Notes under the pieces: generated by a model | What the model was told of the DNA's origin: nothing | Databases searched by the model: none | What the model saw: the letters and a program-made list of their open reading frames with translations, nothing else | Part shown: positions 1 through 64,000 of the stretch, in pieces | Position numbering within the stretch: the stretch's first letter is position 1 | How the letters are laid out: every line of letters starts with the position of its first letter | Made by a program: the position numbers and the translations under genes | Origin: an uncultured Christensenella sp. | Lineage (GTDB): Bacteria > Bacillota > Clostridia > Christensenellales > UBA3700 | Direction of reading: 5' to 3' | Assembly: GCA_910578245.1 (NCBI GenBank) | Contig: CAJTPC010000003.1 | Span: forward strand, 5,259 to 69,258 | DNA length: 64,000 nt

Positions 1-84
1 AGATTATTTGACAGAATTATTATACTCTTAATTAAATTGTGGTAAGTATAGAGAAAATATTTGAAAATAAATAGATTGTAGACA

Positions 85-112
85 TTGCAAATTGAGAAAA
101 CTGTGCTATAGT
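85..112 (+). promoter_or_regulatory. candidate sigma-A promoter (TTGCAA - 16 nt - TGcTATAGT)
   Basis: TTGCAA at 85-90, a 16-nt spacer, and an extended -10 TGCTATAGT ending at 112. A GGAG RBS at 141-144 precedes the ATG at 153. Confidence 0.45.
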
Positions 113-152
113 AAATATACGAGTATGTTAAGTAAAAATTGGAGATTAAATA

Positions 153-539
153 ATGTTAGACTACAATAATCAATATGATATGAGCACAATAAATTCAGCT
201 GAAAGATTAGGAGAGGTAATTAAAGCTCAAGAAACACAAAGAAAGCGTGAGGCTCAAAAAGGAGCTGCGATTTTGCAGACGGCGGTTGAGAGTAAGAAAC
301 AGAACCAATTACTTTCTGCACAAATCGATGAATTAAAAGAGCAAAAGAAACTATTGTCAGAACAAGTTGTTGAATTGAAAGAACAAAACCAAGTAATTAA
401 AGAAACGTGCGAGAATGCAAAAGCAGAGGCTGTGGAGAACCAAAAGCAAGCAAAGCAAAATAAAGTTTTTGGTTGGGTATCATTTGCAGTTGGTACAGTT
501 ATAGGCATTATTGGTATTGTGTTGGGAATTGTTTTTTAA
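153..539 (+). CDS. tail-anchored coiled-coil protein (hypothetical)
   Basis: ATG with a GGAG RBS. Heptad-like Q/E/K-rich region (LSAQIDELKEQKKLLSEQVVELKEQNQ) and one C-terminal hydrophobic helix (FGWVSFAVGTVIGIIGIVLGIVF). I recognise no family. Confidence 0.55.
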   Translation: MLDYNNQYDMSTINSAERLGEVIKAQETQRKREAQKGAAILQTAVESKKQNQLLSAQIDELKEQKKLLSEQVVELKEQNQVIKETCENAKAEAVENQKQAKQNKVFGWVSFAVGTVIGIIGIVLGIVF

Positions 540-557
540 TTGGAAAGAGGTTGCGAA

Positions 558-1946
558 ATGAATGACAAATTTAAAAAGGGTTTAATAGATATTTTGTATG
601 GTTTATGGGATTTCTTAATTGTCATGTCTTTAATATCAATAATTACTTTTGCTTTTTGGAAAATCGATATTGTAACAAGACAGGTATTATGGTATTTGTC
701 ATGTGCTATTTGGATAAGTAGTTGTTTCAATAAGAAACATATGAATGATAGATTAACAATAATAGATAAATATAATAATTTATTGAATGCTACTTTTGTT
801 ATTGTCATACTTATTGTATTTGGTGGGGTTTTTCTTATAAAGACTTATGATACTAGCTTTAATTGGTATTGGTATGCTTTTGTGATAGTGGCAGTATTTA
901 CGTTGTGTGGAACTGGTTGTTGTGCAATTATAGGTTGGGAGAGGTCAGATAAGAGTGCGAATATAAAGAAAAGGATAATTACATTATCAGCAAAAATGTT
1001 ATCATATCTCTGGCTAGCGGATTTATTCTATATGTCATTTATTGTCGGCAGTTTGCTTTTAAGATTTATTTTTGGGATAATAGTTCTTGCTATAATATTA
1101 TCTAGTCTAGCGGTTGCATTTTTAAGTAATACTCAATCATCTAAATGGCTATTATTAATAGATTTTTTGTATGGAATTGGATTAACTATTTATTTAATAT
1201 ATATAATCCCAGAGAAATACACTAATTTACAAACAATAGTGTTTACCATTGTTGCGGCTGTTTATGGAGGATTGCTTACACTCGTTGGCGTAGCATGGAC
1301 AATTAGAAAAGGTAATAAAGATAGAAATGAAGATTTAGAGCGTAGGGATAAAGAACGAAGAGAAGATTTAGAACGCATTGATAAAGAGCGAAGAGAAGAT
1401 TTAGAGCGTAGGGATAAAGAGCGAAGAGAAGATTTAGAACGCATTGATAAAGAACGAAGAGAAGATTTAGAACGCATTGATAAAGAGAGGGCTGAAGATG
1501 AAAGAAAAAAATACAAACCCTTTTTCATTACAAGTGTGAAAAAACGCGAGGGCAATTACAGCACTATTGATTATCAATTTATAGAAAATGAAAGTTTTTC
1601 ATTTTCTATAAATGAAAAATGCACTACACAACACTTAATTAGGCAATGGGTGATAATTAATACAAACCTAAATATGTTTGCTGTCTATGGGTTTAAGTTT
1701 AATAATAGTATAGTAAAAATTCATCCTTTTATGTTTGTGGACCTGAATGAAATTATAAATGTTAAAATACCCCCATTCTTTTTTATAGAAGAAATAAATA
1801 GAATTTCGATATTGGTTATAGATATGTTAGATAATGTCTATGAAGTTATTCTTGGATTTGATTCGGAAAAACAAGGTTCAGAAAACATATTGATAATAAA
1901 AGGAATTACTAGACCTAAATTAACAGATATAAATGTGGAACTTTAA
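558..1946 (+). CDS. polytopic membrane protein (about 8 TM) with a charged ER/K repeat stalk and an unknown C-terminal domain
   Basis: The ORF track starts at TTG 540. The in-frame ATG at 558, preceded by GGAAAGAGG, is the more likely start. About eight hydrophobic segments are followed by five 11-aa EDLER(R/I)DKERR repeats and a 150-aa tail. Confidence 0.65.
   Translation: MNDKFKKGLIDILYGLWDFLIVMSLISIITFAFWKIDIVTRQVLWYLSCAIWISSCFNKKHMNDRLTIIDKYNNLLNATFVIVILIVFGGVFLIKTYDTSFNWYWYAFVIVAVFTLCGTGCCAIIGWERSDKSANIKKRIITLSAKMLSYLWLADLFYMSFIVGSLLLRFIFGIIVLAIILSSLAVAFLSNTQSSKWLLLIDFLYGIGLTIYLIYIIPEKYTNLQTIVFTIVAAVYGGLLTLVGVAWTIRKGNKDRNEDLERRDKERREDLERIDKERREDLERRDKERREDLERIDKERREDLERIDKERAEDERKKYKPFFITSVKKREGNYSTIDYQFIENESFSFSINEKCTTQHLIRQWVIINTNLNMFAVYGFKFNNSIVKIHPFMFVDLNEIINVKIPPFFFIEEINRISILVIDMLDNVYEVILGFDSEKQGSENILIIKGITRPKLTDINVEL
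1329..1493 (+). repeat. in-frame 33-nt tandem repeat x5 (EDLERRDKERR / EDLERIDKERR)
   Basis: Five consecutive 33-nt units beginning gaagatttaga(g/a)cg at 1329, 1362, 1395, 1428 and 1461. They alternate between an Arg-Arg and an Arg-Ile variant. Confidence 0.9.
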
Positions 1947-2071
1947 TATTTGTATACCAATACAATCCTTATATAAATATGTATTAAAAGTGCTTGACTT
2001 CAGGGGATTATTCCCGTATCATGGCAGCACCAAAAGTAAGTATAGTTTCTTTTGGTACGGAGATGAAGAGT

Positions 2072-2770
2072 ATGTCTATATATGGATATGTTAGAGTAAG
2101 TACAAGAAAGCAAAAGTTAGACAGGCAGATAACAAATATAACGTCAGCCTATCCATCGGCAATAATCAAAAGTGAATTTTATACAGGCACAACTACAATT
2201 CGCCCTGAATGGGAAAAGTTGAAGAAGATGCTTAGGAGTGGGGACACTATAGTTTTCGACAGTGTGAGCCGTGTGAGTAGAAATGCAGATGATGGCTTTG
2301 CTAACTATCAAGAATTATTTAGTAGAGATATAAATTTAGTTTTCCTTAAAGAGCCACATATAAATACGGAAGTCTACAAGAAGTCAGTAGCAAAGGCATT
2401 GGATATTGAAGTCAACACAGGCAACGATGCTATTGACGAATACTTTGCAGGTAATATGGAACTTGTCAATAAGCTATTGATGAAACTTGCTCAACAACAA
2501 ATCAAGGTAGCATTTGAGCAGTCGGAGAAGGAAGTAACAGACTTACATCAAAGAATATCAGAGGGAATGAGAGAAGGCAGAGTAAAGGGAAGTCGAATAG
2601 GATTAGTGAAAGGTACTAGCCTAACTACAAAGAAGTCAATAGACTGTAAGAAGATAATACAAACTCACTCTAAAAGTTTTGGTGGCAGTCTTTCTGACGA
2701 TGAAGTAATTAAACTATGTGGATGCAGTAGAAATAGCTATTATAAGTATAAAAGAGAACTTATGAACTAA
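2072..2770 (+). CDS. small serine recombinase (resolvase/invertase family) with C-terminal HTH
   Basis: The N-terminus MSIYGYVRVSTRKQKLDRQ matches the catalytic-serine motif (Y-x-R-V-S-T-x-x-Q). FDSVSRVSRN matches the D-R-x-S-R region. The C-terminus LSDDEVIKLCGCSRNSYYKYKREL is HTH-like. The ORF track starts at TTG 1994; ATG 2072 has a GGAG 9 nt upstream. Confidence 0.85.
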   Translation: MSIYGYVRVSTRKQKLDRQITNITSAYPSAIIKSEFYTGTTTIRPEWEKLKKMLRSGDTIVFDSVSRVSRNADDGFANYQELFSRDINLVFLKEPHINTEVYKKSVAKALDIEVNTGNDAIDEYFAGNMELVNKLLMKLAQQQIKVAFEQSEKEVTDLHQRISEGMREGRVKGSRIGLVKGTSLTTKKSIDCKKIIQTHSKSFGGSLSDDEVIKLCGCSRNSYYKYKRELMN

Positions 2771-2877
2771 AAAAGTGACGAAACCTTTAACAATCACATA
2801 CTTTGATAAAATAGAACGGCTAAACTGTATAGAAGAAATTGGTGTGGTATAAAATAGGTATCAGTTTAGGGGATATT

Positions 2878-3297
2878 ATGAAATTAGAGAAGGAAATCAA
2901 TTTAGACAAAATAGCAGGAAAGAATTTCGGTAAGGAAAATACATTAGAAAACTTTAAGGAAGCACAAAGACTTTTCAAGGAACTATTGTTGAGTGAGCCA
3001 CCGTACAAAGAAGTTGAGTTTACAATAAGTCAAATATTAGGCTTAGGTATGAGTGATTTAACAATACCACAATATTGCAGTCATTGTAAGCAAGAGCGAA
3101 ACTTTAAGTCCAAAGAAACATTTGATGCCAAAGATTACTTGCAAGAAGTTATCAATCTATTAGTAAGGGAAGATAAGGAAGTATATGAGAAGGGCGTTGC
3201 TTGGGCATGTAACATTGTAGTCAAGTGTGAACATTGCGGAGAACAGCATATAATTCCAATACTAATAAAGGATTCCAAGATACAAAGGCTTGGATAA
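2878..3297 (+). CDS. small zinc-ribbon protein (hypothetical)
   Basis: ATG 2878 follows AGGGGA. Two CxxC pairs are present (CSHCKQ ... CEHCGEQH). No recognised family. Confidence 0.5.
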   Translation: MKLEKEINLDKIAGKNFGKENTLENFKEAQRLFKELLLSEPPYKEVEFTISQILGLGMSDLTIPQYCSHCKQERNFKSKETFDAKDYLQEVINLLVREDKEVYEKGVAWACNIVVKCEHCGEQHIIPILIKDSKIQRLG

Positions 3298-3358
3298 TCC
3301 TAATTTCTTTACAAAAAGTATAGACATAAATACAACACCATCAAATCTAATGCAATTA

Positions 3359-3387
3359 TTGACCTTTAAGTTAAAAAATGCTACAAT
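3359..3387 (+). promoter_or_regulatory. candidate sigma-A promoter (TTGACC - 17 nt - TGcTACAAT)
   Basis: TTGACC at 3359-3364, a 17-nt spacer, an extended -10 TG at 3379-3380, and TACAAT at 3382-3387. Confidence 0.55.
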
Positions 3388-3445
3388 ATGCTATAAGGAG
3401 ATATTGGAAATAAAGTCAGTCAACACGCAAGGTTGAGTATAATGT

Positions 3446-4066
3446 GTGGCTCAAACAATACAAAGAAGAACGTGCAATATTATTGATGGATGGTTTGAAA
3501 TTGCGATGAAAGAAATTGTTTTGAAATTGATAGATAAAGGATTAGTGGAAGCTCTGATAGGTTTATTTGGAGTTTTCGTTGGATGGTTTTTATCTTGGAT
3601 TACTCAAAAGGGACGATTGCGTTTATTTGCTGATAATGGAATTAACGCAAAGTTTACAAATGTAAACGAAATTTTAGTTAATAGAAGAGAAGATGTCAAA
3701 TGTTTTTCTTATAATATAAAATTAGATGTTTATAATGGTAGTAATTCTACAAAAATAATGAGGGACATTCAAATCTCTTTTGAAAATAAAGGCAAAATTA
3801 TAAAAACGAGCATTCCTTATGATAACGCTAAAACTATTCGGGAGGGCGTTCCTATACATACAAATGTAGGGGTTGTAAATATACCACCCAAAAGTATTAT
3901 CCATCTTGATTTGCGTAACTATTTTTGGAATAGTGAGATTGACTTTATTTGGGATGTAACAGTTGTCAAATTGTCATATAAAAATCATAAAGGGTGTTGT
4001 AAGTCCGTAACAATAGAAAAAGTTGATTTTAAAAATTTTGACTTTAGTTCAATGCAGCAGGAATGA
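3446..4066 (+). CDS. single-pass membrane protein (hypothetical)
   Basis: One N-terminal TM segment (ALIGLFGVFVGWFLSWI) followed by a beta-rich soluble region. The start is uncertain: GTG 3446 or ATG 3506. Confidence 0.5.
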   Translation: MAQTIQRRTCNIIDGWFEIAMKEIVLKLIDKGLVEALIGLFGVFVGWFLSWITQKGRLRLFADNGINAKFTNVNEILVNRREDVKCFSYNIKLDVYNGSNSTKIMRDIQISFENKGKIIKTSIPYDNAKTIREGVPIHTNVGVVNIPPKSIIHLDLRNYFWNSEIDFIWDVTVVKLSYKNHKGCCKSVTIEKVDFKNFDFSSMQQE

Positions 4067-4377
4067 AAATGTAAATACTGAAATGTTGCTGAAAATTTGC
4101 ACAGCTATTTTTGACTTGCCTTTATAGGGGGTATTCCGATTATAGAACTCATCATTTAAAGGAAAGTCTTTATTATTATACAATATATATGGAATTTAAA
4201 TAATACCTATTCTTTAGTTTACTTTTCCTTTAGATTATACTATAATATATCTACAAGGTTTTCTATTAATATGTCTTTCGACAGGATTGATTTACGCAAG
4301 CTAACCAAAAACCCCTTGCATAAAAACAAGCTAAATGTAGGAAGACAGACAAAGACGAAAAACGATAACAAATATAG

Positions 4378-4407
4378 AGAGACCTTGTGAAAACGAGGTC
4401 TTTTTTC
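4378..4407 (+). terminator. rho-independent terminator-like hairpin inside module A
   Basis: AGACCTTG / CGAGGTCT stem with one G-U pair, loop tgaaaa, followed by TTTTTT. Confidence 0.5.
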
Positions 4408-4492
4408 TATGTTTATAGGCTTGGAACAAGCCAATTATGTTAAAGAGTATCCTCAATAAATTAAGTGAATAAGGTGTCAAAAAAAATTGTAT

Positions 4493-4557
4493 GCTTGCGT
4501 AAAGCAATCTTGTCGCAAGACATCGGTTGTCTTTCGACAAGATTGATTTACGCAAGC
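4493..4557. repeat. 65-nt near-perfect palindrome at the junction of the two modules
   Basis: The left arm (4493-4521) and right arm (4529-4557) are reverse complements with 2 mismatches in 29. The loop is atcggtt (4522-4528). Isolated half-arms lie at 4273-4301 and 4745-4773. Confidence 0.85.
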
Positions 4558-4640
4558 CCCCCAAAAATAACTTGCACTAAATTAAGCGAGATGTAGGAAG
4601 ACAGACAAAGACAAAAAACGATAAAACAAAGAAATTTAAG

Positions 4641-4669
4641 AGAGACCTTGTGAAAACGAGGTCTTTTTT
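4641..4669 (+). terminator. rho-independent terminator-like hairpin inside module B
   Basis: Same sequence as in module A: agagaccttgtgaaaacgaggtctttttt. Confidence 0.5.
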
Positions 4670-4794
4670 CCTATTTATGAGCCTAAATGAGTGAAGAGTA
4701 TCCTCAATAATTAAGTTACATCAAGTGTCAAAGAAAAGTGTCAGGCTTGCGTAAAGCAATCTTGTCGCAAGACATCGGTTCAGCATTCAATTCA

Positions 4795-4828
4795 AACCGC
4801 CGTACATTTGGTACGGCGGTTTTCTTTT
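4795..4828 (+). terminator. strong rho-independent terminator
   Basis: Perfect 11-bp stem AACCGCCGTAC / GTACGGCGGTT, loop atttg, followed by TTTTCTTTT. Confidence 0.8.
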
Positions 4829-4927
4829 AGCATACTTATATAAAGTCCAAAAATTTACGCACATTGGAAGATTAAGAAATTTTGTAAAATATACCAAATA
4901 TTTGTAATACTAAATAATAAATATATA

Positions 4928-4956
4928 TTGAAAACTCTTGATTATTGTGATATAAT
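4928..4956 (+). promoter_or_regulatory. near-consensus sigma-A promoter of the nine-gene operon (TTGAAA - 17 nt - TGaTATAAT)
   Basis: TTGAAA at 4928-4933, a 17-nt spacer, an extended -10 TG, and TATAAT at 4951-4956. An AAGGAG RBS at 4984-4989 precedes the ATG at 4995. Confidence 0.7.
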
Positions 4957-4994
4957 CTACCTTGTAAAGGAATTTGAAAAATTAAGGAGCGAGT

Positions 4995-6938
4995 ATGACG
5001 AATTTCGTTAAGAATTTGGAAGTTGCTATAGACCTTGGCAGTGATACAGTCAAGGTTGCGTATGCTTTTGAATCTAAAAATAGCGTAGAATACGGCAAAC
5101 TTGCCCCTTGCGATATTACGGGAAGTGTGATAGTTCCCGCCATTGCTTACTACGATGAGGAAACTTTGTCTTGGCTATTCGGAGAAGAGGTGTATAAAAA
5201 CGTCGATAGGTCTTTCGTGACCGTAGTCAAGATAAAGTCGTTGTTGTCACTACTTCTCATTCGTCGTAATAAGAGAGTGACGGCAAGCAACAAACAGTAT
5301 TATTTCGATAAAAATTTATTCCCCAAGTTCTATTTCCCCAACAGGAAAAAACTTGCCGAAGACTTTGCTAAGGCTGAGGACTTGGACATGACTTTTAAGG
5401 CCAACAAGACTCCGCAAGAAGTGTGTGAAGAGTTTTTTGGATATTTGATTGATAATACCGTAATGCCAGCAATTCAGAGGTTGCAAAAAGAGAGGGGGAT
5501 TCACTTTGAAAATATCAATTATTCGCTGGTGTATCCCACCAAGGCGGGCAAGGAATACGTTGAAGAGCTGGAGCGTCTGGCAACTCGCGCATGCGGGAAA
5601 GATATGAAAAAAGTTTTGTCTTCTACGAAAGCGTTGGGGCTATTTGCATACCACAGACAAGTGCTAAAGAAAGGAGATGCGGTAGTAATTTTCGATATGG
5701 GCGAGGAGGATATATCCGTCGCAAAATTCACTCTTAATTCATCGGGAAGTATGATTATCGACGGCGTGGACGGACACAATGAGCCGATGGAGATAGGCGG
5801 AAACGACTTTGACTATGCTTTAAGAGATTACGTGGAGGGCGTTATATCAGACAGAGAGACGGTAGGCGCTCCGCCTTCGGGCGAGGACGGATATATTGCC
5901 GAAAAGGGATTGCATTCAACGCAGTTTTTGACGCTCAACGAGATAAAAAAGACTAAGACGGCGCTTTCGCTAGACGATGAAATATTCGAACTTGCTTTTA
6001 AGGACGGCGTGACTATGTCCATACAGCGCGACGTTGTAGTTCAAACAGGCGTTACGAGAGATGATTTCCTTAAGTGCGTGGGTATAAAGAATAGCGATGG
6101 CGTAGCTAAAAAGATTGCCGATTATATAATCAGCGAGATGAAGAGAACTCTTAATAATGATGTGGATAAAGTGATGCTTTCAGGCGGGGTAAGCGAGACG
6201 TACGGACTTATAGAATATATAGACGGGCAGTTGAAAAACGCCGGCTTGCGAGTAGAGATTATCACATTTGACGACTATCAGAGCGAGGACGATAACTTTA
6301 CGATACTTTCTAACGAGGACTCGACTTTTGCTCCCGCGGTAGGCGGAGCTATCGTAGCGCTTATGGGATACGAACTCAAGATGGCGGTCGCGTTATCGTA
6401 CGGCACATGGTTGTACAACAAAAATATAAACAAGAAAATACTTGACGTTTTCTTGCTAAGAGGCAGAGTTATTCCTCCCAAGGGCGGGGAGTATTCCTGC
6501 TCGACTTACGTCAACTATAAGGACGCTTGGTCGGATAGAGTAAGGAACGAGGAGATTTTCTCTACTACGATTGGCAAAAAAGGCGACGTTATTGGCGACC
6601 CCGACAGCGAGATAAGAAGACAGAGAGAAAAAGATATTGACCTCAAGGTCGTGTCTGGCGGAGCAAATAAGGGCGAGATACTCTTTTATTGCAAGGATAA
6701 AGGGTCTTTGAAACGCGTGGAAATTCAAGGACTTCTCTATTTCAAAGAGGGCGTGAAGATAGACCCCGACGGCAGAGCTACGCCATTTATACACAATGAC
6801 GTGATGAAGAACGGCAGATATAATATGATACTTGTAAGACCTGTAGGGTCGTCGAGTTATCCTAAAAAGACCTATTATGAGAATATAGTATTAAAATTCA
6901 GCGGAGTCGACGACTTTGAAGTCGAGAGTTCCGATTGA
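4995..6938 (+). CDS. Hsp70/DnaK-like ATPase (actin-fold NBD plus beta-sandwich-like domain; no helical lid)
   Basis: AIDLGSDTVKVAY parallels the DnaK phosphate-1 motif GIDLGTTNS. VVIFDMGEEDISVA parallels FDLGGGTFDVS. EIGGNDFDYAL parallels LGGEDFD. VMLSGGVSETYGL parallels LVGGSTRIP. ALSYGTWL...RGRVIPPKGGEYS parallels PLSLGIET...RNTTIPTKKSQ of the substrate-binding domain. Confidence 0.8.
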   Translation: MTNFVKNLEVAIDLGSDTVKVAYAFESKNSVEYGKLAPCDITGSVIVPAIAYYDEETLSWLFGEEVYKNVDRSFVTVVKIKSLLSLLLIRRNKRVTASNKQYYFDKNLFPKFYFPNRKKLAEDFAKAEDLDMTFKANKTPQEVCEEFFGYLIDNTVMPAIQRLQKERGIHFENINYSLVYPTKAGKEYVEELERLATRACGKDMKKVLSSTKALGLFAYHRQVLKKGDAVVIFDMGEEDISVAKFTLNSSGSMIIDGVDGHNEPMEIGGNDFDYALRDYVEGVISDRETVGAPPSGEDGYIAEKGLHSTQFLTLNEIKKTKTALSLDDEIFELAFKDGVTMSIQRDVVVQTGVTRDDFLKCVGIKNSDGVAKKIADYIISEMKRTLNNDVDKVMLSGGVSETYGLIEYIDGQLKNAGLRVEIITFDDYQSEDDNFTILSNEDSTFAPAVGGAIVALMGYELKMAVALSYGTWLYNKNINKKILDVFLLRGRVIPPKGGEYSCSTYVNYKDAWSDRVRNEEIFSTTIGKKGDVIGDPDSEIRRQREKDIDLKVVSGGANKGEILFYCKDKGSLKRVEIQGLLYFKEGVKIDPDGRATPFIHNDVMKNGRYNMILVRPVGSSSYPKKTYYENIVLKFSGVDDFEVESSD

Positions 6939-6952
6939 GAGCGGAGGACAGA

Positions 6953-9766
6953 ATGGGAAAGAAATTTACGTTAAGATGTGGCGACGGCGCATTTGATAAG
7001 GATGTTCAACGCTCCAAGATAGCGGGAGAAGTCCGCCCATTTGACGCAAAAATGGCGACTTTGACTAAGTGCGCTGAAGAGCTTGACAGATACGACGATT
7101 TTGCCGAGCTTAAAATCAAGCCAGACGTTTATAAAAATCAAGGCGGTAAGTACGGTATTATTCCACTTGCGGATAAAGGCGGTCAGGCTATTCTCAAAGG
7201 ACAGCAGACGGCAGTTACGATTTTTCTTAAAGAATTGAGAGGTTTCGGACTTTTGGCGGACGTAGTAGGTAGCGGTAAGACTTTTGAAGCGTGCGCTATA
7301 CTAAGCGAACTTGCAGTCAGAGGCAAGATGAAGTCGCTCCTTTTAGTCGTACCGTCGCAGGTATACGACAGCTGGATAAACGTACTCGAAAATCTTTTCG
7401 GACTTGGAGAAGGCGTGCTTTTGCAAGTTGAAGATCCGCACTTTGATGAATGCGAGGAAGTTCTTGACGGATACGTAAGACGTCCTAAAAGACCTGTTAT
7501 CGTCAAGACGGAAGACTTTGTAAAGTGGAATGAAAATCAAATAAAAGACGTACTTTTCGACGTGGTAGTCGTAGACGAGGCGCATCACCTTTGCACGGAA
7601 GAGGGCGAATACGCTAAGGCAATGAAATTGTTATCAATGCTTATGATGACAAAGAAGAGAGCCAATTCGACCTATTGCGTATTGCTGTCGGCTACGCCGC
7701 ACTCGGGCAACCTCGACAAGATGTTCAGGCTTTGGTACTTCGTGCGTTGTAAGGGCGGTAATCCCGACGACTTCGACGTCAAGGACGATAAGGACCGTAC
7801 TCTCGATTACAAAAAGGAAAAGGAGTACTATAGACTCAACGTTTGCCGTGGCGCAAATACCGTGTCGGAATTTATTACGGCTGTCAAGCAATTTGAAATT
7901 GATAATAATTACACAGCTCCTTTCAATGCCTTCTTGAGAAAAAAGAAAGAACTCGACAAGTGGGATAACTATACTCAAGGCGAAAAGCAAGTCTTGAGAG
8001 AAGAGTTTTTGAATTTGGACGGCAATGAGAATATTCGTCAGGAAGTACTTAAGAGAGTTGCCGGCGCATATCACAACGGCGTATTGAGAACTATAATGAT
8101 ACGCCAGCCAAACGAGCTGAGCAAGTCGAGATTCGTATACAACAACTATTTCTATCCCATAGCGCCAACAGGTAGAATACTAACTACGCAAGGCGTGGAC
8201 GGCAGGACTATCAAAGTCGATTTGAAGGCGCTCAATACCAATAAGGCTGTAGAAGTAGACGGAGCGTTTTATTCGCTTAAGAGCTATGCCGAAGAGTTCT
8301 CAAAGAATGACAACGCTCAAGAGGCGTACGCAGAATTGGTAGTGTCCAAAATACTCGGTAAAATCGGGTCATTCAACGATCCGAGCATGTTTGATAAGAA
8401 AGACAGCCAAAAGTATTATTGGGAGCAGTTTGAGCGTAAAATAGCGTCGGAGAGCAACGATAGTTTTTGGCTTATGCCGGCGACTAACGACAGCTTTGAT
8501 TACAAACTCAAGCAGGCAAAGAAGATTCTTGACGAACACGCAGGCGAGAGAGCGTTGATATTTTTCGATTATGATTTGCCAAAGACTAGCAAGGGCTACC
8601 GTCAATGGAATAAGGTTATAGACGCGCTCCAAGCCGAGGAAAAGTTTAAGAACAGAATTATCGTAGGAACGGCGGAGAATAAGGACAAGAACGTCAAGAA
8701 GTTCTTGCAAAAAGAAGACGCTATTTTGATAGTCACCGATTCGGCGTTTACCGAGGGCGTCAATTTGCAGGACAGCAGAATTATAATCAATTTCCAAGTT
8801 ACTCCCGATCCGCTTGCTATGGACCAGAGAATCGGACGTGTGTTCCGCCTCGGACAGTCGAGCGACGTCAAGATATATTCCTTTGCGGACATGAACAAAC
8901 TTGAGGGATTTGCGCTTGCGTACTTCAATAGTATAGGACTTCTCACCAGCAACAGCGGTGACGCTACGATTATTGCGGGAAGTAACAACGAGAGAATGGT
9001 AGCATTGCGATGCCCCGCTTGCGGAAAGGTTGCGCTGTACTCGAAGGGCGATTATGAGATTGCAAAGAAAAAAGGCGAAACGTATTGTATCAACGAGCCG
9101 AAACTTTGTTGTCTTGACGACCCAAGAGGCACGCTAATGGAAGAAATCAACGTCTATGAATTCAAGTGTTCAAACTGTTCGACGACTCTCTCGCGTAGCG
9201 TCGGCGAGGGCGGATATAAATGTATATCTAAAAACAACGACGATAGAGGCACTATGTGCAATAGCGGAGCTTCGGGAGATAGGGAGTATTACTGCTCGAA
9301 GATATGCGCTATGCGACACTGCTCTAGGTTTAAGGGCGAGTTCAAAGGCAAGTGTAAGGTACTCAAAGCGTATGAGGAGAATCCCAACGTAGCTACATCG
9401 GACTTGCAGATTATATGCGCAAAGTGTTCCAACAAAGCCGAGTGTCCGCAAAGATGCAGATACGGAGTGGGCAGAGCAAGTATCGAGGCTTGCGCTTCGT
9501 GTAGGAACGCCGAGTGTCATCCTAAGCCGTATACCATATCGTTTGACGATAAGTGGTCGGCTAAATGTCCGATATGCGCGCAGAGGGGCGAAAAGGGAGT
9601 TTTGTATCCCGTAGTAGCTAGGACATTCGCGGCGTATATGAGAGCGTCTTGGGACTTTAAGCACGATGGCGGAGAATCTTTCTGTAACAACTTAATGAAA
9701 GAAGCAAGTAAAGTAGCGGATATAAAAGCTATATTGTCTATGGACAGTATGTCGGAGGGGAGGTAA
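6953..9766 (+). CDS. SNF2-family helicase with a C-terminal Cys-rich (multi zinc-ribbon) domain of about 250 aa
   Basis: Motif I is LLADVVGSGKTFEA (7268-7282 encodes GSGKT). Motif II is VVVDEAHHL (DEAHH at 7574-7588). Motif III is LLSATPHSGN. Motifs V/VI are TEGVNLQ and DQRIGRVFRLGQ. The tail from about 8990 carries at least 9 CxxC-type clusters. ATG 6953 follows a GGAGGA RBS; the ORF track begins at TTG 6935. Confidence 0.85.
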   Translation: MGKKFTLRCGDGAFDKDVQRSKIAGEVRPFDAKMATLTKCAEELDRYDDFAELKIKPDVYKNQGGKYGIIPLADKGGQAILKGQQTAVTIFLKELRGFGLLADVVGSGKTFEACAILSELAVRGKMKSLLLVVPSQVYDSWINVLENLFGLGEGVLLQVEDPHFDECEEVLDGYVRRPKRPVIVKTEDFVKWNENQIKDVLFDVVVVDEAHHLCTEEGEYAKAMKLLSMLMMTKKRANSTYCVLLSATPHSGNLDKMFRLWYFVRCKGGNPDDFDVKDDKDRTLDYKKEKEYYRLNVCRGANTVSEFITAVKQFEIDNNYTAPFNAFLRKKKELDKWDNYTQGEKQVLREEFLNLDGNENIRQEVLKRVAGAYHNGVLRTIMIRQPNELSKSRFVYNNYFYPIAPTGRILTTQGVDGRTIKVDLKALNTNKAVEVDGAFYSLKSYAEEFSKNDNAQEAYAELVVSKILGKIGSFNDPSMFDKKDSQKYYWEQFERKIASESNDSFWLMPATNDSFDYKLKQAKKILDEHAGERALIFFDYDLPKTSKGYRQWNKVIDALQAEEKFKNRIIVGTAENKDKNVKKFLQKEDAILIVTDSAFTEGVNLQDSRIIINFQVTPDPLAMDQRIGRVFRLGQSSDVKIYSFADMNKLEGFALAYFNSIGLLTSNSGDATIIAGSNNERMVALRCPACGKVALYSKGDYEIAKKKGETYCINEPKLCCLDDPRGTLMEEINVYEFKCSNCSTTLSRSVGEGGYKCISKNNDDRGTMCNSGASGDREYYCSKICAMRHCSRFKGEFKGKCKVLKAYEENPNVATSDLQIICAKCSNKAECPQRCRYGVGRASIEACASCRNAECHPKPYTISFDDKWSAKCPICAQRGEKGVLYPVVARTFAAYMRASWDFKHDGGESFCNNLMKEASKVADIKAILSMDSMSEGR

Positions 9767-9767
9767 T

Positions 9768-11417
9768 ATGGCAAGAATACATATAGGAAACGAATATTGC
9801 AAGACCTTTGACAGCATAGTCAAACTATACGAAGAAGGTTGCGTTGAGGACGGCGTTATTACAAAAATCGACGGCGATAGAATTGTCACGCCATCGCATG
9901 AATTCGTCCTATCAAGAGGAAGGTCAAGCAAGACTGGCGCGGAAAGAACGGCTTTGATAAACGAAAACGGCGCGACTTGGTTTGGCGCGTTCAGAGGCGA
10001 AAAATTCAAGAACAACACCGCCGAATGGCTAATGTTCGTAGAAACGATAAAGGAGCATTTCCATCGCAATTACTCCGTACTCGAATACCGTCCGAAGATC
10101 AAAGAAATATCCAAGGAATACGTCAATTCTCAAATAAAGCTGATTGACAACGCCTTGAAGTGTTTTTATGACGACTACGCTTTTGAGATAAAGAGAGCGG
10201 ACGATGAGGAAGGATTAGAGGACGTGTACGGCGCTTCGTTCAGAATGGAAATTACCGACGGTACAGGCGAAGCAGTACCGGTGCTCGGCAAGATATATTT
10301 CCGCAAGAAAGGAACTTCGTTTATCCCATTTAGCAGTAGTGAAGCAGAATTGATAGACGCGCATATCACCAAGAATTTCGACAGTGAAGAAGAAGGAGAG
10401 AATTTCTTGCAAAACAGCGCTCAATTGACGGATACTGTGGTCAACGAACTCGATAAACTCGTCAATTCAAGTAAGAACGACTTATCGTCAAATCTAGTGT
10501 TTACCGACCCTGCCGATAAAGAAGCAGTAGAACTTATGGTAGAAAAAGGACCTAACGATAACGTTGAATTGACTTGTTTAAGCCTTTCGCTACTCAATAT
10601 CTTCCACTTCAAGTGGCGAAGCGACATATACAACATTTTGCTAGAAGACAAGATTGTTCTTAAAGCAAGCGTGGGACTTGGCGGAAGATTGACTGTTTCG
10701 TGCAATTCATGCGCAGAAAAAACTACGCTTATAGAAGCCGGTAAAATCACTTTGAATTTCAAAGGAGCGCGCAGGAGCGTTACGATAGACCCAAAACTTG
10801 AGGATCTCAATTTGACGGCCTCGGCTATCGAAACGGCTAAAGAAAATCTTTTCTCAAAGCATTTGAAGAGAATAAGTTGCAATGAGAACGCGCGTTTGGC
10901 AGGTATATGCACCAAATATGTTTGCAGTGGCGATACCGTTACAATATCTTCTAAATCAGGATCAGTCTGCAAGTGCAAGAACTGTCCGCATCCGGAAGTA
11001 ATTTTTAAGTGCGACGACGGAGCGGTGAGATATACCAAAGACTTGGTATTTGTCAGAGACGCTATGACGCTTATGCCTAAGGAGAATACGGTAGAGTGTA
11101 GTTGTTGCGGTAGAACGTTTACTAAAGACAGCGATAAAGCTCAGTATACTTGCGATTTTTGTAAAATTGCGGACAGAGGTCTTGACGCTCTAGACGACAC
11201 CGAGTATCAAAGAGGCAAGACTTTGTATGGTAAGTACAGAGGTATGTTGCCGTTGACTACTAGGATGAAGAGCGCAAAACTGAAAAAATACTGTCAGGAA
11301 GATGAAGACTGCATTATGTTTGTTATAGATAAAGAGGTGTATATCTTCAATAAGGACGAGCAAGGCGAAGGCGGATTCCTAAAAGCGCCAATGCGCAAAA
11401 TCGGAGGTGAAGTATGA
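9768..11417 (+). CDS. hypothetical protein with a Cys-rich (zinc-ribbon-like) C-terminal half
   Basis: The ATG lies 1 nt after the SNF2 stop, with GGGGAGG upstream. Cysteine clusters include SCNSCAEK, CKCKNCPHPEVIFKCDD, ECSCCGRTF and YTCDFCK. No recognised catalytic motif. Confidence 0.7.
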   Translation: MARIHIGNEYCKTFDSIVKLYEEGCVEDGVITKIDGDRIVTPSHEFVLSRGRSSKTGAERTALINENGATWFGAFRGEKFKNNTAEWLMFVETIKEHFHRNYSVLEYRPKIKEISKEYVNSQIKLIDNALKCFYDDYAFEIKRADDEEGLEDVYGASFRMEITDGTGEAVPVLGKIYFRKKGTSFIPFSSSEAELIDAHITKNFDSEEEGENFLQNSAQLTDTVVNELDKLVNSSKNDLSSNLVFTDPADKEAVELMVEKGPNDNVELTCLSLSLLNIFHFKWRSDIYNILLEDKIVLKASVGLGGRLTVSCNSCAEKTTLIEAGKITLNFKGARRSVTIDPKLEDLNLTASAIETAKENLFSKHLKRISCNENARLAGICTKYVCSGDTVTISSKSGSVCKCKNCPHPEVIFKCDDGAVRYTKDLVFVRDAMTLMPKENTVECSCCGRTFTKDSDKAQYTCDFCKIADRGLDALDDTEYQRGKTLYGKYRGMLPLTTRMKSAKLKKYCQEDEDCIMFVIDKEVYIFNKDEQGEGGFLKAPMRKIGGEV

Positions 11418-14400
11418 AAAATATGATGTTTTCTAGCAATGAAAATATTGATTACTCTCAATCTACAAAAAAGACTTTCGGTAGCAGAAAGTTATTCCTA
11501 TTTATTATGGCTGTCTTGGCGACAGTCAGCGATTTTGCGTTGTTGGTAGTATTTGCGATTTCGGGACACGGCGGAATAGCGGTACCGGTGATATTGTTGA
11601 TACTCGACGGCTTGTTCATTGCGGGCGTATGTCTATGTAACTTCAGATTTAAGTATTCCATTGGCGTATGGGTAGCTTATATAATAATTTCCGTCATTAT
11701 TACGGCATTTTTGGCATTGCTAGATACAAAAGCAACGTATATGACGACTACGGCAAAATATCTTAACGTGTTCGCGCATATAGTGTTGTATCTCGTCACG
11801 ATTTTTGCAAGCATATATCCGCTGTTTAAGAAGAATATAAAACTAAAGGCAGTTATGATAACTTGCGTAACCGTAGCCGTTGTTTTGGTAGGCGCGTTTG
11901 CCGTATACTTTTCCGCCAACGGTTATTTTGGTCAAGGCTTCTTAGGCGAGAGCAGAGTAGTGGGCTATACGCTTGACGAGGAGAGCGATACTTATATTGC
12001 GTCTTTAGTTAAGTCGGGTAGAAGTAAAAAAGTCGTCATTCCGGCGCAGTTCAACGGCAAAAAGGTGTCGGGCGTGGAGTGCGAGATATTTACGGACAAA
12101 ACTGTGAATTTGGTAGAGATACAGACCGAGGAAAGTATTAGACTGTTAAATCCGCAAATGATAGAGAATATCAATCCCAATATCAAGATAGGTATAGATA
12201 AGAAGTATATCGACGTCTTTAGAGAAAAGGGACTTAAGGAACACGAGAACTACGGCGTAGGCGACGGTATGCTTAATTTTGCCAACGCTTTGTATCCTCT
12301 CAATCTCGCAAGCGATGAGGTATACGTCACCTTTAAGTATCAAGATTATCCTGAGCAAGAGGATATTATACCTACTTGGATAGGAAAGAAGGGACAGACT
12401 TTCAACCTAAATTATGCGAACGTAGATTATTTGCAACACGTCGACGCTCATAATGTGGACGATTTGGTATGGTGCTATTACAATAATGACACGCAAATTT
12501 TGACGGGCGAAATGATAAATCTTACCGGCAATAAAATCAGCGACAGCTTAGACAGCGTCAAAGTCGATTTTGAAAACGTATACAGATTTACAATGGCGGA
12601 CGACAATGACGGAGTATATGAGCCGGCGGATAGTTTTAAGACTACTCTCAGTAACAACGAGTTGTACGCGTATCGTTTCTTTACGATTGGCGGAGCCAGA
12701 GAATTACTTGATGATTTAACCGGTGAATTGATTGAGGATAGAGATAACGGATTTGACTTATCTTGGCAGTTTAGTTTGAAGTACAATTCCAATAGCTGGC
12801 AAAATGAAGATTGGTTTGATTTGGATATTGATAACTTTTTAATCAGTCTTGATGTACTCTCAAGTTATGCAAGCGATGAAATAAATCTAAAACTAAAGCC
12901 GATATGGGAACTTAAAAAACCTACTGATTTGAAAATATCTTACTTCAATAATAAGGTTGACTACGTTTACGGCGATGACGTGCGTATGGACGTAAGCGCA
13001 GAAGCGCCACTCAAGGGTTGTCAACTAAAATATAGTTGGTCGTGGCAAGGCGACGTCTATGGCGATGGAGAAGACAATGCCGATTCGACCGGCTTGACTT
13101 ACAGTATCAACAACGCATTCCCGCAAGAAGGAGTTTTTACGGTATACGTTGCCGTAAGTTATCCGGAAGTGACGGACTTGGAATCGTTTGACACGGTTTG
13201 CGCCCTTTTGCAAGTTGACAAACGTCCTTTGAATATAACTTGGGAAGAGCCTGCCGATATGGTTTACGACAGTTATGAAAAAGTCTTGAAGCATTACGTC
13301 GGCGATAACGAATTGATAAACGGCGACACGTTGGATTACGGTATGACCGAAACAAACGTGAGCAATATCAATGCGGGACGGTATACGGCAAGGCTGTCAT
13401 TGTACGGAATCATTGACGAAATGTATATAATTACTTCAGGCTCAACGTATTCTTATACGATTGCTCCCCGTTCTGTTCAAACTCAATGGACGAGCGTAGA
13501 CTATACTTATGACGGAAATCCGCACAATGCGATTGCTACCGCTCAAGGCATAGATTCGCTCGTGCCAATCAACTTGTCAAGCGCAAAAACCAATGCCGGC
13601 AAGTATACGGCGGTTGCTTCGTCTGCAAGCAGCAATTACGTATTGACAGACAATACCCATGAATTTGAAATCAAGCAAAAAAGCATTACGATAGGAGCTT
13701 GGAGCAGTACTCCTATTACGTACAACGGCTCGGCTCAATATCCGAGAGTCGCTACTATCAACGGACTTGTAGGCAACGAGAGCGTAAACAGCCAGCTTAT
13801 TTATTCGGGATACGCTTCTAATATTGACGCCGGAGAAGGTTACAGCGTAACCGTGACGTTGCCTTCGTCAAGCAACTATAAGTTTGACAGCGCTCAATCT
13901 ACACAGTATAATATAGCAAAGAGAGCGTTGAGCGTACGGCCAATCGTATCTGGCAAGACGTATGACGGATATGCAATCAGTCTTAACTTTACGGCAAGCG
14001 GTCTTGTGGGCGCGCACACCAACGGAAGCCTCGGAACGCCGACGTATAGCGGTAACGGAATGGGCGCGATAGACGTAGGTAGTTATACGGTATCAATATC
14101 GCTTCCTAATAATGACGTGACGAAGAACTACGACATAACGTATGCGAGCGCGTCCTTTACAATAACAAAAAGAGCGTTGAGTATCCGAGCGGTTGCTTCG
14201 AATAAGACCTATGACGGTAAGACAAATACCTTTGACTTTGAAGTAGTCAGCGGTCTTGCAAGCGCGCATACGAAGAATAGCCTCGGAACGCCGACGTACA
14301 GCGGTAACGGAGTAGATGCGGTAGACGCAGGCAGTTATTCTGTATCAGTGTCGCTTCCTAATAATGACGTGACGAAGAACTATAACATATCTTATGCAAG

Positions 14401-14698
14401 CGCCAACTTCACTATTTCGAAGGCTAAAGTAGCTCTTGTATGGAGCAATGTCCTTGTCAGCGACGGAAGAGTGACTGCGCCTAGCGTTGTGACAAGCGGA
14501 CAGGTTTATTCGGGAGATATCAGCGTAGGAAGTTATACGTATAGAGATTCCTCCGGCAGAATAATTAATTCGATACCTGCCGTAAGCGGAACTTATTACG
14601 TTGAAGTTGCGGTTACGAGCGGAAATTACAGCTTTACGAATACCCATATCAACTTTACGGTATCCGTAGGCGAAACTCAAGAAAAGGAGGTAGCGTAA
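11414..14698 (+). CDS. 5-TM membrane-anchored protein with a large extracytoplasmic region of MBG/YDG-type repeats
   Basis: The ATGA start/stop overlaps the upstream gene. Five hydrophobic helices lie within residues 25-170. Repeated modules carry (T/K)Y(D/N)G ... G(K/S)Y(T/S) ... NY signatures (YTYDGNPH, ITYNGSAQ, KTYDG x2), typical of MBG-type adhesin repeats. Confidence 0.75.
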   Translation: MKNMMFSSNENIDYSQSTKKTFGSRKLFLFIMAVLATVSDFALLVVFAISGHGGIAVPVILLILDGLFIAGVCLCNFRFKYSIGVWVAYIIISVIITAFLALLDTKATYMTTTAKYLNVFAHIVLYLVTIFASIYPLFKKNIKLKAVMITCVTVAVVLVGAFAVYFSANGYFGQGFLGESRVVGYTLDEESDTYIASLVKSGRSKKVVIPAQFNGKKVSGVECEIFTDKTVNLVEIQTEESIRLLNPQMIENINPNIKIGIDKKYIDVFREKGLKEHENYGVGDGMLNFANALYPLNLASDEVYVTFKYQDYPEQEDIIPTWIGKKGQTFNLNYANVDYLQHVDAHNVDDLVWCYYNNDTQILTGEMINLTGNKISDSLDSVKVDFENVYRFTMADDNDGVYEPADSFKTTLSNNELYAYRFFTIGGARELLDDLTGELIEDRDNGFDLSWQFSLKYNSNSWQNEDWFDLDIDNFLISLDVLSSYASDEINLKLKPIWELKKPTDLKISYFNNKVDYVYGDDVRMDVSAEAPLKGCQLKYSWSWQGDVYGDGEDNADSTGLTYSINNAFPQEGVFTVYVAVSYPEVTDLESFDTVCALLQVDKRPLNITWEEPADMVYDSYEKVLKHYVGDNELINGDTLDYGMTETNVSNINAGRYTARLSLYGIIDEMYIITSGSTYSYTIAPRSVQTQWTSVDYTYDGNPHNAIATAQGIDSLVPINLSSAKTNAGKYTAVASSASSNYVLTDNTHEFEIKQKSITIGAWSSTPITYNGSAQYPRVATINGLVGNESVNSQLIYSGYASNIDAGEGYSVTVTLPSSSNYKFDSAQSTQYNIAKRALSVRPIVSGKTYDGYAISLNFTASGLVGAHTNGSLGTPTYSGNGMGAIDVGSYTVSISLPNNDVTKNYDITYASASFTITKRALSIRAVASNKTYDGKTNTFDFEVVSGLASAHTKNSLGTPTYSGNGVDAVDAGSYSVSVSLPNNDVTKNYNISYASANFTISKAKVALVWSNVLVSDGRVTAPSVVTSGQVYSGDISVGSYTYRDSSGRIINSIPAVSGTYYVEVAVTSGNYSFTNTHINFTVSVGETQEKEVA
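13919..14419 (+). repeat. two adjacent 83/84-aa coding repeats (about 250 nt each) inside the MBG protein
   Basis: KRALSVRPIVSGKTYDG...SLPNNDVTKNYDITYASASFTIT aligns with KRALSIRAVASNKTYDG...SLPNNDVTKNYNISYASANFTIS. An identical 32-nt block tcgcttcctaataatgacgtgacgaagaacta occurs at 14099 and 14351. Confidence 0.85.
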
Positions 14699-15843
14699 TG
14701 AAGTGCAATAAATGTAATCACGACATTGAGAGACCTTTGGAACTTTACAACGGTAGGTGGTGTTGTCCGAGTTGCAAGAAAGACATCTTCCCCGACGTTG
14801 ATACTGAATTTGTAATTACCGCTCACAATAGAGAATTATTCGTAAGGTCGGAAGAGTATTATTTCAAATGGCTTACGTCCTCCGATGAGAGTAAGAGCGT
14901 AAGATTTAAGTATTTAGATAAGGCGGTCAGTCTTTGCTATGAGTCAGCTTTCGAATACCATCCGTCTGCTCTTATGAGATTGGGATATTATTATGATAGA
15001 GGCTATGCCGATTTTAGCTCGGCTGGAGCGGAAAGATGGAGATCGGCGTATTTCTATTACAAAGCCGTACTCTTCAATACACATAGAGGAATATCTACTC
15101 AAGAGGGAGAAGAGAGATATGCAGACGACCTCACGCAAATCAAATTGCAGTGCGGCAAGTATATGCTTGACTTACTAAAACAAGCTCCTTTAGAGGTGAC
15201 GAATAAAATTTCTTTTGACGGTTATGAGAATCTTGAAAAGTTGACGAGTGAAGTTATAAATAAGATAGTTTCGCTAGGCGGTACAGTTGGGCAATACGAC
15301 GGTCAGAGCGCAACTCGCGAGCAAGACATGTCGGCAATGGCTTACGCATCGCTTAGAGCTTGCGCCGATGAAGAGAGAGCGCCTGTATTCGCTATATTTA
15401 AGTTGAGTAAGTATGAGGCGCAAAAGTTGATATTAGGCTCGTCCGATAGCGATTTTTCCATAGTAGAACGCGTAGGAAGAGATTTGCGTCTTAAGATTGC
15501 AAGCGCGTATGACGACAAGGAGATAGACGGTAAATTCGCCGATTTCAAAAACTCCAATTCGCTCGTCAATTACGTGCAGAACAGATGTCCTGATAAGGGA
15601 ATATACCTATGTTTCTTTAATTGGCTAGGGGGGCATAAATATCTCAAGAAGAGAGATAGAAGCCGTGTTTGTCAATGCTTGGAAGACAACTCTTGCGCGG
15701 GCATCAAGTTGCTTATAAGAGCAGGCAAATACAATTCTTGCGTATTCTACGACGACGACTTTTATAAGTATGACGAGGGACGCAAGGGATTGAGTAAAAA
15801 AGAAGTAGATAAATTTGTCAAAGAAGTTTGCGAGGTGATTTGA
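14698..15843 (+). CDS. N-terminal zinc-ribbon protein with a possible Sel1/TPR-like segment
   Basis: The TAATG start overlaps the upstream stop. MKCNKCNHDIE...WCCPSCKKDIF forms a CxxC-N16-CxxC ribbon. ALMRLGYYYDRGYA...ERWRSAYFYYKAV loosely resembles a Sel1 repeat; this part is tentative. Confidence 0.65.
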   Translation: MKCNKCNHDIERPLELYNGRWCCPSCKKDIFPDVDTEFVITAHNRELFVRSEEYYFKWLTSSDESKSVRFKYLDKAVSLCYESAFEYHPSALMRLGYYYDRGYADFSSAGAERWRSAYFYYKAVLFNTHRGISTQEGEERYADDLTQIKLQCGKYMLDLLKQAPLEVTNKISFDGYENLEKLTSEVINKIVSLGGTVGQYDGQSATREQDMSAMAYASLRACADEERAPVFAIFKLSKYEAQKLILGSSDSDFSIVERVGRDLRLKIASAYDDKEIDGKFADFKNSNSLVNYVQNRCPDKGIYLCFFNWLGGHKYLKKRDRSRVCQCLEDNSCAGIKLLIRAGKYNSCVFYDDDFYKYDEGRKGLSKKEVDKFVKEVCEVI

Positions 15844-15844
15844 G

Positions 15845-17338
15845 TTGTTAGACCTTGAAAGGCTGTTGGACGCGCTTGACGAAAACAAAGTCAAGTATCC
15901 AAAAAAATTCAAAAATATCGAACTTAACGGTTATGACAGCAACCGTTGCGAGGACTTTGCCGATGATTCAAGGAAGGCTATTGAATGGCTTTTGGCAAAG
16001 GGTATCAACAATGGCTTTGACAATAATATCAAGACTGCAATTTACGATCTTGCCGATATGGCGGGAGATATGTCCAAAGATAATATCGCAGTAAAACTCG
16101 ATGATATGCAGGACAAAAAACAACAAATTATCAAGAAGTTCAGATTGAACAAAGGAGAAGGCAAAATGGCAGATATAAAGGGAGAAATCTTAGCTTACGT
16201 CGACAATTCGATTTTCGGTACGAAAATGCTTATTGACAGCGACAGCGTATCGGACTACAATAAGTCGATACTTATGAATTCGCTTGAGATGCTTGAGGAG
16301 TTGAGATTCATAATCGAGGACGCTTTGGACAACTCTTCCGAGGACGCGGCGCACAGAGCAAAGTACGTCTACGGCGATCCCACTTACGCGTTGTGCGCTT
16401 GGAGAGAGAGCGTTGCGCGCGGTATGTTCTACGATGGACTGAATAAGCACCTTGAAGAGGCCAGAGCAGAGGCTGTCAAATGGACGGAACTTACCAAAGA
16501 AGTTAAAAAGAATAAGAGAGCCAAAGAAGCTGATATAAAGGTATATACCGACGATATGTTCTCCAAAATGGTCAAGAGAGATGAGGTCAAGGAAAAAGGC
16601 GACGCTTTCTTTGCAAAACTCAATACCTTTGACAAGCAATTCGAGATACAGAAAGATACCTATGACAGAGTGTCGGAAATCAATAGCGATATAGAGGAAA
16701 TTCAAAGCAAAATATCCGCGCTTATCGACAAAATGGACAGCGGAGAAATGCTTGAAGAAGAAGCTCTCTTGCAGATAGAGATGCTTCAAGACGATGAAGA
16801 ACTCAAAAAGACGGAGAGAGAAACGTATAGAGCAAGCCTTAAGATGATTGCTAGTACCGTATCGGGAATGAAGAGATTGCTCACGCAGTTCAAGAGATTG
16901 GAACTCATATTCAATATGTATCAAAAGGTAGAGCCTAATATGTTCTACGCTATGTTCTCCAATATCGACTTCAACACTTTCTTAGACGTATTGAGTTACG
17001 GCGCAAGCGAAACGCAAATTAATACGGCGCTCAGTTATTATGAAATAGTAATGGAAAACGTGCAGGATCAGACTATGCATATGGCGCAAGTAGACAATCG
17101 CTTTGCAGAGGCGAATAAGATTTTCGACAGATTCAAGACTCCGCAGAAAAAGAAGACGGCGCAAGACGCCGAGAAAGAAGAACAAGCTAAAAAAGATAAG
17201 ATTGCCGAGCTTCGTAAAAAGTATAAAAAGCCTGCTCCGGTAGTTGAAAATAAAGAAAAAGAAGAAGAGCAACGCGTTGAGAATGACGAAAATGACGATT
17301 TGACGCAGATTATCAATACTATAACACCTAAAAAATAA
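15845..17338 (+). CDS. long alpha-helical/coiled-coil protein with a K/E-rich tail (hypothetical)
   Basis: TTG start 1 nt after the upstream stop, with a GAGGTGA RBS. Strongly helical, charged sequence. The C-terminal 70 aa is a K/E/Q-rich low-complexity region. Confidence 0.65.
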   Translation: MLDLERLLDALDENKVKYPKKFKNIELNGYDSNRCEDFADDSRKAIEWLLAKGINNGFDNNIKTAIYDLADMAGDMSKDNIAVKLDDMQDKKQQIIKKFRLNKGEGKMADIKGEILAYVDNSIFGTKMLIDSDSVSDYNKSILMNSLEMLEELRFIIEDALDNSSEDAAHRAKYVYGDPTYALCAWRESVARGMFYDGLNKHLEEARAEAVKWTELTKEVKKNKRAKEADIKVYTDDMFSKMVKRDEVKEKGDAFFAKLNTFDKQFEIQKDTYDRVSEINSDIEEIQSKISALIDKMDSGEMLEEEALLQIEMLQDDEELKKTERETYRASLKMIASTVSGMKRLLTQFKRLELIFNMYQKVEPNMFYAMFSNIDFNTFLDVLSYGASETQINTALSYYEIVMENVQDQTMHMAQVDNRFAEANKIFDRFKTPQKKKTAQDAEKEEQAKKDKIAELRKKYKKPAPVVENKEKEEEQRVENDENDDLTQIINTITPKK

Positions 17339-17358
17339 GTCCCAATGAGGAGTGAAAA

Positions 17359-18111
17359 ATGGCAAGCAGAGATCAAAAGGAAAGACAGCTAAAACAAGCT
17401 ACGCCCGATCCGTATGAGAAAATAATGGCGGACAATCAACGCAAGTTGGAGAGCAAAATGCTCGATGGAAAGCGTAATGAAATGGAAATGGCTATAGAGG
17501 ACCTTGGAAGAAAGGCGATAGAAAGCGAAATGAAATATGGCTCAGAACATTTCAATACCAAGATTTTGACAATGTTCTACAACGTGACCTTCACTATGAA
17601 AGAGTTCGTAGGAATGATGTTCGCGATGAAAGAAGCTATGAGCGTGCTTTCGCAGACTATGAATATCATGGACGACGTATTTAATTTCATCAATGAAATG
17701 ATGATGATTGACAACTACGGCAGTTATTCGGCTTTGGGTCGTATGAAATTGCAACGCAGAATTCGCAAATTCGTAAAGCACAATTCTAATAGAATGAAAG
17801 CTATGTTCAAAATGGTAAGCGGTTACGGTAAGATTGCCGATGGCATGATGAACGCTATGGGTAGCTTCGATAAAAAACTCAAGAAGAGTATGGACGCAAG
17901 CAAAGGCAAGAAGAAAAATGATAACGTTGTAGCGGGATACGAGAGCGAAGCGCAAAAACAACTTGCTAAAATGAGAGAGCAAATGTCAAAAGAAAATTCT
18001 GACGATAGCGACGGCGAGAGCTCGACTGGTAGCGCTCCAAGCGGAACGCCGACAAATAGCGGAGCGTCCGCTTCAGGCAGTGGCGATATCAATATCGACG
18101 ATATTGTGTAA
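17359..18111 (+). CDS. Met-rich helical protein with an acidic/Ser-Gly tail; possibly ESCRT-III/Snf7- or PspA-like
   Basis: ATG with a GAGGAG RBS. 250 aa. The core is basic and helical (AMKEAMSVLSQTMNIMDDVFNFINEMMMID, RMKLQRRIRKFVKH). The tail is disordered and ends in GDINIDDIV. The family assignment rests on composition and architecture only. Confidence 0.6.
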   Translation: MASRDQKERQLKQATPDPYEKIMADNQRKLESKMLDGKRNEMEMAIEDLGRKAIESEMKYGSEHFNTKILTMFYNVTFTMKEFVGMMFAMKEAMSVLSQTMNIMDDVFNFINEMMMIDNYGSYSALGRMKLQRRIRKFVKHNSNRMKAMFKMVSGYGKIADGMMNAMGSFDKKLKKSMDASKGKKKNDNVVAGYESEAQKQLAKMREQMSKENSDDSDGESSTGSAPSGTPTNSGASASGSGDINIDDIV

Positions 18112-18134
18112 GATTATAGTACAAGGAAGAAATT

Positions 18135-19280
18135 ATGGCAAACGACGAGCAGAAAAAAGAGGGCGTAGAAGAGCTTGAGAGTAAGCTCCGCGCCGTCACG
18201 GAAGATATTCGCAAGATACTGGGCGGTCGCAAGGACAAAAAAGACGTGGGCGAGGAAGATAAGAATACGTTGCGTTCAAAGTATTCTCAAGCCGCTCAAA
18301 TTGCGCGCACGCTTTCAAATAGATGTACCGATACCGACAAGATAGAGAAGTATTCTAAGTTTTATAAGCAACTCAGCGACGCGGCGGCTAGTTACGGCTC
18401 GGTACTAAAGAGCAAAGTTCCTAATACAACTTTGGACGACGTCAAAGGACTTGACGACGTCAAGGCTCTCGTCAAGAGTTTTATCTTCATGGCTCGCAAT
18501 CCCGAGATACTTAAGTATTATAAAATGGAAGGCGGATTGGGTATGCTTATGTACGGCGCGCCCGGTACCGGTAAAACTATGTTTGCCGAGGCAATAGCCA
18601 ACGCTATGAATCTACCTCTCTTTATAGTTACGCCAGCAGATATTTTCAAGTCATACGTAGGCGAGTCGGAGCAAGCCGTAAAGCAAATATTCGATGAGAT
18701 AGACACATGTCCGGACGGCGCAATACTTTTCGTCGATGAGTGCGAGTCTATCTTTAGCAGACGTACTCAAGATACCAAGGACTATAAGTCGGCGGTTACT
18801 ACTGAACTTTTGCAACGTATCAACGGCTTTGGCGTTGACGGTTCGAAGAGAATTATGATCGGCGCAACAAATAGACCAGACGTAATAGATCCGGCGTATT
18901 TAAGATATAAGAGATTTTCGCATATAGTTCACGTTACGCCTCCTGATTTTGAGGCAAAGAAAGCTATTATAGAAGGCAAACTTAAGGGGATAGAACTTGA
19001 CGATATATCGCTTGAAGAAGTCGTCAATATGACTAAGGAGTACACCAATGAGGTGGACGACAACGGCGAAGTGCGCACGGTTGCGTACTATTCCGCGGCG
19101 GATATATGCGGTATTATTGAAGAAACTTGTCGTTACGCATTAGAAGAGATAGAGGAGAGCGGCGGGAATAAGGCAATACCTTTGCGCCTTGATATGTTTG
19201 AGAGGGCGTTTAAGAAAATCCCGCCAAGCATAAGCGCAGGATTGCTCGAAGAATACGAGAACTTCCGCAATACTCATTGA
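18135..19280 (+). CDS. classical-clade AAA+ ATPase, Vps4/katanin/spastin-like, with an N-terminal three-helix (MIT-like) region
   Basis: Walker A is GAPGTGKT (18555-18578). Walker B is ILFVDECE (18726-18740 encodes LFVDE). SYVGESEQAVKQIF parallels SKWLGESEKLVK of Vps4. GATNRPDVIDPAYLRYKRF lacks the PGRFD motif of FtsH/Cdc48 and resembles the RRRFE-type meiotic clade. The first 90 aa or so form three predicted helices. Confidence 0.8.
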   Translation: MANDEQKKEGVEELESKLRAVTEDIRKILGGRKDKKDVGEEDKNTLRSKYSQAAQIARTLSNRCTDTDKIEKYSKFYKQLSDAAASYGSVLKSKVPNTTLDDVKGLDDVKALVKSFIFMARNPEILKYYKMEGGLGMLMYGAPGTGKTMFAEAIANAMNLPLFIVTPADIFKSYVGESEQAVKQIFDEIDTCPDGAILFVDECESIFSRRTQDTKDYKSAVTTELLQRINGFGVDGSKRIMIGATNRPDVIDPAYLRYKRFSHIVHVTPPDFEAKKAIIEGKLKGIELDDISLEEVVNMTKEYTNEVDDNGEVRTVAYYSAADICGIIEETCRYALEEIEESGGNKAIPLRLDMFERAFKKIPPSISAGLLEEYENFRNTH

Positions 19281-19326
19281 TAATATCAAATTTGCTCTAT
19301 TATTATGTATTTTGGCAATTCTATAA

Positions 19327-19356
19327 AGGATAGGTGGATCTACCTGTCCTTTTTTG
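19327..19356 (+). terminator. rho-independent terminator closing the nine-gene operon
   Basis: A 9-bp stem AGGATAGGT / ACCTGTCCT with one G-U pair, loop ggatct, then TTTTT. Confidence 0.7.
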
Positions 19357-19440
19357 ATATTTATATCGCAACTCTACGGAGCGTAGGTACTTTTTATCAA
19401 TAAATTATGGTACAATATTCTTAAAGGAAAGGAGGTATTT

Positions 19441-20046
19441 ATGGACGTAATCAAAATCGGTCAATTTATCAGAAATTTAAGGAAAGAAAGGTCTTTAACG
19501 CAACGGGAAGTTGCCGAGCAGTTGCACGTATCTGAAAAGACTATTTCAAAATGGGAAACAGGCAAGGGCTTTCCGGAAATAAGTTTAATGCTTCCGCTAT
19601 GCAATTTTTTTGGAATTAGTATGAATGAACTTTTATCGGGAGAAAGACTTGACGAAAAGCAGTACGTTGAGAATGCAGAGAAAAATATAATTTCGCTTGT
19701 CAATGATAGAACAACGCCGCGCAGGAAAGTTATTATATCTTCAATTTCTTGTTTTTTTGCAACGCTGGCAAGTCTTGCTTTAATTCTCATATCAGCCTTT
19801 TTTGTAACCCAAGTATGGCTTCGACTTGTAATGATAGGAATTGCCTTAATTGTTGTGATTTCTAATGTGGCAGTGATTCTTCTAGTTGCGGTGAGCACGG
19901 AGATTTATAAATGCGATAAGTGCGGAGAAAAATTCGCGCCGACATTATCCGCTTATATTTTCGCGCCACATACTTTTAGTCGGCGTTATTTGAAATGCCC
20001 TCACTGCGGTAAAAAATGTTGGGATAAAAGTAATATAAGAAAATGA
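19441..20046 (+). CDS. XRE-family HTH regulator fused to two TM helices and a C-terminal zinc ribbon
   Basis: IRNLRKERSLTQREVAEQLHVSEKTISKWETGKGFPEISLMLPLCNFFGISMNELL is a typical Cro/C1 HTH. It is followed by the hydrophobic segments ISSISCFFATLASLALILISAFF and LVMIGIALIVVISNVAVILLVAV, then CDKCGEKF...CPHCGKKC. Confidence 0.8.
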   Translation: MDVIKIGQFIRNLRKERSLTQREVAEQLHVSEKTISKWETGKGFPEISLMLPLCNFFGISMNELLSGERLDEKQYVENAEKNIISLVNDRTTPRRKVIISSISCFFATLASLALILISAFFVTQVWLRLVMIGIALIVVISNVAVILLVAVSTEIYKCDKCGEKFAPTLSAYIFAPHTFSRRYLKCPHCGKKCWDKSNIRK

Positions 20047-20049
20047 TTT

Positions 20050-20730
20050 TTAAGCTTTGCGAGCTATTTCATAACTCGTATCAAGCATTGTTTTGATGTC
20101 TTTCAATGGCGCCGAGCCGTCAAGACAGACAGTTATCCAATGCTTTTTATTCATGTGGTAGCCGTTAAAAATTGTCTTGTTGTCAACTATAGTATCAATA
20201 TCATCGGGATTTACTCTTAAATTGATTATTTCAACTTTTTCTTCCGAATGTATTCCGATTTTACTTTTGGCTACGGTGAGTAGTAAGCCATACCATTTTT
20301 TATTATCAGTTCTTCGCCAAATCGCATTGTCGGGAAACTTTTCCCATAAAAATTCCAGTTCATCGCCGTAAGTATCTAAAACATATTGAATTAGACGTTG
20401 AGCATAATGGCTTTTGAAAATAGATTTTTCAAAACATTTTTCGGCTATTTCGCTTAAAGTATTTTCGTAAGCTGTTCTTACATCTCCGACGAAACTTCCA
20501 ACTGCATCATCTGCAAGAAATAACGTGTAAGGTTCATTGGTAGCCAAATCAATGATTTCTGTAAAAATATCCGAATCTGAGATATGAATATTTATTGCAA
20601 ATTGCCCGTCCATAATTTCGACAGCATATGAATATACGTCATTTGATTGGGTAAAACCGTATTCCAGAAGTTTAGTGAAATTAGGTTTGCAATATTTGAA
20701 AATTCGTTCTGAAATCTTATTGTTCATCAT
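20050..20730 (-). CDS. MmcQ/YjbR-family protein with an N-terminal extension
   Basis: The C-terminal region WEKFPDNAIWRRTDNKKWYGLLL...GYHMNKKHWITVCLDG matches the YjbR/MmcQ signature. The likely start is MMNNK at 20730. The upstream part of the ORF track overlaps the end of the next gene. Confidence 0.7.
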   Translation of the reverse strand: MMNNKISERIFKYCKPNFTKLLEYGFTQSNDVYSYAVEIMDGQFAINIHISDSDIFTEIIDLATNEPYTLFLADDAVGSFVGDVRTAYENTLSEIAEKCFEKSIFKSHYAQRLIQYVLDTYGDELEFLWEKFPDNAIWRRTDNKKWYGLLLTVAKSKIGIHSEEKVEIINLRVNPDDIDTIVDNKTIFNGYHMNKKHWITVCLDGSAPLKDIKTMLDTSYEIARKA

Positions 20731-21163
20731 TTTTGACTTTTGCTCCGCAATAAGGACATACTTCATCTTCTGGGAAAAGTTGATAATTGCATTCTTTGCA
20801 AAATGTAATTCCCTCAGCTTCAAAATCGAAGTTATCATTATCGTTAACGCTATCACTAACGTTCTCGCAATATTTATCAACATTTTCAGTACTTAATTCA
20901 TTCTTTTCTATTATACCTTTTTCTAAAAGTGCGTTCTCTAAAATAGTTAATCTTTTAATAGTGTTATCCAAAGAAAACAAAAGGATGAGTTCAATTATAC
21001 TTGAAACACTAAAATATAGCCAAGTCAACCACGATAATATTTTTAATATTACAAGAATTAATATTGTGATTTCCGCAATAAAAAACACGATTAAAGAGAT
21101 ACAGGCTATTATGTGCACTAAAGACTTAGAATTCTGAGAATCCTTTTCAGGTAAACTTTTCAT
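20717..21163 (-). CDS. small membrane protein with a C-terminal zinc ribbon (hypothetical)
   Basis: ATG at 21163 with an AAGGA RBS. Two TM helices, then FCKECNYQLFPEDEVCPYCGAKV. Confidence 0.55.
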   Translation of the reverse strand: MKSLPEKDSQNSKSLVHIIACISLIVFFIAEITILILVILKILSWLTWLYFSVSSIIELILLFSLDNTIKRLTILENALLEKGIIEKNELSTENVDKYCENVSDSVNDNDNFDFEAEGITFCKECNYQLFPEDEVCPYCGAKVKNDEQ

Positions 21164-21395
21164 AGGCAATCCTTGATAATTTTATTATATATTTTCTGAT
21201 AGAGAAAAAATTTTACTCTCTTATTTTTAATATGGTAGCACATTTTTATATTTAAGGCAAACATTCTGTAGATTATTGGTTTATAAATATAATTTTGTAT
21301 TCAATAGCGAGCAAGCGGATAGCGTCTTGTGCGAGCGTCACAAATTCGGACTGTCCTAATACTGCCAACAAAAGCAAGTCCGCCAAATTTGGGAA

Positions 21396-21426
21396 TAACA
21401 AAAAGAGAGCAGTCGGCTCTCTTTTA
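21396..21426. terminator. bidirectional hairpin terminator downstream of tRNA-Val
   Basis: AGAGAGC / GCTCTCT stem with loop agtcg. It is flanked by an A-run on the left and a T-run on the right. Confidence 0.6.
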
Positions 21427-21456
21427 TGTTCCCGTCCATAGGCAGGACTTGCGACC

Positions 21457-21531
21457 TGGTGGGCAATATAGGATTCGAACCTATGACTTTCTCCACGTCA
21501 AGAAGACACTCTCCCTCTGAGTTAATTGCCC
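21457..21531 (-). tRNA. tRNA-Val (anticodon GAC), 75 nt with encoded CCA
   Basis: Folded by hand from the reverse complement GGGCAAT-TA-ACTC-AGAGGGA-GAGT-G-TCTTC-TTGACGT-GGAGA-AAGTC-ATAGG-TTCGAAT-CCTAT-ATTGCCC-A-CCA. All four stems pair, with one G-U in the anticodon stem. The T-loop is TTCGAAT and the anticodon is GAC. Confidence 0.9.
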
Positions 21532-21924
21532 ATATATTTAGTTAAGCGTTGTTATTATACATACGCGGATAGGGGGATGTCAAGCATTTGAAAAACGGTA
21601 AAATATTTGATAGATTTTTTTTGCGTTGCGCAGTGCGGTTGTTCAAATTGAGTGGATTTTATTTGCTGGAAATGTAAATTATGAGATAAATGTTTGATAA
21701 AAAATTAACAATATATAATAAGATAAAATTCTATAATCACGTTATTATAAATTTTTACGAAAAAAATCGAAAAAAAATTTTTTTAATTATTCCAAAATAG
21801 TTATTGCTGGTGTAAAATATACTAGCAAGATAGTTTGGCATTAGTTGGGAAGTGATAAAGTCATGCGAATAAGGGCGCGCGACTTTATGGGCAGACTTGA
21901 GTATTAAGTATGGGTGATAGAATT

Positions 21925-24900
21925 ATGAGAAAATCAAGAAAATTTATTTTAGCAATTTTAATTGTTTTAACGATTGTTATGGCGATGAGCGCTTTTGTTG
22001 CTTGCAAGAAGGAAAACGCGCCAAACACTCCCAATACTCCTATCACACCTAATAAGCCAAGTTCGCCGTCGGGCGAGCCGAATACGCCTATTATTCCGGA
22101 CACATCGGTAACATTAACATTTTTCAGTAATAACGAGGAAGTTGCTACTAAAATCGATATAGATAAAGCAAAAGAGATTTTGGCAAGTCAGCCTACACGC
22201 GAAGGATACGAATTCAAAGGCTGGTATCTTGACAAGGATACTTGGCAAATGGAAGTCACAAGTTCTAATGTCGAGGAAACAGTAAAAGAAGATGTCAACG
22301 TATACGCATATTGGATTGAGGTAATTGATAAGATTACAGTACGATTCCTCGATTATACGGGAGCGGAATTGCTAAAAAAAGATTATGAGCGTAGCGATGA
22401 CCAGCTTGAAAAAGATTTGGCAAGTTTGCGTCCTTCAGATTATGAAGACGAACAATATGAATATACCTTTGACAAATGGGATTGCGACTTGTCGGATGAG
22501 TCAAAAGATTCTTACGTAGCTACGCCTCTTTACACAAGCGAATTGAGAATCTTCGAGGTCAAATTCTACGTTGAAGGCAAGTTGTATTATACCGACTTCG
22601 TCAGATACGGCGATGACGCTGATTTGAGCAAAGTGGGAATTCCGACTAAGCCTCTAGACGACGTATTCAAATATGAATTTATAGGTTGGATAGGCAATCT
22701 TGATAACATAACGCAAAATACCAACGTAATTGCAAAATTCGATGAGATTTACGTGGAAGTATATACAGTCGTATTTACCAACTGGGAGGGTTCTGTGCTA
22801 GAAACCGTCAAGGTAGAGAGCGGAGAGTCGGCAGTATACAGCAAAGATATTCCTACGCGTGAGCAAAACGAGATGTATACTTACGAGTTTGCAGGTTGGA
22901 CAACAAGTAATGACAACGCTGATTTGGACAACGTTACGTGCAACTTTGTTGCGATGGCAAATTACAATGAAGTCATAAGGACTTATACAATAACTTTTAC
23001 GGACGATAATGATAACGTTATAAGCACGCTTTTAGACGTTCCTTACGGCACTGATTTAAGAGCTTCGTCTGCGTTCAGTATCCCGTCTAACGAAGACGCG
23101 TATATGGAATCTACGCCGAAATACGATTATACCTTTATTGATTGGGATCAATACCTAAACCGCGTGTATAGCGATATGACGGTAAAGGGTATTTATAAAA
23201 AGACGATAAGGAGATATATAGTACAGTTTATCAACAACGGCAGTGTTATTTCTACGCAAGAAGTTGAGTATGACCAATATCCAACTTTGCCGGCAAGCAA
23301 TATTTTCAGCGGTTTGAAGAACGAAACAGTTAAATGGAATTTCCAGTTCTTTGGCTGGCAAGTACTTGACGTAGATACCACAGTAGAGGGCGGCGAGGCC
23401 GACATAGACGCTGATGACGGAACGGACTACAGATATACCGTAGAAAATACCGAAGGGTTGGAGAAACTAAATCCTGAAAACATTCAAGTTCACGGCGTGA
23501 TTACATATACTGCAGTTTATTCTAGAACCATTCAGCAATATGTTGTAAAATTCTTCAATGAAGAAAACGATGCGGAAACGTTGAAAGAAATTACCGTACC
23601 TTGGGGTACGAATATATTGACGAGCGAAATAGAGGATTATCAAGCTCCTACGCCGTTTAAGCAATCAGTTCCTAAGTGGGATTATGAATTCACTAATTGG
23701 AGCAGAGATTTGACTAAGATTGAAGCAGATATCAGCGTATATGCGAATTATCTAGCTCATATTAGATCTTATTTAGTAACGTTCTTCAACGACGGAGTAC
23801 AGTACGGCGAGCCTTATATGGCTGAGTACGATAGCGTAGTGATTATGCCGGAAATCAATCCAACGAAGTTGTCTACTATGGAATACGACTTTGAATTTGC
23901 CGGATGGGATAAATTGAATGACTACGTAATACAAGGCGAAACTCAAATTAATGCAACCTATAAAGACAATATTAGGTCATACGTTGTGACGCTGTTCAAC
24001 TTGGCTACCCGTGAGCTTATTTCAACGGGAGAGTTCAGTTACGGTACTAAGATTACCACCAAGATAAACTTCAACGGCTATGACTTTGACTCTTGGTATA
24101 GAGATCCCGATTGCAATACCGTATTTAATCAAGAGGAAGAATTTGTAGACGGTCCTATGATGCTCTTTGGTAATATCGTAATGAAGGGATTGTTGTTCAA
24201 TGACAACAATGAGATTGTCGGATACGACGGAGTAGAGGACGCTTTAACCAATCTCGTTATTCCTATGGCGGCTAATGGGAGAAAGGTTAGTACAATCAAG
24301 GAAAAGGCTTTAGCAAAGTCAAATATAAAGTCAAATTCGATTGGAAGCATATTTATTCCAATTACTGTTACAAAGGTTGAGGCGTATGCATTCTCGGAAC
24401 TTGTTCTTACGGAAACGGGCGGAATTTACGTTCAAGCTAATAAAGCAACGGGGTCGTTAACCAGACCTTCCGGTTGGGCAGAGTACTGGAACAGAGATTC
24501 GTTTTGGGTTTATAATGAGGGAAATAGACCGGTAACTTACGGCGTAAACGGCGTATATTCCGTCGATAACTTCCAGTATATGGCGTTCTCAAGCGGAGTT
24601 GCTTACGTAGATAAATTTATTAACAATTCTGTTTCGACAGCTTATATTCCGGGCAACGTAACCGTCGAGGTACCGTCGTTTACTGTGGATACTTGGGTAG
24701 ACGAGGGCAAGACGGAAGAGCAGAGATTGATTTACGATACTGAGTATAGCGAGGTGACTTACAACGTTACTCAAGTCGCAGTGTCGGCATTTGAAGGTTG
24801 CGGAAATCTTGGAACTATATTCGTACCTAGTACGATAGAGAGGATAAACAACTATGCATTTAGCGGACTTACAACGTCTATCTATATTGCTAAGACGGAA

Positions 24901-25974
24901 CCTGGCACATTTCAAACAGCCGTAACGAAATACGGTTGGAGCATAAATTGGAAAGACCACCGTAGCGGACAAAGCGGTGAATTGAATATCGTTTGGAACG
25001 TAATCGGTATGGATACCGTAGGCGAATATAGATATATTTTCAGGACGGGTAACGTTGCGACTACGGCTGAGTATCTCGGTAGTACTGCTAAGATGACTCT
25101 TGACGTACCGGGTAGAGTAGAGTATAGGGATGAAGTCTACACCGTAGACGAAATAGCAGGCGAATTATTCTCAAATATGTCCGCGCTCAACACCGTCACG
25201 ATAGGCGAAGGCGTCAAGAAGTTGGGTAGCAAGTTATTCTATATGGATATATTACTCAAGACCGTTAACTTGCCTTCGACGCTAACGGAAATCGGCGGTC
25301 AAGCGTTTATGGCTTGTATGTCTCTTAATCAAATCTATATACCTGCAAGCGTATCTAAGATTGGCTCGTTGGCATTTATCGGTATCAACAGCATGACGAT
25401 ATACTGCGGAAGAGCAAGTAAACCGTTGACGGGATATAGCATAGGCTGGAATACCCAGATAGGCTTTGATGCTATAGGCGACCTCGATTTCTCAAGTATA
25501 TGGAAGAGTGTTACGACTATAGTGAACAAGTTCACGCAGAAGCACGAAGTAATTTGGAACGTAGCCGGATTGCCACAAGTCGATAAGTCAGGTACAGCAT
25601 TGCCGGGCGAGTACACCTACTTGCTCTACAATGACGGACACGCTGAGTTGATAGCTTCCAACGTTCCTGTCGGTTCCTTGAACACAAGTTACACGATACC
25701 TGAGGTTATCGCCTACAATGGCGTAGATTATAAAGTGACGACTATTACAGCTACGGCTTTTGCAGGCAATACGAGAATTAAAGAGTTGATTATCCCGACT
25801 TCAGTTACGACTATTCCGTCTGGCGCATTCGAGGGCTGTAGCAGTCTGATAATTAAGACGGCTCATACAAGTAAGCCGAGCGGTTGGGACAATAACTTCA
25901 ACGTAAACGGAGATGGAGTGGTGCAAGTACAATGGAGTTACGGAGTATCAGCTTCGACTGAGGAAGTAGCTTGA
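21925..25974 (+). CDS. large surface lipoprotein with Listeria-Bacteroides (Flg_new) repeats and BspA-type leucine-rich repeats
   Basis: Signal peptide with a lipobox (AMSAFVAC) and a P/T/N-rich linker. At least 9 modules of about 70 aa end in aromatic-x-(G/D)-W (YEFKGWY, FDKWD, FIGWIG, FAGWT, FIDWD, FFGWQ, FTNWS, FAGWD, FDSWY). The C-terminal half has BspA-like LRRs (IPTSVTTIPSGAFEGCSSL, VAVSAFEGCGNLGTIFVPSTIERINNYAF). Confidence 0.8.
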   Translation: MRKSRKFILAILIVLTIVMAMSAFVACKKENAPNTPNTPITPNKPSSPSGEPNTPIIPDTSVTLTFFSNNEEVATKIDIDKAKEILASQPTREGYEFKGWYLDKDTWQMEVTSSNVEETVKEDVNVYAYWIEVIDKITVRFLDYTGAELLKKDYERSDDQLEKDLASLRPSDYEDEQYEYTFDKWDCDLSDESKDSYVATPLYTSELRIFEVKFYVEGKLYYTDFVRYGDDADLSKVGIPTKPLDDVFKYEFIGWIGNLDNITQNTNVIAKFDEIYVEVYTVVFTNWEGSVLETVKVESGESAVYSKDIPTREQNEMYTYEFAGWTTSNDNADLDNVTCNFVAMANYNEVIRTYTITFTDDNDNVISTLLDVPYGTDLRASSAFSIPSNEDAYMESTPKYDYTFIDWDQYLNRVYSDMTVKGIYKKTIRRYIVQFINNGSVISTQEVEYDQYPTLPASNIFSGLKNETVKWNFQFFGWQVLDVDTTVEGGEADIDADDGTDYRYTVENTEGLEKLNPENIQVHGVITYTAVYSRTIQQYVVKFFNEENDAETLKEITVPWGTNILTSEIEDYQAPTPFKQSVPKWDYEFTNWSRDLTKIEADISVYANYLAHIRSYLVTFFNDGVQYGEPYMAEYDSVVIMPEINPTKLSTMEYDFEFAGWDKLNDYVIQGETQINATYKDNIRSYVVTLFNLATRELISTGEFSYGTKITTKINFNGYDFDSWYRDPDCNTVFNQEEEFVDGPMMLFGNIVMKGLLFNDNNEIVGYDGVEDALTNLVIPMAANGRKVSTIKEKALAKSNIKSNSIGSIFIPITVTKVEAYAFSELVLTETGGIYVQANKATGSLTRPSGWAEYWNRDSFWVYNEGNRPVTYGVNGVYSVDNFQYMAFSSGVAYVDKFINNSVSTAYIPGNVTVEVPSFTVDTWVDEGKTEEQRLIYDTEYSEVTYNVTQVAVSAFEGCGNLGTIFVPSTIERINNYAFSGLTTSIYIAKTEPGTFQTAVTKYGWSINWKDHRSGQSGELNIVWNVIGMDTVGEYRYIFRTGNVATTAEYLGSTAKMTLDVPGRVEYRDEVYTVDEIAGELFSNMSALNTVTIGEGVKKLGSKLFYMDILLKTVNLPSTLTEIGGQAFMACMSLNQIYIPASVSKIGSLAFIGINSMTIYCGRASKPLTGYSIGWNTQIGFDAIGDLDFSSIWKSVTTIVNKFTQKHEVIWNVAGLPQVDKSGTALPGEYTYLLYNDGHAELIASNVPVGSLNTSYTIPEVIAYNGVDYKVTTITATAFAGNTRIKELIIPTSVTTIPSGAFEGCSSLIIKTAHTSKPSGWDNNFNVNGDGVVQVQWSYGVSASTEEVA

Positions 25975-25996
25975 CGGGGTTCTATGGATTAATACG

Positions 25997-26027
25997 AAAG
26001 AGCAAGCGTACGGCTTGCTCTTTTCTT
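25997..26027 (+). terminator. rho-independent terminator
   Basis: Stem GAAAGAGCAAGC / GCTTGCTCTTTC with loop gtacg and a T-rich tail. Confidence 0.75.
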
Positions 26028-26093
26028 GTAAAAATTATCGTTGGTTTATTCAATATGACGTAAGAGGTTGCGTCTTCTAAGTAAAATAAAAAA

Positions 26094-26223
26094 AGTTACT
26101 TATTGCTAACTTTTTCTTGACAAATTGTTTTTTGCATATTAAAATATACTAAAATAAGTTAGTTTAGGCTAATATTTCGCTTATTTTAATTTTTTTGTGT
26201 TAAAAGTTAGCCAAAGCTAATAT
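26094..26223. promoter_or_regulatory. three related dyad-symmetric boxes (aGTTAnnnnnnnGCTAAy) around the promoter; candidate operators
   Basis: agttacttattgctaac (26094-26110), aagttagtttaggctaatat (26156-26175) and aagttagccaaagctaatat (26204-26223). Each contains a GTTA/TTAG...CTAA/TAAC inverted half-site pair. Confidence 0.4.
26117..26145 (+). promoter_or_regulatory. candidate sigma-A promoter (TTGACA - 17 nt - TAAAAT)
   Basis: TTGACA at 26117-26122, a 17-nt spacer, and TAAAAT at 26140-26145. Confidence 0.6.
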
Positions 26224-26252
26224 ATTTGAAATGTGAGTAATACGGAGAAGCT

Positions 26253-26621
26253 ATGCAAAAAGACAGGGACGTTGAAATTGTCAATATAATGATAGGTATA
26301 TTCTGTAAGAAAAAGCATAGGGGGAAGAACGGGCTTTGTGAGGAGTGTCAAGAACTTGCCGATTACGCCAAAGCGCGCAGAGAGAAATGTCCATTTGGAG
26401 ATAATAAGACTTTTTGTTCAAATTGCAAGATACATTGTTATAAGCCGTCCATGAGGCAGAAAATATCGGCGGCAATGAGGTTTTCCGGACCTAGAATGAT
26501 GTTTTCTCATCCGATAATAGCTTTCAAACACGTATCTGAAACTATTAAATATAAACTAAAAGAAAAGAAAAAAAATAAAGCGCAAAAAGCGCTACAACAA
26601 GGAGAAAAAAATGAAAAATAA
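26253..26621 (+). CDS. nitrous-oxide-stimulated-promoter (YgbA-like) family Cys-rich protein
   Basis: LCEECQELADYAKARREKCPFGDNKTFCSNCKIHCYKPSMRQKISAAMRFSGPRMMFSHP matches my memory of the YgbA_NO family pattern (CxxC...CpfG..K..C..C..HCY...R......MR.sGPRM). Confidence 0.7.
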   Translation: MQKDRDVEIVNIMIGIFCKKKHRGKNGLCEECQELADYAKARREKCPFGDNKTFCSNCKIHCYKPSMRQKISAAMRFSGPRMMFSHPIIAFKHVSETIKYKLKEKKKNKAQKALQQGEKNEK

Positions 26622-27108
26622 GATAATTATCGGCGCAGTAATCTTTTGTTTATTAGTAACGCTCTTAGCCGTATTTGTGGCTTGTGACAATTCCGGCGGA
26701 TTGGGCAGTCAAAGCGGTAGTGACAAATATGGAAGAGAATTCGGTAGTATTTGCGACATAGACGGGGAAGAAACTGGCGTATATGAAATTGATTATATAA
26801 TTGACGATACCAGCGTTATGGGAAAAACTATGATAGGCAACTATTGTTATAACAAGGTAAAACTTGTGGTAAGCGCAGAGGGTATGGCTTTGACTTTTTA
26901 TTGCAAGAACAATACATTTTCCAACGTTAAACTCGACTCAAGGGCAGGTAAAAGCATTGAAGAAAGCGATATGTACGGCTATACATTTGAGATCACCAGA
27001 GAGGATTTGAATAATAAATTAGCTATGACAGGTTACGTATCACTGATGAAAAGAGACGTTGCTTTTTCAATAAATGTAGATTTGTCGAATGCAAAATTGA
27101 TAGGATAA
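26611..27108 (+). CDS. small lipoprotein (hypothetical)
   Basis: Signal peptide with a lipobox (LLAVFVAC). The start overlaps the end of the upstream gene. No recognised family. Confidence 0.6.
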   Translation: MKNKIIIGAVIFCLLVTLLAVFVACDNSGGLGSQSGSDKYGREFGSICDIDGEETGVYEIDYIIDDTSVMGKTMIGNYCYNKVKLVVSAEGMALTFYCKNNTFSNVKLDSRAGKSIEESDMYGYTFEITREDLNNKLAMTGYVSLMKRDVAFSINVDLSNAKLIG

Positions 27109-27112
27109 TGAT

Positions 27113-28846
27113 ATGCTTGATAAAGATTTATTTAGGTTATTAGATGACAAAAAAGATATTGTCAAAGTAATAATGGTGTCCGTACTTGGGCTATTGACGA
27201 ATATAGGCATTACCGCATGCATATGTTGGGTAATTGGCTTAGCGTACGCCGGCAAAGAACTAAACGGATATATCCTTCCGGCGGTCTTACTCGCAGTAGG
27301 TATAGTTCTCAGGCTGTGTTTTAGCGTGCTAGGCGGCAAAATCAAAGCCTCGCTAGGTTCTAAAGTAAAAAAACAACTTAGGCAAAAGGTATATGACAAG
27401 ACGCTCAAGTTGGGTCTAAAGAGCGTAGAGGGAATGAATATTGCCGGACTTACTCAAGTAAGTATTGAGGGCGTAGAACAGCTTGATTTATATTACACTT
27501 CATATCTCCCGCAATTTTTCTATTCTCTTATTGCGCCTATTATTCTATTTGCAATTTGCGTAACTGTTGATTGGCAAACCGCTCTCGTACTATTGGCGTG
27601 CGTTCCGCTAATACCGATATCCATAGTTGCGGTATCAAAATACGCAAAGAAAATATTTGCCAAGTATTGGGGAAAGTATATCTCTATGGGCGACGGCTTT
27701 TTGGACTGTGTTCAGGGACTGAAAGAACTCAAGATATTTTCGGCGGACGGCAGGTACAACGACAAGATGAACGGCAAGTCTGAAGACTTCCGCAAAATAA
27801 CAATGAAAGTACTGGTAATGCAACTCGCAAGCACAACGATTATGGACTTTGTGGCTTACGGTGGCGCAGGCGCAGGTATTGCGGTTGCTATATGGGGCGT
27901 TGCCGAAAGGGGACTTAATCCTATTATGGCGCTCTTTTTGATTTTGGTTGCCGTGGAATTTTTCCTACCGCTTCGCGCGCTCGGTAGCGCTTTTCACGTG
28001 GCTATGAACGGCGCAAGCGCAGGCAATAAGATATGCGGACTGCTTGACGCAGATTTGCCTGAATGGGGAGAGGAAAAAGTAGAGGATAGTCTTTTGGAAT
28101 TAAAGGGCGTTGACTTCTCATACGACGGCAAACGCAAAGTTTTGCAAAACGTGGATATGATTTTTGATAAAGGTATGACGGCAATCGTAGGCGAGAGCGG
28201 AAGCGGTAAATCAACGATTGTCAATCTTATTGCGGGCGCGTTGCGACCTTGCAAAGGCAGTATTAGAATAGGCGGTAAAGATTTGTCGCGCTTATCTCGC
28301 GATGACTACTATTCTCATCTTGGCGTCGTAAGTTACAATACGTATATCTTCAACGAGAGCATACTCGACAATTTCCGTTTAGCAAATAAAGACGTAACGC
28401 AAGAAGAGGTTTTCGACGCGCTCAAAAAAGTAAATCTATTAGATTTCGTAAACGAAAACGGCGGACTTGAAAAGGTAATTAGCGAGGATAGTGAAAACAT
28501 ATCCGGCGGACAAAGACAGCGCCTTGCTTTGGCTGTAAACTTGGTGGCTAAGAAAGATATTTACGTATTTGACGAAGCTACGTCGAATATAGATATAGAA
28601 AGCGAAGCTATTATAATGAATGAAGTGCAAAATCTTGCCAAAAAAGCATGCGTAATAGTAATATCTCATAGACTTGCCAACGTGACCGGCGCCGATAATA
28701 TTTATATGTTATACGACGGTAATGTTATCGAGAGCGGTAATCACAAAGAACTTTGCGATAAAGAGGGCGAGTATAGCAAGCTGTATAATACGCAAAAGTC
28801 GCTTGAAGACGGATATAAGCAAGTTAAATCGGAGGTGAGAGTATGA
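27113..28846 (+). CDS. ABC exporter-type fused permease/ATPase (CydD-like)
   Basis: Six-TM N-terminal domain. Walker A GESGSGKST, signature ISGGQRQR, Walker B IYVFDEATS, H-loop ISHR. Confidence 0.85.
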   Translation: MLDKDLFRLLDDKKDIVKVIMVSVLGLLTNIGITACICWVIGLAYAGKELNGYILPAVLLAVGIVLRLCFSVLGGKIKASLGSKVKKQLRQKVYDKTLKLGLKSVEGMNIAGLTQVSIEGVEQLDLYYTSYLPQFFYSLIAPIILFAICVTVDWQTALVLLACVPLIPISIVAVSKYAKKIFAKYWGKYISMGDGFLDCVQGLKELKIFSADGRYNDKMNGKSEDFRKITMKVLVMQLASTTIMDFVAYGGAGAGIAVAIWGVAERGLNPIMALFLILVAVEFFLPLRALGSAFHVAMNGASAGNKICGLLDADLPEWGEEKVEDSLLELKGVDFSYDGKRKVLQNVDMIFDKGMTAIVGESGSGKSTIVNLIAGALRPCKGSIRIGGKDLSRLSRDDYYSHLGVVSYNTYIFNESILDNFRLANKDVTQEEVFDALKKVNLLDFVNENGGLEKVISEDSENISGGQRQRLALAVNLVAKKDIYVFDEATSNIDIESEAIIMNEVQNLAKKACVIVISHRLANVTGADNIYMLYDGNVIESGNHKELCDKEGEYSKLYNTQKSLEDGYKQVKSEVRV

Positions 28847-30540
28847 AAAACGACAAGCCTTTGAGAAGAAGCGGTATCAAGATTATGGCAGGACTAATTG
28901 CTTTGCTGGGGTCGCTTGCTTATATAATGATTTTGGCGGTTATAAACGGCTCGCTGGGCTTTATCAGCGCAATGGGAGTGACTGTATTCGGCGCAATAGG
29001 CGTGGCAAAGGCGTTGGGCGAAAGCGTTGCGATGTCTTACGGTTTGATTATTGGGTTGGCGGTAGGTTGCGGCGCGCTTAGAGGTATATTGAGATACTTT
29101 GAGCAGTATTCCAATCACTTTATCGCATTCAAACTTCTTGCTACTTTAAGAGATAAGATTTTCAAAGCATTGAGAAGACTTTGCCCCGCAAAACTCGAGA
29201 GCAAGAAAAAGGGAAGTATCATAGCTATGATTACTTCGGACATAGAGACGCTTGAAGTCTTTTATGCGCATACGGTTTCGCCAATCTGCATAGCAATATT
29301 GGTATCGCTGGCTGTCGCGATTTTCGTAGGCGTAATAGGCAGTCCGTATTTAACTTTGGTGGCTTTGGCAGGATATTTGACGATAGGTATAGTTTTGCCT
29401 CTAATATCGTCTAAGTTGTTGAAGAAGATCGGTGTGGAGTATAGAAAGGCTTTTTCTCTCTTCAATGCGTATTTCATGGACAGTATCAAGGGTATTAAGG
29501 ATATTATCTATCATAATGCGGGCGATGAGAGGAAAAAGCAAGTCGATAAAAGATCAGACGAATTGCTTTCGCTTACTTACGATATGAAGAAGAATATCGT
29601 AAATGCAAGCGCGCTTACCGAACTTGCCGTGTCTTTATTCATATTGATTTCGCTTATAGTGGGTATAGCGCTGTATATCAATCAACTTATCTCAATTGGC
29701 TCAATGATTATAGCAATAGTTGCGATATTCGGCAGTTTCGGTCCAGTTATAGCTATATCCGCGCTTCCCGGTAATTTGACGCAGACTTTTGCGTCGGGAG
29801 ACAGAGTACTCAATCTCATTGAGGAACAACCTGCAGTCTTGCCTATTGAGAACGCTAAAAATATGGACTTTAATAGGCTTGAAGTCAAGGACTTGAACTT
29901 TGCATATGACAAGAATATTCAAGTGCTTAAAGATATAAATCTGCAAGCGCAAAACGGCGAAATCGTGGGTATTGTGGGTGAGAGCGGTTGCGGTAAATCT
30001 ACGCTTCTTAAGTTGCTTTTGAGATTTTGGCAAAAAGACGGCGGAAGCATTGCGTATGACGGCGAAGATATAGAAAATATCAATACCGACAGCTTGCTTT
30101 CCAACGCAACTATGGTCAGTCAAAGCACTTATCTTTTCGACGATACGGTTGAAGAAAATCTTAGGCTGGCAAAAGAAGACGCTACGCCGGAGGAAATGCG
30201 GGAAGCGTGTAAAAAGGCTTCCGTACACGACTTGATAATGAGTTTGCCTGAGGGCTATTCGTCAAGAGTAGGTTTATCGGGCGATAATCTCAGCGCGGGC
30301 GAAAAGCAAAGAATAGGACTTGCTAGAGCTTTTTTAAGCGGTAGCAAATTGATACTTCTAGACGAGCCGACGAGCAACGTGGACAGTATCAACGAGGGCA
30401 TTATATTGCGATCTCTCGCCGATCAGAGAAAAGACAAGTGCATAATTCTCGTATCGCACAGACTCTCGACTATGGCTATTGCCGATAGGGTGTATACGAT
30501 AAAAGACGGTATAATAAGATTGAATGAGAAAGGAGAATAA
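28843..30540 (+). CDS. ABC exporter-type fused permease/ATPase (CydC-like), partner of the preceding gene
   Basis: ATGA start/stop overlap. Walker A GESGCGKST, signature LSAGEKQR, Walker B LILLDEPTS. Confidence 0.85.
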   Translation: MKNDKPLRRSGIKIMAGLIALLGSLAYIMILAVINGSLGFISAMGVTVFGAIGVAKALGESVAMSYGLIIGLAVGCGALRGILRYFEQYSNHFIAFKLLATLRDKIFKALRRLCPAKLESKKKGSIIAMITSDIETLEVFYAHTVSPICIAILVSLAVAIFVGVIGSPYLTLVALAGYLTIGIVLPLISSKLLKKIGVEYRKAFSLFNAYFMDSIKGIKDIIYHNAGDERKKQVDKRSDELLSLTYDMKKNIVNASALTELAVSLFILISLIVGIALYINQLISIGSMIIAIVAIFGSFGPVIAISALPGNLTQTFASGDRVLNLIEEQPAVLPIENAKNMDFNRLEVKDLNFAYDKNIQVLKDINLQAQNGEIVGIVGESGCGKSTLLKLLLRFWQKDGGSIAYDGEDIENINTDSLLSNATMVSQSTYLFDDTVEENLRLAKEDATPEEMREACKKASVHDLIMSLPEGYSSRVGLSGDNLSAGEKQRIGLARAFLSGSKLILLDEPTSNVDSINEGIILRSLADQRKDKCIILVSHRLSTMAIADRVYTIKDGIIRLNEKGE

Positions 30541-30541
30541 A

Positions 30542-31306
30542 ATGGAAGAGGAAAAGAAGGACAGCGTCCCAAATGAAAGCGTTCTTGCGGATTTGCTTAT
30601 TGACAACATTAAGAGTATTGACAAAGAAAAGGAAGCGGTAGCGGATATTGCTCAGACTGCAAGAGTAAGCGAGAATGCAAAGTTGCAAAGCGTCAGCGAT
30701 ACGTCCCAAAAGCAGGCTGTAAGTCTTGAAAAAAATAACAAACTTTATCAAAAGTATAAAATAAAGGACATAGTATTCTTGGCTATTATTACGGCTTGCA
30801 CTCTCGTCACAGGCGTAGTAATGCCATTCGTAAGCGGAGTTCAAGTCTTCGGTATAATACAGATTTGCCTAGGACTACAGTTTTCTATACTTCCCGTAAT
30901 AGGAATGATGAAAGTTAGAAAACCCGGAGCGCTTTTATTGCAGTCGATATTTATTTCGATTTTCCTTGCGTTTATGTTTACGCCTATGGTATCGATTATC
31001 GCTTGCGCGCTAGTAGCAGAGGCAGTAGCGCTATTGATTTTCCGCGGATACAAAAACGATTGGGCGTGCGTAGTTGCAGGAACGCTGTATATGCCTTTGA
31101 CGCTTCCGGTGTTAATCTTGCTTTACAACGTGTTCCCGTCAATCAGCAAAGGTAAAGTCGCGGAGCAAATGTTTATGGTGGGCAGTACCAATGCGGGCGT
31201 AGCGATAGGTATAAGCGTAGCTGTAGTTGCGATATGTTTCGTAGGCGCAGTTATAGGTATGATAATTATGCGTGAACTTAAAAAAGCGGGTAAATTGAAA
31301 GAATGA
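30542..31306 (+). CDS. integral membrane protein, probable ECF-transporter S component (Trep_Strep/MptD-like)
   Basis: ATG 30542 follows an AAAGGAGAA RBS. About 6 TM helices follow a 70-aa hydrophilic N-terminus. It lies immediately upstream of the EcfT and tandem EcfA genes. The S-component assignment rests on context. Confidence 0.55.
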   Translation: MEEEKKDSVPNESVLADLLIDNIKSIDKEKEAVADIAQTARVSENAKLQSVSDTSQKQAVSLEKNNKLYQKYKIKDIVFLAIITACTLVTGVVMPFVSGVQVFGIIQICLGLQFSILPVIGMMKVRKPGALLLQSIFISIFLAFMFTPMVSIIACALVAEAVALLIFRGYKNDWACVVAGTLYMPLTLPVLILLYNVFPSISKGKVAEQMFMVGSTNAGVAIGISVAVVAICFVGAVIGMIIMRELKKAGKLKE

Positions 31307-32016
31307 GTTTTTTGAAGTACAAAAACTACATATATCCATTATTCGTTGCGATTTCTTCTGCAATAATAATAGTCTTTGGACTGATAGAAGCCACGGATAT
31401 TCGGGGATTGTATTTTCTTGCAGGCATTTACGTATGGTTGTTGATTTTCGGTTGTTGGAAAACTTGCCTAAGAGTTTTGCCGGTTTTGGTTATAGCGGGA
31501 GGAGTGTTCTATGGCATAGGCTATCTGGCCTCGCGCAACCACGCCTTTGCGCTTGCAATGGTTACTAGATTTTTTGCGGTAGTCATTGCAGTCATTCCCG
31601 GAATGAGCATAGAGCCAACGGCAATTACAAGAAATTTATCGCAACTTAAAGTTCCGCGTGTCATCACGTTGGGCGTTTTGATTATGTACAGTTTCGTTCC
31701 CGTTCTAAGAGCGGAAATTAAGCGTGTGCGCGAAGCGATGAAAACCAGAGGCGCCGGCAGTATTCTCAATCCCAAAATCTTTTATCGCGCCTTTTTAATT
31801 CCTCTTGTAACTAGGATTGTGGACATATCGGATATACTTGCGTTGTCTATCGAAACGCGCGGTTTTACGCTTGGCAAAACAAGGTGTACTGTCTACAAAA
31901 AAGAATATATAAACGTATTCGACGTATTGTTTATACTAGGTATAATTTCAGGCGGGTGGTATTATGAACGCGGTTTTGTTAAAAGATATAACTTTCTCCT
32001 ACGACGGGAAAACTAA
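31303..32016 (+). CDS. ecfT: ECF transporter transmembrane (T) component, EcfT/CbiQ family
   Basis: ATGA overlap with the upstream gene. A polytopic protein of about 235 aa with the ...RAEIKRVREAMKTRG... coupling-helix-like Arg motifs typical of CbiQ/EcfT. It is followed by the ATPase gene. Confidence 0.65.
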   Translation: MSFLKYKNYIYPLFVAISSAIIIVFGLIEATDIRGLYFLAGIYVWLLIFGCWKTCLRVLPVLVIAGGVFYGIGYLASRNHAFALAMVTRFFAVVIAVIPGMSIEPTAITRNLSQLKVPRVITLGVLIMYSFVPVLRAEIKRVREAMKTRGAGSILNPKIFYRAFLIPLVTRIVDISDILALSIETRGFTLGKTRCTVYKKEYINVFDVLFILGIISGGWYYERGFVKRYNFLLRREN

Positions 32017-33373
32017 AATACTCGACGGCGTAGACTTTCACGCCGATTACGGCGAAATATCTCTTATCGCAGGACATTCCGGCGAAGGCAAGAGTACTCT
32101 TGCTTCCATTATCTGCGGTATAATTCCCAACGTTAACAGCGGAACGCTCGAAGGGCAAGTAATCATCGACGGCGAAAATATTGACGGTAAGAAGATGGGA
32201 GATATTTGCCGAAAGGTAGGAATAGTTTTGCAAAACGCTGACGAGCAGATTGTTCATAAAATCGTTGAGGACGAAATTGCTTTCGGATGCGAAAATCTTG
32301 CTTTTTCTCAAGAAAAAATCGCAAAGCAAATCGAGATAGTATGCAACCTTATGAAGCTATCGCCTAATTGGAAAACTCGCTCTCTTTCGGGCGGACAAAA
32401 GCAAAGACTTATAACAGCCTCCACGCTTGCGATGGGACAAAAAATTATCATATTGGACGAACCTCTTGCCAATCTTGACAGGCAGGGAGGTCAACTTCTT
32501 ATGGATACGCTTAAGTCCTTGGCGAAGGCGGGATACGCCATACTCGTAGTCGAACATAGATTGGATATGGTTATGCCGTTTGTCGATAGAGTTTGGCACA
32601 TATCGCAAGGTAAAGCTATTGAAGTGGAGAATAAGCAAGAGTTCTTGAAAGAGCAGACCAAAGCAATAGAGGATATATGTCCCATTTTTCAAATCAAAGA
32701 CAGTATTTTCGATATTAAAAGCGTAAAATTCATCGTAAAGAAAAGAGAGATTTTGAAAGATATAAGTTGCCAAATTCCCAAGGGAGCAAGAATGTTGTTG
32801 CTCGGTGAGAACGGCTGTGGCAAGACTACGCTTCTACGACTTATTGCAAGATTAAGCAAGCCCACTGCCGGTAATATATATCAATATATCGATAGCAAGT
32901 TGGGACAGAAAAAAAGCGGAAGCAAGAGGTATTATAAGAGAGTGGGGGTAGTATATCAAAATCCAGACTATCAGCTCTTTATGCCCACCGTTAGGGAAGA
33001 AATAGAACTTTGCGCCGAGAGCAAAGAATATGCGGAGCGCATTGAAAATCTCTTGGGCGTGGCGCATTTGCTCGACAGACATCCGCAATCGCTTTCGCAA
33101 GGTCAAAAAAGATTGGTATCTATAGCTAGCGTAGTCGCAAGTAAGCCCGATGTGCTTATACTTGACGAACCTACGGTCGGTCAGGATTACGACGGACTTA
33201 GACGGCTGGTAACAGCGCTCAATGAAATTCATAAGCAGAGTGGAAACACTGTGATTACCGTCACGCACGACGTAAGGTGCGCAGACGCTCTTTGCGACGT
33301 TGCAATACATATCAAAGACGGCAAAGTATTTCGATTTGGCGGTAAAGAAATTGTTAAAGATTTTTTCTCTTAG
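31964..33373 (+). CDS. ECF transporter ATPase, fused duplicated EcfA1-EcfA2
   Basis: Two ABC cassettes: GHSGEGKST / LSGGQKQR / IIILDEP and GENGCGKTT / LSQGQKRL / VLILDEPT. Confidence 0.85.
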   Translation: MNAVLLKDITFSYDGKTKILDGVDFHADYGEISLIAGHSGEGKSTLASIICGIIPNVNSGTLEGQVIIDGENIDGKKMGDICRKVGIVLQNADEQIVHKIVEDEIAFGCENLAFSQEKIAKQIEIVCNLMKLSPNWKTRSLSGGQKQRLITASTLAMGQKIIILDEPLANLDRQGGQLLMDTLKSLAKAGYAILVVEHRLDMVMPFVDRVWHISQGKAIEVENKQEFLKEQTKAIEDICPIFQIKDSIFDIKSVKFIVKKREILKDISCQIPKGARMLLLGENGCGKTTLLRLIARLSKPTAGNIYQYIDSKLGQKKSGSKRYYKRVGVVYQNPDYQLFMPTVREEIELCAESKEYAERIENLLGVAHLLDRHPQSLSQGQKRLVSIASVVASKPDVLILDEPTVGQDYDGLRRLVTALNEIHKQSGNTVITVTHDVRCADALCDVAIHIKDGKVFRFGGKEIVKDFFS

Positions 33374-33377
33374 AATA

Positions 33378-33929
33378 CTATTTGTTGATGTTGGTTGCGC
33401 CCATAGACATTCTCAACGTTAATTCTGCCAACTCGCGACTTGTAATAGGGAAATTATCGTTTATCCATTCTTTAAGCAGTCCGATAACCCCGTTAATGCA
33501 ATAAAAGTAACCGTATTTTGACAGAATAGAATCTTTATTTATTGGGAGATTTTTGTATTTATCCAGTACGGAGCTGGTTAACCTCTCCTTAAACTTATTG
33601 CTGTCCAGTCTTACCAAAAGTGCGGTAAAGGCGCTGTTGTTAGCCTTTACGTAGTCAAAGGTCTTTTCAAGCAAATTAATAAATTCTTTGTCATTAGATA
33701 TTGATTCCGAGCCCGCGATGGTAGGTATTTGCGAAATCAAATCGTCTTCTATTTCTTTTATAAGACATTGCACGTCTTCATAGTGCATATAAAAGGTTGA
33801 GCGGTTGATATCTGCGCAATTACAAATATCTGTTATTGACAGTCTTTTGTCAGGGTTGGTTGATAATAATTCTATATAGGCTTCTTTTATTAATTTTTTA
33901 GTCATTCTTACGCGTCTAGTTTCTTGCAT
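33378..33929 (-). CDS. TetR/AcrR-family transcriptional regulator
   Basis: N-terminal HTH: KLIKEAYIELLSTNPDKRLSITDICNCADINRSTFYMHYEDV. Size of about 180 aa. Divergent from the acyl-CoA ligase gene. Confidence 0.8.
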   Translation of the reverse strand: MQETRRVRMTKKLIKEAYIELLSTNPDKRLSITDICNCADINRSTFYMHYEDVQCLIKEIEDDLISQIPTIAGSESISNDKEFINLLEKTFDYVKANNSAFTALLVRLDSNKFKERLTSSVLDKYKNLPINKDSILSKYGYFYCINGVIGLLKEWINDNFPITSRELAELTLRMSMGATNINK

Positions 33930-34018
33930 AATTATGTTTCCTTTTTTATTTAGAAAATTTTACACAACATTTTTTTCAATTATGTCGGTTTGAAAGCAAA
34001 AGAGGCTGCTTCTATTTC

Positions 34019-34076
34019 CAACAATACATTTATAAAAATACTGTATGTTGATTTTCAAACAGATTGTTGATATAAT
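34019..34076 (+). promoter_or_regulatory. promoter (TTGATT - 17 nt - TGaTATAAT) overlapped by an inverted repeat (candidate TetR operator)
   Basis: TTGATT at 34048-34053 and TATAAT at 34071-34076 with an extended TG. The inverted repeat CAACAATACA (34019-34028) / TGTATGTTG (34042-34050) overlaps the -35 element. Confidence 0.5.
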
Positions 34077-34137
34077 AGTAACAGACTTTGATTAAAAAGT
34101 CAAGATATACGTATTTTATTGCATCTAGGTGAATATA

Positions 34138-35793
34138 ATGAAACAAATGTATAAAGTAGAAAGACTCGACAGTTTTAGAGAACTTGTCAATTTGTCGGCG
34201 AGAAAGTATTCTTCAAGGACTGCTTTTTTGCTTAGAGAAAAGGACGGCAAGTATAGACGTATTAAATATAAAGAACTAAGACAAAGATATTACAATCTTT
34301 GTTCCTATTTTATTTCGCAAGGACTAAAAGACAAATATATAGCCGTTATCGGCAACAATAGTTACGAATGGGCGCTATCTTATTTGGCGGCGGCTAGCGT
34401 AGGAATAGTTGTGCCTATCGATAAAGAGCTGAGCGTAGAGGATATTGAGAATTTCCTTCAACATGCCAATGTCAGCGCTATTTGCGCCGATGGAAAGATA
34501 CTTTCGAAAATGGCATTTGAAAGCATTGCGCCACGCGCGTTGTTCTCATTTGACGCTATTGACAAAGAGTATTCGCTTATTCCATGTAGGGATGAAAAAG
34601 AAATAGACGGCATTGAGATTTCAAAAGACGATATGCGCGTACTTATATTTACGTCCGGTACTACGGGTAGCGCCAAGGGAGTATGCCTGTCGCAAAGCAA
34701 CTTGCTTGCGGATATTCAATCTACGCTTAAAGTCGTAAATATAAAGTCAAGCGACGTTACGCTGTCGATTTTGCCTTTGCACCATACGTATGAATGTACG
34801 CTCAACTGCATTTTGATGCTGTCGCGCGGAGCATGTATTTCTTATTGCGATTCGCTTCTTAAGGTTACGAAAAATATTGTTGAGTATTCTCCGTCGATTT
34901 TGGTGGTGGTTCCGGCTTTGCTTAAAATGGTTGACAAAAAGATTTGTCAATCGGTAAAGGAAAAATGTCCGTCAAAGTACAAAGAACTTTTTGAGAGGTA
35001 TTCTTTTGCCGAGGCAGTAGGCAAATTGCCGTTTGTTATTCGCAAGATAATTTCTTCAAAAGTCAAAGCGTCGCTAGGCGGAAAGACGCGACTTTTTATC
35101 GTTGGAGCGGCAGACTTGGATAGCGCAATAGTAGAGGACTTCCAAGCGCTTGGCATAAAAGTTTTGCAGGGCTACGGCTTGACGGAATGTTCTCCGCTTT
35201 TGGCAGGTAACAGCGATTTTTATTTCAATCCTAAGTCTACGGGTATTGCTATTCCCGACGTTCAGCTTAAGATAGATGAACCAAACGAAGAGGGAATAGG
35301 CGAGATACTTGCTAAGGGCGAGAATATTATGCTGGGATATTTCCAAGATGAAGAAGCTACGAATAAAGCCTTTAAGGACGGCTGGTTCCGCACAGGAGAT
35401 TTGGGAAGAATGGACTGCGACGGCGCGCTGTATATTACGGGAAGAAGTAAGAACGTCATAGTTACCGAAAACGGAAAGAATATCTATCCTGAGGAACTCG
35501 AAGCCAGACTGGCTAATTTCCCTGAGATTGAAGACGTGCTAGTGGTCGCTTCGAAAGAGCGAGGTAAGACGGAAGTCAAGGCTAGAATTTTCCCCAATAT
35601 AGACGTTATAAAAAAGAAGCTGGGACATATTCCAAGTATTAGCGATATTAAGAATTCGCTTGGAAAGATAATCAGCGACATAAACGAAAAGATGCCAAGA
35701 TATAAGCATATCAATAATTACGAAGTATTGGACTGCGCGTTGGAAAAGACTACTACGCGTAAAATAAAGCGTTTTGGCAACAACGTAAAATAA
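34138..35793 (+). CDS. AMP-dependent synthetase/ligase (long-chain acyl-CoA synthetase-like)
   Basis: AMP-binding motif IFTSGTTGSAKGV, plus GYGLTE and TGDLGRMDCDGALYITGRSKN. The start is ATG 34138 or GTG 34129. Confidence 0.85.
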   Translation: MKQMYKVERLDSFRELVNLSARKYSSRTAFLLREKDGKYRRIKYKELRQRYYNLCSYFISQGLKDKYIAVIGNNSYEWALSYLAAASVGIVVPIDKELSVEDIENFLQHANVSAICADGKILSKMAFESIAPRALFSFDAIDKEYSLIPCRDEKEIDGIEISKDDMRVLIFTSGTTGSAKGVCLSQSNLLADIQSTLKVVNIKSSDVTLSILPLHHTYECTLNCILMLSRGACISYCDSLLKVTKNIVEYSPSILVVVPALLKMVDKKICQSVKEKCPSKYKELFERYSFAEAVGKLPFVIRKIISSKVKASLGGKTRLFIVGAADLDSAIVEDFQALGIKVLQGYGLTECSPLLAGNSDFYFNPKSTGIAIPDVQLKIDEPNEEGIGEILAKGENIMLGYFQDEEATNKAFKDGWFRTGDLGRMDCDGALYITGRSKNVIVTENGKNIYPEELEARLANFPEIEDVLVVASKERGKTEVKARIFPNIDVIKKKLGHIPSISDIKNSLGKIISDINEKMPRYKHINNYEVLDCALEKTTTRKIKRFGNNVK

Positions 35794-36597
35794 TCAGAGT
35801 TTTACCGCTATCGGTTTATGAGATATATATTTGAAAAGGTTTTTGAAGCCGTTTGCTTTTAGCCATTCTGCGATGAGAGAGTATTTCTCTCCAAGACGCT
35901 CGCAAGTATGGGTATCAGAACCAAACGTCAGCAGTTCTCCGCCAAGTTCTTTATATCTGAGTAATATTTGAGTTGAGGGCAGGAAATCAAGTCCCGTGCC
36001 TTTGCTTTGAGAGTTTATCTCCAAGGCTTTTCCTTTTGCGATAATGGTCTTTAAGATTTCGTCGATAATATCGGCGAAATCTTTGTATTCAAGCGACTTA
36101 TCTTCATAAATGCTTTTACGCATTACGTAACCGATATGCCCTACGCTGTCGTAGTGGTACGGACAGTCAAGACTTTCTCTCACAGCCTTAAGGTATGCGC
36201 CGTAAGCTTGCTCCTTAGCGCGCTTTATAAAGTACGATGGTAAATAACAATCTTCGTATTCTATCGTGTGAATGGAGTTGATAATTATATCTGTGCTGTA
36301 TGGCGCAAGTTTTGCCTGATATAATTCGTTGGCTTCTTTCATATATCCGCATTCAATACCCACTCCCACGTAGATTTTGTTCCTATATTCTTCTTGAAGA
36401 TTTTCTATTTCGTCAAAGTGCCTTTTCAGTTGAATTTGAGGAATGTAGTCAAATTCGGGCAGGAAAGTCAAGTCGCCGTCAAAATGGTCGGTAAAGGCAA
36501 TATAATCCATACCCATAGATATGGCTTTTTCAATCATATCCCTTGGGTCTGCTTTGCTATCGTGCGAGTGTCTGCAGTGTGTATGAGTATCAAACAT
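35794..36597 (-). CDS. PHP-domain histidinol-phosphatase family protein (HisJ-like)
   Basis: MFDTHTHCRHSHDS, FTDH and other PHP metal-binding His/Asp motifs. About 265 aa. Confidence 0.75.
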   Translation of the reverse strand: MFDTHTHCRHSHDSKADPRDMIEKAISMGMDYIAFTDHFDGDLTFLPEFDYIPQIQLKRHFDEIENLQEEYRNKIYVGVGIECGYMKEANELYQAKLAPYSTDIIINSIHTIEYEDCYLPSYFIKRAKEQAYGAYLKAVRESLDCPYHYDSVGHIGYVMRKSIYEDKSLEYKDFADIIDEILKTIIAKGKALEINSQSKGTGLDFLPSTQILLRYKELGGELLTFGSDTHTCERLGEKYSLIAEWLKANGFKNLFKYISHKPIAVKL

Positions 36598-36736
36598 AGT
36601 TCCCTCTATAATATTCTATACTTTTTGTTTTGGACTGTCAAATAAGATAGATTGACAAATTTCGACAAATAATGTTAAACTTAAAAAAATACCTATGCTA
36701 CCTAAAAATAAAGATAGGCATAGAAAGGGAGAAATT

Positions 36737-37414
36737 ATGTCATCGCATTTAGGCAACAGTTGGGATGAAAAATTAGAGGGCGAGTTTTCGCAAGAATATT
36801 TCAAAGAGATACGCAAATTCTTGGTGGAGGAGTACAGTAATTTCAGAGTTTATCCGCCTATGAAAGAGATACTCTCGGCATTTGAGCATACTCCGTACGA
36901 GAACGTTAAGGTCGTCATATTGGGACAAGACCCTTATCATGGCTACGGACAGGCGCACGGCATGAGTTTTTCAGTACGCAAGGGAGTAAAGTGTCCGCCT
37001 TCGCTTGTTAATATTTACAAGGCGTTGGAATACGATCTCGGCATACCGCAGAGCGATTGCGGAGATTTGACAGGTTGGGCAGACGAGGGAGTATTGCTTC
37101 TTAACACAGTTCTTACAGTGAGAGAGGGCAAACCGCAAAGTCACGCCAACATAGGTTGGGAGAGATTTACAGACAGCGTTATCAAAATGATCAACGACAG
37201 TCCATATCCCACTGTCTTTATGCTGTGGGGCAATCCCGCTAAAGCAAAGGCAAAACTCATAGACGATTCAAAGCACCTTGTACTTAGATGCGTTCATCCT
37301 TCTCCGCTGTCTTTCTACAACGGTTTTTTGGAATGTAAGCATTTCTCTAAAGCCAACGATTTTTTGCTCAAAAACGGCAGAACTCCAATAGATTGGAGCA
37401 GAAGAGGAGAATAA
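36737..37414 (+). CDS. ung: uracil-DNA glycosylase (family 1)
   Basis: GQDPYHGYGQAHGMSFSV and HPSPLS motifs. ATG 36737 follows an AAAGGGAGA RBS. Confidence 0.9.
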   Translation: MSSHLGNSWDEKLEGEFSQEYFKEIRKFLVEEYSNFRVYPPMKEILSAFEHTPYENVKVVILGQDPYHGYGQAHGMSFSVRKGVKCPPSLVNIYKALEYDLGIPQSDCGDLTGWADEGVLLLNTVLTVREGKPQSHANIGWERFTDSVIKMINDSPYPTVFMLWGNPAKAKAKLIDDSKHLVLRCVHPSPLSFYNGFLECKHFSKANDFLLKNGRTPIDWSRRGE

Positions 37415-37447
37415 AAAATACCCGACTCAACGTCGGGTATTTCATTC
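37412..37447. terminator. bidirectional terminator between convergent genes
   Basis: ATACCCGAC / GTCGGGTAT stem with loop tcaac. Flanked by an A-run and a T-rich tail. Confidence 0.7.
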
Positions 37448-37452
37448 TTTGC

Positions 37453-37908
37453 TCATTTACGTCTTTTACCGTCGACGTCTTCTATGATTACTTTCCAAAT
37501 AGCAGTAATCTTTAGACTTCTTGAAATTGCCTCGTCGAAGTTGGGCATATTGGCGGGAGTATGTCTTTGGCATATCGCTCTTAAAGCCGCGATCTTTTCG
37601 TTGTCGTCTAACACTTCAAAGATTTTACCGCGTATTATTGCGCTCTCGTATTTAGTAGTAAATTCGTCGGTGGGTCTAAGAGTGTCGCCCACGCAAGATA
37701 TACATACTTGGTTGTTTTGTCTAAAGCAATCTATTTTTTTGCCCTCTTTCGCGCAATGGAAGTATATAACGTTGTCAATTCTTGCTATGCTCAACGGTAT
37801 ACAGTAGGGCATACCGTCGGTATCTATCGTTGAAAGAGTAGCCCACTCGCATTTATCCACAATATTTATTGCCCATTCTTTAGGCATCTGTCTGTCTTTC
37901 CTTCTCAT
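37453..37908 (-). CDS. pyridoxamine 5'-phosphate oxidase-family (FMN-binding split-barrel) protein
   Basis: MRRKDRQM... start and a 150-aa size typical of the PNPOx-like/nitroimidazole-reductase-like family. The assignment is from overall pattern recognition only. Confidence 0.6.
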   Translation of the reverse strand: MRRKDRQMPKEWAINIVDKCEWATLSTIDTDGMPYCIPLSIARIDNVIYFHCAKEGKKIDCFRQNNQVCISCVGDTLRPTDEFTTKYESAIIRGKIFEVLDDNEKIAALRAICQRHTPANMPNFDEAISRSLKITAIWKVIIEDVDGKRRK

Positions 37909-38035
37909 ACTATTCTCCTAAGAGCCTATGCGAATGCGATTGCGCAATCTTACTTTCGCAACCAATCGGCGTCTTTTATGAAAGTCTTATTGTTAATATT
38001 ATGCTATTAAAAATTTTATCGGTCAAGTAAAAAAT

Positions 38036-39484
38036 TTACAGTTTTTTAAGCGCAGTCCTTTGCCATCTCTTGGATAGATAGAAAATTACCGATACGGTGG
38101 CGCCGATGACCCAGCCTATCGGCCAACTCCACCAAATGGAAACGTAGGATAAATGGCAAGCTTTGACGAATATATAGCTCAATCCCACTCTTAAGACAAG
38201 GTCTGTCATTGTACTTGACGTAAATCCTGCCATATCTCCCGCGCCTCTGATAAAGCCGTCGAAAATTATCTTTATACACACGACTATATAGAATGGCGCA
38301 AGTATGTACAAAAACTGCGAGCCGATAGAAATAATCTCATCGTTTTGGTTACTGATAAAAGAACCGACAAGTTGTTTTGCAAATATCATATATACGCTCG
38401 TTGATACCAAGGCTATGACTATCATGCTGATGAGACCGCCTTTAAGACCTTCTTTTGCCCTGTCCAAGTGCTTTGCGCCGATATTTTGCGAAGTAAACGT
38501 GGCCATTGCGTTGGATATGGTCAAGAAAATGGAAATGATTATATAATTTATCTTGAATGCCGAGCCGTATGCCGATACAAGGTTAGCGTTGCTAAAGGAA
38601 TTGACAAGACTTTGGACAAAGAGTTGACCTATTGATACGGTAGAGTTTTGCAGAATACTCGGCAAAGACATAAGCATTATACTTGACCAAATTGACAGCG
38701 AGAATATGGAATTTTCTTTCCAAGATTTTTTATTTGGACTGACTTGCGCCTCGGAATTTGCTTCTTGACTTTGGTCTTCTTGACTTGCTGTCGCCTGATT
38801 AGCTTTTGGCAATTTGGATATATTGACGAGCAACAGTACCAACGACACTGCGCTTGCTACGCCTTGCGCAAGGAAAGTGCCCCAAGCAAGTCCCTTTATT
38901 CCCATATTAAAGTACTTGACGAAAATTATATCTACGATTACGTTGAGTACAGTTGAGAAGATGAGTAAAAACAACGGCGTCTTGGAATTGCCGAGCGCTT
39001 GGAATATAGAACTTACTACGTTGTATACGAATAGGAATGTCAGTCCGTAAATATATATATTGAGATAGTCTACGCTTTGAGCAAAGACTTCCGGTCCCAA
39101 GTCCTCCGAATTCATTGCCGAAAGCAGAGGCTTGCAGGTAAATGCTCCTATCAAAGTGAAGAGAAGAGCGAATACGAAGATGTTGATAAGAGCAGTGAGT
39201 ATCGAAGTCTTGGCGCGGGAATATTGCTTAGCGCCGAATATTCTCGATATAACAACGCCGCCGCCCACGCCGAAACCGTTGCCAATTGCGATAAATACTA
39301 CCGTCACGGGGTACGCCGAATTGACCGACGCTAAGGCTATGCCGTCGTCGTAGATAAAATTGCCGGCTATTAGCGAGTCAGCTATGTTGTAAAACTGTTG
39401 AAAAAGTACGGATATTATCATCGGTACGGCAAATGCGTACAATACTTTTATCGGCTTACCTACCGACATATCTTTAGTAGCCAT
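38036..39484 (-). CDS. MATE-family efflux transporter
   Basis: 12-TM protein with an N-terminus typical of MATE (GKPIKVLYAFAVPMIISVLFQQFYNIADSLIAG). The central loop has a Q/S/E-rich insert. Confidence 0.8.
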   Translation of the reverse strand: MATKDMSVGKPIKVLYAFAVPMIISVLFQQFYNIADSLIAGNFIYDDGIALASVNSAYPVTVVFIAIGNGFGVGGGVVISRIFGAKQYSRAKTSILTALINIFVFALLFTLIGAFTCKPLLSAMNSEDLGPEVFAQSVDYLNIYIYGLTFLFVYNVVSSIFQALGNSKTPLFLLIFSTVLNVIVDIIFVKYFNMGIKGLAWGTFLAQGVASAVSLVLLLVNISKLPKANQATASQEDQSQEANSEAQVSPNKKSWKENSIFSLSIWSSIMLMSLPSILQNSTVSIGQLFVQSLVNSFSNANLVSAYGSAFKINYIIISIFLTISNAMATFTSQNIGAKHLDRAKEGLKGGLISMIVIALVSTSVYMIFAKQLVGSFISNQNDEIISIGSQFLYILAPFYIVVCIKIIFDGFIRGAGDMAGFTSSTMTDLVLRVGLSYIFVKACHLSYVSIWWSWPIGWVIGATVSVIFYLSKRWQRTALKKL

Positions 39485-39654
39485 AAAGCCCTCCGTAAAT
39501 CTCGTAAGAAATTATCATATATGTTATACGCTTATTTAACTCAAAATGCAAGTAAAAAATTTTGAAAAAAATTTACATTTTCACAAATTCGCTATTGAAT
39601 ATTGATTTTTAATATGGTATAATTTGGATAAGTATGAAAAAGGAGAAAGAATAA

Positions 39655-41556
39655 TTGGACAAAAAAATACCGGTCTATCTCTTTCACGAGGGTACAAATT
39701 ATGAGGCGTACAAGTTTATGTCTCCTCAACAAAGTCAAAAGGACGGCAAAGACGGTTGGATTTTCAGAGTGTGGGCTCCGAATGCCAAGACTGTCAGCGT
39801 AGTAGGAGATTTTAACAACTGGGATAGAGAAGTAAACCCAATGAGCAAAATCAGCGACGGTATATGGGAGGGCTTCGTAGAAGGTCTTAAGATATACGAT
39901 ATTTATAAATTCAGCGTAGAAACACAAGGGGGCAAGTTGAGGCTAAAAGCCGACCCGTACGCAAGACATAGCGAAACTTCGCCTGCCAACGCGTCAAAAC
40001 TTTACGTGTCGTCTTTTAAGTGGACTGATAAGAGTTGGATTGCCGAAAGAGAAAATTTCGACGCTTTCCATAGCCCGATAAATATCTATGAGCTACATCT
40101 TGGCAGTTGGAGGAGATACGCCGACGGCAATATCCTCAACTATCGCGACTTAGCAGACGAGCTTGTGCCGTATATCAAGAAAATGGGATACACTCACGTG
40201 GAGATTCTTCCAATTTGCGAATATCCTTACGAGGGTAGTTGGGGATACCAAGTTAGCGGTATGTTTGCTCCGACTTCGAGATACGGCGCGCCAGACGATT
40301 TCAAATACTTTATCAACAAATTGCACAAGAACAAAATCGGCGTAATACTCGATTGGGTATGCGCTCACTTCCCAAAGGACGCTTTTGGACTCTACGAGTT
40401 CGACGGTCAACCTTGTTACGAGTATTCCGATCCGCTCAAGCAAGAGCATAAGGAATGGGGTACGCGAGTGTTCGATTACGGCAGGAGAGAGGTGCATTCA
40501 TTCCTTATTTCCTCAGCGGATTTTTGGGCAAGCGAGTACCATGTCGACGGCATCAGAGTAGACGCGGTTGCGTCAATGTTGTATCTTGATTACGGTAGAC
40601 GCAACGGAGAATGGCGTCCCAACGTAAGCGGCGGCAATTACAACTTAGAGGCAATAGACTTCTTGCAAAAGCTAAATTCGCACATGCTTTCAAAATACAA
40701 GGGATTGCTCATGATTGCCGAAGAATCTACAGCGTTCCCCAACGTGACCAAGCCGCCGCACGACAAAGGGCTTGGATTCAACTTCAAGTGGAATATGGGT
40801 TGGATGAACGATATGCTTTCATACGTATCGCTTGACCCGTTCTTTAGAAAAGACAATCACAACAAAGTTACTTTTTCAATTACTTACGCTTACAGCGAGA
40901 ATTATATCTTACCGCTATCTCACGATGAAGTAGTACACGGCAAGTGTTCGCTTCTCAACAGAATGCCCGGCTCTTATATGGATAAGTTCAATTCGCTCAA
41001 AGCATTCTTTGGCTATACAATGGCTCACCCCGGTAAGAAATTGTTATTCATGGGCGGAGAATTCGGACAGTTTATCGAATGGGATTACAAAAAACAACTC
41101 GATTGGTTCTTGCTCGATTACGATTCTCACTCCAATTTGCATGAGTTTGTAAAAGATCTCAACGCTTATTATCTTGCCAATAAAGAGATGTACTATCTCG
41201 ATACAACGTACGATGGCTTTAAGTGGATATGCGTAGACGACAACATTCAGAATATAGTTTCTTTCGTAAGAAGCGACGGCGAAGGGAATTATACTATCGC
41301 AGTAGTCAACTTCTCGCCAGTTAAGAGAGAAAATTACCGTATGGGCGTACCGGAAAAGAGAGCGTATAAAGTCGTTCTCAACAGCGATGATAAGAAGTAC
41401 GGCGGTGAGAGCGATAAGATGAGTTTTACTGCGCAAAAGGGTGAAATGCACGGATATCCGTATCATATAGAAATGACTATCCCCGGCAATAGCGTAATGT
41501 ATATCGCGCCGTCGAGGAAAGGTAAGAAGCAAGAAAAAGAAAATGCAAGCAAGTAA
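39655..41556 (+). CDS. glgB: 1,4-alpha-glucan branching enzyme
   Basis: GH13 branching-enzyme motifs: WGYQVSGMFAPTSRYGAPDDFKYFINKLHKNKIGVILDWVCAHF, GIRVDAVASM, IAEEST, SHDEVVHGK. TTG start after an AAGGAG RBS. Confidence 0.9.
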   Translation: MDKKIPVYLFHEGTNYEAYKFMSPQQSQKDGKDGWIFRVWAPNAKTVSVVGDFNNWDREVNPMSKISDGIWEGFVEGLKIYDIYKFSVETQGGKLRLKADPYARHSETSPANASKLYVSSFKWTDKSWIAERENFDAFHSPINIYELHLGSWRRYADGNILNYRDLADELVPYIKKMGYTHVEILPICEYPYEGSWGYQVSGMFAPTSRYGAPDDFKYFINKLHKNKIGVILDWVCAHFPKDAFGLYEFDGQPCYEYSDPLKQEHKEWGTRVFDYGRREVHSFLISSADFWASEYHVDGIRVDAVASMLYLDYGRRNGEWRPNVSGGNYNLEAIDFLQKLNSHMLSKYKGLLMIAEESTAFPNVTKPPHDKGLGFNFKWNMGWMNDMLSYVSLDPFFRKDNHNKVTFSITYAYSENYILPLSHDEVVHGKCSLLNRMPGSYMDKFNSLKAFFGYTMAHPGKKLLFMGGEFGQFIEWDYKKQLDWFLLDYDSHSNLHEFVKDLNAYYLANKEMYYLDTTYDGFKWICVDDNIQNIVSFVRSDGEGNYTIAVVNFSPVKRENYRMGVPEKRAYKVVLNSDDKKYGGESDKMSFTAQKGEMHGYPYHIEMTIPGNSVMYIAPSRKGKKQEKENASK

Positions 41557-41605
41557 TAATAAATTTGCAATAATATAAACGCATATAAGGTATTTAGGAG
41601 GGAAA

Positions 41606-42799
41606 ATGCACAGTAATAAAAAAGAATGCATCGCCATGTTGTTGGCGGGCGGACAGGGTACTAGACTCTATTCTTTGACGAGAGATTTGGCAAAGCCTGC
41701 CGTATCATTTGGTGGAAAGTATAGGATTATTGACTTTCCGCTTTCAAACTGTATCAATTCAAACATAGACACGATAGGCGTGTTGACGCAATATAAACCT
41801 TTTGATCTCAATCAGTATATCGGCAACGGTCAGCCTTGGGATCTCGACAGGCTCAACGGCGGAGTATTTGTCTTACCGCCGTATATGAAGGGCGAAACGT
41901 CCGATTGGTATAAGGGCACCGCAAACGCGATTTATCAGAACATAGAATTTATCGATAAGTTTTCTCCCGAGTACGTTTTGGTACTTTCGGGCGACCATAT
42001 TTATAAGATGGATTACGCGCAAATGCTGGCTTATCACAAAGAAAAGGGCGCAGACTGCACCATTGCCGTCATCAACGTATCTTTGGAAGAAGCGTCGAGA
42101 TTTGGTATAATGAATACCAACGAGGATAATTCGGTATACGAATTTGCAGAAAAGCCTCAACATCCAAAGTCCACAAATGCGTCTATGGGTATTTACATAT
42201 TCAATTGGGCAAAACTCCGCAAATATCTAATAGAAGACGAAGAAGATAAGATGTCGCAAAACGACTTTGGAAAGAATATCATTCCAAAGATGCTTGCCGA
42301 CGGACAAAAACTCTTTGCTTATAATTTCTCCGGATATTGGAAAGACGTAGGAACTATATCATCTCTTTGGGAAGCCAATATGGACGTACTCAACCTCGCA
42401 AGCGGTATAAATCTTGACGATAGCGCGTGGAAGATATACGCCAGAAATACCGCAGAGCCGCCGCATTTTGTCGGCAAGAACGCCGTGATACGCAATTCGC
42501 TTGTTACGGAAGGCTGTGAAATCAACGGTAAGGTCGAGAGGAGCGTCTTATCTACGGGCGTTGAGATTTGCGAGGGCGCAACGATACAAGATTCTACTAT
42601 TATGCCTGGAGCAAAGATTTGCAAGGGCGCGGTAGTAAAATACGCGATTGTCGGCAATAACGCAATCGTTGGAGAAAACGCGGTCGTTGGCGACACACAA
42701 GAAGGTATGGTGGACGGTCAGTGGCAAATCACCGTCGTGGGACCTAACGCTGTAGTTGAAGCAAATCAAGTTGTGCCTGTCAAGGCAATGGTAGATTAG
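41606..42799 (+). CDS. glgC: glucose-1-phosphate adenylyltransferase
   Basis: [41 protein letters not shown], plus a C-terminal left-handed beta-helix repeat region. Confidence 0.9.
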
Positions 42800-42811
42800 G
42801 AGGATAGGCAA

Positions 42812-43924
42812 ATGAACAACGCAATGAGTATAATTTTTGCAAGCGACAACGAATCGAAACTCAACGAATTGACATTGCATCGCACAACGGCGTCTTTGCC
42901 ATTCGGCGGAAGATATAGATGTATTGACTTTGCTCTTTCCAATCTTGTCAATAGCTCCATTACCACAATAGGAATAATAACTCGCAACAATTATTCTTCG
43001 CTTATGGACCATATCCGTATGGGTAGAGATTGGGATCTAAATAGAAAGAACAGCGGTATTGCGGTATTCCCGCCGTACGCTTCCAATACTTCCACCAACG
43101 TTTTTAAGGGTAAGATAGAAGCTCTTTACGGCATACTCGATTATTTAGAGAGTTCCGATGATGAGTACGTAGTAGTCACCAATAGCAATATTATCGCAAG
43201 TATCGATTTCGACGACGTATATGAAGCGCACGTCGCAAGCGGAGCGGATATAACTATGTTGACCTATACCGCTTGTCCCACGTCTTCGAGGAGAACCGTA
43301 GTAGAGAGCGACCCAAGCGGAAGAGTTAGGGGAATGAAGATAACTCGCGATGCAGACGAAGAGGAGTACGAACTTGGATTGTTCTGCTACTTATTCAATA
43401 AAAAACAACTTATTCAACTTGTGACAGACAGTTATGAAAGAGGCAAGATAGACTTCGAAAGAGATATATTGCAAGCCAACATAGATATACTTAATATACA
43501 TGCGTATAAGGTCAAAGGACACGCCGCGCTTATAGACGACGTCAAGTCGTATTACAGAGAGAGTATGGCAATCTTGGATTCTGATATAATGAACAGTCTT
43601 TTTGACAGCGCAGGCAAAGTATTTACAAAGGTTAAGGACAGTGTGCCTACCAGATACTGCAGCGGAGCAAAAGTCGTCAACAGCTTGATAGCAGACGGAT
43701 GTAAAATCAACGGCAAAGTTGAAAATTCTATTCTCTTTCGTGGCGTAGTCGTTGAGGAGGGAGCAGAGGTAATCAATAGTATAGTAATGGAAGGCGGAAA
43801 GATTATGAAAGGATCTACGCTCAATTTTGCAATTACCGATAAAAACGTAACTGTAACTGAGGATAAGGCGCTCAGCGGTAGCGAAGCCTATCCCGTTGTT
43901 GTAGTAAAGAATAAGACAGTATAA
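42812..43924 (+). CDS. glgD: glucose-1-phosphate adenylyltransferase regulatory subunit
   Basis: A GlgC paralogue lacking the GGxGxRL loop (SKLNELTLHRTTASLPFGGRYRCIDFALSNLVNS). Its position after glgC matches other Firmicutes. Confidence 0.8.
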   Translation: MNNAMSIIFASDNESKLNELTLHRTTASLPFGGRYRCIDFALSNLVNSSITTIGIITRNNYSSLMDHIRMGRDWDLNRKNSGIAVFPPYASNTSTNVFKGKIEALYGILDYLESSDDEYVVVTNSNIIASIDFDDVYEAHVASGADITMLTYTACPTSSRRTVVESDPSGRVRGMKITRDADEEEYELGLFCYLFNKKQLIQLVTDSYERGKIDFERDILQANIDILNIHAYKVKGHAALIDDVKSYYRESMAILDSDIMNSLFDSAGKVFTKVKDSVPTRYCSGAKVVNSLIADGCKINGKVENSILFRGVVVEEGAEVINSIVMEGGKIMKGSTLNFAITDKNVTVTEDKALSGSEAYPVVVVKNKTV

Positions 43925-43938
43925 AGGAGGACAGTATT

Positions 43939-45441
43939 ATGCCAGCCAAGACAACAAAAAAGACTTCAACTAGCAATGCAAAAGAAAAAATTACCAAGAC
44001 AAAAATAGATTTTGGTAAAAAGATATTGTTTGCTTCGTCTGAAGCGGTGCCGTTTATAAAGACGGGTGGACTCGCAGACGTCGCCGGGGCGCTTCCTAAA
44101 GCGTTGGTAGACGGCGGAGTAGATTGCAGGGTAATTTTGCCGTTATATGCGGATATAAAGCAAGAATTAAAAGATAATATGATTTATATCGGCAATGTTT
44201 ACGTTAATTTGGCTTGGCGCTATCAATACTGCGGTCTTTTCAAAGCCGAGATTGACGGGGTAACTTATTATCTGATTGACAATGAGTATTATTTCAAGAG
44301 AAGCGGACTTTACGGTTATTATGACGATGGGGAGCGATTTGCTTTCTTTGCCAAAGCCGTACTTGCAAGCATAAAACTTATGGGTGACTTCAAGCCGGAT
44401 ATAATACATTCTAACGACTGGCAGACTGCGTTGATACCCGTATTCCTCGACGTATTCTTTAGAGGCGATGATTTATATAAAGATATCAAGACCGTATTTA
44501 CAATTCACAACATAGAATTCCAAGGCAGATACAGCGGTTTTATGTCGGGCGACGTATTGGGACTTCCCGAATGGGCAAGAGAGTACGTTGACTTTGACGG
44601 CGACGTCAACTATATGAAGGGCGGTATCGAGAGAGCCAACAAGGTTACTACGGTTTCGCAGACTTACGCTCAAGAGATACTTAATTCTTATTTTGGCTTT
44701 GGTATGAACAACATTCTCGTCAATAGACAGTTCAAACTTTCCGGAATTATCAACGGAATAGACGTTGAGGCTAACGACCCGAAGACGGATAAGTATGCAT
44801 ACCGTAATTATGACCTTGCGACCTTTGAATTAAAGGCGGAAAACAAACTCGCTCTTCAAAAGGACTTGTCGCTTCCCGTCGATAAGAATATACCTATGAT
44901 AGGTATGGTCGGCAGACTGACGCACCAAAAGGGGCTGGATTTGCTTTCGCCTATAATTACGAAAATCCTCGATATGGGCGTACAACTTGTTGTACTCGGT
45001 ACGGGCGACTATAGATATGAAGAAATGTTGAGAGGCTGTCAGAGCAGATACCCCAACAACTTGCGCGCGCTCATAACTTTCTCATCGGAACTTGCCGGTA
45101 AGATTTATTGCGCAAGCGACATGTTCTTGATGCCTTCCAAGTTTGAGCCTTGCGGACTTTCGCAGATGATTGCTATGCGATACGGTTCTTTGCCTATCGT
45201 AAGAGAAACGGGCGGTCTAAAAGACACAGTTATTCCTTACGATTACACAACGGGCAAGGGTACCGGCTTTACTTTCTATTCATACAACGCTCACGATTTG
45301 TTCAACGCTGTAGAGAGAGCTGTGGGATTGTATAGAGATTACAAAGAAGATTGGCAAAAAATCGTAAACAACGCTATGACGCAAGATTTCAGTTGGAGAA
45401 ATATAGCTCTTCGCTACGTGGATTTGTACAAAGAGTTGTAA
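43939..45441 (+). CDS. glgA: glycogen synthase (ADP-glucose type)
   Basis: KILFASSEAVPFIKTGGLADVAGALPKAL. C-terminal EPCGLSQMIAMRYGSLPIVRETGGLKDTV. A K/T-rich N-terminal extension of about 27 aa follows a strong AAAGGAGG RBS. Confidence 0.9.
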   Translation: MPAKTTKKTSTSNAKEKITKTKIDFGKKILFASSEAVPFIKTGGLADVAGALPKALVDGGVDCRVILPLYADIKQELKDNMIYIGNVYVNLAWRYQYCGLFKAEIDGVTYYLIDNEYYFKRSGLYGYYDDGERFAFFAKAVLASIKLMGDFKPDIIHSNDWQTALIPVFLDVFFRGDDLYKDIKTVFTIHNIEFQGRYSGFMSGDVLGLPEWAREYVDFDGDVNYMKGGIERANKVTTVSQTYAQEILNSYFGFGMNNILVNRQFKLSGIINGIDVEANDPKTDKYAYRNYDLATFELKAENKLALQKDLSLPVDKNIPMIGMVGRLTHQKGLDLLSPIITKILDMGVQLVVLGTGDYRYEEMLRGCQSRYPNNLRALITFSSELAGKIYCASDMFLMPSKFEPCGLSQMIAMRYGSLPIVRETGGLKDTVIPYDYTTGKGTGFTFYSYNAHDLFNAVERAVGLYRDYKEDWQKIVNNAMTQDFSWRNIALRYVDLYKEL

Positions 45442-45634
45442 AAATTGTAAAAAAGTAGGTAAAAATTTATAAAATATTGATTTTATATAAAAAATATCTA
45501 TTTAAGCGTGAAAAATGTGGCACAAAAGTAAAACATATGATATAATTTTAGAGTAGTAAAATTGTTCAATCAGCGATTTATTCGTCGGATTGGACGATTT
45601 TGCCAATAATTATTACTTATTTTTGGAGAAAGTA

Positions 45635-48139
45635 ATGGAAAATCAAGTCAAAGAACTCAAAAAAATTGTATCTCTCAAGTGTCAGACTTATTTCGGCACT
45701 ACTATAGAGAACGCTAGCAAAAATCAAATTTACAGAGCAATCTGTATGACTGTCAGAGATATTCTTACCGATAAACGACTGGCATTCAAGAAAAAGAGAT
45801 TGGATCAAGGATCAAAGCAAGTTTACTATATGTCAATGGAATTTTTGCTTGGTCGTTCGCTCAAAAACCACCTTTACAATCTTAAGATGACGGACGTATT
45901 CGACAATTTGTGCAAAAGTCTCGGATACAGCATTGATGATATGTACGCAATCGAGCCTGACGCCGGGCTTGGCAACGGCGGTTTGGGCAGACTTGCCGCG
46001 GCGTATATGGAGTCTTTGACAAATCTCAATTACGTTGCAAGCGGTTTTTCAATCAGATACGATTACGGCATATTCAAACAAAAGATTGAGGACGGTTGGC
46101 AGGTAGAACTTCCCGATGAGTGGCTCGAAAACGGCGACGTATGGCTTTCGCCTAGAATGGAAGATACTTTTGAAGTCAAGTTTGGCGGTTACATCGATGA
46201 AAGATGGGACAACGGCAGACTCTATATTGACCAAAAGGACTGTTATACCGTTCAAGCTATACCTTACGATATGAACATAAGCGGTTACGATGTGCCTGCT
46301 GTAAATAAGTTGAGATTGTGGACGGCAAAAGCTCCCGTAGATTTCGATATGAAACTTTTTGCAGACGGCGAGTACGTAAAGTCTTTGGAGCAAAAGGCTT
46401 TGGCGGAGAGTATATGCAAGGTGTTGTATCCTGCGGACCATCACCAAGAAGGCAAGATGTTAAGACTTAAGCAACAATACTTCTTCGTATCCGCATCGAT
46501 TCAATCTATTTTGAAACAACACTTGAAGGATTACAAGACATTGGATAGCCTTCCCGATAAAGTGGCTATACACATCAACGATACGCACCCCACGCTTTGT
46601 ATTCCGGAGCTTATGAGATTGCTTCTCGACGAGTACGGTTATTCTTGGGACAAGGCTTGGAAGATTGTTACTCGCACCGTATCGTACACCAATCACACCG
46701 TTATGGCGGAAGCGCTTGAAAAATGGCCTGAGGGATTGTTCAAACAACTCTTGCCTAGAATTTATCAAATCGTGTGCGAAATCAACCGCAGATTTACCGA
46801 TGAACTTTGGGCGTTCTATCCCAACGACTACGGCAAGGTAGACTACAATGCGGTTTTGTCGGGCGGTCAAGTTAAGATGGCTAATCTTTGTTTAGCGGCT
46901 TCGCATACCGTCAACGGCGTATCCGAATTACACTCCAAAATTCTCAAAGAAGAGGTGTTTAGAGATTGCTACAATATGCATCCGAAGAATTTTACCAACG
47001 TTACCAACGGTATTACCTATAGAAGATGGCTTTGTCAATCCAATCCGCTACTCAGCGATTATATCCAAAAACTTATTGGCGACGGCTTCAAGAAAGACGC
47101 TGATAAATTAAAGGACCTTGCGAAGTTTGCGGACGATAAGGCTGTACTTGATAAGATTTTGGAAATCAAGAGAGCAAACAAGGTTAGACTTGCTAAGTAT
47201 ATCAAAGATACCGCGGGCATAGAGGTCAATCCCGATTCTATCTTCGATGTACAAGTCAAGAGATTGCACGAGTATAAAAGACAACTGCTCAATGCGCTTC
47301 ATATCCTAGACTTGTATTACAGACTTAAAGAAAATCCAAACCTTGATATCAACCCAAGGACGTTTATCTTTGGCGCAAAGGCAGCTCCAAGCTACTATAT
47401 GGCAAAGCAGATTATTCGTCTTATACATTCGCTTGGCAATCTTATCAACAACGATCCCGACATCAAAGGCAAAATCAAAGTCGTTTATATAGAGAATTAC
47501 AGAGTTACGCTTGCAGAACTTATTATGCCTGCGTCCGATGTATCGGAACAAATCTCTATTGCAGGTAAAGAAGCAAGCGGTACGGGTAATATGAAGTTTA
47601 TGATCAACGGCGCAGTGACTATGGGTACCATGGACGGCGCTAATATCGAGATTTACGAGAACGTAGGCAAGGACAATATCTTTATCTTCGGTTTGCTTGC
47701 AAATGAGATAAACGAACTTAACCGTAACGGTTACAATCCAAGAGATTATTACAATAATAATTCAAGAATAAGAGCCGTTATCGATGGCTTAAGAGGCGGT
47801 ATCGCCGGCGTCAACTACGGCGAGATTGCAGATTCGTTGATTAGTAGCGACGGCTATAAGGTACTAGCAGACTTCCAGTCTTATTGCGATTGCCAAGAGA
47901 GATTGGATAAGGCTTACAGCGACAAATATGCTTGGGCTAAGATGTCGCTTCTCAATACCGCTAACGCAGGCTTCTTCTCTTCGGATAGAAGCGTAAAAGA
48001 GTACGCAGATAGAATATGGAAGATGAAACCTGTCAATTATTCGTCGGTTGCGACGGCAGAAAAGCCTGTGGAAAAGACTGCAAAGAAATCTGCTACCGCG
48101 AAGACGACGGCAGGCAAAACTACCGCAAAGAAGCGATAA
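45635..48139 (+). CDS. glgP: glycogen/maltodextrin phosphorylase
   Basis: GLGNGGLGRLAA, and the pyridoxal-phosphate region EQISIAGKEASGTGNMKFMINGA. ATG 45635 follows GGAGAAAG; the ORF track starts at TTG 45590. Confidence 0.9.
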   Translation: MENQVKELKKIVSLKCQTYFGTTIENASKNQIYRAICMTVRDILTDKRLAFKKKRLDQGSKQVYYMSMEFLLGRSLKNHLYNLKMTDVFDNLCKSLGYSIDDMYAIEPDAGLGNGGLGRLAAAYMESLTNLNYVASGFSIRYDYGIFKQKIEDGWQVELPDEWLENGDVWLSPRMEDTFEVKFGGYIDERWDNGRLYIDQKDCYTVQAIPYDMNISGYDVPAVNKLRLWTAKAPVDFDMKLFADGEYVKSLEQKALAESICKVLYPADHHQEGKMLRLKQQYFFVSASIQSILKQHLKDYKTLDSLPDKVAIHINDTHPTLCIPELMRLLLDEYGYSWDKAWKIVTRTVSYTNHTVMAEALEKWPEGLFKQLLPRIYQIVCEINRRFTDELWAFYPNDYGKVDYNAVLSGGQVKMANLCLAASHTVNGVSELHSKILKEEVFRDCYNMHPKNFTNVTNGITYRRWLCQSNPLLSDYIQKLIGDGFKKDADKLKDLAKFADDKAVLDKILEIKRANKVRLAKYIKDTAGIEVNPDSIFDVQVKRLHEYKRQLLNALHILDLYYRLKENPNLDINPRTFIFGAKAAPSYYMAKQIIRLIHSLGNLINNDPDIKGKIKVVYIENYRVTLAELIMPASDVSEQISIAGKEASGTGNMKFMINGAVTMGTMDGANIEIYENVGKDNIFIFGLLANEINELNRNGYNPRDYYNNNSRIRAVIDGLRGGIAGVNYGEIADSLISSDGYKVLADFQSYCDCQERLDKAYSDKYAWAKMSLLNTANAGFFSSDRSVKEYADRIWKMKPVNYSSVATAEKPVEKTAKKSATAKTTAGKTTAKKR

Positions 48140-48283
48140 GATTTTCCCGCTTACGTTGAAAGAAGTCTATTAAGTCATTTCGACGTAACGAAAGAAGTCA
48201 ATCTAAAAGTTGAGAAAAATCAAATAAACGTAATAGCCTTGACTTATTTATAAGAACAAGGCTATTTACTTAAAGGACGCAAG

Positions 48284-50098
48284 TTGAGAGAATTAATATA
48301 TTTCGATAGCAGAAATCCAAATTGCAAATATCCGTTTGGAAGCGTAGAGCAAGACGAAGAGATGACCTTCAAAATCTTCGTCAAGGACGGCGTCTACGTA
48401 GACCGTATAGAACTGCATATTTACGAAGACGGAGCAGACGCGCCGTACGTTTTCCGTATGTCGTTTAATTGCAAGAGGGGCGATGAGAGCGAGTATATAG
48501 CAAAAATTTCTCTTAATAAAGTAGGGCTGTATTGGTATAGATTTCACTTTATTACCGAAAATGGCGAGTATCAATATCGAAAAGACGGAGATGATTTTCA
48601 GTTGACCGTATACGGAAAAAGTTATACCACTCCCGATTGGGTTAAGGGCGGAGTGATATACCATATCTTCGTCGATAGGTTTTGCAAGGGAAAAGACGAC
48701 AACGCTAAGTTTACAAAAAACGGCGTGTTGAAAGAGTGGGGCGAAGAGGTTACGATAAAGGACGACGACGGCGTATTCAGAGCCAACGACTTTTACGGCG
48801 GAAACTTTCAAGGCATAATAGACAAGTTGCCTTATCTTAAAAAACTCGGCGTAACGCTGTTATATCTATCTCCTATATTCAAGTCGTCTTCCAATCACAG
48901 ATACGATACGGGAGATTATGAGTTCGTAGACGAACTTTTAGGCGATGAGGATAAGTTTAGACAGCTTTTGCAAGAGGCTGAGCAGAGCGGTATCCGCATT
49001 ATGCTTGACGGCGTATTCAATCACACGGGAGCAGACAGCAAGTATTTTAATAAGTTCGGCAATTATCCTACGGTTGGCGCATATCAATCGAGAGACAGCA
49101 AGTATTTTGACTGGTTTGATTTCTATAATTTCCCAGATGAGTATCATTGTTGGTGGGGCATTACCGTCACTCCTACAATAAGTCAAAGAGCAAAAGGCTT
49201 TAGGAAGATGATTTGCGATAAGGGCGGAATTATAGACAAATGGACGTCGCTTGGCGTCAAAGGTTGGCGACTTGACGTAGTAGACGAGTTGAGAGAAGAC
49301 TTTGTCGAAGATATTCGCAAGGCAGTTAAGCGCAACGGCGAGGATAACTTATTGATAGGCGAAGTATGGGAAGACGCGTCGAATAAGATTGCTTATAGTT
49401 ATCGCAGACGTTATTTTCAAGGCAAAGAACTTGACGGCGTAATGAACTATCCTTTTAAGGAAGCTATGCTTAGTTATGCGCTAGGCGGTAAAGCGAGCGA
49501 CTTTGCAAATACCGTCATGACTATTGTGGAAAATTATCCAAAGCAGTCTTTGGACGTGACAATGAATCTTATAGACTCACATGATACGGCAAGGGCTTTG
49601 AGCGTGTTGAGCGGTGTGGATATGAGCGGAACCGACAAGGAATATCGCAAGAACTTCCGATTGAGTAAAGAGGGATACGACTTTGCCAAAAAGCGACTGA
49701 TTTTGGCGTCCACGTTGCAATTTATGCTGCCGGGCGTTCCGTCAATTTTCTATGGCGACGAGCAGGGTATGGAGGGCTATGAGGACCCGCTTTGCAGAAG
49801 ATGTCTTGATTGGGATAATATAGACAAGGAGTTGCTTGCTCATTATACCCAACTTGGCAAAATTAGAGCTAAATTCAAAAAGCAAGTTTGCTCAGAAACA
49901 TATTTTGAATATCAAGGAAATTTGCTTATACTGTGTCGCAGAGGCGGGGGGAAGACTTTGAAGGTTGTAGCCAACAATACTAACCAAACTCAGACTTTCT
50001 ATTGCCAAAAGGCTAAGCAAGAACTTTTGTCTGGGCAAAAGCTCAACTGCAATGAATTTGGCATTTCGGCGGGAGAAGTCAAAGTATTTTTATTTTAA
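48284..50098 (+). CDS. GH13 alpha-amylase-family hydrolase (neopullulanase/cyclomaltodextrinase-like)
   Basis: Conserved regions DGVFNHTG, GWRLDVVDE, GEVWED and LIDSHDT. No signal peptide. TTG start. Confidence 0.8.
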   Translation: MRELIYFDSRNPNCKYPFGSVEQDEEMTFKIFVKDGVYVDRIELHIYEDGADAPYVFRMSFNCKRGDESEYIAKISLNKVGLYWYRFHFITENGEYQYRKDGDDFQLTVYGKSYTTPDWVKGGVIYHIFVDRFCKGKDDNAKFTKNGVLKEWGEEVTIKDDDGVFRANDFYGGNFQGIIDKLPYLKKLGVTLLYLSPIFKSSSNHRYDTGDYEFVDELLGDEDKFRQLLQEAEQSGIRIMLDGVFNHTGADSKYFNKFGNYPTVGAYQSRDSKYFDWFDFYNFPDEYHCWWGITVTPTISQRAKGFRKMICDKGGIIDKWTSLGVKGWRLDVVDELREDFVEDIRKAVKRNGEDNLLIGEVWEDASNKIAYSYRRRYFQGKELDGVMNYPFKEAMLSYALGGKASDFANTVMTIVENYPKQSLDVTMNLIDSHDTARALSVLSGVDMSGTDKEYRKNFRLSKEGYDFAKKRLILASTLQFMLPGVPSIFYGDEQGMEGYEDPLCRRCLDWDNIDKELLAHYTQLGKIRAKFKKQVCSETYFEYQGNLLILCRRGGGKTLKVVANNTNQTQTFYCQKAKQELLSGQKLNCNEFGISAGEVKVFLF

Positions 50099-50215
50099 TC
50101 TCTTAAAATAAAAACAATACTCAAAATATTTGCCATAATGCTATATTTTTGATAAAATAATAAAGGTTTTTAATATAAAACACAATTTGATAAAATAAAG
50201 TTTTTGGAGGCTTTT

Positions 50216-51469
50216 ATGGAAAAGTTAGTAGGAGCATGTATGTTCGGACAGTCAGGCGGTCCGTCATCTGTTATCAACTCAAGCGCTGCCGGTGTATTTA
50301 CCGAAGCATTAAAACAAGATTGCATTACTGCCGTTTACGGCGCGGCTCACGGTATTAAAGGCGTACTTAATGAAGAGTTTTACGATATCAGCAAAGAGGA
50401 CGTAAAAGAGCTTATGTTGCTCAAAAACACTCCTTCTTCCGCTCTCGGTAGCGTTAGATACAAACTCAAGGCAGAAAAGGTAGACGATACAGACTACAAG
50501 AGATTGCTTGAGGTATTCAAAAAGTATAATATCCGTTACTTCTTCTACAATGGCGGTAACGACTCTATGGATACTTGCAATAAGGTCAGCAAGTATATGA
50601 AAAAGTCAGGTTGGGAATGTCGCGTAATGGGCGTGCCTAAGACTATCGACAACGACCTCTTCGGCACCGACCACTGTCCCGGTTACGGCTCTGCCGCTAA
50701 GTACGTAGCTACTACGACTATGGAACTCAAATTGGACGCTACCGTTTACGACACTCCGATGATTACCGTAGTTGAGGCTATGGGTCGTCACGCAGGTTGG
50801 TTGACCGCAGCTTCTGCGCTTGCTTGCGCTAAGGGTCTTGGTCCTGACCTTATCTATTTGCCGGAAATTCCTTTCTCAACTGAAAAGTTCCTTGCAGACG
50901 TAGACAAGAAGATGAAAGAAAACAACGGTAAGTGTATGATTGTCATCTCCGAGGGTATCGCAGACGAAAACGGTACGCTTATTGCAGAGAAGATTAACGC
51001 AAACGTAGCAAAAGACTCTTTCGGTCACGCTCAACTGGGTGGCGTAGGCACCTCGCTTGCAAATCTTTGCAAAGACAAGTTTGGTTGCAAGACGAGAGCT
51101 ATAGAATTTTCGCTTATGCAAAGATGCGGAGCGCATCTTGCTTCCAAGGCGGACGTTGAAGAAGCGTTTAAGGCAGGCGCAGCCGCAGTTAAGTACGCTG
51201 TAAACGGTAAGACTGATAAGATGGTAATACTCAAGAGAGATATGAATAGCGGTAAGTATAAGTGCAAAGTCGGCGTTATGGACGTAGCAAAGGCCGCAAA
51301 TACCGAGAAGAAAGTTCCGCTTGAGTGGATAATCAACGACGGTACGATGCTTTCTCAAGACTTTATCGACTACGCTTTACCGCTTATCCAAGGCGATAGC
51401 AAAGCTCCGCTTGAAGACGGTCTTCCAAGATTTGCAAAACTCAAGAAAGTCTTCGTAGAAAAGAAGTAA
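50216..51469 (+). CDS. 6-phosphofructokinase, long (about 415 aa) type, possibly PPi-dependent
   Basis: GQSGGPSSVIN, YNGGNDSMD (where ATP-PFKs have GGDGS), PKTIDNDL, MGRHAGWL. ATG 50216 follows a GGAGG RBS. Confidence 0.8.
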   Translation: MEKLVGACMFGQSGGPSSVINSSAAGVFTEALKQDCITAVYGAAHGIKGVLNEEFYDISKEDVKELMLLKNTPSSALGSVRYKLKAEKVDDTDYKRLLEVFKKYNIRYFFYNGGNDSMDTCNKVSKYMKKSGWECRVMGVPKTIDNDLFGTDHCPGYGSAAKYVATTTMELKLDATVYDTPMITVVEAMGRHAGWLTAASALACAKGLGPDLIYLPEIPFSTEKFLADVDKKMKENNGKCMIVISEGIADENGTLIAEKINANVAKDSFGHAQLGGVGTSLANLCKDKFGCKTRAIEFSLMQRCGAHLASKADVEEAFKAGAAAVKYAVNGKTDKMVILKRDMNSGKYKCKVGVMDVAKAANTEKKVPLEWIINDGTMLSQDFIDYALPLIQGDSKAPLEDGLPRFAKLKKVFVEKK

Positions 51470-51679
51470 TAGAGTAAAAGTAATAAAGATAGGAGAGTCG
51501 AGAATATCGGCTCTCTTTTAATTGACAAGGTCGGAACTTGCGTCCCGACCCGTATTTTGGCTTTTGATTGAAGGATAAATTATGGCTTTTGCTTTTGTAC
51601 TTTTTTTATCTTTTGTATTACAGTACATTGTATGTTATTAATATTTAATTTGTACCTTATTTTAGATTTTATTTTCAAA

Positions 51680-52441
51680 TTATTTATTTTCTTGAGAGAG
51701 GGTATTTATGGCTTGTGATATTACCTCGGCGCAGTTGTTGACGAGAGTGTCTACATCGCGCGGAGTAAGCATATATCTGGAGTATTTATCCGAGTTATCG
51801 CCCATGATACTACCTACTGAAATAATCAAAGGTACGCCTATTGCTATTACGGGCGAGAGTAGAGAATCGCTATCAAGACAAGGCTGGGCGTTGTTCACAC
51901 CGCTCCCCGGACAAATACCTGCGCTAGTGAGTTGAAAGCATTTGCCAAGTCGAGTTATATAGTTGGTAGCAAGCGTATCTATTGCGATTATAAGATTGGG
52001 CTTGTGATACTCTGTTATAGCTTTGACTATGTCAAATGACTTTATACCAGTGATGTCTGCGACTTTAGGCGCGATTGCGCTAAGACAAAATTTTTTCCCG
52101 CCGGCGCGTATCCTTTTGACGACTTCATTGCCGAGCGCGTCTACAATGACATTTTCGTTGCCAAGTCCTACGATAAGTATTTTGCCTTCTTTTACGTCAA
52201 CTTGTCTTATAAGTTTTTTGATACCGGTATGGAGGACGTCGACGAGAGTGTCGTCCTCTACGCGCGCGGTTGGGGATACGGTCAAGTAATGTCCTGCCTT
52301 TCGTCCGGTTTTTCTGGAGGCGACTTTGTCTATCTCCACTTCGCTTACGTCTACGCCCTTTTGCTTATAGGCGTGAGATTTTATACCCAAATCCTGACTA
52401 GCTTCAATAATTGGGTAGTCGATATTGTCAAAATTATTCAT
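51680..52441 (-). CDS. gpr: GPR-type spore/germination endopeptidase-like protein
   Basis: ILIVGLGNENVIVDALGNEVV, AIAPKVADITGIKSFDIVKAI...LIIAIDTLA and TSAGICPGSGV...VIAIGVPLI parallel the GPR family. The start is set at ATG 52441 because the longer ORF runs across the rpsT promoter. Confidence 0.7.
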   Translation of the reverse strand: MNNFDNIDYPIIEASQDLGIKSHAYKQKGVDVSEVEIDKVASRKTGRKAGHYLTVSPTARVEDDTLVDVLHTGIKKLIRQVDVKEGKILIVGLGNENVIVDALGNEVVKRIRAGGKKFCLSAIAPKVADITGIKSFDIVKAITEYHKPNLIIAIDTLATNYITRLGKCFQLTSAGICPGSGVNNAQPCLDSDSLLSPVIAIGVPLIISVGSIMGDNSDKYSRYMLTPRDVDTLVNNCAEVISQAINTLSQENK

Positions 52442-52546
52442 ACGGCAATTATTGACAAAAGACAAAAGTCTTAGAATATTCCAATCGTTAAAAGACCGAA
52501 TAGTCCTAAAAAATGCCGTATTTTGAAAAATATGTGTTAAAATTTG

Positions 52547-52575
52547 TTGCATAAATAATTTTGTTATGCTAGAAT
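52547..52575 (+). promoter_or_regulatory. rpsT promoter (TTGCAT - 17 nt - TGcTAGAAT)
   Basis: TTGCAT at 52547-52552, a 17-nt spacer, an extended TG, and TAGAAT at 52570-52575. Confidence 0.6.
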
Positions 52576-52607
52576 ATGTTAGTAAAAATACGTAACGGAG
52601 GGAGAGT

Positions 52608-52877
52608 ATGCCAAATATTAAGTCCCAAAAAAAGAGAGTTGTAATTGCTCAAAGAGAAAACGAAATCAACACTTCTAAGCGTAGCAGAGTTCGCAATGCT
52701 ATTAAGAAGTATGAGACGGCTATTGCTAACAAGGACGTGGCTACGGCAGAAAAACTTTTGGTAGAGACAATTTCTTTGATTGACAGAGCCAAGAGCGACG
52801 GCATTTATCATGCCAACACTGCAAGCAGAAAGATTTCAAGACTTTCTAAGCAACTTGACGCATTAAAGAAAGCGTAA
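52608..52877 (+). CDS. rpsT: 30S ribosomal protein S20
   Basis: MPNIKSQKKRVVIAQRENEINTSKRSRVRNAIKK is the canonical S20 N-terminus. 89 aa. Confidence 0.95.
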   Translation: MPNIKSQKKRVVIAQRENEINTSKRSRVRNAIKKYETAIANKDVATAEKLLVETISLIDRAKSDGIYHANTASRKISRLSKQLDALKKA

Positions 52878-52894
52878 ATAAAGATTACTGATAG

Positions 52895-52930
52895 AAAGCG
52901 CGACTGTTGCAAAACAGTCGCGCTTTATTT
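52895..52930 (+). terminator. rho-independent terminator of rpsT
   Basis: Perfect 14-bp stem AAAGCGCGACTGTT / AACAGTCGCGCTTT with loop gcaa, followed by a T-rich tail. Confidence 0.85.
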
Positions 52931-53014
52931 AGTAATACCGCGCTGTAAGCAGGTCATCGTACATAGTATTTGTCATATCACTTGAATGATTTAATATATA
53001 TAAGAGAGGTATTT

Positions 53015-53551
53015 ATGAATATTTTAATTTTGACGGGAAGTCCTAGAAAAGGCAGTAATACCGATATGCTTGCAAAGGCTTTTGCCGACGGAGCAAGCAA
53101 ACGCCACAGCGTAGAGACAGTATCTGTGAATGATTATAAGGTCAATGCGTGTATTGGCTGTAATTCTTGTTTTACAAGAGAGGGCAACAAATGTTTTCAA
53201 AATGACCAAATGGCGGAGATATACGCAAAAATGGCAAATGCCGATATGCTTGTCATTGCTTCGCCCGTGTATTTTTACGGTATAAGCGCTCAACTTAAAA
53301 ACATAATCGACCGTTGTCACACGCCTATGCGAAAAGACTTTAATATAAAAAGCCTTGCGCTGTTGCTCGTCGCAGGCTCGTCCAAGCCTTGTGTATTTGA
53401 TGCAATAATCAAGCAATACGAACTCATATTAGATTATTTTCATTTTGAGGATAAGGGCAGAATACTTGTAGGCGGAGTAAACGATAGACAGTCGATAGCC
53501 GATAGAGAAGAACTTGAACAAGCGTATAATCTTGGCTTGGCGATTAAATAA
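53015..53551 (+). CDS. flavodoxin-like NAD(P)H-dependent FMN reductase / iron-sulfur flavoprotein family
   Basis: MNILILTGSPRKGSNTDML..., CIGCNSC and SPVYFYGISAQLKNIIDR. ATG 53015 follows AGAGAGG. Confidence 0.75.
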   Translation: MNILILTGSPRKGSNTDMLAKAFADGASKRHSVETVSVNDYKVNACIGCNSCFTREGNKCFQNDQMAEIYAKMANADMLVIASPVYFYGISAQLKNIIDRCHTPMRKDFNIKSLALLLVAGSSKPCVFDAIIKQYELILDYFHFEDKGRILVGGVNDRQSIADREELEQAYNLGLAIK

Positions 53552-53618
53552 TTATCGACGGCTAAAGGCGGTATGCGTTTATGTCAATTCGAGCGAAGTC
53601 GAGAAATATACTCGTTAC

Positions 53619-54089
53619 TCATTTGTGATAAGCGCTTCCTTCCTCTATCATAAAAGCGCGATATATTTGCTCGGAAAGCACAAGTCTTATTAGTTGGTGC
53701 GGGTACGTTATTGCTCCGAAGCAGAGCGAGAAGTCGCATTTATCCAATACTTGTTGCGACAAGCCGTACGACCCGCCGATTACAAAGGAGAGAGTAGACG
53801 TTCCGCTTTGTTTAAGCGCAGATATTTTTTGGCTCAACTCTTGGCTTGTCAGCATTTTGCCTTTGAGGTCGAGCGCGATAGCGTAGCCTTTTAGTTTGGC
53901 GATAATTCTTTCGCCTTCTGCAGTCTTGACGTTGTGAATATTCTTTTGCGACGTGTCTGGGAGAAGTTCTTCACTCACTTCTATTATTTCAAATTTGCAG
54001 AATCTAGACAGCCTTTTTGCGTATTCTTCTATGCCGTCTTTTAGATACTTTTCCTTTAATTTGCCAACGCAGACTATTCTTACGTTCAT
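53619..54089 (-). CDS. rlmH: 23S rRNA (pseudouridine1915-N3)-methyltransferase
   Basis: MNVRIVCVGKLKEKYLKDGIEEYAKRL... and a C-terminal SPOUT-knot region SFVIGGSYGL...ITYPHQL. 156 aa. Confidence 0.85.
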   Translation of the reverse strand: MNVRIVCVGKLKEKYLKDGIEEYAKRLSRFCKFEIIEVSEELLPDTSQKNIHNVKTAEGERIIAKLKGYAIALDLKGKMLTSQELSQKISALKQSGTSTLSFVIGGSYGLSQQVLDKCDFSLCFGAITYPHQLIRLVLSEQIYRAFMIEEGSAYHK

Positions 54090-55339
54090 GACACGTAACC
54101 TGCAATAGTATTAATTATCCATATGACCAGTACTATTACCAAAGCAAAGATAATGCCTCGGCTGTTTTTCTTTTTGAGTTGTACTTTGTCTTCTTGGCGA
54201 AGAGAAGCGTAGACTTCTTTCTTTTCCTCGCTGTAATCTTTGAGTACTTCGTCAAGTTCTTGCTCTTCTTTGCGTTGAGCAAGCGTTTGGTCGGGGGACT
54301 TGAAGAGATACGCAAGTTTCTTATTAAATATTTTAATAGGTTGCTTTTTGCCTGAGTATATGACTTCTTCTTGTTCTTCGACGCCAAGTTTTGCATCTTC
54401 CTTTTTGCGTTTTGCATAACATATCTTATACATACCTATAAGAGAGCCGACAAGTATTGCAAGACCGCCTACGCAGAGTATTAGCAAACCCCACCAAGGT
54501 ATGGATAAATCCGTCGAGCCTGTGATAAGATATATTACGTAACCGCTAATCAAAGTTATTGCGTTGTTGAAGAAATGCACGAGAATATTTGCCCAAATAC
54601 TTCCCGTCATATAATATACCAGACAGCATACTACGCCGACGAAGAATTGGTGGACGAGTTGCATAGGCGAGCCGTGCATAAAGGCAAAAATAGTAGAACT
54701 CAATATGATTCCTATGAATATGGATATTCTGCTTCCGCCCCTTGCAATTATGCCTCGATGCAGAATTTCTTCGCATATAGCGGGTATTGCCGCTACGAAT
54801 ATTAAATACAATACGAGTTTGCCAAAGCTGTCTACGACTATATTTGCGCCCGTATAATTATAGCCCGTCAAGTTGACTAGATATACGAAAAGACTTGCTA
54901 TCGGCATAAAACCTGCGAGCAGACCTATGGCAATCGGCAAGGTCATTGCCATTTGCCCGCCGTTGACTTTGCGAGTAAATCCCATACCCTTAAAGACGTT
55001 GAATGATTTGATTTTCCAATAGCACAGTGGAGAGAGTAGCATAGTCGACTCGTTGAGAATCGTGACGAGAATGATACCGCCCGTAGATGCGGTGAAGAGA
55101 TCAAAAGCATTCTGCACAGCATCGGAGCCATCGGCGGTAGACGCGTCTACGCCCAATTTATAGGCAAGTATGCTGGAAGCGAGAATCATCAAGACAAGTT
55201 GAAGCATATACTGCAATATATATTGCCCGATAAACATTGCGCTCGCGTCGTAAAACTCAAGCGCTGGAGTTTTCTTTTTGAAAGAATTCAAAAAGCCTTT
55301 TTTATTTTGAGTATCTTCTACTTGTTTCTTTTTTGACAT
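54086..55339 (-). CDS. CPBP-family intramembrane glutamic endopeptidase (CAAX protease-like)
   Basis: Motifs EEILHRG, FAFMHG and HFFNN within a polytopic membrane protein. Confidence 0.8.
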   Translation of the reverse strand: MSKKKQVEDTQNKKGFLNSFKKKTPALEFYDASAMFIGQYILQYMLQLVLMILASSILAYKLGVDASTADGSDAVQNAFDLFTASTGGIILVTILNESTMLLSPLCYWKIKSFNVFKGMGFTRKVNGGQMAMTLPIAIGLLAGFMPIASLFVYLVNLTGYNYTGANIVVDSFGKLVLYLIFVAAIPAICEEILHRGIIARGGSRISIFIGIILSSTIFAFMHGSPMQLVHQFFVGVVCCLVYYMTGSIWANILVHFFNNAITLISGYVIYLITGSTDLSIPWWGLLILCVGGLAILVGSLIGMYKICYAKRKKEDAKLGVEEQEEVIYSGKKQPIKIFNKKLAYLFKSPDQTLAQRKEEQELDEVLKDYSEEKKEVYASLRQEDKVQLKKKNSRGIIFALVIVLVIWIINTIAGYVS

Positions 55340-55346
55340 AGTTCCT

Positions 55347-56123
55347 CTATATAGTAAATTTGCTAGTTGATTTATATTGATTTGCTACGTCTACAAAGAC
55401 GTCGCTTCCTTCTATGAAGTAATTGTTTTCCAGTTTTTTTGCCGTACAGTCAAAGGCGATTTCCGGCGTGTTGTTATCTTGCGATAGATGCGCAAGCAAA
55501 AACCTTTTTGTTCCGCTTCTAGCCAATTCAAGTATAGCGCCGGCGCAATCGTCGTTGGAGAGATGTCCGTTTTTGCCGAGTATGCGCTGTTTAAGCATGA
55601 ATGGGTATGCGCCTTCTCTCAACATATCTATATCGTGATTGGACTCAAGCATTACTAAGTCGCTGCCTTTTAGTTTTTCCAAAGCGCCGTCGCTAACGAA
55701 ACCTAGGTCGGTGGCGATAGCAATGGAATTTTTGCCTTGAGTTATTCTATAGCCGAGATTGTAATTGGAATCGTGAGGCAGGCGAAATGGAGTAATACTC
55801 AAATCGCCCAGTTCGAACGGCGCGTCCATATCGCTGTCAATGATATACGGACTTATCATCGGATCAAGGAACTCTTTGCTCTGTCTGTGACAATACACGG
55901 GAATAGAGTACTTCTTGCAGAAACCAGCAATGCCTTTGACGTGGTCAGAGTGCTCGTGCGTGATTAATATCGCGTTGATTTTGCTAAGGTCTATGTTGGC
56001 AAGCCTAGCTCTTTCCGAAAGAGTACGGAAATTCAAGCCGTTGTCAATCATGATATTGACGTCTTTCGTAGAGATTACGGTGCAGTTACCGCGGCTTCCG
56101 CTTGCAAGATTACAAAATTCCAT
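55347..56123 (-). CDS. MBL-fold metallo-hydrolase (YycJ/WalJ-like)
   Basis: ITHEHSDH metal-binding motif, about 258 aa. It lies upstream of rlmH, as in many Firmicutes. Confidence 0.8.
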   Translation of the reverse strand: MEFCNLASGSRGNCTVISTKDVNIMIDNGLNFRTLSERARLANIDLSKINAILITHEHSDHVKGIAGFCKKYSIPVYCHRQSKEFLDPMISPYIIDSDMDAPFELGDLSITPFRLPHDSNYNLGYRITQGKNSIAIATDLGFVSDGALEKLKGSDLVMLESNHDIDMLREGAYPFMLKQRILGKNGHLSNDDCAGAILELARSGTKRFLLAHLSQDNNTPEIAFDCTAKKLENNYFIEGSDVFVDVANQYKSTSKFTI

Positions 56124-56194
56124 AAAATAATTTTAGCACAATTTTATTGTATATACAAACGATATTATGGTAAAATGTACGCAAAGAGGTGGAT

Positions 56195-57061
56195 ATGTAC
56201 AAGATAGATACCGACATAATTGCGGAAAAAATCAAACAGCAGATAGACAAAATTTCTTGCGAAGTTGAGCCAAGCTGTAGAGTTGCGCTCAAAAAGGCTT
56301 ACGAAATTGAGGAAAACGATACGGCTAAGTTTGCGCTCAAAGTTATGAACGACAACATTGATTTGGCTATCGCCGAGCATAGACCCGTATGCCAAGATAC
56401 GGGAATGGTAGTTGTATTTTTGGAGATAGGCAAAGAGATAATACTCACGGGTAAATTATTGCAAGACGCAATTGACCGCGCCGTTGAGAAAGCGTACGCC
56501 ACGTTGAGAAAGTCGGTACTGGACCCTGTTACCAGAATAAATACAAAGACCAATACGCCGTGCGTCATACATACGAGTTACGTCAATGGAAGCGATGTCA
56601 AGGTTCAAGTTATGCTCAAGGGCTTTGGAAGCGAGAATATGTCAAAGGTATATCTTCTCAATCCCGCTCAAGGACTTGAAGAGGCAAAAAGACTTATCGT
56701 TAATACGGCAAAAGTTGCCGGCAGCAATCCCTGTCCGCCCGTAATTTTGGGTGTAGGTCTTGGCGGTACGCTGGAAAAAGCGTCGCTTATGTCAAAACAC
56801 GCTTTGTTTAGGAAGATAGGAAGCAGTAATCCTATTCCGCATTTAGACCGACTTGAAAAGGAGTTGCTTGCCAAGATAAACGAGTTGGGAATCGGCGCGC
56901 AAGGTTTTGGAGGAAAGACGAGCGCTCTAGGAGTATTCATAGAGAGCTATCCCACGCATATATCATCTTTGCCTGTGGCTATCAACGTGCTTTGCCATTG
57001 CTCGCGCTCATGCGAGTTCGTGATAGAGGGCGCAAAGGAGGGAACTTATGTCAGTGATTAA
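56195..57061 (+). CDS. Fe-S type hydro-lyase alpha subunit (class I fumarate hydratase / tartrate dehydratase alpha)
   Basis: CQDTGMVVVFLEIG motif and a size of about 285 aa. The start is ATG 56195 (GAGG 6 nt upstream) or GTG 56189. Confidence 0.8.
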   Translation: MYKIDTDIIAEKIKQQIDKISCEVEPSCRVALKKAYEIEENDTAKFALKVMNDNIDLAIAEHRPVCQDTGMVVVFLEIGKEIILTGKLLQDAIDRAVEKAYATLRKSVLDPVTRINTKTNTPCVIHTSYVNGSDVKVQVMLKGFGSENMSKVYLLNPAQGLEEAKRLIVNTAKVAGSNPCPPVILGVGLGGTLEKASLMSKHALFRKIGSSNPIPHLDRLEKELLAKINELGIGAQGFGGKTSALGVFIESYPTHISSLPVAINVLCHCSRSCEFVIEGAKEGTYVSD

Positions 57062-57569
57062 GTTGACTTTGCCTTTAACAAAAGAGGCAATGAAGAATTT
57101 GAAAGTAGGCGATATGGTACAGCTTGACGGCGATATGCTGGTATTTAGAGATGCAGGACATAAGAGATTGTATCAAAGTATATTAGACGGTAAGCAAGCC
57201 TTTGATTACGCAGGCGAAACCATATACTTTATGGGACCTTGTCCTGCAAGGAACGGCGAAGCGCTGGGTAGCGCAGGACCTACGACGTCTTGCAGAATGG
57301 ACAAGTACACGCCTTTTATGTTGGACAACGGCTTGTCGGCGCAGATAGGCAAAGGTAAACGCGATGAGGCGTGTATCGAAGCCTTTAAGCGCAATGGCGC
57401 CGTGTATTTTTCGGCAATAGGCGGAGCAGGCGCAATCTACAGCAAGTGTATACTAAAAGCGGAAGTGCTATGCTTTGAGGATTTGGGTACGGAAGCCGTA
57501 CGCAGAATTACCGTCAAAGATTTTCCCGTAGTTGTTGCGATTGACTGCAAAGGCAACAGTATCTATTAA
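57048..57569 (+). CDS. Fe-S type hydro-lyase beta subunit (fumarate hydratase C-terminal domain)
   Basis: Overlaps the alpha gene by 14 nt and has a GGAGGGA RBS. GPTTSCRMD and GKGKR motifs. Confidence 0.8.
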   Translation: MSVIKLTLPLTKEAMKNLKVGDMVQLDGDMLVFRDAGHKRLYQSILDGKQAFDYAGETIYFMGPCPARNGEALGSAGPTTSCRMDKYTPFMLDNGLSAQIGKGKRDEACIEAFKRNGAVYFSAIGGAGAIYSKCILKAEVLCFEDLGTEAVRRITVKDFPVVVAIDCKGNSIY

Positions 57570-57579
57570 TTGGCGCGAA

Positions 57580-58398
57580 TTATTGCGCGCATTGAGTAGC
57601 AATATTTAACACGTCTTTATTTTGCTCATATATCTGCGGTAGATAGTTTATCAAATCGTTGTAGGGGACGTTTTCATCGCCTACTTCTATTGTTAATCCT
57701 AGTTTTTGGAAGGTCGTGACATACCAATCTTTATAGCCGCCTGCGCTGTTGTAGGAATTGAGCAACGGATAGCCTGTCGAGTCGGATATTCTTTGGGCGC
57801 ATTCTATATTTGGATCTACGCATCCAAAGCCTTTATAAATCACGTTGCCTTTAGCGTGGTAACTAAGCGTAACTGACGGTTTGACTCGTTCGGTCAAATC
57901 ACGCAGGGCGATATTTTCATATTCGGAGAACGGATGTTGTCCAACGTAGTTGGCAGGGGCGGGACTAAAGACGTTTTGCGCTCCTTCTCCCCAACGGGCA
58001 TTGTAATTGACGTTGAGGTCTACGGCTCTGGCGTTGGCTTTCCAAAGAGAGAAGTCCTCGCTACCGCCGTTTACCGAGCGAAGGAAGTCTTTCAGACTTT
58101 GTTCGGGTACAGAACTCAATCCTTGTTGAACAAGCAGTACGCCGTCTATATTTACCATAGGTACGCACCACACGCCGTAAGAACCGTTATAATTCTTCAT
58201 CATCTCAATGACAAGCGGAGTAGTCACCCATTCTCTTGCGTGTATTGACGCATGCAACAGCGTTTGCCCTCCGGTTCTGGAACCTTTGAAAATGCATGGT
58301 ATAGGTCTGCCGAGTAGCGTATAGCCAATATCGAAGATTTGCGCGCCTTGCGAGGCTAGGATATCGAGATCGGTTTGGAGGTCGTTAAGAGTGTACAT
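57580..58398 (-). CDS. M14-family zinc carboxypeptidase (gamma-D-glutamyl-meso-DAP peptidase-like)
   Basis: HASIHAREWVT (HxxE zinc site) and a downstream LSYHAKG (third zinc-ligand region). Confidence 0.7.
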   Translation of the reverse strand: MYTLNDLQTDLDILASQGAQIFDIGYTLLGRPIPCIFKGSRTGGQTLLHASIHAREWVTTPLVIEMMKNYNGSYGVWCVPMVNIDGVLLVQQGLSSVPEQSLKDFLRSVNGGSEDFSLWKANARAVDLNVNYNARWGEGAQNVFSPAPANYVGQHPFSEYENIALRDLTERVKPSVTLSYHAKGNVIYKGFGCVDPNIECAQRISDSTGYPLLNSYNSAGGYKDWYVTTFQKLGLTIEVGDENVPYNDLINYLPQIYEQNKDVLNIATQCAQ

Positions 58399-58501
58399 GG
58401 TAAATTATATGCCAATCGCGGCGTAAGTGTGAATTGCGCGCGAATACATAATTTGCCAATTCAAATATTGACAAATAAAATTCTTGTGCTAAAATGTAAG
58501 T

Positions 58502-58999
58502 ATGACTGAGAAAGATAAGCAAAAGTTTATGCGTTTAGCAATCGAGTGCGCGCAAAAAGGAGCAAGTCTTGACGAAGTCCCTATAGGAGCAGTAATTATC
58601 AAAGACGGCGAAGTTATTGCGCAGGCGCACAATCTTAAAGAGACAAATAATTGCAGTAACTATCATGCAGAAATTGTCGCGATTGATAATGCTTGCAAAG
58701 CTATTGGGAATTGGCACCTCAACGAATGCGATATTTTCGTTACATTAGAGCCTTGCGCAATGTGCGCGGGAGCTCTTATAAATTCGAGAATACGCGGAGT
58801 TTATTTTGGCGCTTACGATGCCAAGGCAGGCTGTTGCGGCACGCTTTACAATCTTCTAAGCGACGAGCGGTTTAATCATCGCCCTCATGTCGAAGGCGGT
58901 ATTCTGCAAACCGAATGCGGTGAACTACTGAGCAATTATTTTAGGGAAAAACGAGAGAAAAAGAAGACAGCGACGCATAATCATACGCAAAATAATTGA
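58502..58999 (+). CDS. tadA: tRNA adenosine(34) deaminase
   Basis: HAEIVAI and PCAMCAGAL deaminase zinc motifs. About 165 aa. Confidence 0.9.
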   Translation: MTEKDKQKFMRLAIECAQKGASLDEVPIGAVIIKDGEVIAQAHNLKETNNCSNYHAEIVAIDNACKAIGNWHLNECDIFVTLEPCAMCAGALINSRIRGVYFGAYDAKAGCCGTLYNLLSDERFNHRPHVEGGILQTECGELLSNYFREKREKKKTATHNHTQNN

Positions 59000-59101
59000 C
59001 TTTATCAAAATAATAATATTTAATGTATCTACTGCTTGCAAAGCAATAAATAACTTGCTTTTAGTCGCAAAATATGGGCAAAACAAATAATGAGGTGTGA
59101 T

Positions 59102-59671
59102 ATGCTGATAGTCGGTTTGGGAAATCCGGGAAAGAAATACGAAGATACCGTGCACAACATGGGATTTATGACAGTGGACGTTTTGCTCGATAAGTTGGGC
59201 GCAAAACTCGATAAGAAAGGCTGTGAAGCAGAGTACTGCGTACAGTATATAGGCGGAGAAAAGCAGATAATTGCGAAGCCGCAGACATTTATGAACTTAT
59301 CGGGCGTAAGCGTCAAAATGCTTGCCAACTCCAACAAAATTCCGCTTGAAAACGTTATCATAATTTACGACGATATAGATCTACCGCTAGGTAACGCGCG
59401 AGTACGCAAAGAAGGCTCCGGCGGAAGTCACAACGGTATGAAAAATATCATAGCCGAGTGCGATTCTACTGCAATTCCGCGAGTGCGTATAGGCGTTGGC
59501 GATGAAAGGGGAAATAGAGAACTCAAAGATTATGTTTTGTCCAAAGTAGGCAAGCAAAAACATGAGATACTCGACAAGGTCTTTGATAAAGTTGCCGATG
59601 GAATATGGCGCTATATGGTCGATAAAGACTTCGACGCGTTGATGCGTAGTTTGAACGGCAAATTAGTATAA
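59102..59671 (+). CDS. pth: peptidyl-tRNA hydrolase
   Basis: MLIVGLGNPGKKYEDTVHNMGF and GSGGSHNGMKNI motifs. Immediately upstream of mfd. Confidence 0.9.
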   Translation: MLIVGLGNPGKKYEDTVHNMGFMTVDVLLDKLGAKLDKKGCEAEYCVQYIGGEKQIIAKPQTFMNLSGVSVKMLANSNKIPLENVIIIYDDIDLPLGNARVRKEGSGGSHNGMKNIIAECDSTAIPRVRIGVGDERGNRELKDYVLSKVGKQKHEILDKVFDKVADGIWRYMVDKDFDALMRSLNGKLV

Positions 59672-62600
59672 ATGAATTTTGAAGAATTGTTACAGCTCAA
59701 TACTCTTGACAATGATTTAGCCGACTTGTACAGCGAAGTTCAAGGCGGAAGGGATATTATGGTCTTTTCTGCCGGCGAGGGCGAGAAGATACATATCTCG
59801 TCGCATCTTGGAAAATTCGTTTTATTCGTAGCAAAAGACGCGTTCAGAGCCACTACGCTTGCGGGTAGATTGGCAGATTATTTCGGCGATAGAGTTGCGT
59901 ATCTGCCGGCTAACGAAGAACTTCTTTTGCACCGCGCTACGTATCGCAAGAGTATAGTATCACAGCGTATAGATACGCTTAACAAATTGGCAAGCGGGAA
60001 GCTCGATTGTCTTGTTGTTTCTCCGCAGACGCTTGCGGGGTATCTTCCGTCAAAGCAAGCGGTAAAAGAGGGCGTTGTTAGAATCAAAAAGGGCGATACT
60101 TTGGATAGGTACGACCTAATAGATAAACTTGCTCTTATGGGATACGTGCGCGAAGACAGCGTAGAGGAGAAAAGTACTTTTAGCGTTGCGGGAGACATAT
60201 TGAGCATTTTTCCACCGCACAGAGATTTGCCGGTGCGTATAAGTTTTTTTGACGATGAAGTGGAAAATATTAAAGAGTTCACACCCGATACGCTAATGAG
60301 CGTAAGAGAGATAGACGAAGTAAATCTTATGCCGGACAACGATTTGCTTTTGCCGTACAGCGTCATTGAAGGGGGTATTGACAGAGCAAGAAGAGTTATT
60401 GACAAGCTCCCCTCCGACTTGGCGGAAAAGGTCGAGAGCATCTTTTCTGATATAAGTATATCTTCAGTCTGCATACAAAAAATGCAATGGTTATTGCCTT
60501 TTGTCAAAGATAAAATGAATACGGTATTCGATTATTTGGGCGATAATTGCGTAGTAGTATTCGATGAACCTAGCGCGGTTTTGGAAGGAGTGGAGCTTTA
60601 CGTCAAAGAGCATTTGGGACGTGTCAAACAGCTTGCGCTTACGGGCGAAGTTTTGAAAGAGCATAGCAAATCTATTTTGGGCGTAGACGAAGTGTTGGAA
60701 AAATTAAGAGCCTGTCAAAAATTGGGCTTCAACTATCTCACCGCTACCAATGCGATTTTTTCTCCTCAAAAGACATTCAATATCTCTTGCAAGACTTTTA
60801 GCAATTACACGGTTCATTACGACGCGCTTCTCAACGACTTAAGAGCCTTTGATCAATGGGGCTATACAGTGCTTATATGTATGGGCGACGAAACTTCCGC
60901 CAATACGTTGAGAAAAAACCTAATATCGGAAGATATAGGTTGCTCCGTAGTCGAAGATATAGACGATAGGCGCGCAGGTATATTTATACTCACAAAAGAA
61001 ATAACCAAAGGCTTTTTGTACACCAAAGCCAAGGTTGCCGTCATAGGCAGAGAAGATATATCACGAATTAAGCCGCAACGCAAGAAAGAAGGTCAGGCTA
61101 CGCAAGTATTCACTATTCCCAAAGTAGGTGATTACGTAGTACACGAAATGCACGGCGTAGGCAAATGCTTAGGCACGAAGTACGTCACTACAGGCAATAT
61201 TTCCGACGAATATATCGTAGTCGAGTACAAAAACAGCGAAATACTATACGTCCCTACGGACAAGCTCGATAGATTGAGCAGATACACCGGTAGCGATAGA
61301 GAACCTAAACTTTCTGCTATCGGCGGAAAGGAATTTGACAAAATCAAGCAGAGCGTCAAAGCCTCAGTCAAGGCAATGGCTATCAACTTACTGGACCTTT
61401 ATTCTCAAAGACAGAATAAGCGCGGTTACAAGTACGCGGAGGACGACTATCTGCAAAAGGAGTTCGAGGACGCATTTGAGTTTACTCCCACAGAAGATCA
61501 AATTAAAGCGGTAGACGAGATAAAGTCGGATATGCAAAGAGGTATCATTATGGATAGACTTCTTTGCGGGGACGTGGGATACGGCAAGACCGAAGTAGCT
61601 CTTAGAGCAATTTTTAAGACTATTTGCCACAACAAGCAAGCCGTAATTTTATGTCCTACAACGATACTTGCCCGTCAGCATTACAATACCGCCAAGCAGA
61701 GATTTAAGGAGTTTGGCATAGAAGTAGAATTGATAAGCCGACTGCAGACGACGAAGCAAATCAGCGATGCTTTGAATAGGCTTGCTTTGGGTAAGTCGTT
61801 GGTTGCGGTGGGAACGCACAGAATGTTGTCGCAAGACGTGCATTTCCATGACTTGGGGCTTATTGTATTGGACGAAGAACAACGCTTTGGCGTAGAGCAT
61901 AAGGAAAAGTTAAAATTGCTCAAGAACAACGTCAACGTGCTCACAATGTCGGCTACGCCCATACCGCGTACGCTCAATATGGCTATGACCGGCATAAGAG
62001 ATATAAGCGTACTGGAAACTCCGCCGTCCAATAGACTTCCGGTACAGACGTATGTGTGCGAATTGAGCGACGCGTTGATAAAGGACGCGGTGAGCCGAGA
62101 GCTTGCAAGAAACGGGCAGGTATTTATACTTTTCAATAGAGTTAAGGGAATAGAGAATTTTGCGCAAAGAGTATCAGTACTCGTGCCTGAAGCAAAAGTT
62201 GACTATGCGCACGGACGGATGAACGGCGAGCAGATAGAGGACAAGATAGGCAGGTTTTATTCCAAGGAATACGACGTGCTTGTGTCTACTACGATAATAG
62301 AAAACGGCATCGATATTCCCGACGCCAATACTCTTATCGTATGCGATGCGGATAGGCTGGGGCTGTCGCAAATGTATCAACTCCGCGGTAGGGTCGGCAG
62401 GAGCAATAGAATAGCCTATACTTACTTCACAATCGACGGCAGTAAGGTATTGACGAGCGATTCGTCAAAAAGACTGTCTGCGATTTTGGACTATACGGAA
62501 CTTGGAAGCGGTTTTAAGATAGCTATGCGCGACTTGGAGATCAGGGGCGCGGGCAACATTCTCGGCAAAGAACAGCACGGACATATAGAAAAAGTCGGTT

Positions 62601-63118
62601 ACGATATGTATTGCAAATTGCTACGCGAGGCTGTTGACGAGTTGCAAGGCGTATACGCCAAAGAAGTAAGCGAGGTCAAGATAAACCACTCATTCGGAGC
62701 GTATATCGATAAAGAGTACGTGGCTGACGAAGATATGCGCCTACGTCTGTATCGCAAGGCTTTAGACTTGACGGGGCAGGAAGAACTCGATAAACTCAAA
62801 AAGGGCGTAGAGGAGAGCTACGGCGCTATGCCTGCGTGCTGCAATTATCTCTTTGAGTTGGGGCTTATACGAAATCTTGCCAAGAATATCGGCATAAAGC
62901 AAATAGATATTTCTCAAAAAACAGCCTATATGACTTTCTTAGACGGCGAGTGTTTTAAGGATAAGGACATAATGCTTGCAGTGCAAGATATGGCAGGAGA
63001 GGTAAACTTGACGTATGAAGAGCAACCGAAATTGCAATTTGAGTGCAAATTCCGCCCTATTGACGAAAAACTTGCGCAATTCAAAAAATTTTTGTTCAAA
63101 TGTGGGAAAAGTTTTTGA
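59672..63118 (+). CDS. mfd: transcription-repair coupling factor
   Basis: 1148 aa. RNAP-interaction region VGDYVVHEMHGVG. SF2 motifs GDVGYGKTEVA, VLDEEQRFG, MSATPIPRT and QLRGRVGRS. Confidence 0.95.
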   Translation: MNFEELLQLNTLDNDLADLYSEVQGGRDIMVFSAGEGEKIHISSHLGKFVLFVAKDAFRATTLAGRLADYFGDRVAYLPANEELLLHRATYRKSIVSQRIDTLNKLASGKLDCLVVSPQTLAGYLPSKQAVKEGVVRIKKGDTLDRYDLIDKLALMGYVREDSVEEKSTFSVAGDILSIFPPHRDLPVRISFFDDEVENIKEFTPDTLMSVREIDEVNLMPDNDLLLPYSVIEGGIDRARRVIDKLPSDLAEKVESIFSDISISSVCIQKMQWLLPFVKDKMNTVFDYLGDNCVVVFDEPSAVLEGVELYVKEHLGRVKQLALTGEVLKEHSKSILGVDEVLEKLRACQKLGFNYLTATNAIFSPQKTFNISCKTFSNYTVHYDALLNDLRAFDQWGYTVLICMGDETSANTLRKNLISEDIGCSVVEDIDDRRAGIFILTKEITKGFLYTKAKVAVIGREDISRIKPQRKKEGQATQVFTIPKVGDYVVHEMHGVGKCLGTKYVTTGNISDEYIVVEYKNSEILYVPTDKLDRLSRYTGSDREPKLSAIGGKEFDKIKQSVKASVKAMAINLLDLYSQRQNKRGYKYAEDDYLQKEFEDAFEFTPTEDQIKAVDEIKSDMQRGIIMDRLLCGDVGYGKTEVALRAIFKTICHNKQAVILCPTTILARQHYNTAKQRFKEFGIEVELISRLQTTKQISDALNRLALGKSLVAVGTHRMLSQDVHFHDLGLIVLDEEQRFGVEHKEKLKLLKNNVNVLTMSATPIPRTLNMAMTGIRDISVLETPPSNRLPVQTYVCELSDALIKDAVSRELARNGQVFILFNRVKGIENFAQRVSVLVPEAKVDYAHGRMNGEQIEDKIGRFYSKEYDVLVSTTIIENGIDIPDANTLIVCDADRLGLSQMYQLRGRVGRSNRIAYTYFTIDGSKVLTSDSSKRLSAILDYTELGSGFKIAMRDLEIRGAGNILGKEQHGHIEKVGYDMYCKLLREAVDELQGVYAKEVSEVKINHSFGAYIDKEYVADEDMRLRLYRKALDLTGQEELDKLKKGVEESYGAMPACCNYLFELGLIRNLAKNIGIKQIDISQKTAYMTFLDGECFKDKDIMLAVQDMAGEVNLTYEEQPKLQFECKFRPIDEKLAQFKKFLFKCGKSF

Positions 63119-63209
63119 TAATAAGTTTACAAGCCAGTAATGTTTGTGTATAATAAAATATGCGTAATATTTTAATAATATAATAATACACCTAATAAAG
63201 GAGTAATAT

Positions 63210-64000
63210 ATGAAGAAGAAAATTGTTGCATTGATTCTCATGTTGGCGCTTGTATCGACGTTTTTCGTCGGTTGTTCGCTTTTTGAGACGGATGCCAACA
63301 GAGACTATCATCAAGTTGTCGCTAACGTAAGCTATACGACAAAGGATAGCGGAACTTTGACGGCAGTAGTGTATAAAGGAGAAGTAAAAACTCGAGTAAA
63401 TTACTATGGCGCACAGTATCTTCAATACATGACGTTAGACCAATTGGTAGAGTATTGCTTCAACGACGTGTCAAGACAGAAATTGTTGCTCTTGTATGCT
63501 CAAGAGTATTTGTATCTCAACAAACTTATTCCCGACGGCTTCGGATTCGATAGCCTTGGCGCTTGGAATTCTTTCAAGAATAATAGCAGCAACAGTCTTG
63601 TTGATGCATACGCAAAATTCTTGACGGTTGACGAGATGAGATATTGCATTGAGTCTGTCAATAAGCAATTTGACGATAGCTGGCAAGAGTTCATTGAAGA
63701 GAGAGAAGAAGAGTCTGATAAGAACGATTCTGCTTCCGATGACAACTCAGATGATGAGGACGAAGACGAGAAGGATAAGGACGAGCTCTTGTCTGCCCGT
63801 GAACAAAAGGACGGAACGTCTGACGAGGATGAAGACGATGAATATGAACTCAACGAGTCTATAAAGACCCAACAAGACGTTGTTAAATACTTCGCCGACT
63901 TGTATGACTTGACATTGGACGAGTCGAAAATCTCCAACGCATACTTCTTTAATTACGTCAATTCTTTGATTAGAAAGGAAAACAATGACAAACAAAAGAT
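63210..64000 (+). CDS. lipoprotein, 3'-truncated by the window edge (possibly SurA/PrsA-like N-terminal region)
   Basis: An AAAGGAG RBS precedes ATG 63210. MKKKIVALILMLALVSTFFVGCS is a signal peptide with a lipobox. The frame stays open to position 64000 and contains a D/E-rich insert. The function is only guessed from its position after mfd. Confidence 0.6.
   Translation, partial: MKKKIVALILMLALVSTFFVGCSLFETDANRDYHQVVANVSYTTKDSGTLTAVVYKGEVKTRVNYYGAQYLQYMTLDQLVEYCFNDVSRQKLLLLYAQEYLYLNKLIPDGFGFDSLGAWNSFKNNSSNSLVDAYAKFLTVDEMRYCIESVNKQFDDSWQEFIEEREEESDKNDSASDDNSDDEDEDEKDKDELLSAREQKDGTSDEDEDDEYELNESIKTQQDVVKYFADLYDLTLDESKISNAYFFNYVNSLIRKENNDKQK

Follow-up and report, generated by a model that had tools for sequence, protein, structure and literature searches.

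The window analysed here, a 64,000-nucleotide stretch corresponding to C3:5259-69258 of genome G000 (1.55 Mb, 40% G+C, 64 contigs), contains an AT-rich region (1-4271) that harbours a small serine recombinase gene, followed by two tandem modules at 4272-4522 (module 1, + strand) and 4528-4774 (module 2, + strand). Both modules begin with TGT and end with ACA, are bounded by 30-nt inverted arms (TGTCTTTCGACAGG... and ...TTGTCGCAAGACA; 4272-4301 and 4493-4522 for module 1, 4528-4557 and 4745-4774 for module 2), contain an internal terminator and are directly followed by the pentanucleotide TCGGT (4523-4527 and 4775-4779). The modules are 80% identical to each other. A repeat search of the window recovers the direct repeats (251-263 bp spacing, 80-88% identity), the inverted arms of module 1 (4271-4301/4493-4523, 31 nt, 90%) and of module 2 (4528-4558/4744-4774, 31 nt, 94%), and a palindrome at the module 1/module 2 junction (4493-4522/4528-4557, 30 nt, 93%, 5-nt gap). 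A 29-nt arm pattern, allowing up to two mismatches, matches the window four times, compared to zero matches expected from 100 shuffles. The two tandem inverted-arm modules described in a first-pass annotation of this DNA, with a 29-nt arm at module starts and ends, are thus real; the exact units are the TGT...ACA segments given above, each trailed by its 5-bp TCGGT, rather than the slightly different limits initially assigned.

Other features reported for the modules can be placed more precisely. The terminator-like hairpins on the + strand are called at 4376-4405 in module 1 and at 4638-4669 in module 2. Between the two copies there are indels of 9-10 nt, which are not multiples of three, and hence the modules look non-coding, as had been proposed. 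The minus-strand TTGACA, regarded as conserved, is present within the genus but reads GTGTCC in the relatives L064 and L035, and it is not called by the promoter scan. The recombinase gene (1994-2770, + strand, Resolvase N-terminal domain) is located 1.5 kb upstream of the modules, and the large operon starts 215 bp downstream of them, at 4995, both as originally noted. Two further elements had been overlooked: a sigma-70-type promoter, TTTACT-17-TATAAT, at 4218-4246 (+ strand; predicted start ~4253-4254) that reads into module 1, and a strong terminator called at 4794-4822 (whole feature 4794-4831, + strand). All DNA and RNA contigs assembled from public runs carry one extra A after position 4876, a homopolymer-length difference upstream of the operon.

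Exactly one further copy of the module is present in G000, at C1:6105-6356, and it is identical to module 1 at 252/252 positions. This copy starts 10 nt past the stop codon of rpsR, the final gene of rpsF-ssb-rpsR, and its 5' flank reads ...GAGTAAGAAGT-TCGGT, bringing the occurrences of TCGGT at the G000 locus to three. On its 3' side lie TAGAT, three AAGAAGAATTT repeats and then an adjoining tns operon (C1:1331-5602) comprising a 115-aa ORF, TnsB, TnsC and TniQ. The 596-aa TnsB contains rve, Mu-transpos_C and HTH_TnsB domains (the last from precomputed annotation), the 405-aa TnsC an AAA_22/TniB domain, and the 424-aa TniQ matches PF06527 with an E value of 1.5e-17. The C1 operon is a Tn7-like transposition module.

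The 115-aa ORF (C1:5592-5939) is highly conserved, occupies the tnsA position, overlaps the tnsB start and displays a TDFYC...RECVYK motif. No match to it was found in Pfam, NCBIfam or PDB sequences, a profile search against the PDB included, and its AlphaFold2 model is of low confidence (pLDDT 45). No recognisable TnsA was found in the element, the tnsA position being filled by this ORF only. In L072 and L034 an additional zinc-ribbon ORF follows the 115-aa ORF. Between the rpsR-proximal module and the 115-aa ORF (C1:6026-6079), two to three AAGAAGA(A/T)TTT direct repeats occur together with inverted copies, and equivalents are found in G006, L035, L061, L064, L066 and L071-L073. These repeats may be operators or extra transposase sites. 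The AAGAAGAATTT repeats were considered as end-binding sites common to both ends and rejected, being found on the tns side only. An array of same-orientation TnsB-binding repeats was not found in the ends, which display only the arms and one degenerate inverted copy of the arm (module positions 45-76).

No physical connection between contigs C1 and C3 exists in the G000 assembly, and their relationship emerges in part from genomes that lack the insertion. The sister genome G020, which is the closest relative and has an rpsR 99% identical to that of G000, carries an empty site that reads ...GCTGAGTAA-GAAGT-TGGGT-TTTGCATTCAATTCAAACCGTCGTAC...GTACGGCGGTTTTC, or in short form GAGTAA-GAAGT-TGGGT-TTTGCATTCAATTCAAACCG...terminator. 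This empty site corresponds to the C1 left flank fused to the window right flank from 4775 onward (TCGGT-TCAGCATTCAATTCAAACCGCCGTAC...). A second empty site, with the identical TCGGT, is present in G018. Therefore, the DNA that separates the rpsR-proximal TCGGT on C1 from the TCGGT at 4775-4779 is inserted, and native chromosome runs from this distal copy of the target duplication onward. The same comparison identifies the hairpin 4794-4822 as the native terminator of the rpsF-ssb-rpsR operon, located ~30 nt after the rpsR stop in G020 and displaced from rpsR by the insertions in G000. Synteny in G015 and G006 agrees with the downstream operon being a stable chromosomal feature.

Homologous elements recovered in complete form have the same arrangement. 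In G006 the order is rpsR, module, TAGAG, tns genes, 18 kb of cargo including the resolvase, promoter, TAATA and a second module. An intact element on a metagenome contig (L064/L068), with a TnsB 78% identical to that of G000, has end modules that are identical at 237/237 positions and is flanked by a 5-bp target duplication, TTATG. A G006-like layout also surrounds a decayed element in L035, an uncultured Christensenella MAG, with TATAACAAC on either side. In G000, G006, L035 and L064, the outer arm of one end module is an inverted copy of that of the other. The ~55 nt that lead up to the distal module and contain the promoter are likewise shared by homology among G000, G006, L035, L068 and L043. 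Consideration of these complete elements indicates that the mobile unit spans outer arm to outer arm, and hence that positions 1-4271 of the window are its cargo side (the left-end side of the transposon interior). Given that the modules are TGT...ACA units with 30-nt inverted arms, the outer arms of both modules represent the transposon terminal inverted repeats.

The connection between C1 and C3 is accepted because flanks, empty site and homologous complete elements agree. The resulting order in G000 is rpsR, TCGGT, module (C1), tns genes, cargo (window 1-4271), module 1, TCGGT, module 2, TCGGT, native rpsR terminator and chromosomal operon. From this comparison module 1 can be assigned as the far-end (left-end) module of a Tn7-like transposon, and the TCGGT at 4523-4527 as the target-site duplication whose partner is located 5' of the rpsR-proximal module on C1.

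Both intact elements have identical direct repeats as their end modules (252/252 and 237/237), in contrast to the 91% and 78% identity seen in decayed ones. This identical-both-ends layout has been shown for the clade with at least 78% TnsB identity; the contigs that carry the elements L066/L069, L071/L074 and L061/L070 stop short of the left ends. In L071 and L066, which are more distantly related, the terminus on the outer left is unlike the inner ...ACA arm. The target duplications themselves are not uniform: the outer 5-bp flanks of the G006 element differ (GTTGG versus GGTAT), and the duplication flanking the L035 element is 9 bp (TATAACAAC on both sides) rather than 5. The L035 TnsB is reduced to 156 aa. 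The two end modules of this element (9307-9541 and 18207-18443) share only 78% identity and are mosaics; in its second half, the distal one is nearly identical to the L064 module. Such mosaic modules suggest recombination between different elements.

The insertion point is constant. TnsB relatives at 93, 78, 74 and 60% identity are all located directly 3' of rpsF-ssb-rpsR, and in 7/7 contexts (G000, G006 and L035 among them) the insertion lies 9-11 nt past the rpsR stop with the tns genes proximal. Among genomes of the same taxonomic family, TnsB was found only in G000 and G006, the two with full modules. Two other candidate explanations for a conserved non-coding unit at this position were rejected. 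A housekeeping ncRNA downstream of rpsR does not agree with the 57/61 relatives that have no module, with the existence of empty sites or with the co-occurrence with TnsB. A CRISPR-less guide or homing RNA matching the attachment site was dismissed on the grounds that the empty site contains no module sequence and that the distance from the rpsR coding end is fixed despite different flanks.

Taken as a whole, these data are best explained by the modules being the terminal repeat units of a Tn7-like transposon residing at rpsR, a model we consider very likely to be correct. The transposon comprises the small ORF, TnsB, TnsC, TniQ and a resolvase that co-evolves with TnsB; it inserts in one orientation, 9-11 nt past the rpsR stop and between rpsR and its terminator, with a 5-bp target duplication; and the intact element bears one ~240-250-bp module at each extremity, in direct orientation. 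This part of the window can be explained accordingly: the AT-rich recombinase cassette is cargo, the abrupt change in composition is the left end of the transposon, and the terminator preceding the operon is that of rpsR. The cargo within the window itself consists of orphan membrane and zinc-ribbon proteins. That of L061/L070, L066/L069, L071/L074 and L073 consists mostly of restriction-modification and defence-type genes, including GmrSD, EcoRI-type and C5 methylases, RES, Abi_C, Fic, a Cap4-like nuclease and SNF2/DEAD helicases.

One alternative in the first-pass annotation was that the modules are invertible segments. In this reading, the serine recombinase would flip the DNA between each module's arms, so that a terminator or promoter changes its direction with respect to the operon downstream. 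Each segment is indeed flanked by 30-nt inverted repeats, and the recombinase is of the resolvase/invertase type with weak similarity to Mpi-type invertases. However, all 10 full modules, as well as 3 half modules, face the same way with respect to rpsR and tnsB across at least six genomes or contigs, and the arms coincide exactly with transposon termini flanked by target duplications. The native rpsR terminator at 4794-4822 furthermore separates the modules from the operon, so that flipping would not couple to operon expression. We also searched assembled contigs (Logan) from four independent mouse-gut/fermentation DNA metagenomes, where rare variants would fall below the contig level: the window arrangement was recovered in all four, with a unitig across the module 1/module 2 junction and a module 1 depth ~2x that of the flanks, corresponding to its two identical copies, and no inverted joints were found in these contigs. 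Local inversion is consequently scarcely tenable as an explanation.

The resolvase fits the transposon model in a different capacity. An orthologue is present in every related element, with identities of 93, 81 and 59% that track those of TnsB, and its distance and orientation relative to the modules vary. Because of this shared history and variable placement, which also speak against a recombinase dedicated to the modules, the resolvase is to be viewed as a tnsR-like core gene of the transposon, as in other Tn7-like transposons that bear a resolvase (PMC8649781), and not as a local invertase. The listed ORF begins at a TTG 26 codons upstream of a conserved Met (M27, position 2072) that is the probable start. 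The 125-nt stretch 1947-2071, probably intergenic, is a candidate res site.

While module 1 is one end of the resident transposon, module 2 appears to have a separate history. It is flanked on both sides by TCGGT and is 95% identical to the module of L061, an element whose TnsB is 93% identical to the resident TnsB. We infer that module 2 is what remains, as a solo copy, of a related element that occupied this site earlier. It could have arisen by recombination between the two direct-repeat modules of that earlier element, in a manner resembling solo LTR formation, or by transposition of a module alone, and either route would account for it. The current element would then have inserted anew at the rpsR-proximal TCGGT. 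Since distance from rpsR sets target choice, the rpsR-proximal element should be the newer of the two.

The second of these routes leads to the view, close to the MITE-like element suggested earlier, that the module is an autonomous miniature element on which the TnsB machinery acts in trans. Separate insertions would then have given rise to module 2, and perhaps to both flanking modules, and the large element would be a composite bounded by two MITEs. The unit is indeed non-coding with TGT...ACA inverted termini, and module 2 has its 5-bp TCGGT duplication on both sides; every module has a correctly oriented arm pair, and so could in principle transpose alone. Yet the inner junctions ACA/TAGAN and TAATA/TGT are kept in G000, G006, L035 and L064 and are not duplications, which argues that module and core have long been co-mobile. 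Dispersed copies are also missing: the three copies in the G000 genome are all at the rpsR attachment site, no module copies were found in plasmids and phages, and a scan of 241 million metagenome records yielded two true matches only, both at an rpsR-type locus. Recombination between two direct repeats, moreover, explains the solo module equally well. The MITE-like description therefore holds for the inverted termini, for the target duplication and for module 2 as a solo non-coding copy, but not for module 1, an integral end of the large Tn7-like transposon, and an independently mobile module appears possible but rather unlikely.

Relatives with partial modules illustrate a further fate of these insertions. 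In G015 and L042, just the first half of the module lies between rpsR and the next gene, and L043 retains the promoter and the first half. The half modules are located at 10579-10728 on the minus strand of L029 (G015 C11), at 1393-1542 in L042 and at 621-770 in L043. In these half-module relatives, arm, hairpin and terminator are found directly after rpsR and are followed by the native flank, and the native rpsR terminator is gone. They look like deletion scars, in which a terminator derived from a transposon relic now appears to serve rpsR.

The first half of the module has a well-defined architecture. It opens with a 76-nt hairpin beginning at base 1 of the element (4272-4347 in module 1), which is followed by an A-rich linker and a Rho-independent terminator (4376-4407 in module 1 and likewise in its identical rpsR-proximal twin, + strand). 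Every relative has a corresponding 68-76-nt hairpin at its first base, with TGT... paired to ...ACA, followed by an A-rich linker and a terminator, and this layout is kept in L066 and L071 despite unrelated sequence (z -4.9 to -7.8). In the terminator, two stem pairs are changed on both sides across relatives, i.e. in a compensatory manner. RNAalifold applied to a MAFFT alignment recovers the terminator alone, the two clades misaligning in the hairpin region, and no conserved fold was found in the second half of the module. The long hairpin is made up of the arm and its degenerate inverted copy and folds equally well on both strands; no strand asymmetry that would separate an RNA from a DNA function was found for it. 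This equal folding of both strands makes a DNA-level role, as paired transposase sites, as likely as an RNA-level one.

Metatranscriptome contigs show that rpsF-ssb-rpsR RNA extends into the module. In the deepest run (X37), the rpsR-operon RNA contig ends at 4407, the end of the U-run, at a depth of 75. In four other runs, the corresponding contigs end at 4439-4478, 30-70 nt past the terminator, and in one run the RNA contig continues into the tns genes. Termination is probably leaky, or else the contig ends are imprecise. A separate 152-nt RNA contig in run X25 covers 4254-4405 and begins at the predicted start of the distal promoter, equivalents of which are found at the same place in G006, L035, L068 and L043 (five elements with G000); the 4405 end of this contig is a de Bruijn graph branch point and hence uninformative. 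The RNA contigs carry no strand information, and contig depth is a poor measure of expression.

These observations can be accommodated by the Tn7-like transposon model. The element lands between a highly expressed essential operon and its terminator, and brings its own terminator at its extreme end. At the rpsR-proximal module, this terminator most likely stands in for the rpsR terminator that was displaced and keeps read-through into the transposition genes low, in partial agreement with the RNA contigs. Terminating rpsR transcripts is thus the most parsimonious role that can be assigned to the first half of the module, and is partly supported. At the distal module, the dedicated promoter and terminator might give rise to a ~150-nt RNA, or may insulate host DNA from outgoing transcription.

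The first-pass annotation had also considered the modules to be structured sRNAs with paired 5' and 3' ends. This is mostly not supported in its original form, given that the terminator sits mid-module, but a ~150-nt RNA from the module first half, without paired ends, is plausible, as RNA contigs cover the arm, hairpin and terminator and module 1 has a promoter directed into it. A stronger version, compatible with the transposon model, would hold that the first half works as a small RNA or 3'-UTR element in its own right, for example controlling read-through into the transposase genes or acting on them in trans, and that it has been conserved for this RNA function rather than for the binding of transposase. 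The promoter conserved before the distal module in five elements is consistent with this, as are the X25 contig beginning at the predicted transcription start, the two-hairpin layout that persists in relatives without sequence similarity, and the abundance of the first half as the rpsR 3' UTR (depth 75 in X37). Against it, the two strands fold equally, as they would if the long hairpin were simply an inverted repeat of transposase sites that acts at the DNA level; the contigs are strandless and the 4405 end falls on a graph branch point; and no target was identified. A scan with Rfam 15 gave no match at the gathering score, and permissive thresholds brought up nothing but spurious miRNA-precursor matches to the palindrome, the best being a plant miRNA-precursor model (29.5 bits versus a gathering score of 83) that covers the palindrome only. 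We regard a riboregulatory role as unlikely to be what has conserved the first half.

The identity of the end modules in intact elements calls for an explanation of its own. Gene conversion between direct repeats is proposed as the dull answer, and a link to the resolvase or the transposition cycle as the interesting one. A more elaborate scenario would have the LTR-like identical modules result from a cycle that copies or recombines one module into both ends, for instance by TnsB placing a mini-module at rpsR and the resolvase then integrating or excising the core via the module copies. Alternatively or additionally, the hairpin-terminator RNA of both modules might be a transposon-encoded riboregulator, coupling the expression of transposase to read-through out of the host ribosomal-protein operon. 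This scenario is, in our estimation, improbable and is put forward as speculation. The end architecture raises the questions of how TnsB recognises the ends, how module identity is kept up and how the element insulates itself inside a ribosomal-protein operon. The rpsR-associated Tn7-like family, with its defence cargo, is widely distributed among gut Clostridia (Christensenellales-type) from mouse and elsewhere, and elements that insert with such precision and in a defined orientation are also of interest as insertion tools.

Tn7 and Tn7-like elements use TnsD/TniQ-directed insertion downstream of a conserved gene, as exemplified by attTn7 at glmS and by Tn6022 at comM. The element described here resembles them in its TnsB-TnsC-TniQ operon, its TGT...ACA termini and its 5-bp target duplication. 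Here, too, only one orientation of insertion is seen, the spacing from the stop codon of a conserved, essential gene is constant and the tns genes lie at the gene-proximal end; the cargo of the family is rich in restriction-modification and defence genes, and insertions and remnants pile up at the attachment site. It differs in that the attachment site is rpsR, the 3' end of which is an apparently undescribed site for a Tn7-like family: no paper naming both Tn7-like and rpsR was found in a literature search. Furthermore, Tn7 ends are defined by asymmetric arrays of same-orientation TnsB sites, whereas no such array was recognised in the ends seen here, which are identical ~250-bp direct repeats bounded by inverted terminal sequence, an LTR-like layout that is unusual for Tn7-like transposons; nor is there a recognisable TnsA. 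A second insertion is found here beside a solo module with near-identical arms, a situation that target immunity would be expected to discourage (PMC11014353, Tn6022). Tn5053/Tn402-type and other Tn7-like elements bearing a resolvase (tnsR) have been described, and replicative transposition has been predicted for them (Benler et al. 2021, PMC8649781).

The combination of TnsB/TniA, TnsC/TniB and TniQ with a small serine resolvase as a core gene, along with a 5-bp target duplication, is reminiscent of these resolvase-bearing transposons. Those elements hunt res sites, whereas the rpsR element targets the end of a chromosomal gene, contains the extra conserved 115-aa ORF in the tnsA position and varies in resolvase position and orientation, with no res site identified. 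Finally, the presence of identical direct repeats at the ends of the intact element, and of a lone repeat with its target duplication left at the site, such as recombination between the two repeats would be expected to leave, invites comparison with solo LTRs. This likeness is by analogy only, as the rpsR element is a DNA transposon with a Mu/Tn7-type DDE transposase and, unlike LTR retrotransposons, involves no reverse transcription.

Follow-up and report, generated by a model that had tools for sequence, protein, structure and literature searches.

Zorya, a membrane-anchored defence complex with an SNF2-type partner, provides an architectural precedent for the eight-gene operon (g1–g8) described here, which lies in a window of 64,000 nucleotides (the whole stretch of DNA analysed). 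Both combine a membrane component with a cytoplasmic SNF2-family ATPase, and the SNF2 protein of the operon, g2, gives a weak match to ZorD (PADLOC, E 3e-14). However, the operon contains neither MotAB-like ZorA/ZorB nor ZorC, and g2 reaches only 21 bits on the NCBIfam ZorD model, which has a cut-off of 1500. Moreover, its membrane protein, g4, is a five-helix transmembrane (TM) anchor with a huge ectodomain, and Hsp70-like (g1) and AAA+ (g8) ATPases are added. The top profile matches of the g2 motor are DISARM DrmD, BREX BrxHI/HII and Dpd DpdE (E 1e-28 to 1e-29), but its scores are 4–10 times under the family cut-offs (100 versus 610 bits for DrmD), its Cys-rich tail lies outside the model-matched stretches, and DrmA/B/C, methylases, PglZ/BrxC and DpdA-K are all missing from the operon. 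Hhe is described as a single-gene system. In related lineages the operon includes an SF1 helicase (DUF4011) that carries an endonuclease at its C-terminus and resembles Hhe and the PADLOC candidate PDC-S37, but there it is part of a ten-gene unit, and it is missing in the eight-gene form of the window.

Like IetA of the IetAS system (PADLOC, E 4.6e-33), g8 is a classical AAA+ protein that has one AAA+ domain and a helical N-domain, but it scores 99 bits on the NCBIfam IteA model against a cut-off of 510, and no IetS-type serine protease is encoded. Type III McrBC CoCoNuTs contain the divergent Hsp70-like protein CnuD (NBD/SBD) with degenerate catalytic motifs, as well as coiled-coil and zinc-ribbon parts, and the Hsp70-like NBD/SBD modules of these predicted restriction systems are a precedent for g1 (PMC11090510). 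The operon differs from them by the absence of the McrB GTPase, McrC/DUF2357, HEPN and cold-shock domains, and an exhaustive search assigns g1 to a small family of its own.

In line with the preliminary description of this locus, no named system in PADLOC, NCBIfam, Pfam, PHROGs or the literature searched matches the operon. The SNF2 core of g2, the MBG repeats of g4 and the AAA+ domain of g8 are all that these four databases recognised; five of the eight proteins are orphans. Families of nucleases, methylases, toxins or J-domain proteins gave no match, in agreement with the earlier reading of the motifs.

Layout and forms of the operon

The operon (4995–19280) consists of eight co-directional, tightly packed ORFs on the + strand, with gene–gene junctions of -4 to +23 nt. 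It comprises the following features.

4794–4822, + strand: upstream intrinsic terminator, a hairpin with a 12-bp stem containing 7 GC pairs, then a T-run.
4928–4956, + strand: operon promoter, TTGAAA-17-TATAAT (11/12), with an extended -10 TG.
4995–6938, + strand: g1, 647 aa, highly divergent Hsp70-like actin-fold ATPase (motifs, weak profile alignment of the nucleotide-binding domain, NBD).
6935–9766, + strand: g2, 943 aa, SNF2-family ATPase, helicase motifs complete, Cys-rich C-terminal tail of ~290 aa (Pfam SNF2-rel_dom, Helicase_C).
9768–11417, + strand: g3, 549-aa orphan, N-terminal domain with a conserved GTGxxVP, then CxxC pairs.
11414–14698, + strand: g4, 1094 aa, five N-terminal TM helices and an extracellular MBG/Ig-like region of ~920 aa (Pfam MBG_2, hydropathy, repeats).
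13884–13912, + strand: internal sigma-70 promoter within g4, TTGACA-N17-TATAAT, a 12/12 consensus match.
14698–15843, + strand: g5, 381 aa, zinc ribbon, Sel1/TPR-like region and novel alpha/beta C-terminal domain (alignments, AF2 model).
15845–17338, + strand: g6, 497-aa charged orphan, probably coiled-coil (composition, 22% E+K).
17359–18111, + strand: g7, 250-aa Met-rich all-helical orphan, in which a Gly/Ser linker leads to a conserved C-terminal peptide (alignment, AF2).
18135–19280, + strand: g8, 381 aa, single-domain classical-clade AAA+ ATPase with a helical N-domain of ~90 aa (Pfam AAA, E 1.7e-32).
19325–19352, + strand: downstream intrinsic terminator, 12-bp stem followed by TTTTTT.

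The upstream terminator insulates the operon from the cassette 5′ of it, and g1 has a ribosome-binding site, AAGGAG (4983–4988), in front of its ATG at 4995. The promoter and the terminators on either side, the single coding strand and the spacing of the genes thus agree with the preliminary description; its count of nine genes is corrected to eight. The internal element lies 786 nt 5′ of g5. At the nucleotide level, neither of its hexamers differs among eight loci, and most of the upstream AGCAACTATAAG block is likewise unchanged, while the spacer and flanks vary; the element is probably a second promoter driving g5–g8.

The first five genes form a core of fixed order: Hsp70-like g1, SNF2/Cys-tail g2, zinc-ribbon g3, the giant 5-TM MBG protein g4 and zinc-ribbon/TPR g5. 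This order is held from 97% down to ~25–30% identity, and an exhaustive profile search showed the linkage to hold even in the remotest relatives of g1. Neighbourhood comparison bears out a self-contained unit of strongly co-conserved genes, with g1–g5 always together and in the same order. The core was found only in Christensenellales-type gut Clostridia, and it stays intact throughout this uncultured lineage. The synteny table reveals forms of five, eight and ten genes, of which the window holds the reduced eight-gene form. The ten-gene form, found in intermediate lineages, has in addition an HExxH protein and the Hhe/PDC-S37-like helicase-nuclease (PDC-S37, PADLOC E 3.5e-103; Hhe, E 2.4e-57), an SF1 helicase with a REase domain (DUF4011/AAA_11/AAA_12/MTES_1575). 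The latter gene is complete inside the operon in loci L023, L028 and L029, and is cut by the locus end in L012–L015. Genes g6, g7 and g8 are an optional 3′ block: g6 occurs in the eight- and ten-gene forms and is missing in the five-gene form, and g7 and g8 are always paired.

Proteins of the core and the 3′ block

The motifs of g1 (DLGSD, K79/K81, FDMGEEDISV, IGGNDFD and LSGGxxET) are of the Hsp70 type, and its profile matches the DnaK NBD only in the PDB (E 0.025); it can be called Hsp70-like by these motifs and this weak alignment only. The beta-SBD proposed earlier was not confirmed, the C-terminal part being a conserved domain of ~190 aa, with neither a PDB match nor similarity to the DnaK SBD, followed by an acidic GVDxFxV tail. 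The family comprises 224 clusters at E ≤ 1e-3 out of 1.84 billion (exhaustive profile search), with E ≤ 1e-33 for all matches listed. As in the DnaK-DnaJ-GrpE machinery, g1 keeps IGGNDFD together with the phosphate-1 and phosphate-2 loops, and it ends in an acidic tail; the TPR/Sel1-like repeats of g5 recall Hsp70-TPR co-chaperones, and the zinc-binding Cys clusters of g2, g3 and g5 recall DnaJ. However, the operon has no J domain or GrpE, g1 falls under the Pfam HSP70 threshold (13.5 bits, cut-off 20.6), and a relative has a normal hrcA-grpE-dnaK operon separately. In the active site GG is replaced by EE in the phosphate-2 loop and the NEPTAA Glu has no counterpart; because of these changes, a foldase role for g1 is disfavoured.

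The SNF2 core and the Cys-rich tail of g2 (23 Cys within the last 300 residues) were described correctly. Its start is ambiguous, either TTG at 6935 or ATG at 6953, the latter being the choice of the gene callers (937 aa). RapA joins the defence helicases BrxH, DrmD and DpdE among the best matches of the motor, all of them far under the family cut-offs, and this RNA-polymerase-associated protein is the solved structure nearest to g2 by sequence. In the alignment of g3, the CxxC pairs 312/315, 403/406, 444/447 and 462/465 are invariant and make up several zinc ribbons. Neither g3 nor g6 matched a family in Pfam, NCBIfam, PADLOC or PHROGs, or a PDB entry.

The five N-terminal TM segments and the extracellular MBG repeats noted before are present in g4, with the N-terminus inside and the C-terminus outside by hydropathy, and repeat units 837–919 and 920–1003 are 67% identical. 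No other gene of the operon evolves as fast as g4 (52–63% identity versus 79–97% for the others); identity amounts to 48–52% in its ectodomain versus 73–78% in its TM region, and to 79–94% in other genes in the same comparisons. A further large surface protein, of the LRR_5/Flg_new type, is encoded in the same window (21910–25974), without such adjoining partner genes. Of the earlier label of g5, the zinc ribbon (CxxC...CPxC, N-terminal) stands; for 'Sel1-like' there are only weak matches, the helical Sel1/TPR-like repeat region spanning ~42–224. Residues N308, G311, H313 and D352–D354 of its alpha/beta C-terminal domain are invariant in the alignments, and the AF2 model (pLDDT 85.5) had no significant Foldseek match in the PDB or BFVD.

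The Met-rich, helical character of g7 was borne out, with 10.8% Met and an all-helical AF2 model of pLDDT only 53. Its C-terminal peptide reads DINIDDIV, or DDISDIL in distant relatives. In g8, Walker A (GAPGTGKT), Walker B (FVDECE) and a pore loop (YVG) were identified, the top PDB match being VCP D2 and the top PADLOC match IetA. It is a classical AAA ATPase, as previously assigned, but its placement in the meiotic/Vps4 clade is not established, since CDC48-D2 and PAN score as well as CdvC and all three matches are far under cut-offs.

This bears on the suggestion of ESCRT-like membrane remodelling or repair, with g7 as an ESCRT-III-type polymer and g8 as a Vps4/CdvC-type ATPase acting near g4. 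Archaeal Cdv and ESCRT-III-Vps4 systems also combine a single classical-clade AAA+ protein with a small helical one, residues 69–378 of g8 align with positions 73–365 of the 370 of the CdvC model (E 5.6e-38), nearly its whole length, and there is a weak Vps4_C match. The g7 architecture, a stack of long helices of ~215 residues followed by a flexible linker and a terminal peptide, resembles ESCRT-III with a MIM tail, and the seven top Foldseek PDB matches of the model are CdvB2 ESCRT-III filaments. These matches are not significant, however (E 0.6–1.1, TM ~0.2; poor model), and g8 reaches 131 bits on CdvC against a cut-off of 650, with CDC48 and PAN scores no lower. No Snf7 or PspA signal was detected in Pfam (20 g7 homologues) or in the PDB profile search, and no MIT domain, the N-terminal domain by which Vps4 binds ESCRT-III tails, in the Pfam search. 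The bacterial Vps4-like ATPase genes described in PMC11237479 are paired with a TPR/6-TM protein, unlike in the present operon. Since g6–g8 are dispensable, being missing in the five-gene form, they cannot represent the core function. We consider membrane remodelling very unlikely; the earlier proposal of it rested on the Vps4-like label.

Genomic position and proposed function

The operon is a fixed part of the chromosome rather than a mobile defence island. The defence-island context claimed in the preliminary description is not supported, because the operon has the GC content of the host chromosome, its flanking genes are common to related species, no relatives of g1 were found in the plasmid, phage and IMG/VR collections searched, and all strain contexts sampled are positive: the operon was present in 23 of 23 contigs read with the neighbouring HTH gene (6 distinct contexts shown). 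Around it lie housekeeping genes (rpsR, an MFS transporter and hrcA-grpE-dnaK). The recombinase cassette and the tRNA gene noted earlier are real in the window but belong to a variable flank outside the unit, with a low-GC resolvase cassette upstream and prophage insertions downstream in two strain contexts, at the site that tRNA-Val occupies in the window. Inheritance that is vertical and shows no accessory distribution, which the earlier authors had named as refuting their reading, is thus partly observed: the mobile DNA is the variable flank, and the operon itself is stably placed and not patchy at the scales sampled.

From these comparisons, our preferred reading, to which we assign a probability of roughly 0.4, is that the locus may be a lineage-specific, chromosomally fixed, membrane-anchored multi-ATPase system whose task is to monitor the cell envelope for foreign nucleic acid coming in and to neutralise it. 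This reading retains the anti-phage conflict system proposed earlier, now with an Hhe/PDC-S37-like helicase-nuclease in related operons, and gives up the accessory context. In its favour are the invariant g1–g5 linkage, the defence-like helicase-nuclease inside the operon of several lineages, the affinities of the g2 motor to BrxH, DrmD and DpdE, the fast-evolving g4 ectodomain, and modular gain and loss (five, eight and ten genes). Against it, no recognisable nuclease or effector was found in the eight-gene form of the window (Pfam, NCBIfam, PADLOC, PHROGs). For a cellular function, the non-patchy, chromosomal pattern is at least as good a match as for immunity; rapid change in a surface protein is equally expected of any adhesin, and the helicase-nuclease may have entered the operon by a secondary insertion.

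The stable position, with common flanks in several related species and presence in all sampled strains, the host-like GC and the housekeeping neighbours would also suit a lineage-specific housekeeping machine that makes, anchors, quality-controls or regulates g4 as an adhesin or envelope organiser, which we regard as possible but rather unlikely. As a protein-handling set, Hsp70-like g1, the AAA+ unfoldase g8 and the putative metallopeptidase of other lineages (the HExxH protein) would provide chaperone, extractor and protease; transcription would be the target of the SNF2 and zinc-ribbon proteins, in a RapA-like manner, RapA being the nearest solved relative of g2 by sequence, and g4 is the one constant partner of known cellular location. 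However, the five-gene form does without the AAA+ and HExxH proteins, the active site of g1 differs from that of foldase Hsp70s, and the LRR_5/Flg_new surface protein manages without such partner genes adjoining. We know of no adhesin pathway that involves either an SNF2 motor or a helicase-nuclease of the DUF4011 type.

Similarly, a membrane protein invariably tied to a dsDNA-translocase-type ATPase and several zinc-ribbon proteins, with a helicase-nuclease in fuller forms, could point to a DNA-transport apparatus for uptake or export, in which g4 would be the envelope part, SNF2 the motor, and the zinc-ribbon proteins and helicase-nuclease would process DNA; competence machinery, too, is typically encoded by chromosomal genes that are inherited vertically. 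We hold this to be very unlikely: no component resembles competence, conjugation or secretion proteins (Pfam, NCBIfam, PADLOC), the five TM helices of g4 carry no channel-family signature, and to our knowledge no SNF2 enzyme is a transmembrane DNA pump.

If the operon surveys foreign nucleic acid as preferred here, the exposed Ig-like array of g4 would serve as contact or sensor surface, and its TM bundle and cytoplasmic tail would nucleate a cytoplasmic complex. The g2 translocase, with zinc-ribbon g3 and g5, would engage DNA or a DNA-protein complex entering at the g4 site, and the divergent g1 would act as a nucleotide-controlled clamp or switch, its acidic tail possibly docking on the TPR-like region of g5. 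As an adaptor, g7 would dock with its conserved C-terminal peptide on the g8 N-domain, and g8 would then reset or disassemble the complex, or unfold a target protein. We infer all of these protein-protein contacts among g1–g8. In the ten-gene form the helicase-nuclease would degrade the nucleic acid; in the eight-gene form of the window this step would be lost and may pass to another component, the sole candidate being the C-terminal domain of g5 with its conserved His and Asp. If true, the operon would represent a conflict system of a new kind, and a non-mobile one.

Organization and expression signals of the operon

Between 4995 and 19280, the forward strand of the window carries eight long open reading frames, designated g1 to g8 in 5' to 3' order, which encode proteins of 647, 943, 549, 1094, 381, 497, 250 and 381 aa and are joined by junctions of -4, +1, -4, -1, +1, +20 and +23 nt, respectively. 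The existence of the operon claimed in the preliminary description is borne out by these reading frames and by the promoter and terminators around them. Its gene number is eight rather than nine, and since the earlier list itself had eight entries, the higher figure was a miscount. Gene callers place the start of g2 on identical contigs at ATG 6953 (937 aa), versus TTG 6935.

Features of the operon
4794-4822: strong hairpin terminator upstream of the operon
4928-4956: operon promoter, TTGAAA-17-TATAAT with TG extension
6 bases ahead of the g1 ATG: AAGGAG ribosome-binding site
4995-19280, + strand: g1 to g8
13884-13912, inside g4: perfect internal sigma-70 consensus, TTGACA-N17-TATAAT
19325-19352: hairpin and T-run downstream of the operon

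Across eight loci, the two hexamers of the site inside g4 show no nucleotide difference, even at third codon positions, and the preceding AGCAACTATAAG block is the same at 11 of its 12 bases, whereas the spacer and flanks vary and the surrounding coding region is hypervariable. This pattern argues for a functional internal promoter, which probably can express g5-g8 apart from g1-g4. Ahead of the operon, the intergenic region contains two terminator-like and near-identical hairpins (AGAGAGACCTTGTGAAAACGAGGTCTTTTT) at 4376-4405 and 4638-4669, spaced by about 260 nt, which look like a repeated element.

Predicted proteins and comparison with named systems

All eight proteins were scanned against PADLOC, NCBIfam, PHROGs and Pfam. 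The g1 protein scored 13.5 bits on Pfam HSP70 (PF00012), under the gathering threshold of 20.6, and a 23-sequence g1 profile matched only the DnaK NBD in the PDB (E 0.025). The elements of an Hsp70-like actin-fold ATPase (phosphate-1 DxG, phosphate-2 DxG, GG(D/E)DFD and adenosine GG) are present in the right order, with the motifs DLGSD (13-17), FDMGEED (233-239), IGGNDFD (267-273) and LSGG (394-397) invariant or nearly so across 22-23 homologues and aligning with DLGGGTFD and LGGDDWD of DnaK. In g1 the phosphate-2 loop sequence GGGT is replaced by GEED, and nothing corresponds to the NEPTAA glutamate. The conserved C-terminal region of about 190 residues retrieved no DnaK chain in a sequence-only PDB profile search, and its assignment as a DnaK SBD was rejected for lack of such a match. 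Judged from these motifs, g1 is Hsp70-like in a loose sense only.

The g2 product is a bona fide SNF2 ATPase. It matched SNF2-rel_dom (PF00176) at 47.9 bits (cut-off 24.9) and Helicase_C at 42 bits (cut-off 23.5), and motifs I, II and VI, read from the translation, are intact (GSGKT, DEAHH and QRIGRVFRLGQ). The top profile matches, BrxH, DrmD, DpdE and RapA, all lie far under their family cut-offs. Of its cysteines, 23 out of 31 fall within the last 300 residues; homology of this Cys-rich tail to g3 was considered, and BLASTP gave no evidence for it (E 0.23). The g8 protein is a single-domain classical AAA+ ATPase (PF00004, 113 bits, cut-off 21.2), the translation of which shows Walker A GAPGTGKT, Walker B FVDECE, pore loop YVG and Arg fingers NRPDVIDPAYLR. 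Its top PADLOC match is IetA. The CDC48-D2, CdvC and PAN models score about equally on g8, and its earlier placement in the meiotic/Vps4 clade is therefore not established.

The g4 protein has a positively charged N-terminus, five N-terminal hydrophobic segments and an extracellular part of about 920 residues with MBG repeats, for which Pfam MBG_2 scored just over threshold, with 67% identity between repeat units 837-919 and 920-1003. We conclude that g4 is a membrane-anchored surface protein. The g3, g5, g6 and g7 proteins are orphans in every library scanned (Pfam, NCBIfam, PADLOC, PHROGs), and g3, g6 and g7 gave nothing beyond zinc-finger noise against PDB sequences. Invariant CxxC pairs in g3 build several zinc ribbons. 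Locus L046, a contig from a mouse-gut metagenome in which g1 is identical, has g3 divided over two reading frames of 253 and 293 aa at 4802-6450, owing either to a frameshift in this allele or to an error of assembly. The AF2 model of g5, a confident one (pLDDT 85.5), consists of a zinc ribbon, helical repeats with a weak resemblance to Sel1/TPR, and an alpha/beta C-terminal domain with the invariant residues N308, G311, H313 and D352-354. A structure search of PDB and BFVD with this model gave no match with E below 0.08; the weak matches were Sel1/TPR proteins, none of them significant, and a structure-based function for g5 was rejected. The g7 protein is all-helical, contains 10.8% Met, and ends in a Gly/Ser linker followed by a conserved DINIDDIV, replaced in distant relatives by DDISDIL or DNWGDVL. 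AF2 modelled this protein poorly (pLDDT 53).

The initial view that the operon matches no named system holds with the tools used. DISARM, Zorya, BREX, Dpd, IetAS, CoCoNuT and Cdv all fail because defining partners are absent or scores fall under the thresholds, and among named defence systems the scans of the eight proteins gave generic SNF2 and AAA+ matches only. For DISARM, partial DrmD/DrmA-type matches were confined to the g2 motor domain (DrmD 100 bits, cut-off 610), and PADLOC and NCBIfam detected none of the partners DrmB (DUF1998), DrmC and the methylase in the eight proteins. Zorya needs the MotAB-like membrane pair ZorA/ZorB plus ZorC/ZorD or ZorE. With its membrane complex and SNF2-type protein it is one of the nearest analogies, but the operon has no match to ZorA, ZorB or ZorC, and ZorD scored 21 bits against a cut-off of 1500. 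BREX, which requires PglZ, BrxC and PglX, gave only BrxHI/HII-like partial matches, all on g2, and Dpd, which requires DpdA/B/C and further Dpd proteins, gave a DpdE-like partial match on g2 (92 bits, cut-off 500). The g8 protein scored 99 bits on IteA_antiphage (cut-off 510), and the window contains no IetS-type protease partner. Type III CoCoNuT, a predicted restriction system, has a divergent Hsp70-like module with degenerate catalytic motifs that can be compared to g1 (PMC11090510), but the McrB-type GTPase with NxD and the McrC/DUF2357 protein of these McrBC type IV restriction systems are absent from the eight proteins. The bacterial Vps4-like ATPases of the PSP survey have a TPR/6-TM protein as partner, an arrangement that differs from this operon (PMC11237479). 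In the literature on Hsp70-like/SNF2/AAA+/zinc-ribbon/DUF4011/Vps4 sets, only CoCoNuT, ARMADA and the PSP survey were found, and none of them describes this set. We consider the operon to be new.

An ESCRT-like remodelling system, with g7 as ESCRT-III, was also weighed. CdvB2 filaments top the Foldseek list of g7, but these matches are non-significant (E 0.6), were obtained with the low-confidence model and lack profile support, as Snf7/PspA had no Pfam match in 20 g7 homologues and none in a PDB profile search. The g8 protein scored 131 bits on CdvC (cut-off 650), no better than on CDC48 or PAN, and gave no match to an MIT domain at E<=0.1. Given the poor model, the non-significant matches and the missing profile support, the ESCRT-III assignment of g7, and with it an ESCRT-like system, is kept only as a rival of low probability.

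Conservation, operon forms and chromosomal setting

Relatives of g1 number in the hundreds, all from uncultured Clostridia, those named being Borkfalkia, Christensenellales and 'Christensenella sp.'. An exhaustive search of 1.84 billion cluster representatives with the g1 profile returned 224 proteins at E<=1e-3, and each match listed has E<=1e-33; the g1 family is a small one with sharp limits. One contig assigned to an 'Anaeroplasma sp.' bin (L020, JAZNYN010000017.1) carries g1-g2-g3 at 26-42% identity and stops after g3. This bin falls outside the Christensenellales-type hosts of all other loci, which could be due to mis-binning or rare transfer.

No locus of sufficient length departs from the order g1-g2-g3-g4-g5. 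This order holds from 97% to about 25% identity and includes the most remote g1 relatives, in which g4 measures 1762 and more than 2273 aa. Co-conservation of the genes, which the preliminary description had singled out for checking, is thus strongly upheld. The 5-gene form (g1-g5) is exemplified by locus L018, where hrcA-grpE-dnaK lie about 530 bp past g5 (15711-20873), so these genomes have a normal Hsp70 besides the divergent g1. The 8-gene form is found in the window and in loci L004-L011, L021, L022, L024 and L026, as well as in L025 and L027, both cut at the contig end. The 10-gene form, with two additional genes between g6 and g7, is complete in three loci and cut by the locus end in L012-L015.

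Positions of the two extra genes in the complete 10-gene loci
L023: 12698-19195
L028: 12643-19117
L029: 12652-19245

The first of these encodes an orphan of about 650 aa with a C-terminal HExxH motif, and the second a DUF4011/AAA_11/AAA_12/MTES_1575 protein of about 1510 aa, an SF1 helicase with an endonuclease domain. The latter matched the PADLOC models PDC-S37 (E 3.5e-103) and Hhe (E 2.4e-57), which are the nearest analogy for the helicase-nuclease of the fuller forms. In the Borkfalkia-type loci L028 and L029, g7 and g8 follow the HExxH and helicase genes. By g2 identity to the window's group, the 10-gene lineages are outgroups (48-53% vs 67-98%), from which we infer that the window's 8-gene form has lost the HExxH and helicase-nuclease genes.

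The most conserved genes of the operon are g2 and g8. By far the least conserved is g4, with 52-63% identity where other genes have 79-97%, and its ectodomain (48-52%) diverges more than its own TM anchor (73-78%). One MFS gene that is shared has 83-95% identity in comparisons that give 33-89% for operon proteins. In the closest species group the operon and its flanks diverge alike, g4 excepted, and faster evolution of the whole operon than of its neighbours is not claimed.

The premise of an accessory or defence-island context fails. With a GC content of 0.42-0.46, the operon does not differ from the remainder of the window, where ordinary chromosomal genes lie (glycogen genes, mfd, ABC transporters). 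The downstream MFS gene is common to several clades, the upstream genes are common to related species but not to the window, and rpsR lies immediately upstream of the operon in L024. The operon adjoins the window's downstream HTH gene in each of the 23 contigs read that have this gene, of which six distinct contexts are shown. Carriage on mobile elements was rejected, as no g1 relative was found in plasmid, phage and IMG/VR collections. Host-like GC, flanks, contigs and the absence of mobile relatives therefore point to a chromosomal locus that is stable and passed on vertically.

Mobile DNA inserts beside the operon, which itself is no island. Positions 1-4100 of the window differ from the remainder in their low GC content (0.30-0.33), a small serine resolvase gene (1994-2770) and orphan ORFs; this block is absent from related species and was probably inserted as a mobile cassette. 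In many assemblies the contig ends about 550 bp upstream of g1, which fits a variable or repeated element there. Downstream of the operon, at 19441-21531, lie an XRE-type HTH gene, a YjbR gene and tRNA-Val. Loci L040 (13934-20606) and L041 (7920-15693) have prophage-like insertions within a few kb downstream of HTH-YjbR, where the window has tRNA-Val, with genes for a large serine recombinase, a CI-like repressor, ERF, SSB and HNH, and the stretch past HTH-YjbR looks like an integration hotspot. Just past the tRNA, 21910-25974 encodes a BspA-type LRR_5/Flg_new surface protein of 1354 aa, with no chaperone or ATPase partner genes adjoining; a similar protein is encoded upstream of the operon in the Borkfalkia loci L002 and L003.

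Proposed function and significance

The single gene order kept over deep divergence implies one physical machine. Its obligatory five-protein set ties a membrane/surface protein to two ATPases and three zinc-ribbon-bearing proteins, and its optional blocks are coiled-coil/adaptor/AAA+ and HExxH plus helicase-nuclease. We favour envelope-anchored nucleic-acid surveillance, with a probability of roughly 40%. In such a machine, g4 would serve as the membrane anchor and as the exposed element for contact or sensing, g2, g3 and g5 would engage nucleic acid at the g4 site, and g1 would act as a nucleotide-controlled clamp rather than a foldase. The tail peptide of g7 may dock this protein on g8, which would disassemble or reset the complex, and the helicase-nuclease, where present, would degrade the target. 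A DNA-transport apparatus is a rival of low probability. The surveillance reading draws on the partnership with a helicase-nuclease of defence type, the affinities of the SNF2 protein, the hypervariability of the ectodomain and the gain and loss of genes as modules. Against it stand a distribution that is core-like and non-mobile and, in the window's form, no recognisable effector; a housekeeping surface-protein machine, built around g4, is a less likely alternative.

Nucleic-acid surveillance can be extended, more tentatively, to an undescribed envelope-anchored immune machine, chromosomally fixed in a whole order of gut Clostridia. This machine would combine a hypervariable extracellular Ig-repeat array, connected by a 5-TM anchor to the other parts, an Hsp70-like switch, an SNF2 DNA motor, zinc-ribbon proteins, an adaptor/AAA+ pair (possibly ESCRT-III/Vps4-like) for resetting or executing, and an optional helicase-nuclease that destroys the invader.

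The gene set is without precedent and conserved over deep divergence, and its host range is narrow and uncultured. For five of its eight proteins no family could be detected; the remaining three are Hsp70-like, SNF2 and AAA+, and we know of no bacterial machine in which these three motor types work together. Whether immune or cellular, the operon offers a defined, clonable 5-, 8- or 10-gene series. If immune, it would represent a new architecture with sensing at the envelope, and a defence system behaving as a core gene set, of a kind that guilt-by-association screens of defence islands would overlook. A cellular role would bring to light unknown envelope or DNA-handling biology in the Christensenellales, a poorly cultured gut lineage.

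Follow-up and report, generated by a model that had tools for sequence, protein, structure and literature searches.

A lid-less Hsp70-like ATPase encoded directly ahead of an SNF2-family ATPase at the front of a conserved operon in Christensenellales-type gut Clostridia

The proteins of the Hsp70 family are usually viewed as general chaperones whose activity is driven by J-proteins. In the yeast RAC, however, the Hsp70-fold protein Ssz1, the SBD of which is shortened, is not a free chaperone but belongs permanently to a single complex, and its partner is the J-protein zuotin on the ribosome. Proteins with an actin fold also occur with Snf2 motors, as in the eukaryotic remodelers INO80 and SWR1 a split ATPase is joined by actin-fold subunits and an AAA+ ring. 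In prokaryotes, the CnuD proteins of type III CoCoNuT, a predicted defence operon, contain lid-less Hsp70-like units made up of an NBD and an SBD, whose ATPase motifs are partly degenerate and which are described as weakly hydrolysing and possibly RNA-binding, and a Cdc48-like AAA+ ATPase accompanies them in some CoCoNuT systems (PMC11090510). Members of the Hsp70 family are likewise found in two predicted conflict systems, viz. GTPase-tubulin-HSP70 and GAP1-N2 GTPase-HSP70-GrpE (PMC7159879). A different arrangement is seen in type I Zorya, where a membrane sensor (ZorAB) is combined with ZorC and with the SNF2-family nuclease ZorD as the effector (PMC11946911). Lid-less Hsp70-like NBD/SBD units thus have precedents, in CnuD and in GTPase-tubulin-HSP70, which were missed in the preliminary description of the locus reported here.

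The DNA that was analysed (the window) is a stretch of 64,000 nt from an uncultured Christensenella sp. (assembly GCA_910578245.1, contig CAJTPC010000003.1, positions 5,259-69,258 of the forward strand). The features of the locus, in positions of the window, are as follows.

4928-4956, + strand: promoter candidate, TTGAAA, a 17-nt spacer and a TG-extended TATAAT (match to the consensus only)
4995-6938, + strand: p1, Hsp70-like ATPase without a lid, 647 aa (AF2 model, Foldseek, motif map)
6942-6947, + strand: GGAGGA ribosome-binding site of p2, read from the sequence, inside the 14-nt p1-p2 spacer
6953-9766, + strand: p2, SNF2-family ATPase, 937 aa (Pfam SNF2-rel_dom 84-267, Helicase_C 518-634)
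9768-11417, + strand: p3, 549 aa, N-terminal domain without assignment and at least three C-terminal zinc ribbons (alignment)
11414-14698, + strand: p4, membrane protein, 1094 aa (hydrophobic segments, MBG_2 Pfam matches)
14698-15843, + strand: p5, 381 aa, N-terminal zinc ribbon, Sel1-like repeats and, in the C-terminal domain, an F-x-D-D-D motif that is invariant (alignments)
15845-17338, + strand: p6, helical/coiled-coil protein, 497 aa (PDB matches to coiled coil only)
17359-18111, + strand: p7, all-helical protein, 250 aa (alignment; AF2 model helical and of low confidence, pLDDT 56.8)
18135-19280, + strand: p8, single-domain classic AAA+ ATPase (Pfam AAA, 113 bits)
19325-19352, + strand: terminator-like hairpin with a T run 3' of p8, a 12-bp stem followed by TTTTGATATTT (match to the consensus only)

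The promoter candidate agrees with the consensus at 11 of 12 positions, better than any other site between the genes, and 39 nt separate it from the ATG of p1 downstream; the gene junctions that follow range from -4 to +23 nt. Based on this single promoter-like site, the single terminator-like hairpin and the tight junctions, p1-p8 are one predicted transcription unit, i.e. an eight-gene operon (4995-19280) in the order Hsp70-like protein, SNF2 protein, multi-zinc-ribbon protein, membrane protein, zinc-ribbon/Sel1 protein, two helical proteins and AAA+ protein. Nine operon proteins had been counted earlier, but this number has to be reduced to eight, as the hairpin follows p8 and the HTH gene beyond it (19441-20046) is conserved in the two nearest relatives only. 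The p1-p2 pair is therefore the front of a conserved operon of 8-10 genes and no stand-alone unit.

The AF2 model of p1 (pLDDT 88.2, pTM 0.84) consists of an NBD (residues ~1-457) and of a linker/SBD-beta-like region with an extra beta module (461-636). When this model was compared with the PDB by Foldseek, the top 50 matches were all to Hsp70 or Hsp110 proteins (E 1.8e-22 to 1.5e-18, 626-681 columns), and none of them was to a sugar kinase, actin or MreB, the folds which the preliminary description had named as the alternative. The matches include lid-truncated DnaK and BiP as well as RAC/Ssz1 entries (6sr6_C, 5mb9_B and 7x3k_B; target-normalised TM 0.57-0.60, identity ~12-15%). A deposited entry for the RAC core is described with a pseudo-substrate bound to the SBD of Ssz1. 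As modelled, the NBD of p1 is actin-like with Hsp70 topology, and the structure is clear where the sequence is sub-threshold. The match to Pfam HSP70 remains below the threshold and covers only residues 196-290 (E 0.021, 13.5 bits vs. a cut-off of 20.6), NCBIfam gives no Hsp70 match, so that all curated Hsp70 models are missed, and a phmmer search of the PDB with p1 gave no match. The profile of the p1 family finds only DnaK/Hsc70 in the PDB, at E 0.05-0.7 with the motifs in correct register, and hhalign against E. coli DnaK gives a probability of 8%. Among 1.84 billion representatives the same profile retrieves 228 clusters, with canonical Hsp70 absent from the matches, and on these sequence comparisons the p1 family is a small and isolated branch of the Hsp70 proteins.

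The five actin-fold/Hsp70 NBD motifs that had been claimed for p1 could all be mapped in an alignment of 79 sequences of the family. The phosphate 1 motif reads D13-L-G15-S-D17, together with K20; K79, the equivalent of K70, is invariant in the 79 sequences; the phosphate 2 motif is F-D234-M-G236, with D at the position of D234 in 69 sequences and N in 9; these are followed by G268-G269-x-D271-x-D273, by the adenosine motif S-G397-G398 and by E441-D442 ... G450. The equivalents of D8, K70 and D194 of DnaK, both GG motifs and GGxDxD are invariant or nearly so in this alignment. Two further characteristics of the site were not part of the earlier account: the position of E171 of DnaK is occupied in p1 by Ser (in the SST segment at ~209-211), and the phosphate-2 loop reads G-E-E-D where Hsp70 has GGGT. 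Judged from these residues, p1 likely binds ATP, whereas its hydrolysis of ATP may be slow or absent because of the altered loop and the Ser at the position of the catalytic Glu171.

The region after the NBD was said to lack an alpha-helical lid, and the AF2 model bears this out. According to DSSP, residues 461-636 (~175 residues) form beta strands, with no more than two helices, both short (539-547, 603-606), and since the region after residue 457 is of this kind and the chain ends at 647, there is no helical lid in p1. The Foldseek alignments span the whole of the lid-truncated DnaK/BiP chains (655-667 columns vs. 504-523 residues) at a rigid-body TM of only ~0.5, and as the C-terminal region of p1 has ~15 strands vs. 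8 in SBD-beta, its correspondence to the latter rests on these alignments of TM ~0.5. A Pfam search with residues 458-647 gave no match. The HPD tripeptide is, as was stated, absent from all nine proteins p1-p9, and Pfam detects neither DnaJ nor GrpE in these proteins or in the other window ORFs that were scanned.

These results bear directly on whether p1 is merely a divergent general Hsp70 that makes use of host DnaJ and GrpE encoded elsewhere. The fold and the conserved key nucleotide-binding residues would be expected of such a protein. However, p1 has no lid, its catalytic Glu and glycine loop are replaced, it falls below all curated Hsp70 thresholds, its family is tiny and restricted to one lineage, and it is invariably coupled to an SNF2 protein, and we regard this explanation as extremely improbable. 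The earlier proposal that p1 is no general chaperone is almost certainly correct, given its tiny and isolated family and the failure of its profile to retrieve canonical Hsp70. The same proposal had p1 as a sensor or clamp for a specific client, and candidates for such a client would be a phage protein, the helicase or further products of the operon.

With CnuD, p1 shares, by architecture, the lid-less arrangement of an NBD and an SBD-like region and the partly degenerate ATPase motifs, and in some CoCoNuT systems also the company of a Cdc48-like AAA+ ATPase. However, the McrB GTPase, McrC/DUF2357, HEAT repeats, CSD and HEPN of CoCoNuT are absent here, McrB and McrC (DUF2357) having no match by Pfam, PADLOC or NCBIfam in the nine proteins or in the neighbours of related loci, and the partner of p1 is an SNF2 protein. 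The GTPase-HSP70 systems, which are prokaryotic conflict operons of several components, similarly employ an Hsp70-family protein as regulatory NTPase, but they are centred on a GTPase and some have GrpE/DnaJ fusions, whereas the present operon is without a GTPase, tubulin, GrpE or a J-domain. It is likewise the absence of a J-domain, and the SNF2 protein as fixed neighbour, that distinguishes the operon of p1 from Ssz1 and its partner.

The neighbour p2 is, from its sequence, a member of the SNF2 family with two RecA lobes. Both lobes are recognised by Pfam (SNF2-rel_dom, 47.9 bits vs. a cut-off of 24.9; Helicase_C, 42 bits vs. 23.5), its motifs are intact (GSGKT106, DEAH208, SATP246 and QRIGR625), and the orthologues that were aligned show no variation in GSGKT, DEAH, SATP and QRIGRxFRLGQ. 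Between the lobes an insertion of 280 aa had been described; an insertion does exist, but the gap between the Pfam lobes (268-517) amounts to ~250 aa, part of it is conserved SNF2-specific sequence, and the poorly conserved insert extends over ~395-515. The C-terminal domain of p2 (~280 aa) is rich in Cys, with multiple zinc ribbons whose Cys columns are conserved. The start of p2 was correctly placed 14 nt after p1 behind GGAGGA, as the stop codon of p1 ends at 6938 and the ATG is at 6953; the first possible start is a TTG at 6935, but the ATG behind the ribosome-binding site was judged better. The best relative of p2 in the PDB is RapA, and DrmD (DISARM), BrxH (BREX) and DpdE (Dpd) share with it the SNF2 core, the best model matches of p2 being to these families but partial only, whereas a multi-zinc-ribbon C-terminal domain and an Hsp70-like partner are found in the operon of p2 alone. 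An assignment of p2 as DrmD, BrxH, DpdE or ZorD was rejected, as its scores are far under the curated cut-offs (in NCBIfam 100 vs. 610 bits for DrmD, 92 vs. 500 for DpdE and 21 vs. 1500 for ZorD), and Pfam and PADLOC find no DrmA/B/C, PglZ/PglX, DpdA or ZorA/B among the operon proteins.

A search for co-occurrence of the two genes, which had been suggested earlier, shows that, wherever a related locus covers both (30 loci), the Hsp70-like gene is followed by the SNF2 gene, down to a p1 identity of 25%, and that the spacer between them is 7-19 nt long in 27 of the 30. The two proteins are probably translationally coupled, and because their pairing is fixed, p1 should have a dedicated role and not one in general folding. 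The pairing had been called unfamiliar, and indeed no characterised or candidate system with it was found; nor was a description of the operon found in PADLOC, in other defence catalogues or in the literature.

The remaining products are for the most part peculiar to this operon. In p3, 11 Cys and one His are invariant among 14 aligned orthologues, and the protein has no match in Pfam, PADLOC, PHROG or PDB; its position is unchanged in all loci that cover it, and it is seen only in these operons. In p5 the match to Sel1 repeats is marginal (E 9e-4), and a profile search returns operon orthologues only. In p6 a charged low-complexity linker is followed by a C-terminal tail that is acidic-hydrophobic and conserved, as seen when the tails were compared across loci, and p7 has a disordered linker rich in Ser, Gly, Ala and Pro and, at its very C-terminus, the conserved motif DI(N/S)(I)DDI(V/L); the acidic tails of p6 and p7 are similar, and their genes adjoin the AAA+ gene. 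A fold search with p7 gave nothing significant. An ESCRT-III identity was considered for p7 and rejected, as the best matches of the low-confidence model (CdvB2 and CdvB) are at E 2-8 and its profile finds nothing relevant in the PDB. Three proteins are seen only in this operon, two of which have zinc ribbons; PADLOC has no model for p1, p3, p4, p5 or p7 and gives only a weak, chance-level match for p6. By sequence criteria, p3, p5, p6, p7 and pX (see below) are five families without recognisable relatives.

The polytopic membrane protein p4 has several N-terminal hydrophobic (transmembrane-like) segments within residues 26-173 and then a large beta-rich region with MBG repeats, which is presumably an ectodomain; the transmembrane part is conserved, whereas nothing else in the operon diverges as fast as the putative ectodomain. 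If the operon served to make, export or anchor p4 as an adhesin, with the ATPases as specialised chaperones or secretion helpers, then p4 could be expected to stand out as it does, since no other product is as large or as variable (1061-2273 aa in the relatives) and its gene has a central place in the operon, and protein targeting is a possible task of Hsp70-like and AAA+ proteins in general. However, an SNF2 protein with invariant motifs, zinc-ribbon proteins and an SF1 helicase-nuclease play no part in export, and components of secretion systems were not detected by Pfam or NCBIfam; due to this, an adhesin operon appears very unlikely.

Of all products of the operon, the AAA+ protein p8 (Walker A at 141, Walker B DE at 201) is the one conserved best, with 63-99% identity across loci, and its N-terminal region of ~90 aa is also conserved. 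Its closest PDB relatives are VAT/p97 D2 (E 4e-66), and its sequence marks it as a classic-clade AAA+ ATPase that is Cdc48-D2-like but not Cdc48 itself, since it has a single domain vs. the tandem D1-D2 of Cdc48 and scores 153 bits vs. the Cdc48 cut-off of 802. Two other identities were discarded for p8, viz. Vps4/CdvC (131 bits vs. a cut-off of 650, with no MIT match in residues 1-100) and Iet, where PADLOC matches IetA at E 4.6e-33, but NCBIfam (IteA) gives 99 bits vs. 510 and the window operon has no protease, whereas the partner in Iet is the protease IetS. The affinities of p8 and p2 raise the question of whether the operon could act in the surveillance of RNA, transcription or translation, with p1 on RNA or on ribosome-associated nascent chains, a RapA-like p2 on stalled RNA polymerase and p8 extracting stalled products. 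RapA is the best solved relative of p2, p8 is nearest to the D2 domain of Cdc48/p97, and the degenerate phosphate-2 loop of p1 recalls CnuD, Cdc48-like ATPases occurring with some such systems (PMC11090510). However, RapA is matched only in lobe 1, which is generic (49 bits), Pfam and PADLOC detect neither an RNA-binding domain nor HEPN nor any SmpB-like or McrBC component, the extra effector of the relatives combines a DNA helicase with the fold of a restriction endonuclease, and the large surface protein would have no obvious place, so that we consider a surveillance function improbable.

The extra effector just mentioned is found in most of the distant relatives, where an HExxH protein (pX) and an Hhe/PDC-S37-like SF1 helicase-nuclease (pY) are added, the latter being a 1500-aa gene between p6 and p7; the operon of most relatives has ten genes. 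The domains of pY are DUF4011, AAA_11/12 and a C-terminal REase, and it matches PDC-S37 (4e-119) and Hhe (1e-54) of PADLOC. Hhe is reportedly an experimentally validated single-gene system, from the work of Gao et al. in 2020; both Hhe and PDC-S37 are single-gene helicase-nuclease defence proteins, whereas pY is embedded in a ten-gene operon and is absent from the window. Some clades, among them that of the window, have lost pX and pY, and pX is duplicated in others.

The best explanation of these observations, which we hold only tentatively, is an envelope-linked multi-ATPase system targeting invading DNA, in which the Hsp70-like p1 would be a built-in regulator of the SNF2 motor. As far as the sequences indicate, it is favoured by the invariant SNF2 motifs with the partial matches to DrmD, BrxH and DpdE, and by the resemblance of pY to PDC-S37 and Hhe; further, by the modular presence of pX and pY, the fast-evolving surface domain of p4 and the common tails of p6 and p7 beside the AAA+ gene; and, by analogy, Zorya and the lid-less Hsp70 precedents are consistent with it (PMC11946911, PMC11090510, PMC7159879). 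However, the window operon is without the helicase-nuclease, and no other nuclease or toxin that could be its effector is recognisable in it. The matches identified are all from uncultured Christensenellales-type gut Clostridia, none being found in the phage, plasmid and viral collections that were searched, and the same MFS transporter gene is kept downstream in four loci at 57-81% p1 identity, which looks like long vertical inheritance and is unusual for defence systems.

The confinement to these Clostridia, the absence from those collections and the retained MFS gene would be expected if the operon encoded a lineage-specific housekeeping machine joining cell envelope and DNA, e.g. for DNA uptake or export, for nucleoid handling or segregation, or for surface assembly, with p1 and the AAA+ protein as assembly and disassembly factors. 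Within this one group of Clostridia all its genes diverge together, from 97% to 25% identity, without a change in their order, the surroundings in the window are chromosomal (glycogen genes, PFK and Mfd), and in the clade from which the nuclease was lost the eight ORFs have all stayed intact. This is a serious rival, even if we think it somewhat unlikely, because the gene content is modular, with pX lost or duplicated and pY lost; the nearest families of p2, pY and p8 are defence-associated; the flanks differ among the deeper lineages and even between relatives of 80% and 91%; and such a set of proteins is part of no known housekeeping process.

On the explanation preferred here, the operon would most likely defend against invading DNA, by a Zorya-like logic in which p4 at the envelope would report an event, the helical and zinc-ribbon proteins would scaffold or relay the signal, and the SNF2 motor p2 would engage DNA, with the helicase-nuclease pY where it is present. 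The AAA+ unfoldase p8 may then pull on the tails of p6 and p7 and so reset the assembly. Within this machine acting on nucleic acid, p1 would be a dedicated, J-protein-independent subunit of the Hsp70 type, whose beta domain would open and close by nucleotide and hold an extended segment of a partner, most likely of the SNF2 enzyme or its zinc-ribbon partners, and it would therefore gate the motor, in a role resembling that of the atypical Hsp70 Ssz1 in RAC. As in Zorya, the proposed logic relies on a sensor embedded in the membrane, on long elements that are helical or coiled-coil and on an SNF2-family ATPase directed at incoming DNA. However, the parallel is functional only, as the MotAB-like ZorAB is absent here and Zorya has no Hsp70-like or AAA+ component. 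A more specific and more doubtful proposal, drawn by analogy, is that of an envelope-to-DNA machine of a kind not recognised before, in which a lid-less, J-protein-independent Hsp70 would be an integral regulatory subunit of an SNF2 translocase, as a bacterial counterpart of INO80/SWR1, coupled to a surface receptor and reset by a Cdc48-like unfoldase recognising C-terminal tails.

The operon joins three classes of NTPases (Hsp70-like, SNF2 and AAA+), with a fourth, the SF1 helicase-nuclease, in most relatives, and p1-p2 and p6/p7-p8 are concrete candidate pairs for interaction. With p1 there would be a clean natural case in which the Hsp70 fold has been turned into a dedicated part of a nucleic-acid machine, and, if the INO80/SWR1-like reading is true, a new use of Hsp70, be it for immunity or for a lineage-specific process. 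If the operon is immune in function, then it would represent a new multi-gene architecture with possible envelope sensing in abundant uncultured gut Clostridia; if it is of a housekeeping nature, then it would point to a cell-biological process that is specific to Christensenellales and has so far gone unrecognised.

The Hsp70-like protein p1 is a dedicated, non-canonical protein of the Hsp70 fold that is fixed to an SNF2 motor (p2) with active-looking motifs, and the genes for these two proteins lie in a conserved multi-ATPase operon that also encodes a membrane/surface component. This operon (4995-19280), in which the gene junctions range from -4 to +23 nt, consists of eight genes (proteins p1 to p8) and not of nine as given in the preliminary description, since the HTH gene at 19441-20046 is located past a terminator-like hairpin and, apart from the two closest relatives, is not conserved. 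The features of the operon are as follows:

4928-4956, + strand: promoter candidate, near-consensus with an extended -10, 5' of the operon
4995-6938, + strand: p1, Hsp70-like, 647 aa, stop codon ending at 6938
6942-6947, + strand: GGAGGA ribosome-binding site between the p1 stop codon and the p2 ATG
6953-9766, + strand: p2, SNF2, 937 aa counted from the ATG at 6953, ORF end at 9766
p3: 549 aa, 11 invariant cysteines, no family match
11414-14698: p4, 1094 aa, several hydrophobic, transmembrane-like segments in residues 26-173 followed by an MBG-repeat region
p5: 381 aa, zinc ribbon, marginal Sel1 repeat, invariant FxDDD motif in the C-terminal domain
p6: 497 aa, coiled-coil protein, for which profiles give a coiled coil only
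p7: 250 aa, all-helical, low-confidence model
p8: 381 aa, single-domain classic AAA+ ATPase, closest to VAT/p97/Cdc48 D2 (E 4e-66)
19325-19352, + strand: terminator-like hairpin, 3' of the operon

Based on its sequence, p1 is barely recognizable as an Hsp70. It matches the Pfam HSP70 family at 13.5 bits (cut-off 20.6) over residues 196-290 only, its other weak matches are solely to the actin-fold families BcrAD_BadFG, AnmK and PilM, and a phmmer search against all PDB chains gave no match. A profile made from 79 members of the p1 family detected only DnaK/Hsc70 in the PDB (E 0.05-0.7), and the hhalign comparison with E. coli DnaK aligned only the stretch from phosphate-2 to GGxDxD, at 8% probability. 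The predicted structure clearly identifies p1 as an Hsp70, as proposed earlier: for the AlphaFold2 model produced with the family alignment as input (pLDDT 88.2, pTM 0.84), the best 50 Foldseek matches in the PDB are without exception structures of Hsp70 or Hsp110 (E 1.8e-22 to 1.5e-18; alignments of 626-681 columns), inclusive of DnaK, BiP, Hsc70, Ssb, Sse1, mortalin and RAC/Ssz1. The NBD motifs that had been recognized are also present in the family alignment, viz. phosphate 1 (D13-L-G15-S-D17, plus K20), the invariant K79 equivalent to K70 of DnaK, F-D234-M-G236, G268-G269-x-D271-x-D273, S-G397-G398 and E441-D442 ... G450. Judging from these residues nucleotide binding is probably kept; hydrolysis may be slow, because the phosphate-2 loop reads G-E-E-D where working Hsp70s have the glycine-rich GGGT, and serine occupies the position of DnaK Glu171. 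From residue 457 to residue 636 the model consists almost entirely of beta strands, apart from two short helices, and with the chain terminating at residue 647 the alpha-helical lid is missing, as had been read from the sequence. As this region has about 15 strands compared with eight in SBD-beta, the whole-chain TM in the structural matches is only about 0.5 and a domain-level Pfam scan of the beta region gave no match, its modelled fold is described here as likely, and not more firmly, to be an SBD-beta-like sandwich with an extra beta module.

The reported absence of the HPD tripeptide holds for all nine proteins checked, a scan of the nine revealed no DnaJ or GrpE domain, and the other window ORFs scanned include no dnaK, dnaJ or grpE. 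Two ORFs of 633 aa and 397 aa (39655-42799) were considered as a canonical dnaK-dnaJ pair and rejected, as they encode GlgB and GlgC. That p1 serves as a general chaperone is very improbable, and this explanation ranks below both immunity and a housekeeping role of the operon. We propose that p1 would act as a nucleotide-gated clamp on a segment of a partner protein and would thereby regulate the SNF2 motor, similar to Ssz1, an atypical Hsp70 that forms a stable part of the RAC complex and, as indicated, is among the Foldseek matches.

The 14-nt spacer between p1 and p2 with its GGAGGA site is read in the sequence as had been described, and although the ORF listing offers an alternative p2 start (TTG at 6935), the ATG is the better start because the ribosome-binding site precedes it. 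A spacer of 7-19 nt is found in 27 of 30 related loci, and p2 lies directly 3' of p1 in every one of the 30 loci (about 25 of them non-redundant) in which both genes are covered, in line with the Hsp70-SNF2 pairing described before. In p2, Pfam places SNF2-rel_dom at residues 84-267 and Helicase_C at 518-634, and the motifs GSGKT, DEAH, SATP and QRIGRxFRLGQ are invariant among the aligned orthologues. An insertion between the two lobes is present as claimed, but the gap measures about 250 aa rather than 280; it is partly conserved SNF2-specific sequence, with a poorly conserved insert at about 395-515. The C-terminal 280 or so residues contain many conserved cysteines and are consistent with several zinc ribbons; neither the insert nor this C-terminus was matched in the domain-level Pfam scan. 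The best solved relative of p2 is RapA, for lobe 1 only. RNA or transcription surveillance by the operon is improbable and ranks below immunity and housekeeping.

Among the other products, p4 carries an MBG-repeat region that is presumably an ectodomain, and its transmembrane region gave no match in the domain-level Pfam scan. p4 is the least conserved operon protein (25-93%) and p8 the most conserved (63-99%); further, the ectodomain of p4 diverges faster than its transmembrane part, and in the related locus L007 the MBG part is 31-65% identical per 100-aa block, as against 92% for p2 and 94% for p8. The biogenesis of this surface protein as the role of the operon is also ranked below immunity and housekeeping, and we regard it as distinctly improbable. 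Profile searches for a function of p3 returned nothing, that with p5 returned the operon orthologues and nothing else, and the p5 C-terminus had no match in the domain-level Pfam scan. In PADLOC, PHROGs, NCBIfam and Pfam no model exists for p1, p3, p5, p6 or p7, and p4 is covered by the generic MBG repeat only. In all orthologues p7 ends in DI(N/S)(I)DDI(V/L), preceded by a disordered linker (p7 tail at 18085-18111), and the p6 orthologues have a similar acidic-hydrophobic C-terminal tail after a low-complexity linker (17290-17338); in the related locus L016 the two endings are ...LQINDIV (p6) and ...DINIDDIV (p7). The genes for p6 and p7 adjoin that for the AAA+ protein, and the first 90 residues of the latter are well conserved. 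The likeness of these endings suggests that p6 and p7 share a tail for docking, perhaps to the adjacent ATPase, and we infer only that the tails could be handles for p8 as an unfoldase. An ESCRT-III/Vps4 identity of p7 and p8 was tried in view of the all-helical p7, the acidic tail motif and a CdvC match of p8, and was rejected due to the low-confidence p7 model, the lack of a significant fold or profile match and the lack of a match to an MIT domain.

The p1 family is narrowly distributed. A sequence search gave about 212 clusters of 640-730 aa, the named ones being all from uncultured Clostridia, and a p1 profile retrieved only 228 proteins, none of them a canonical Hsp70, from 1.84 billion representatives. 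The p1 homologues at 39-44% identity and the most distant members reached (25-28%) have the same gene order, in which the Hsp70-like and SNF2 genes are followed by those for a product of about 550-590 aa, a large MBG protein and a product of about 375 aa; in those of the 39-44% loci whose fetched sequence extends far enough, a protein of about 495 aa comes next. In a BLAST survey, p1 to p6 were collinear in the loci as far as these cover them, and p7 and p8 were present as a pair in every locus reaching that far. A search anchored on p5, with one genome per GTDB species, found 28 loci labelled Christensenella sp., Christensenellaceae, Borkfalkia, Pumilibacteraceae, Alloclostridium and unclassified Clostridia; all organisms with the operon are uncultured. 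In contigs of near-identical strains the AAA+ gene call is just 245 aa long (L036, 1951-2688) and p3 is in two pieces of 293 aa and 253 aa (L037, 9799-11166), which could be assembly errors or true strain-level disruption.

In most of the distant loci two extra genes, pX and pY, are located between p6 and p7 (the Borkfalkia locus L017, 12643-19114, and also L018-L030), which gives an operon of ten genes. The invariant HExxH...E motif of pX (about 640 aa) suggests that it is a zinc peptidase, profile searches for its function giving nothing past this motif; pX is duplicated in L023, L025 and L028. The second gene, pY, encodes an SF1 helicase of 1500 aa in which DUF4011 and AAA_11/12 are combined with REase_MTES_1575 as the C-terminal domain, and matches PADLOC PDC-S37 (4e-119) and Hhe (1e-54). 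In the clade of the window (12 loci, with p1 identity as low as 57%) both genes have been lost and the other eight are intact, and the L031/L032 clade has lost pY alone. A defence-type helicase-nuclease probably belonged to the ancestral operon.

The surroundings of the operon in the window include these features:

21460-21531, - strand: tRNA
21910-25974: BspA-type LRR surface protein, 1354 aa
39655-51469 and 59672-63118: glycogen cluster (GlgB, GlgC, GlgD-like, GlgA, GlgP, amylase) with PFK and Mfd/TRCF

The block at 1-4066 is of low GC content (30-33% versus 41-46% in the operon), carries a gene for a serine recombinase/resolvase (1994-2770) along with several ORFs without a family match, and probably represents a small mobile element that has integrated next to the operon. 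Just 5' of the promoter candidate, a small element of about 256 bp is present at 4271-4775 in two adjoining copies that are 79-88% identical. Each copy is enclosed by inverted repeats of 31 nt (TGTCTTTCGACAGGATTGATTTACGCAAGC with its complement) and has a terminator-like hairpin inside (4376-4405 and 4638-4669); the element looks like a MITE or small-RNA cassette, and had no match in Rfam at the gathering threshold. Directly 3' of the operon, the gene at 19441-20046 encodes an HTH-XRE protein with a C-terminal transmembrane segment and a zinc ribbon, and the YjbR-domain gene convergent to it (20050-20883) is likewise conserved in the two nearest relatives only; contigs with an identical YjbR gene are shown for two distinct places, both of which carry the operon genes reached. 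The remaining window, with the features listed above, is ordinary chromosome. Small conflict-type genes adjoin the operon in some relatives, viz. a toxin-antitoxin-like pair of nucleotidyltransferase and NTase_sub_bind (L003, 9149-9839), a GIY-YIG protein (L033, 2114-2362) and, a few kb 3' of the operon, a C-5 cytosine methyltransferase (L007, 19304-20428).

The operon may be an envelope-linked system against invading DNA, an interpretation that we favour tentatively. Its proposed logic resembles that of Zorya, in which invasion is sensed by a membrane complex that recruits an SNF2-family nuclease (PMC11946911), and lid-less Hsp70-like units are predicted for the conflict systems CoCoNuT (CnuD; PMC11090510) and GTPase-tubulin-HSP70 (PMC7159879). 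The main argument counting against immunity is the distribution of the operon, which is confined to one group of Clostridia with no sign of spread to other phyla or mobile elements. As the operon of the window also lacks a recognizable effector, a housekeeping role specific to this lineage, as a machine that would link envelope and DNA, is a serious rival, albeit a rather unlikely one, and the retention of an MFS transporter gene 3' of the operon in four loci (57-81% identity) points in the same direction. No p1 relatives are present in the phage (INPHARED), plasmid (PLSDB) and IMG/VR collections, and the PHROG match is only to a generic AAA domain; a phage, plasmid or viral origin was hence rejected.

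With regard to known systems, the operon was found to be neither a canonical Hsp70 nor an ESCRT-III/Vps4 system, and its membership in DISARM, BREX, Dpd, Zorya, Iet and CoCoNuT was rejected, as the matches are to generic SNF2/AAA cores only, far under the curated cut-offs (for p2, the best are partial matches to DrmD, BrxH and DpdE), and the partner genes are absent. Searches of the literature, inclusive of the text of the most relevant comparative-genomics papers, gave no description of the Hsp70-SNF2 pairing, for which the preliminary description recognized no characterized precedent, or of the whole operon. We regard it as a multi-NTPase operon, probably of the conflict type, in which the Hsp70 fold has been re-used; that it belongs to an altogether new category has a modest probability.
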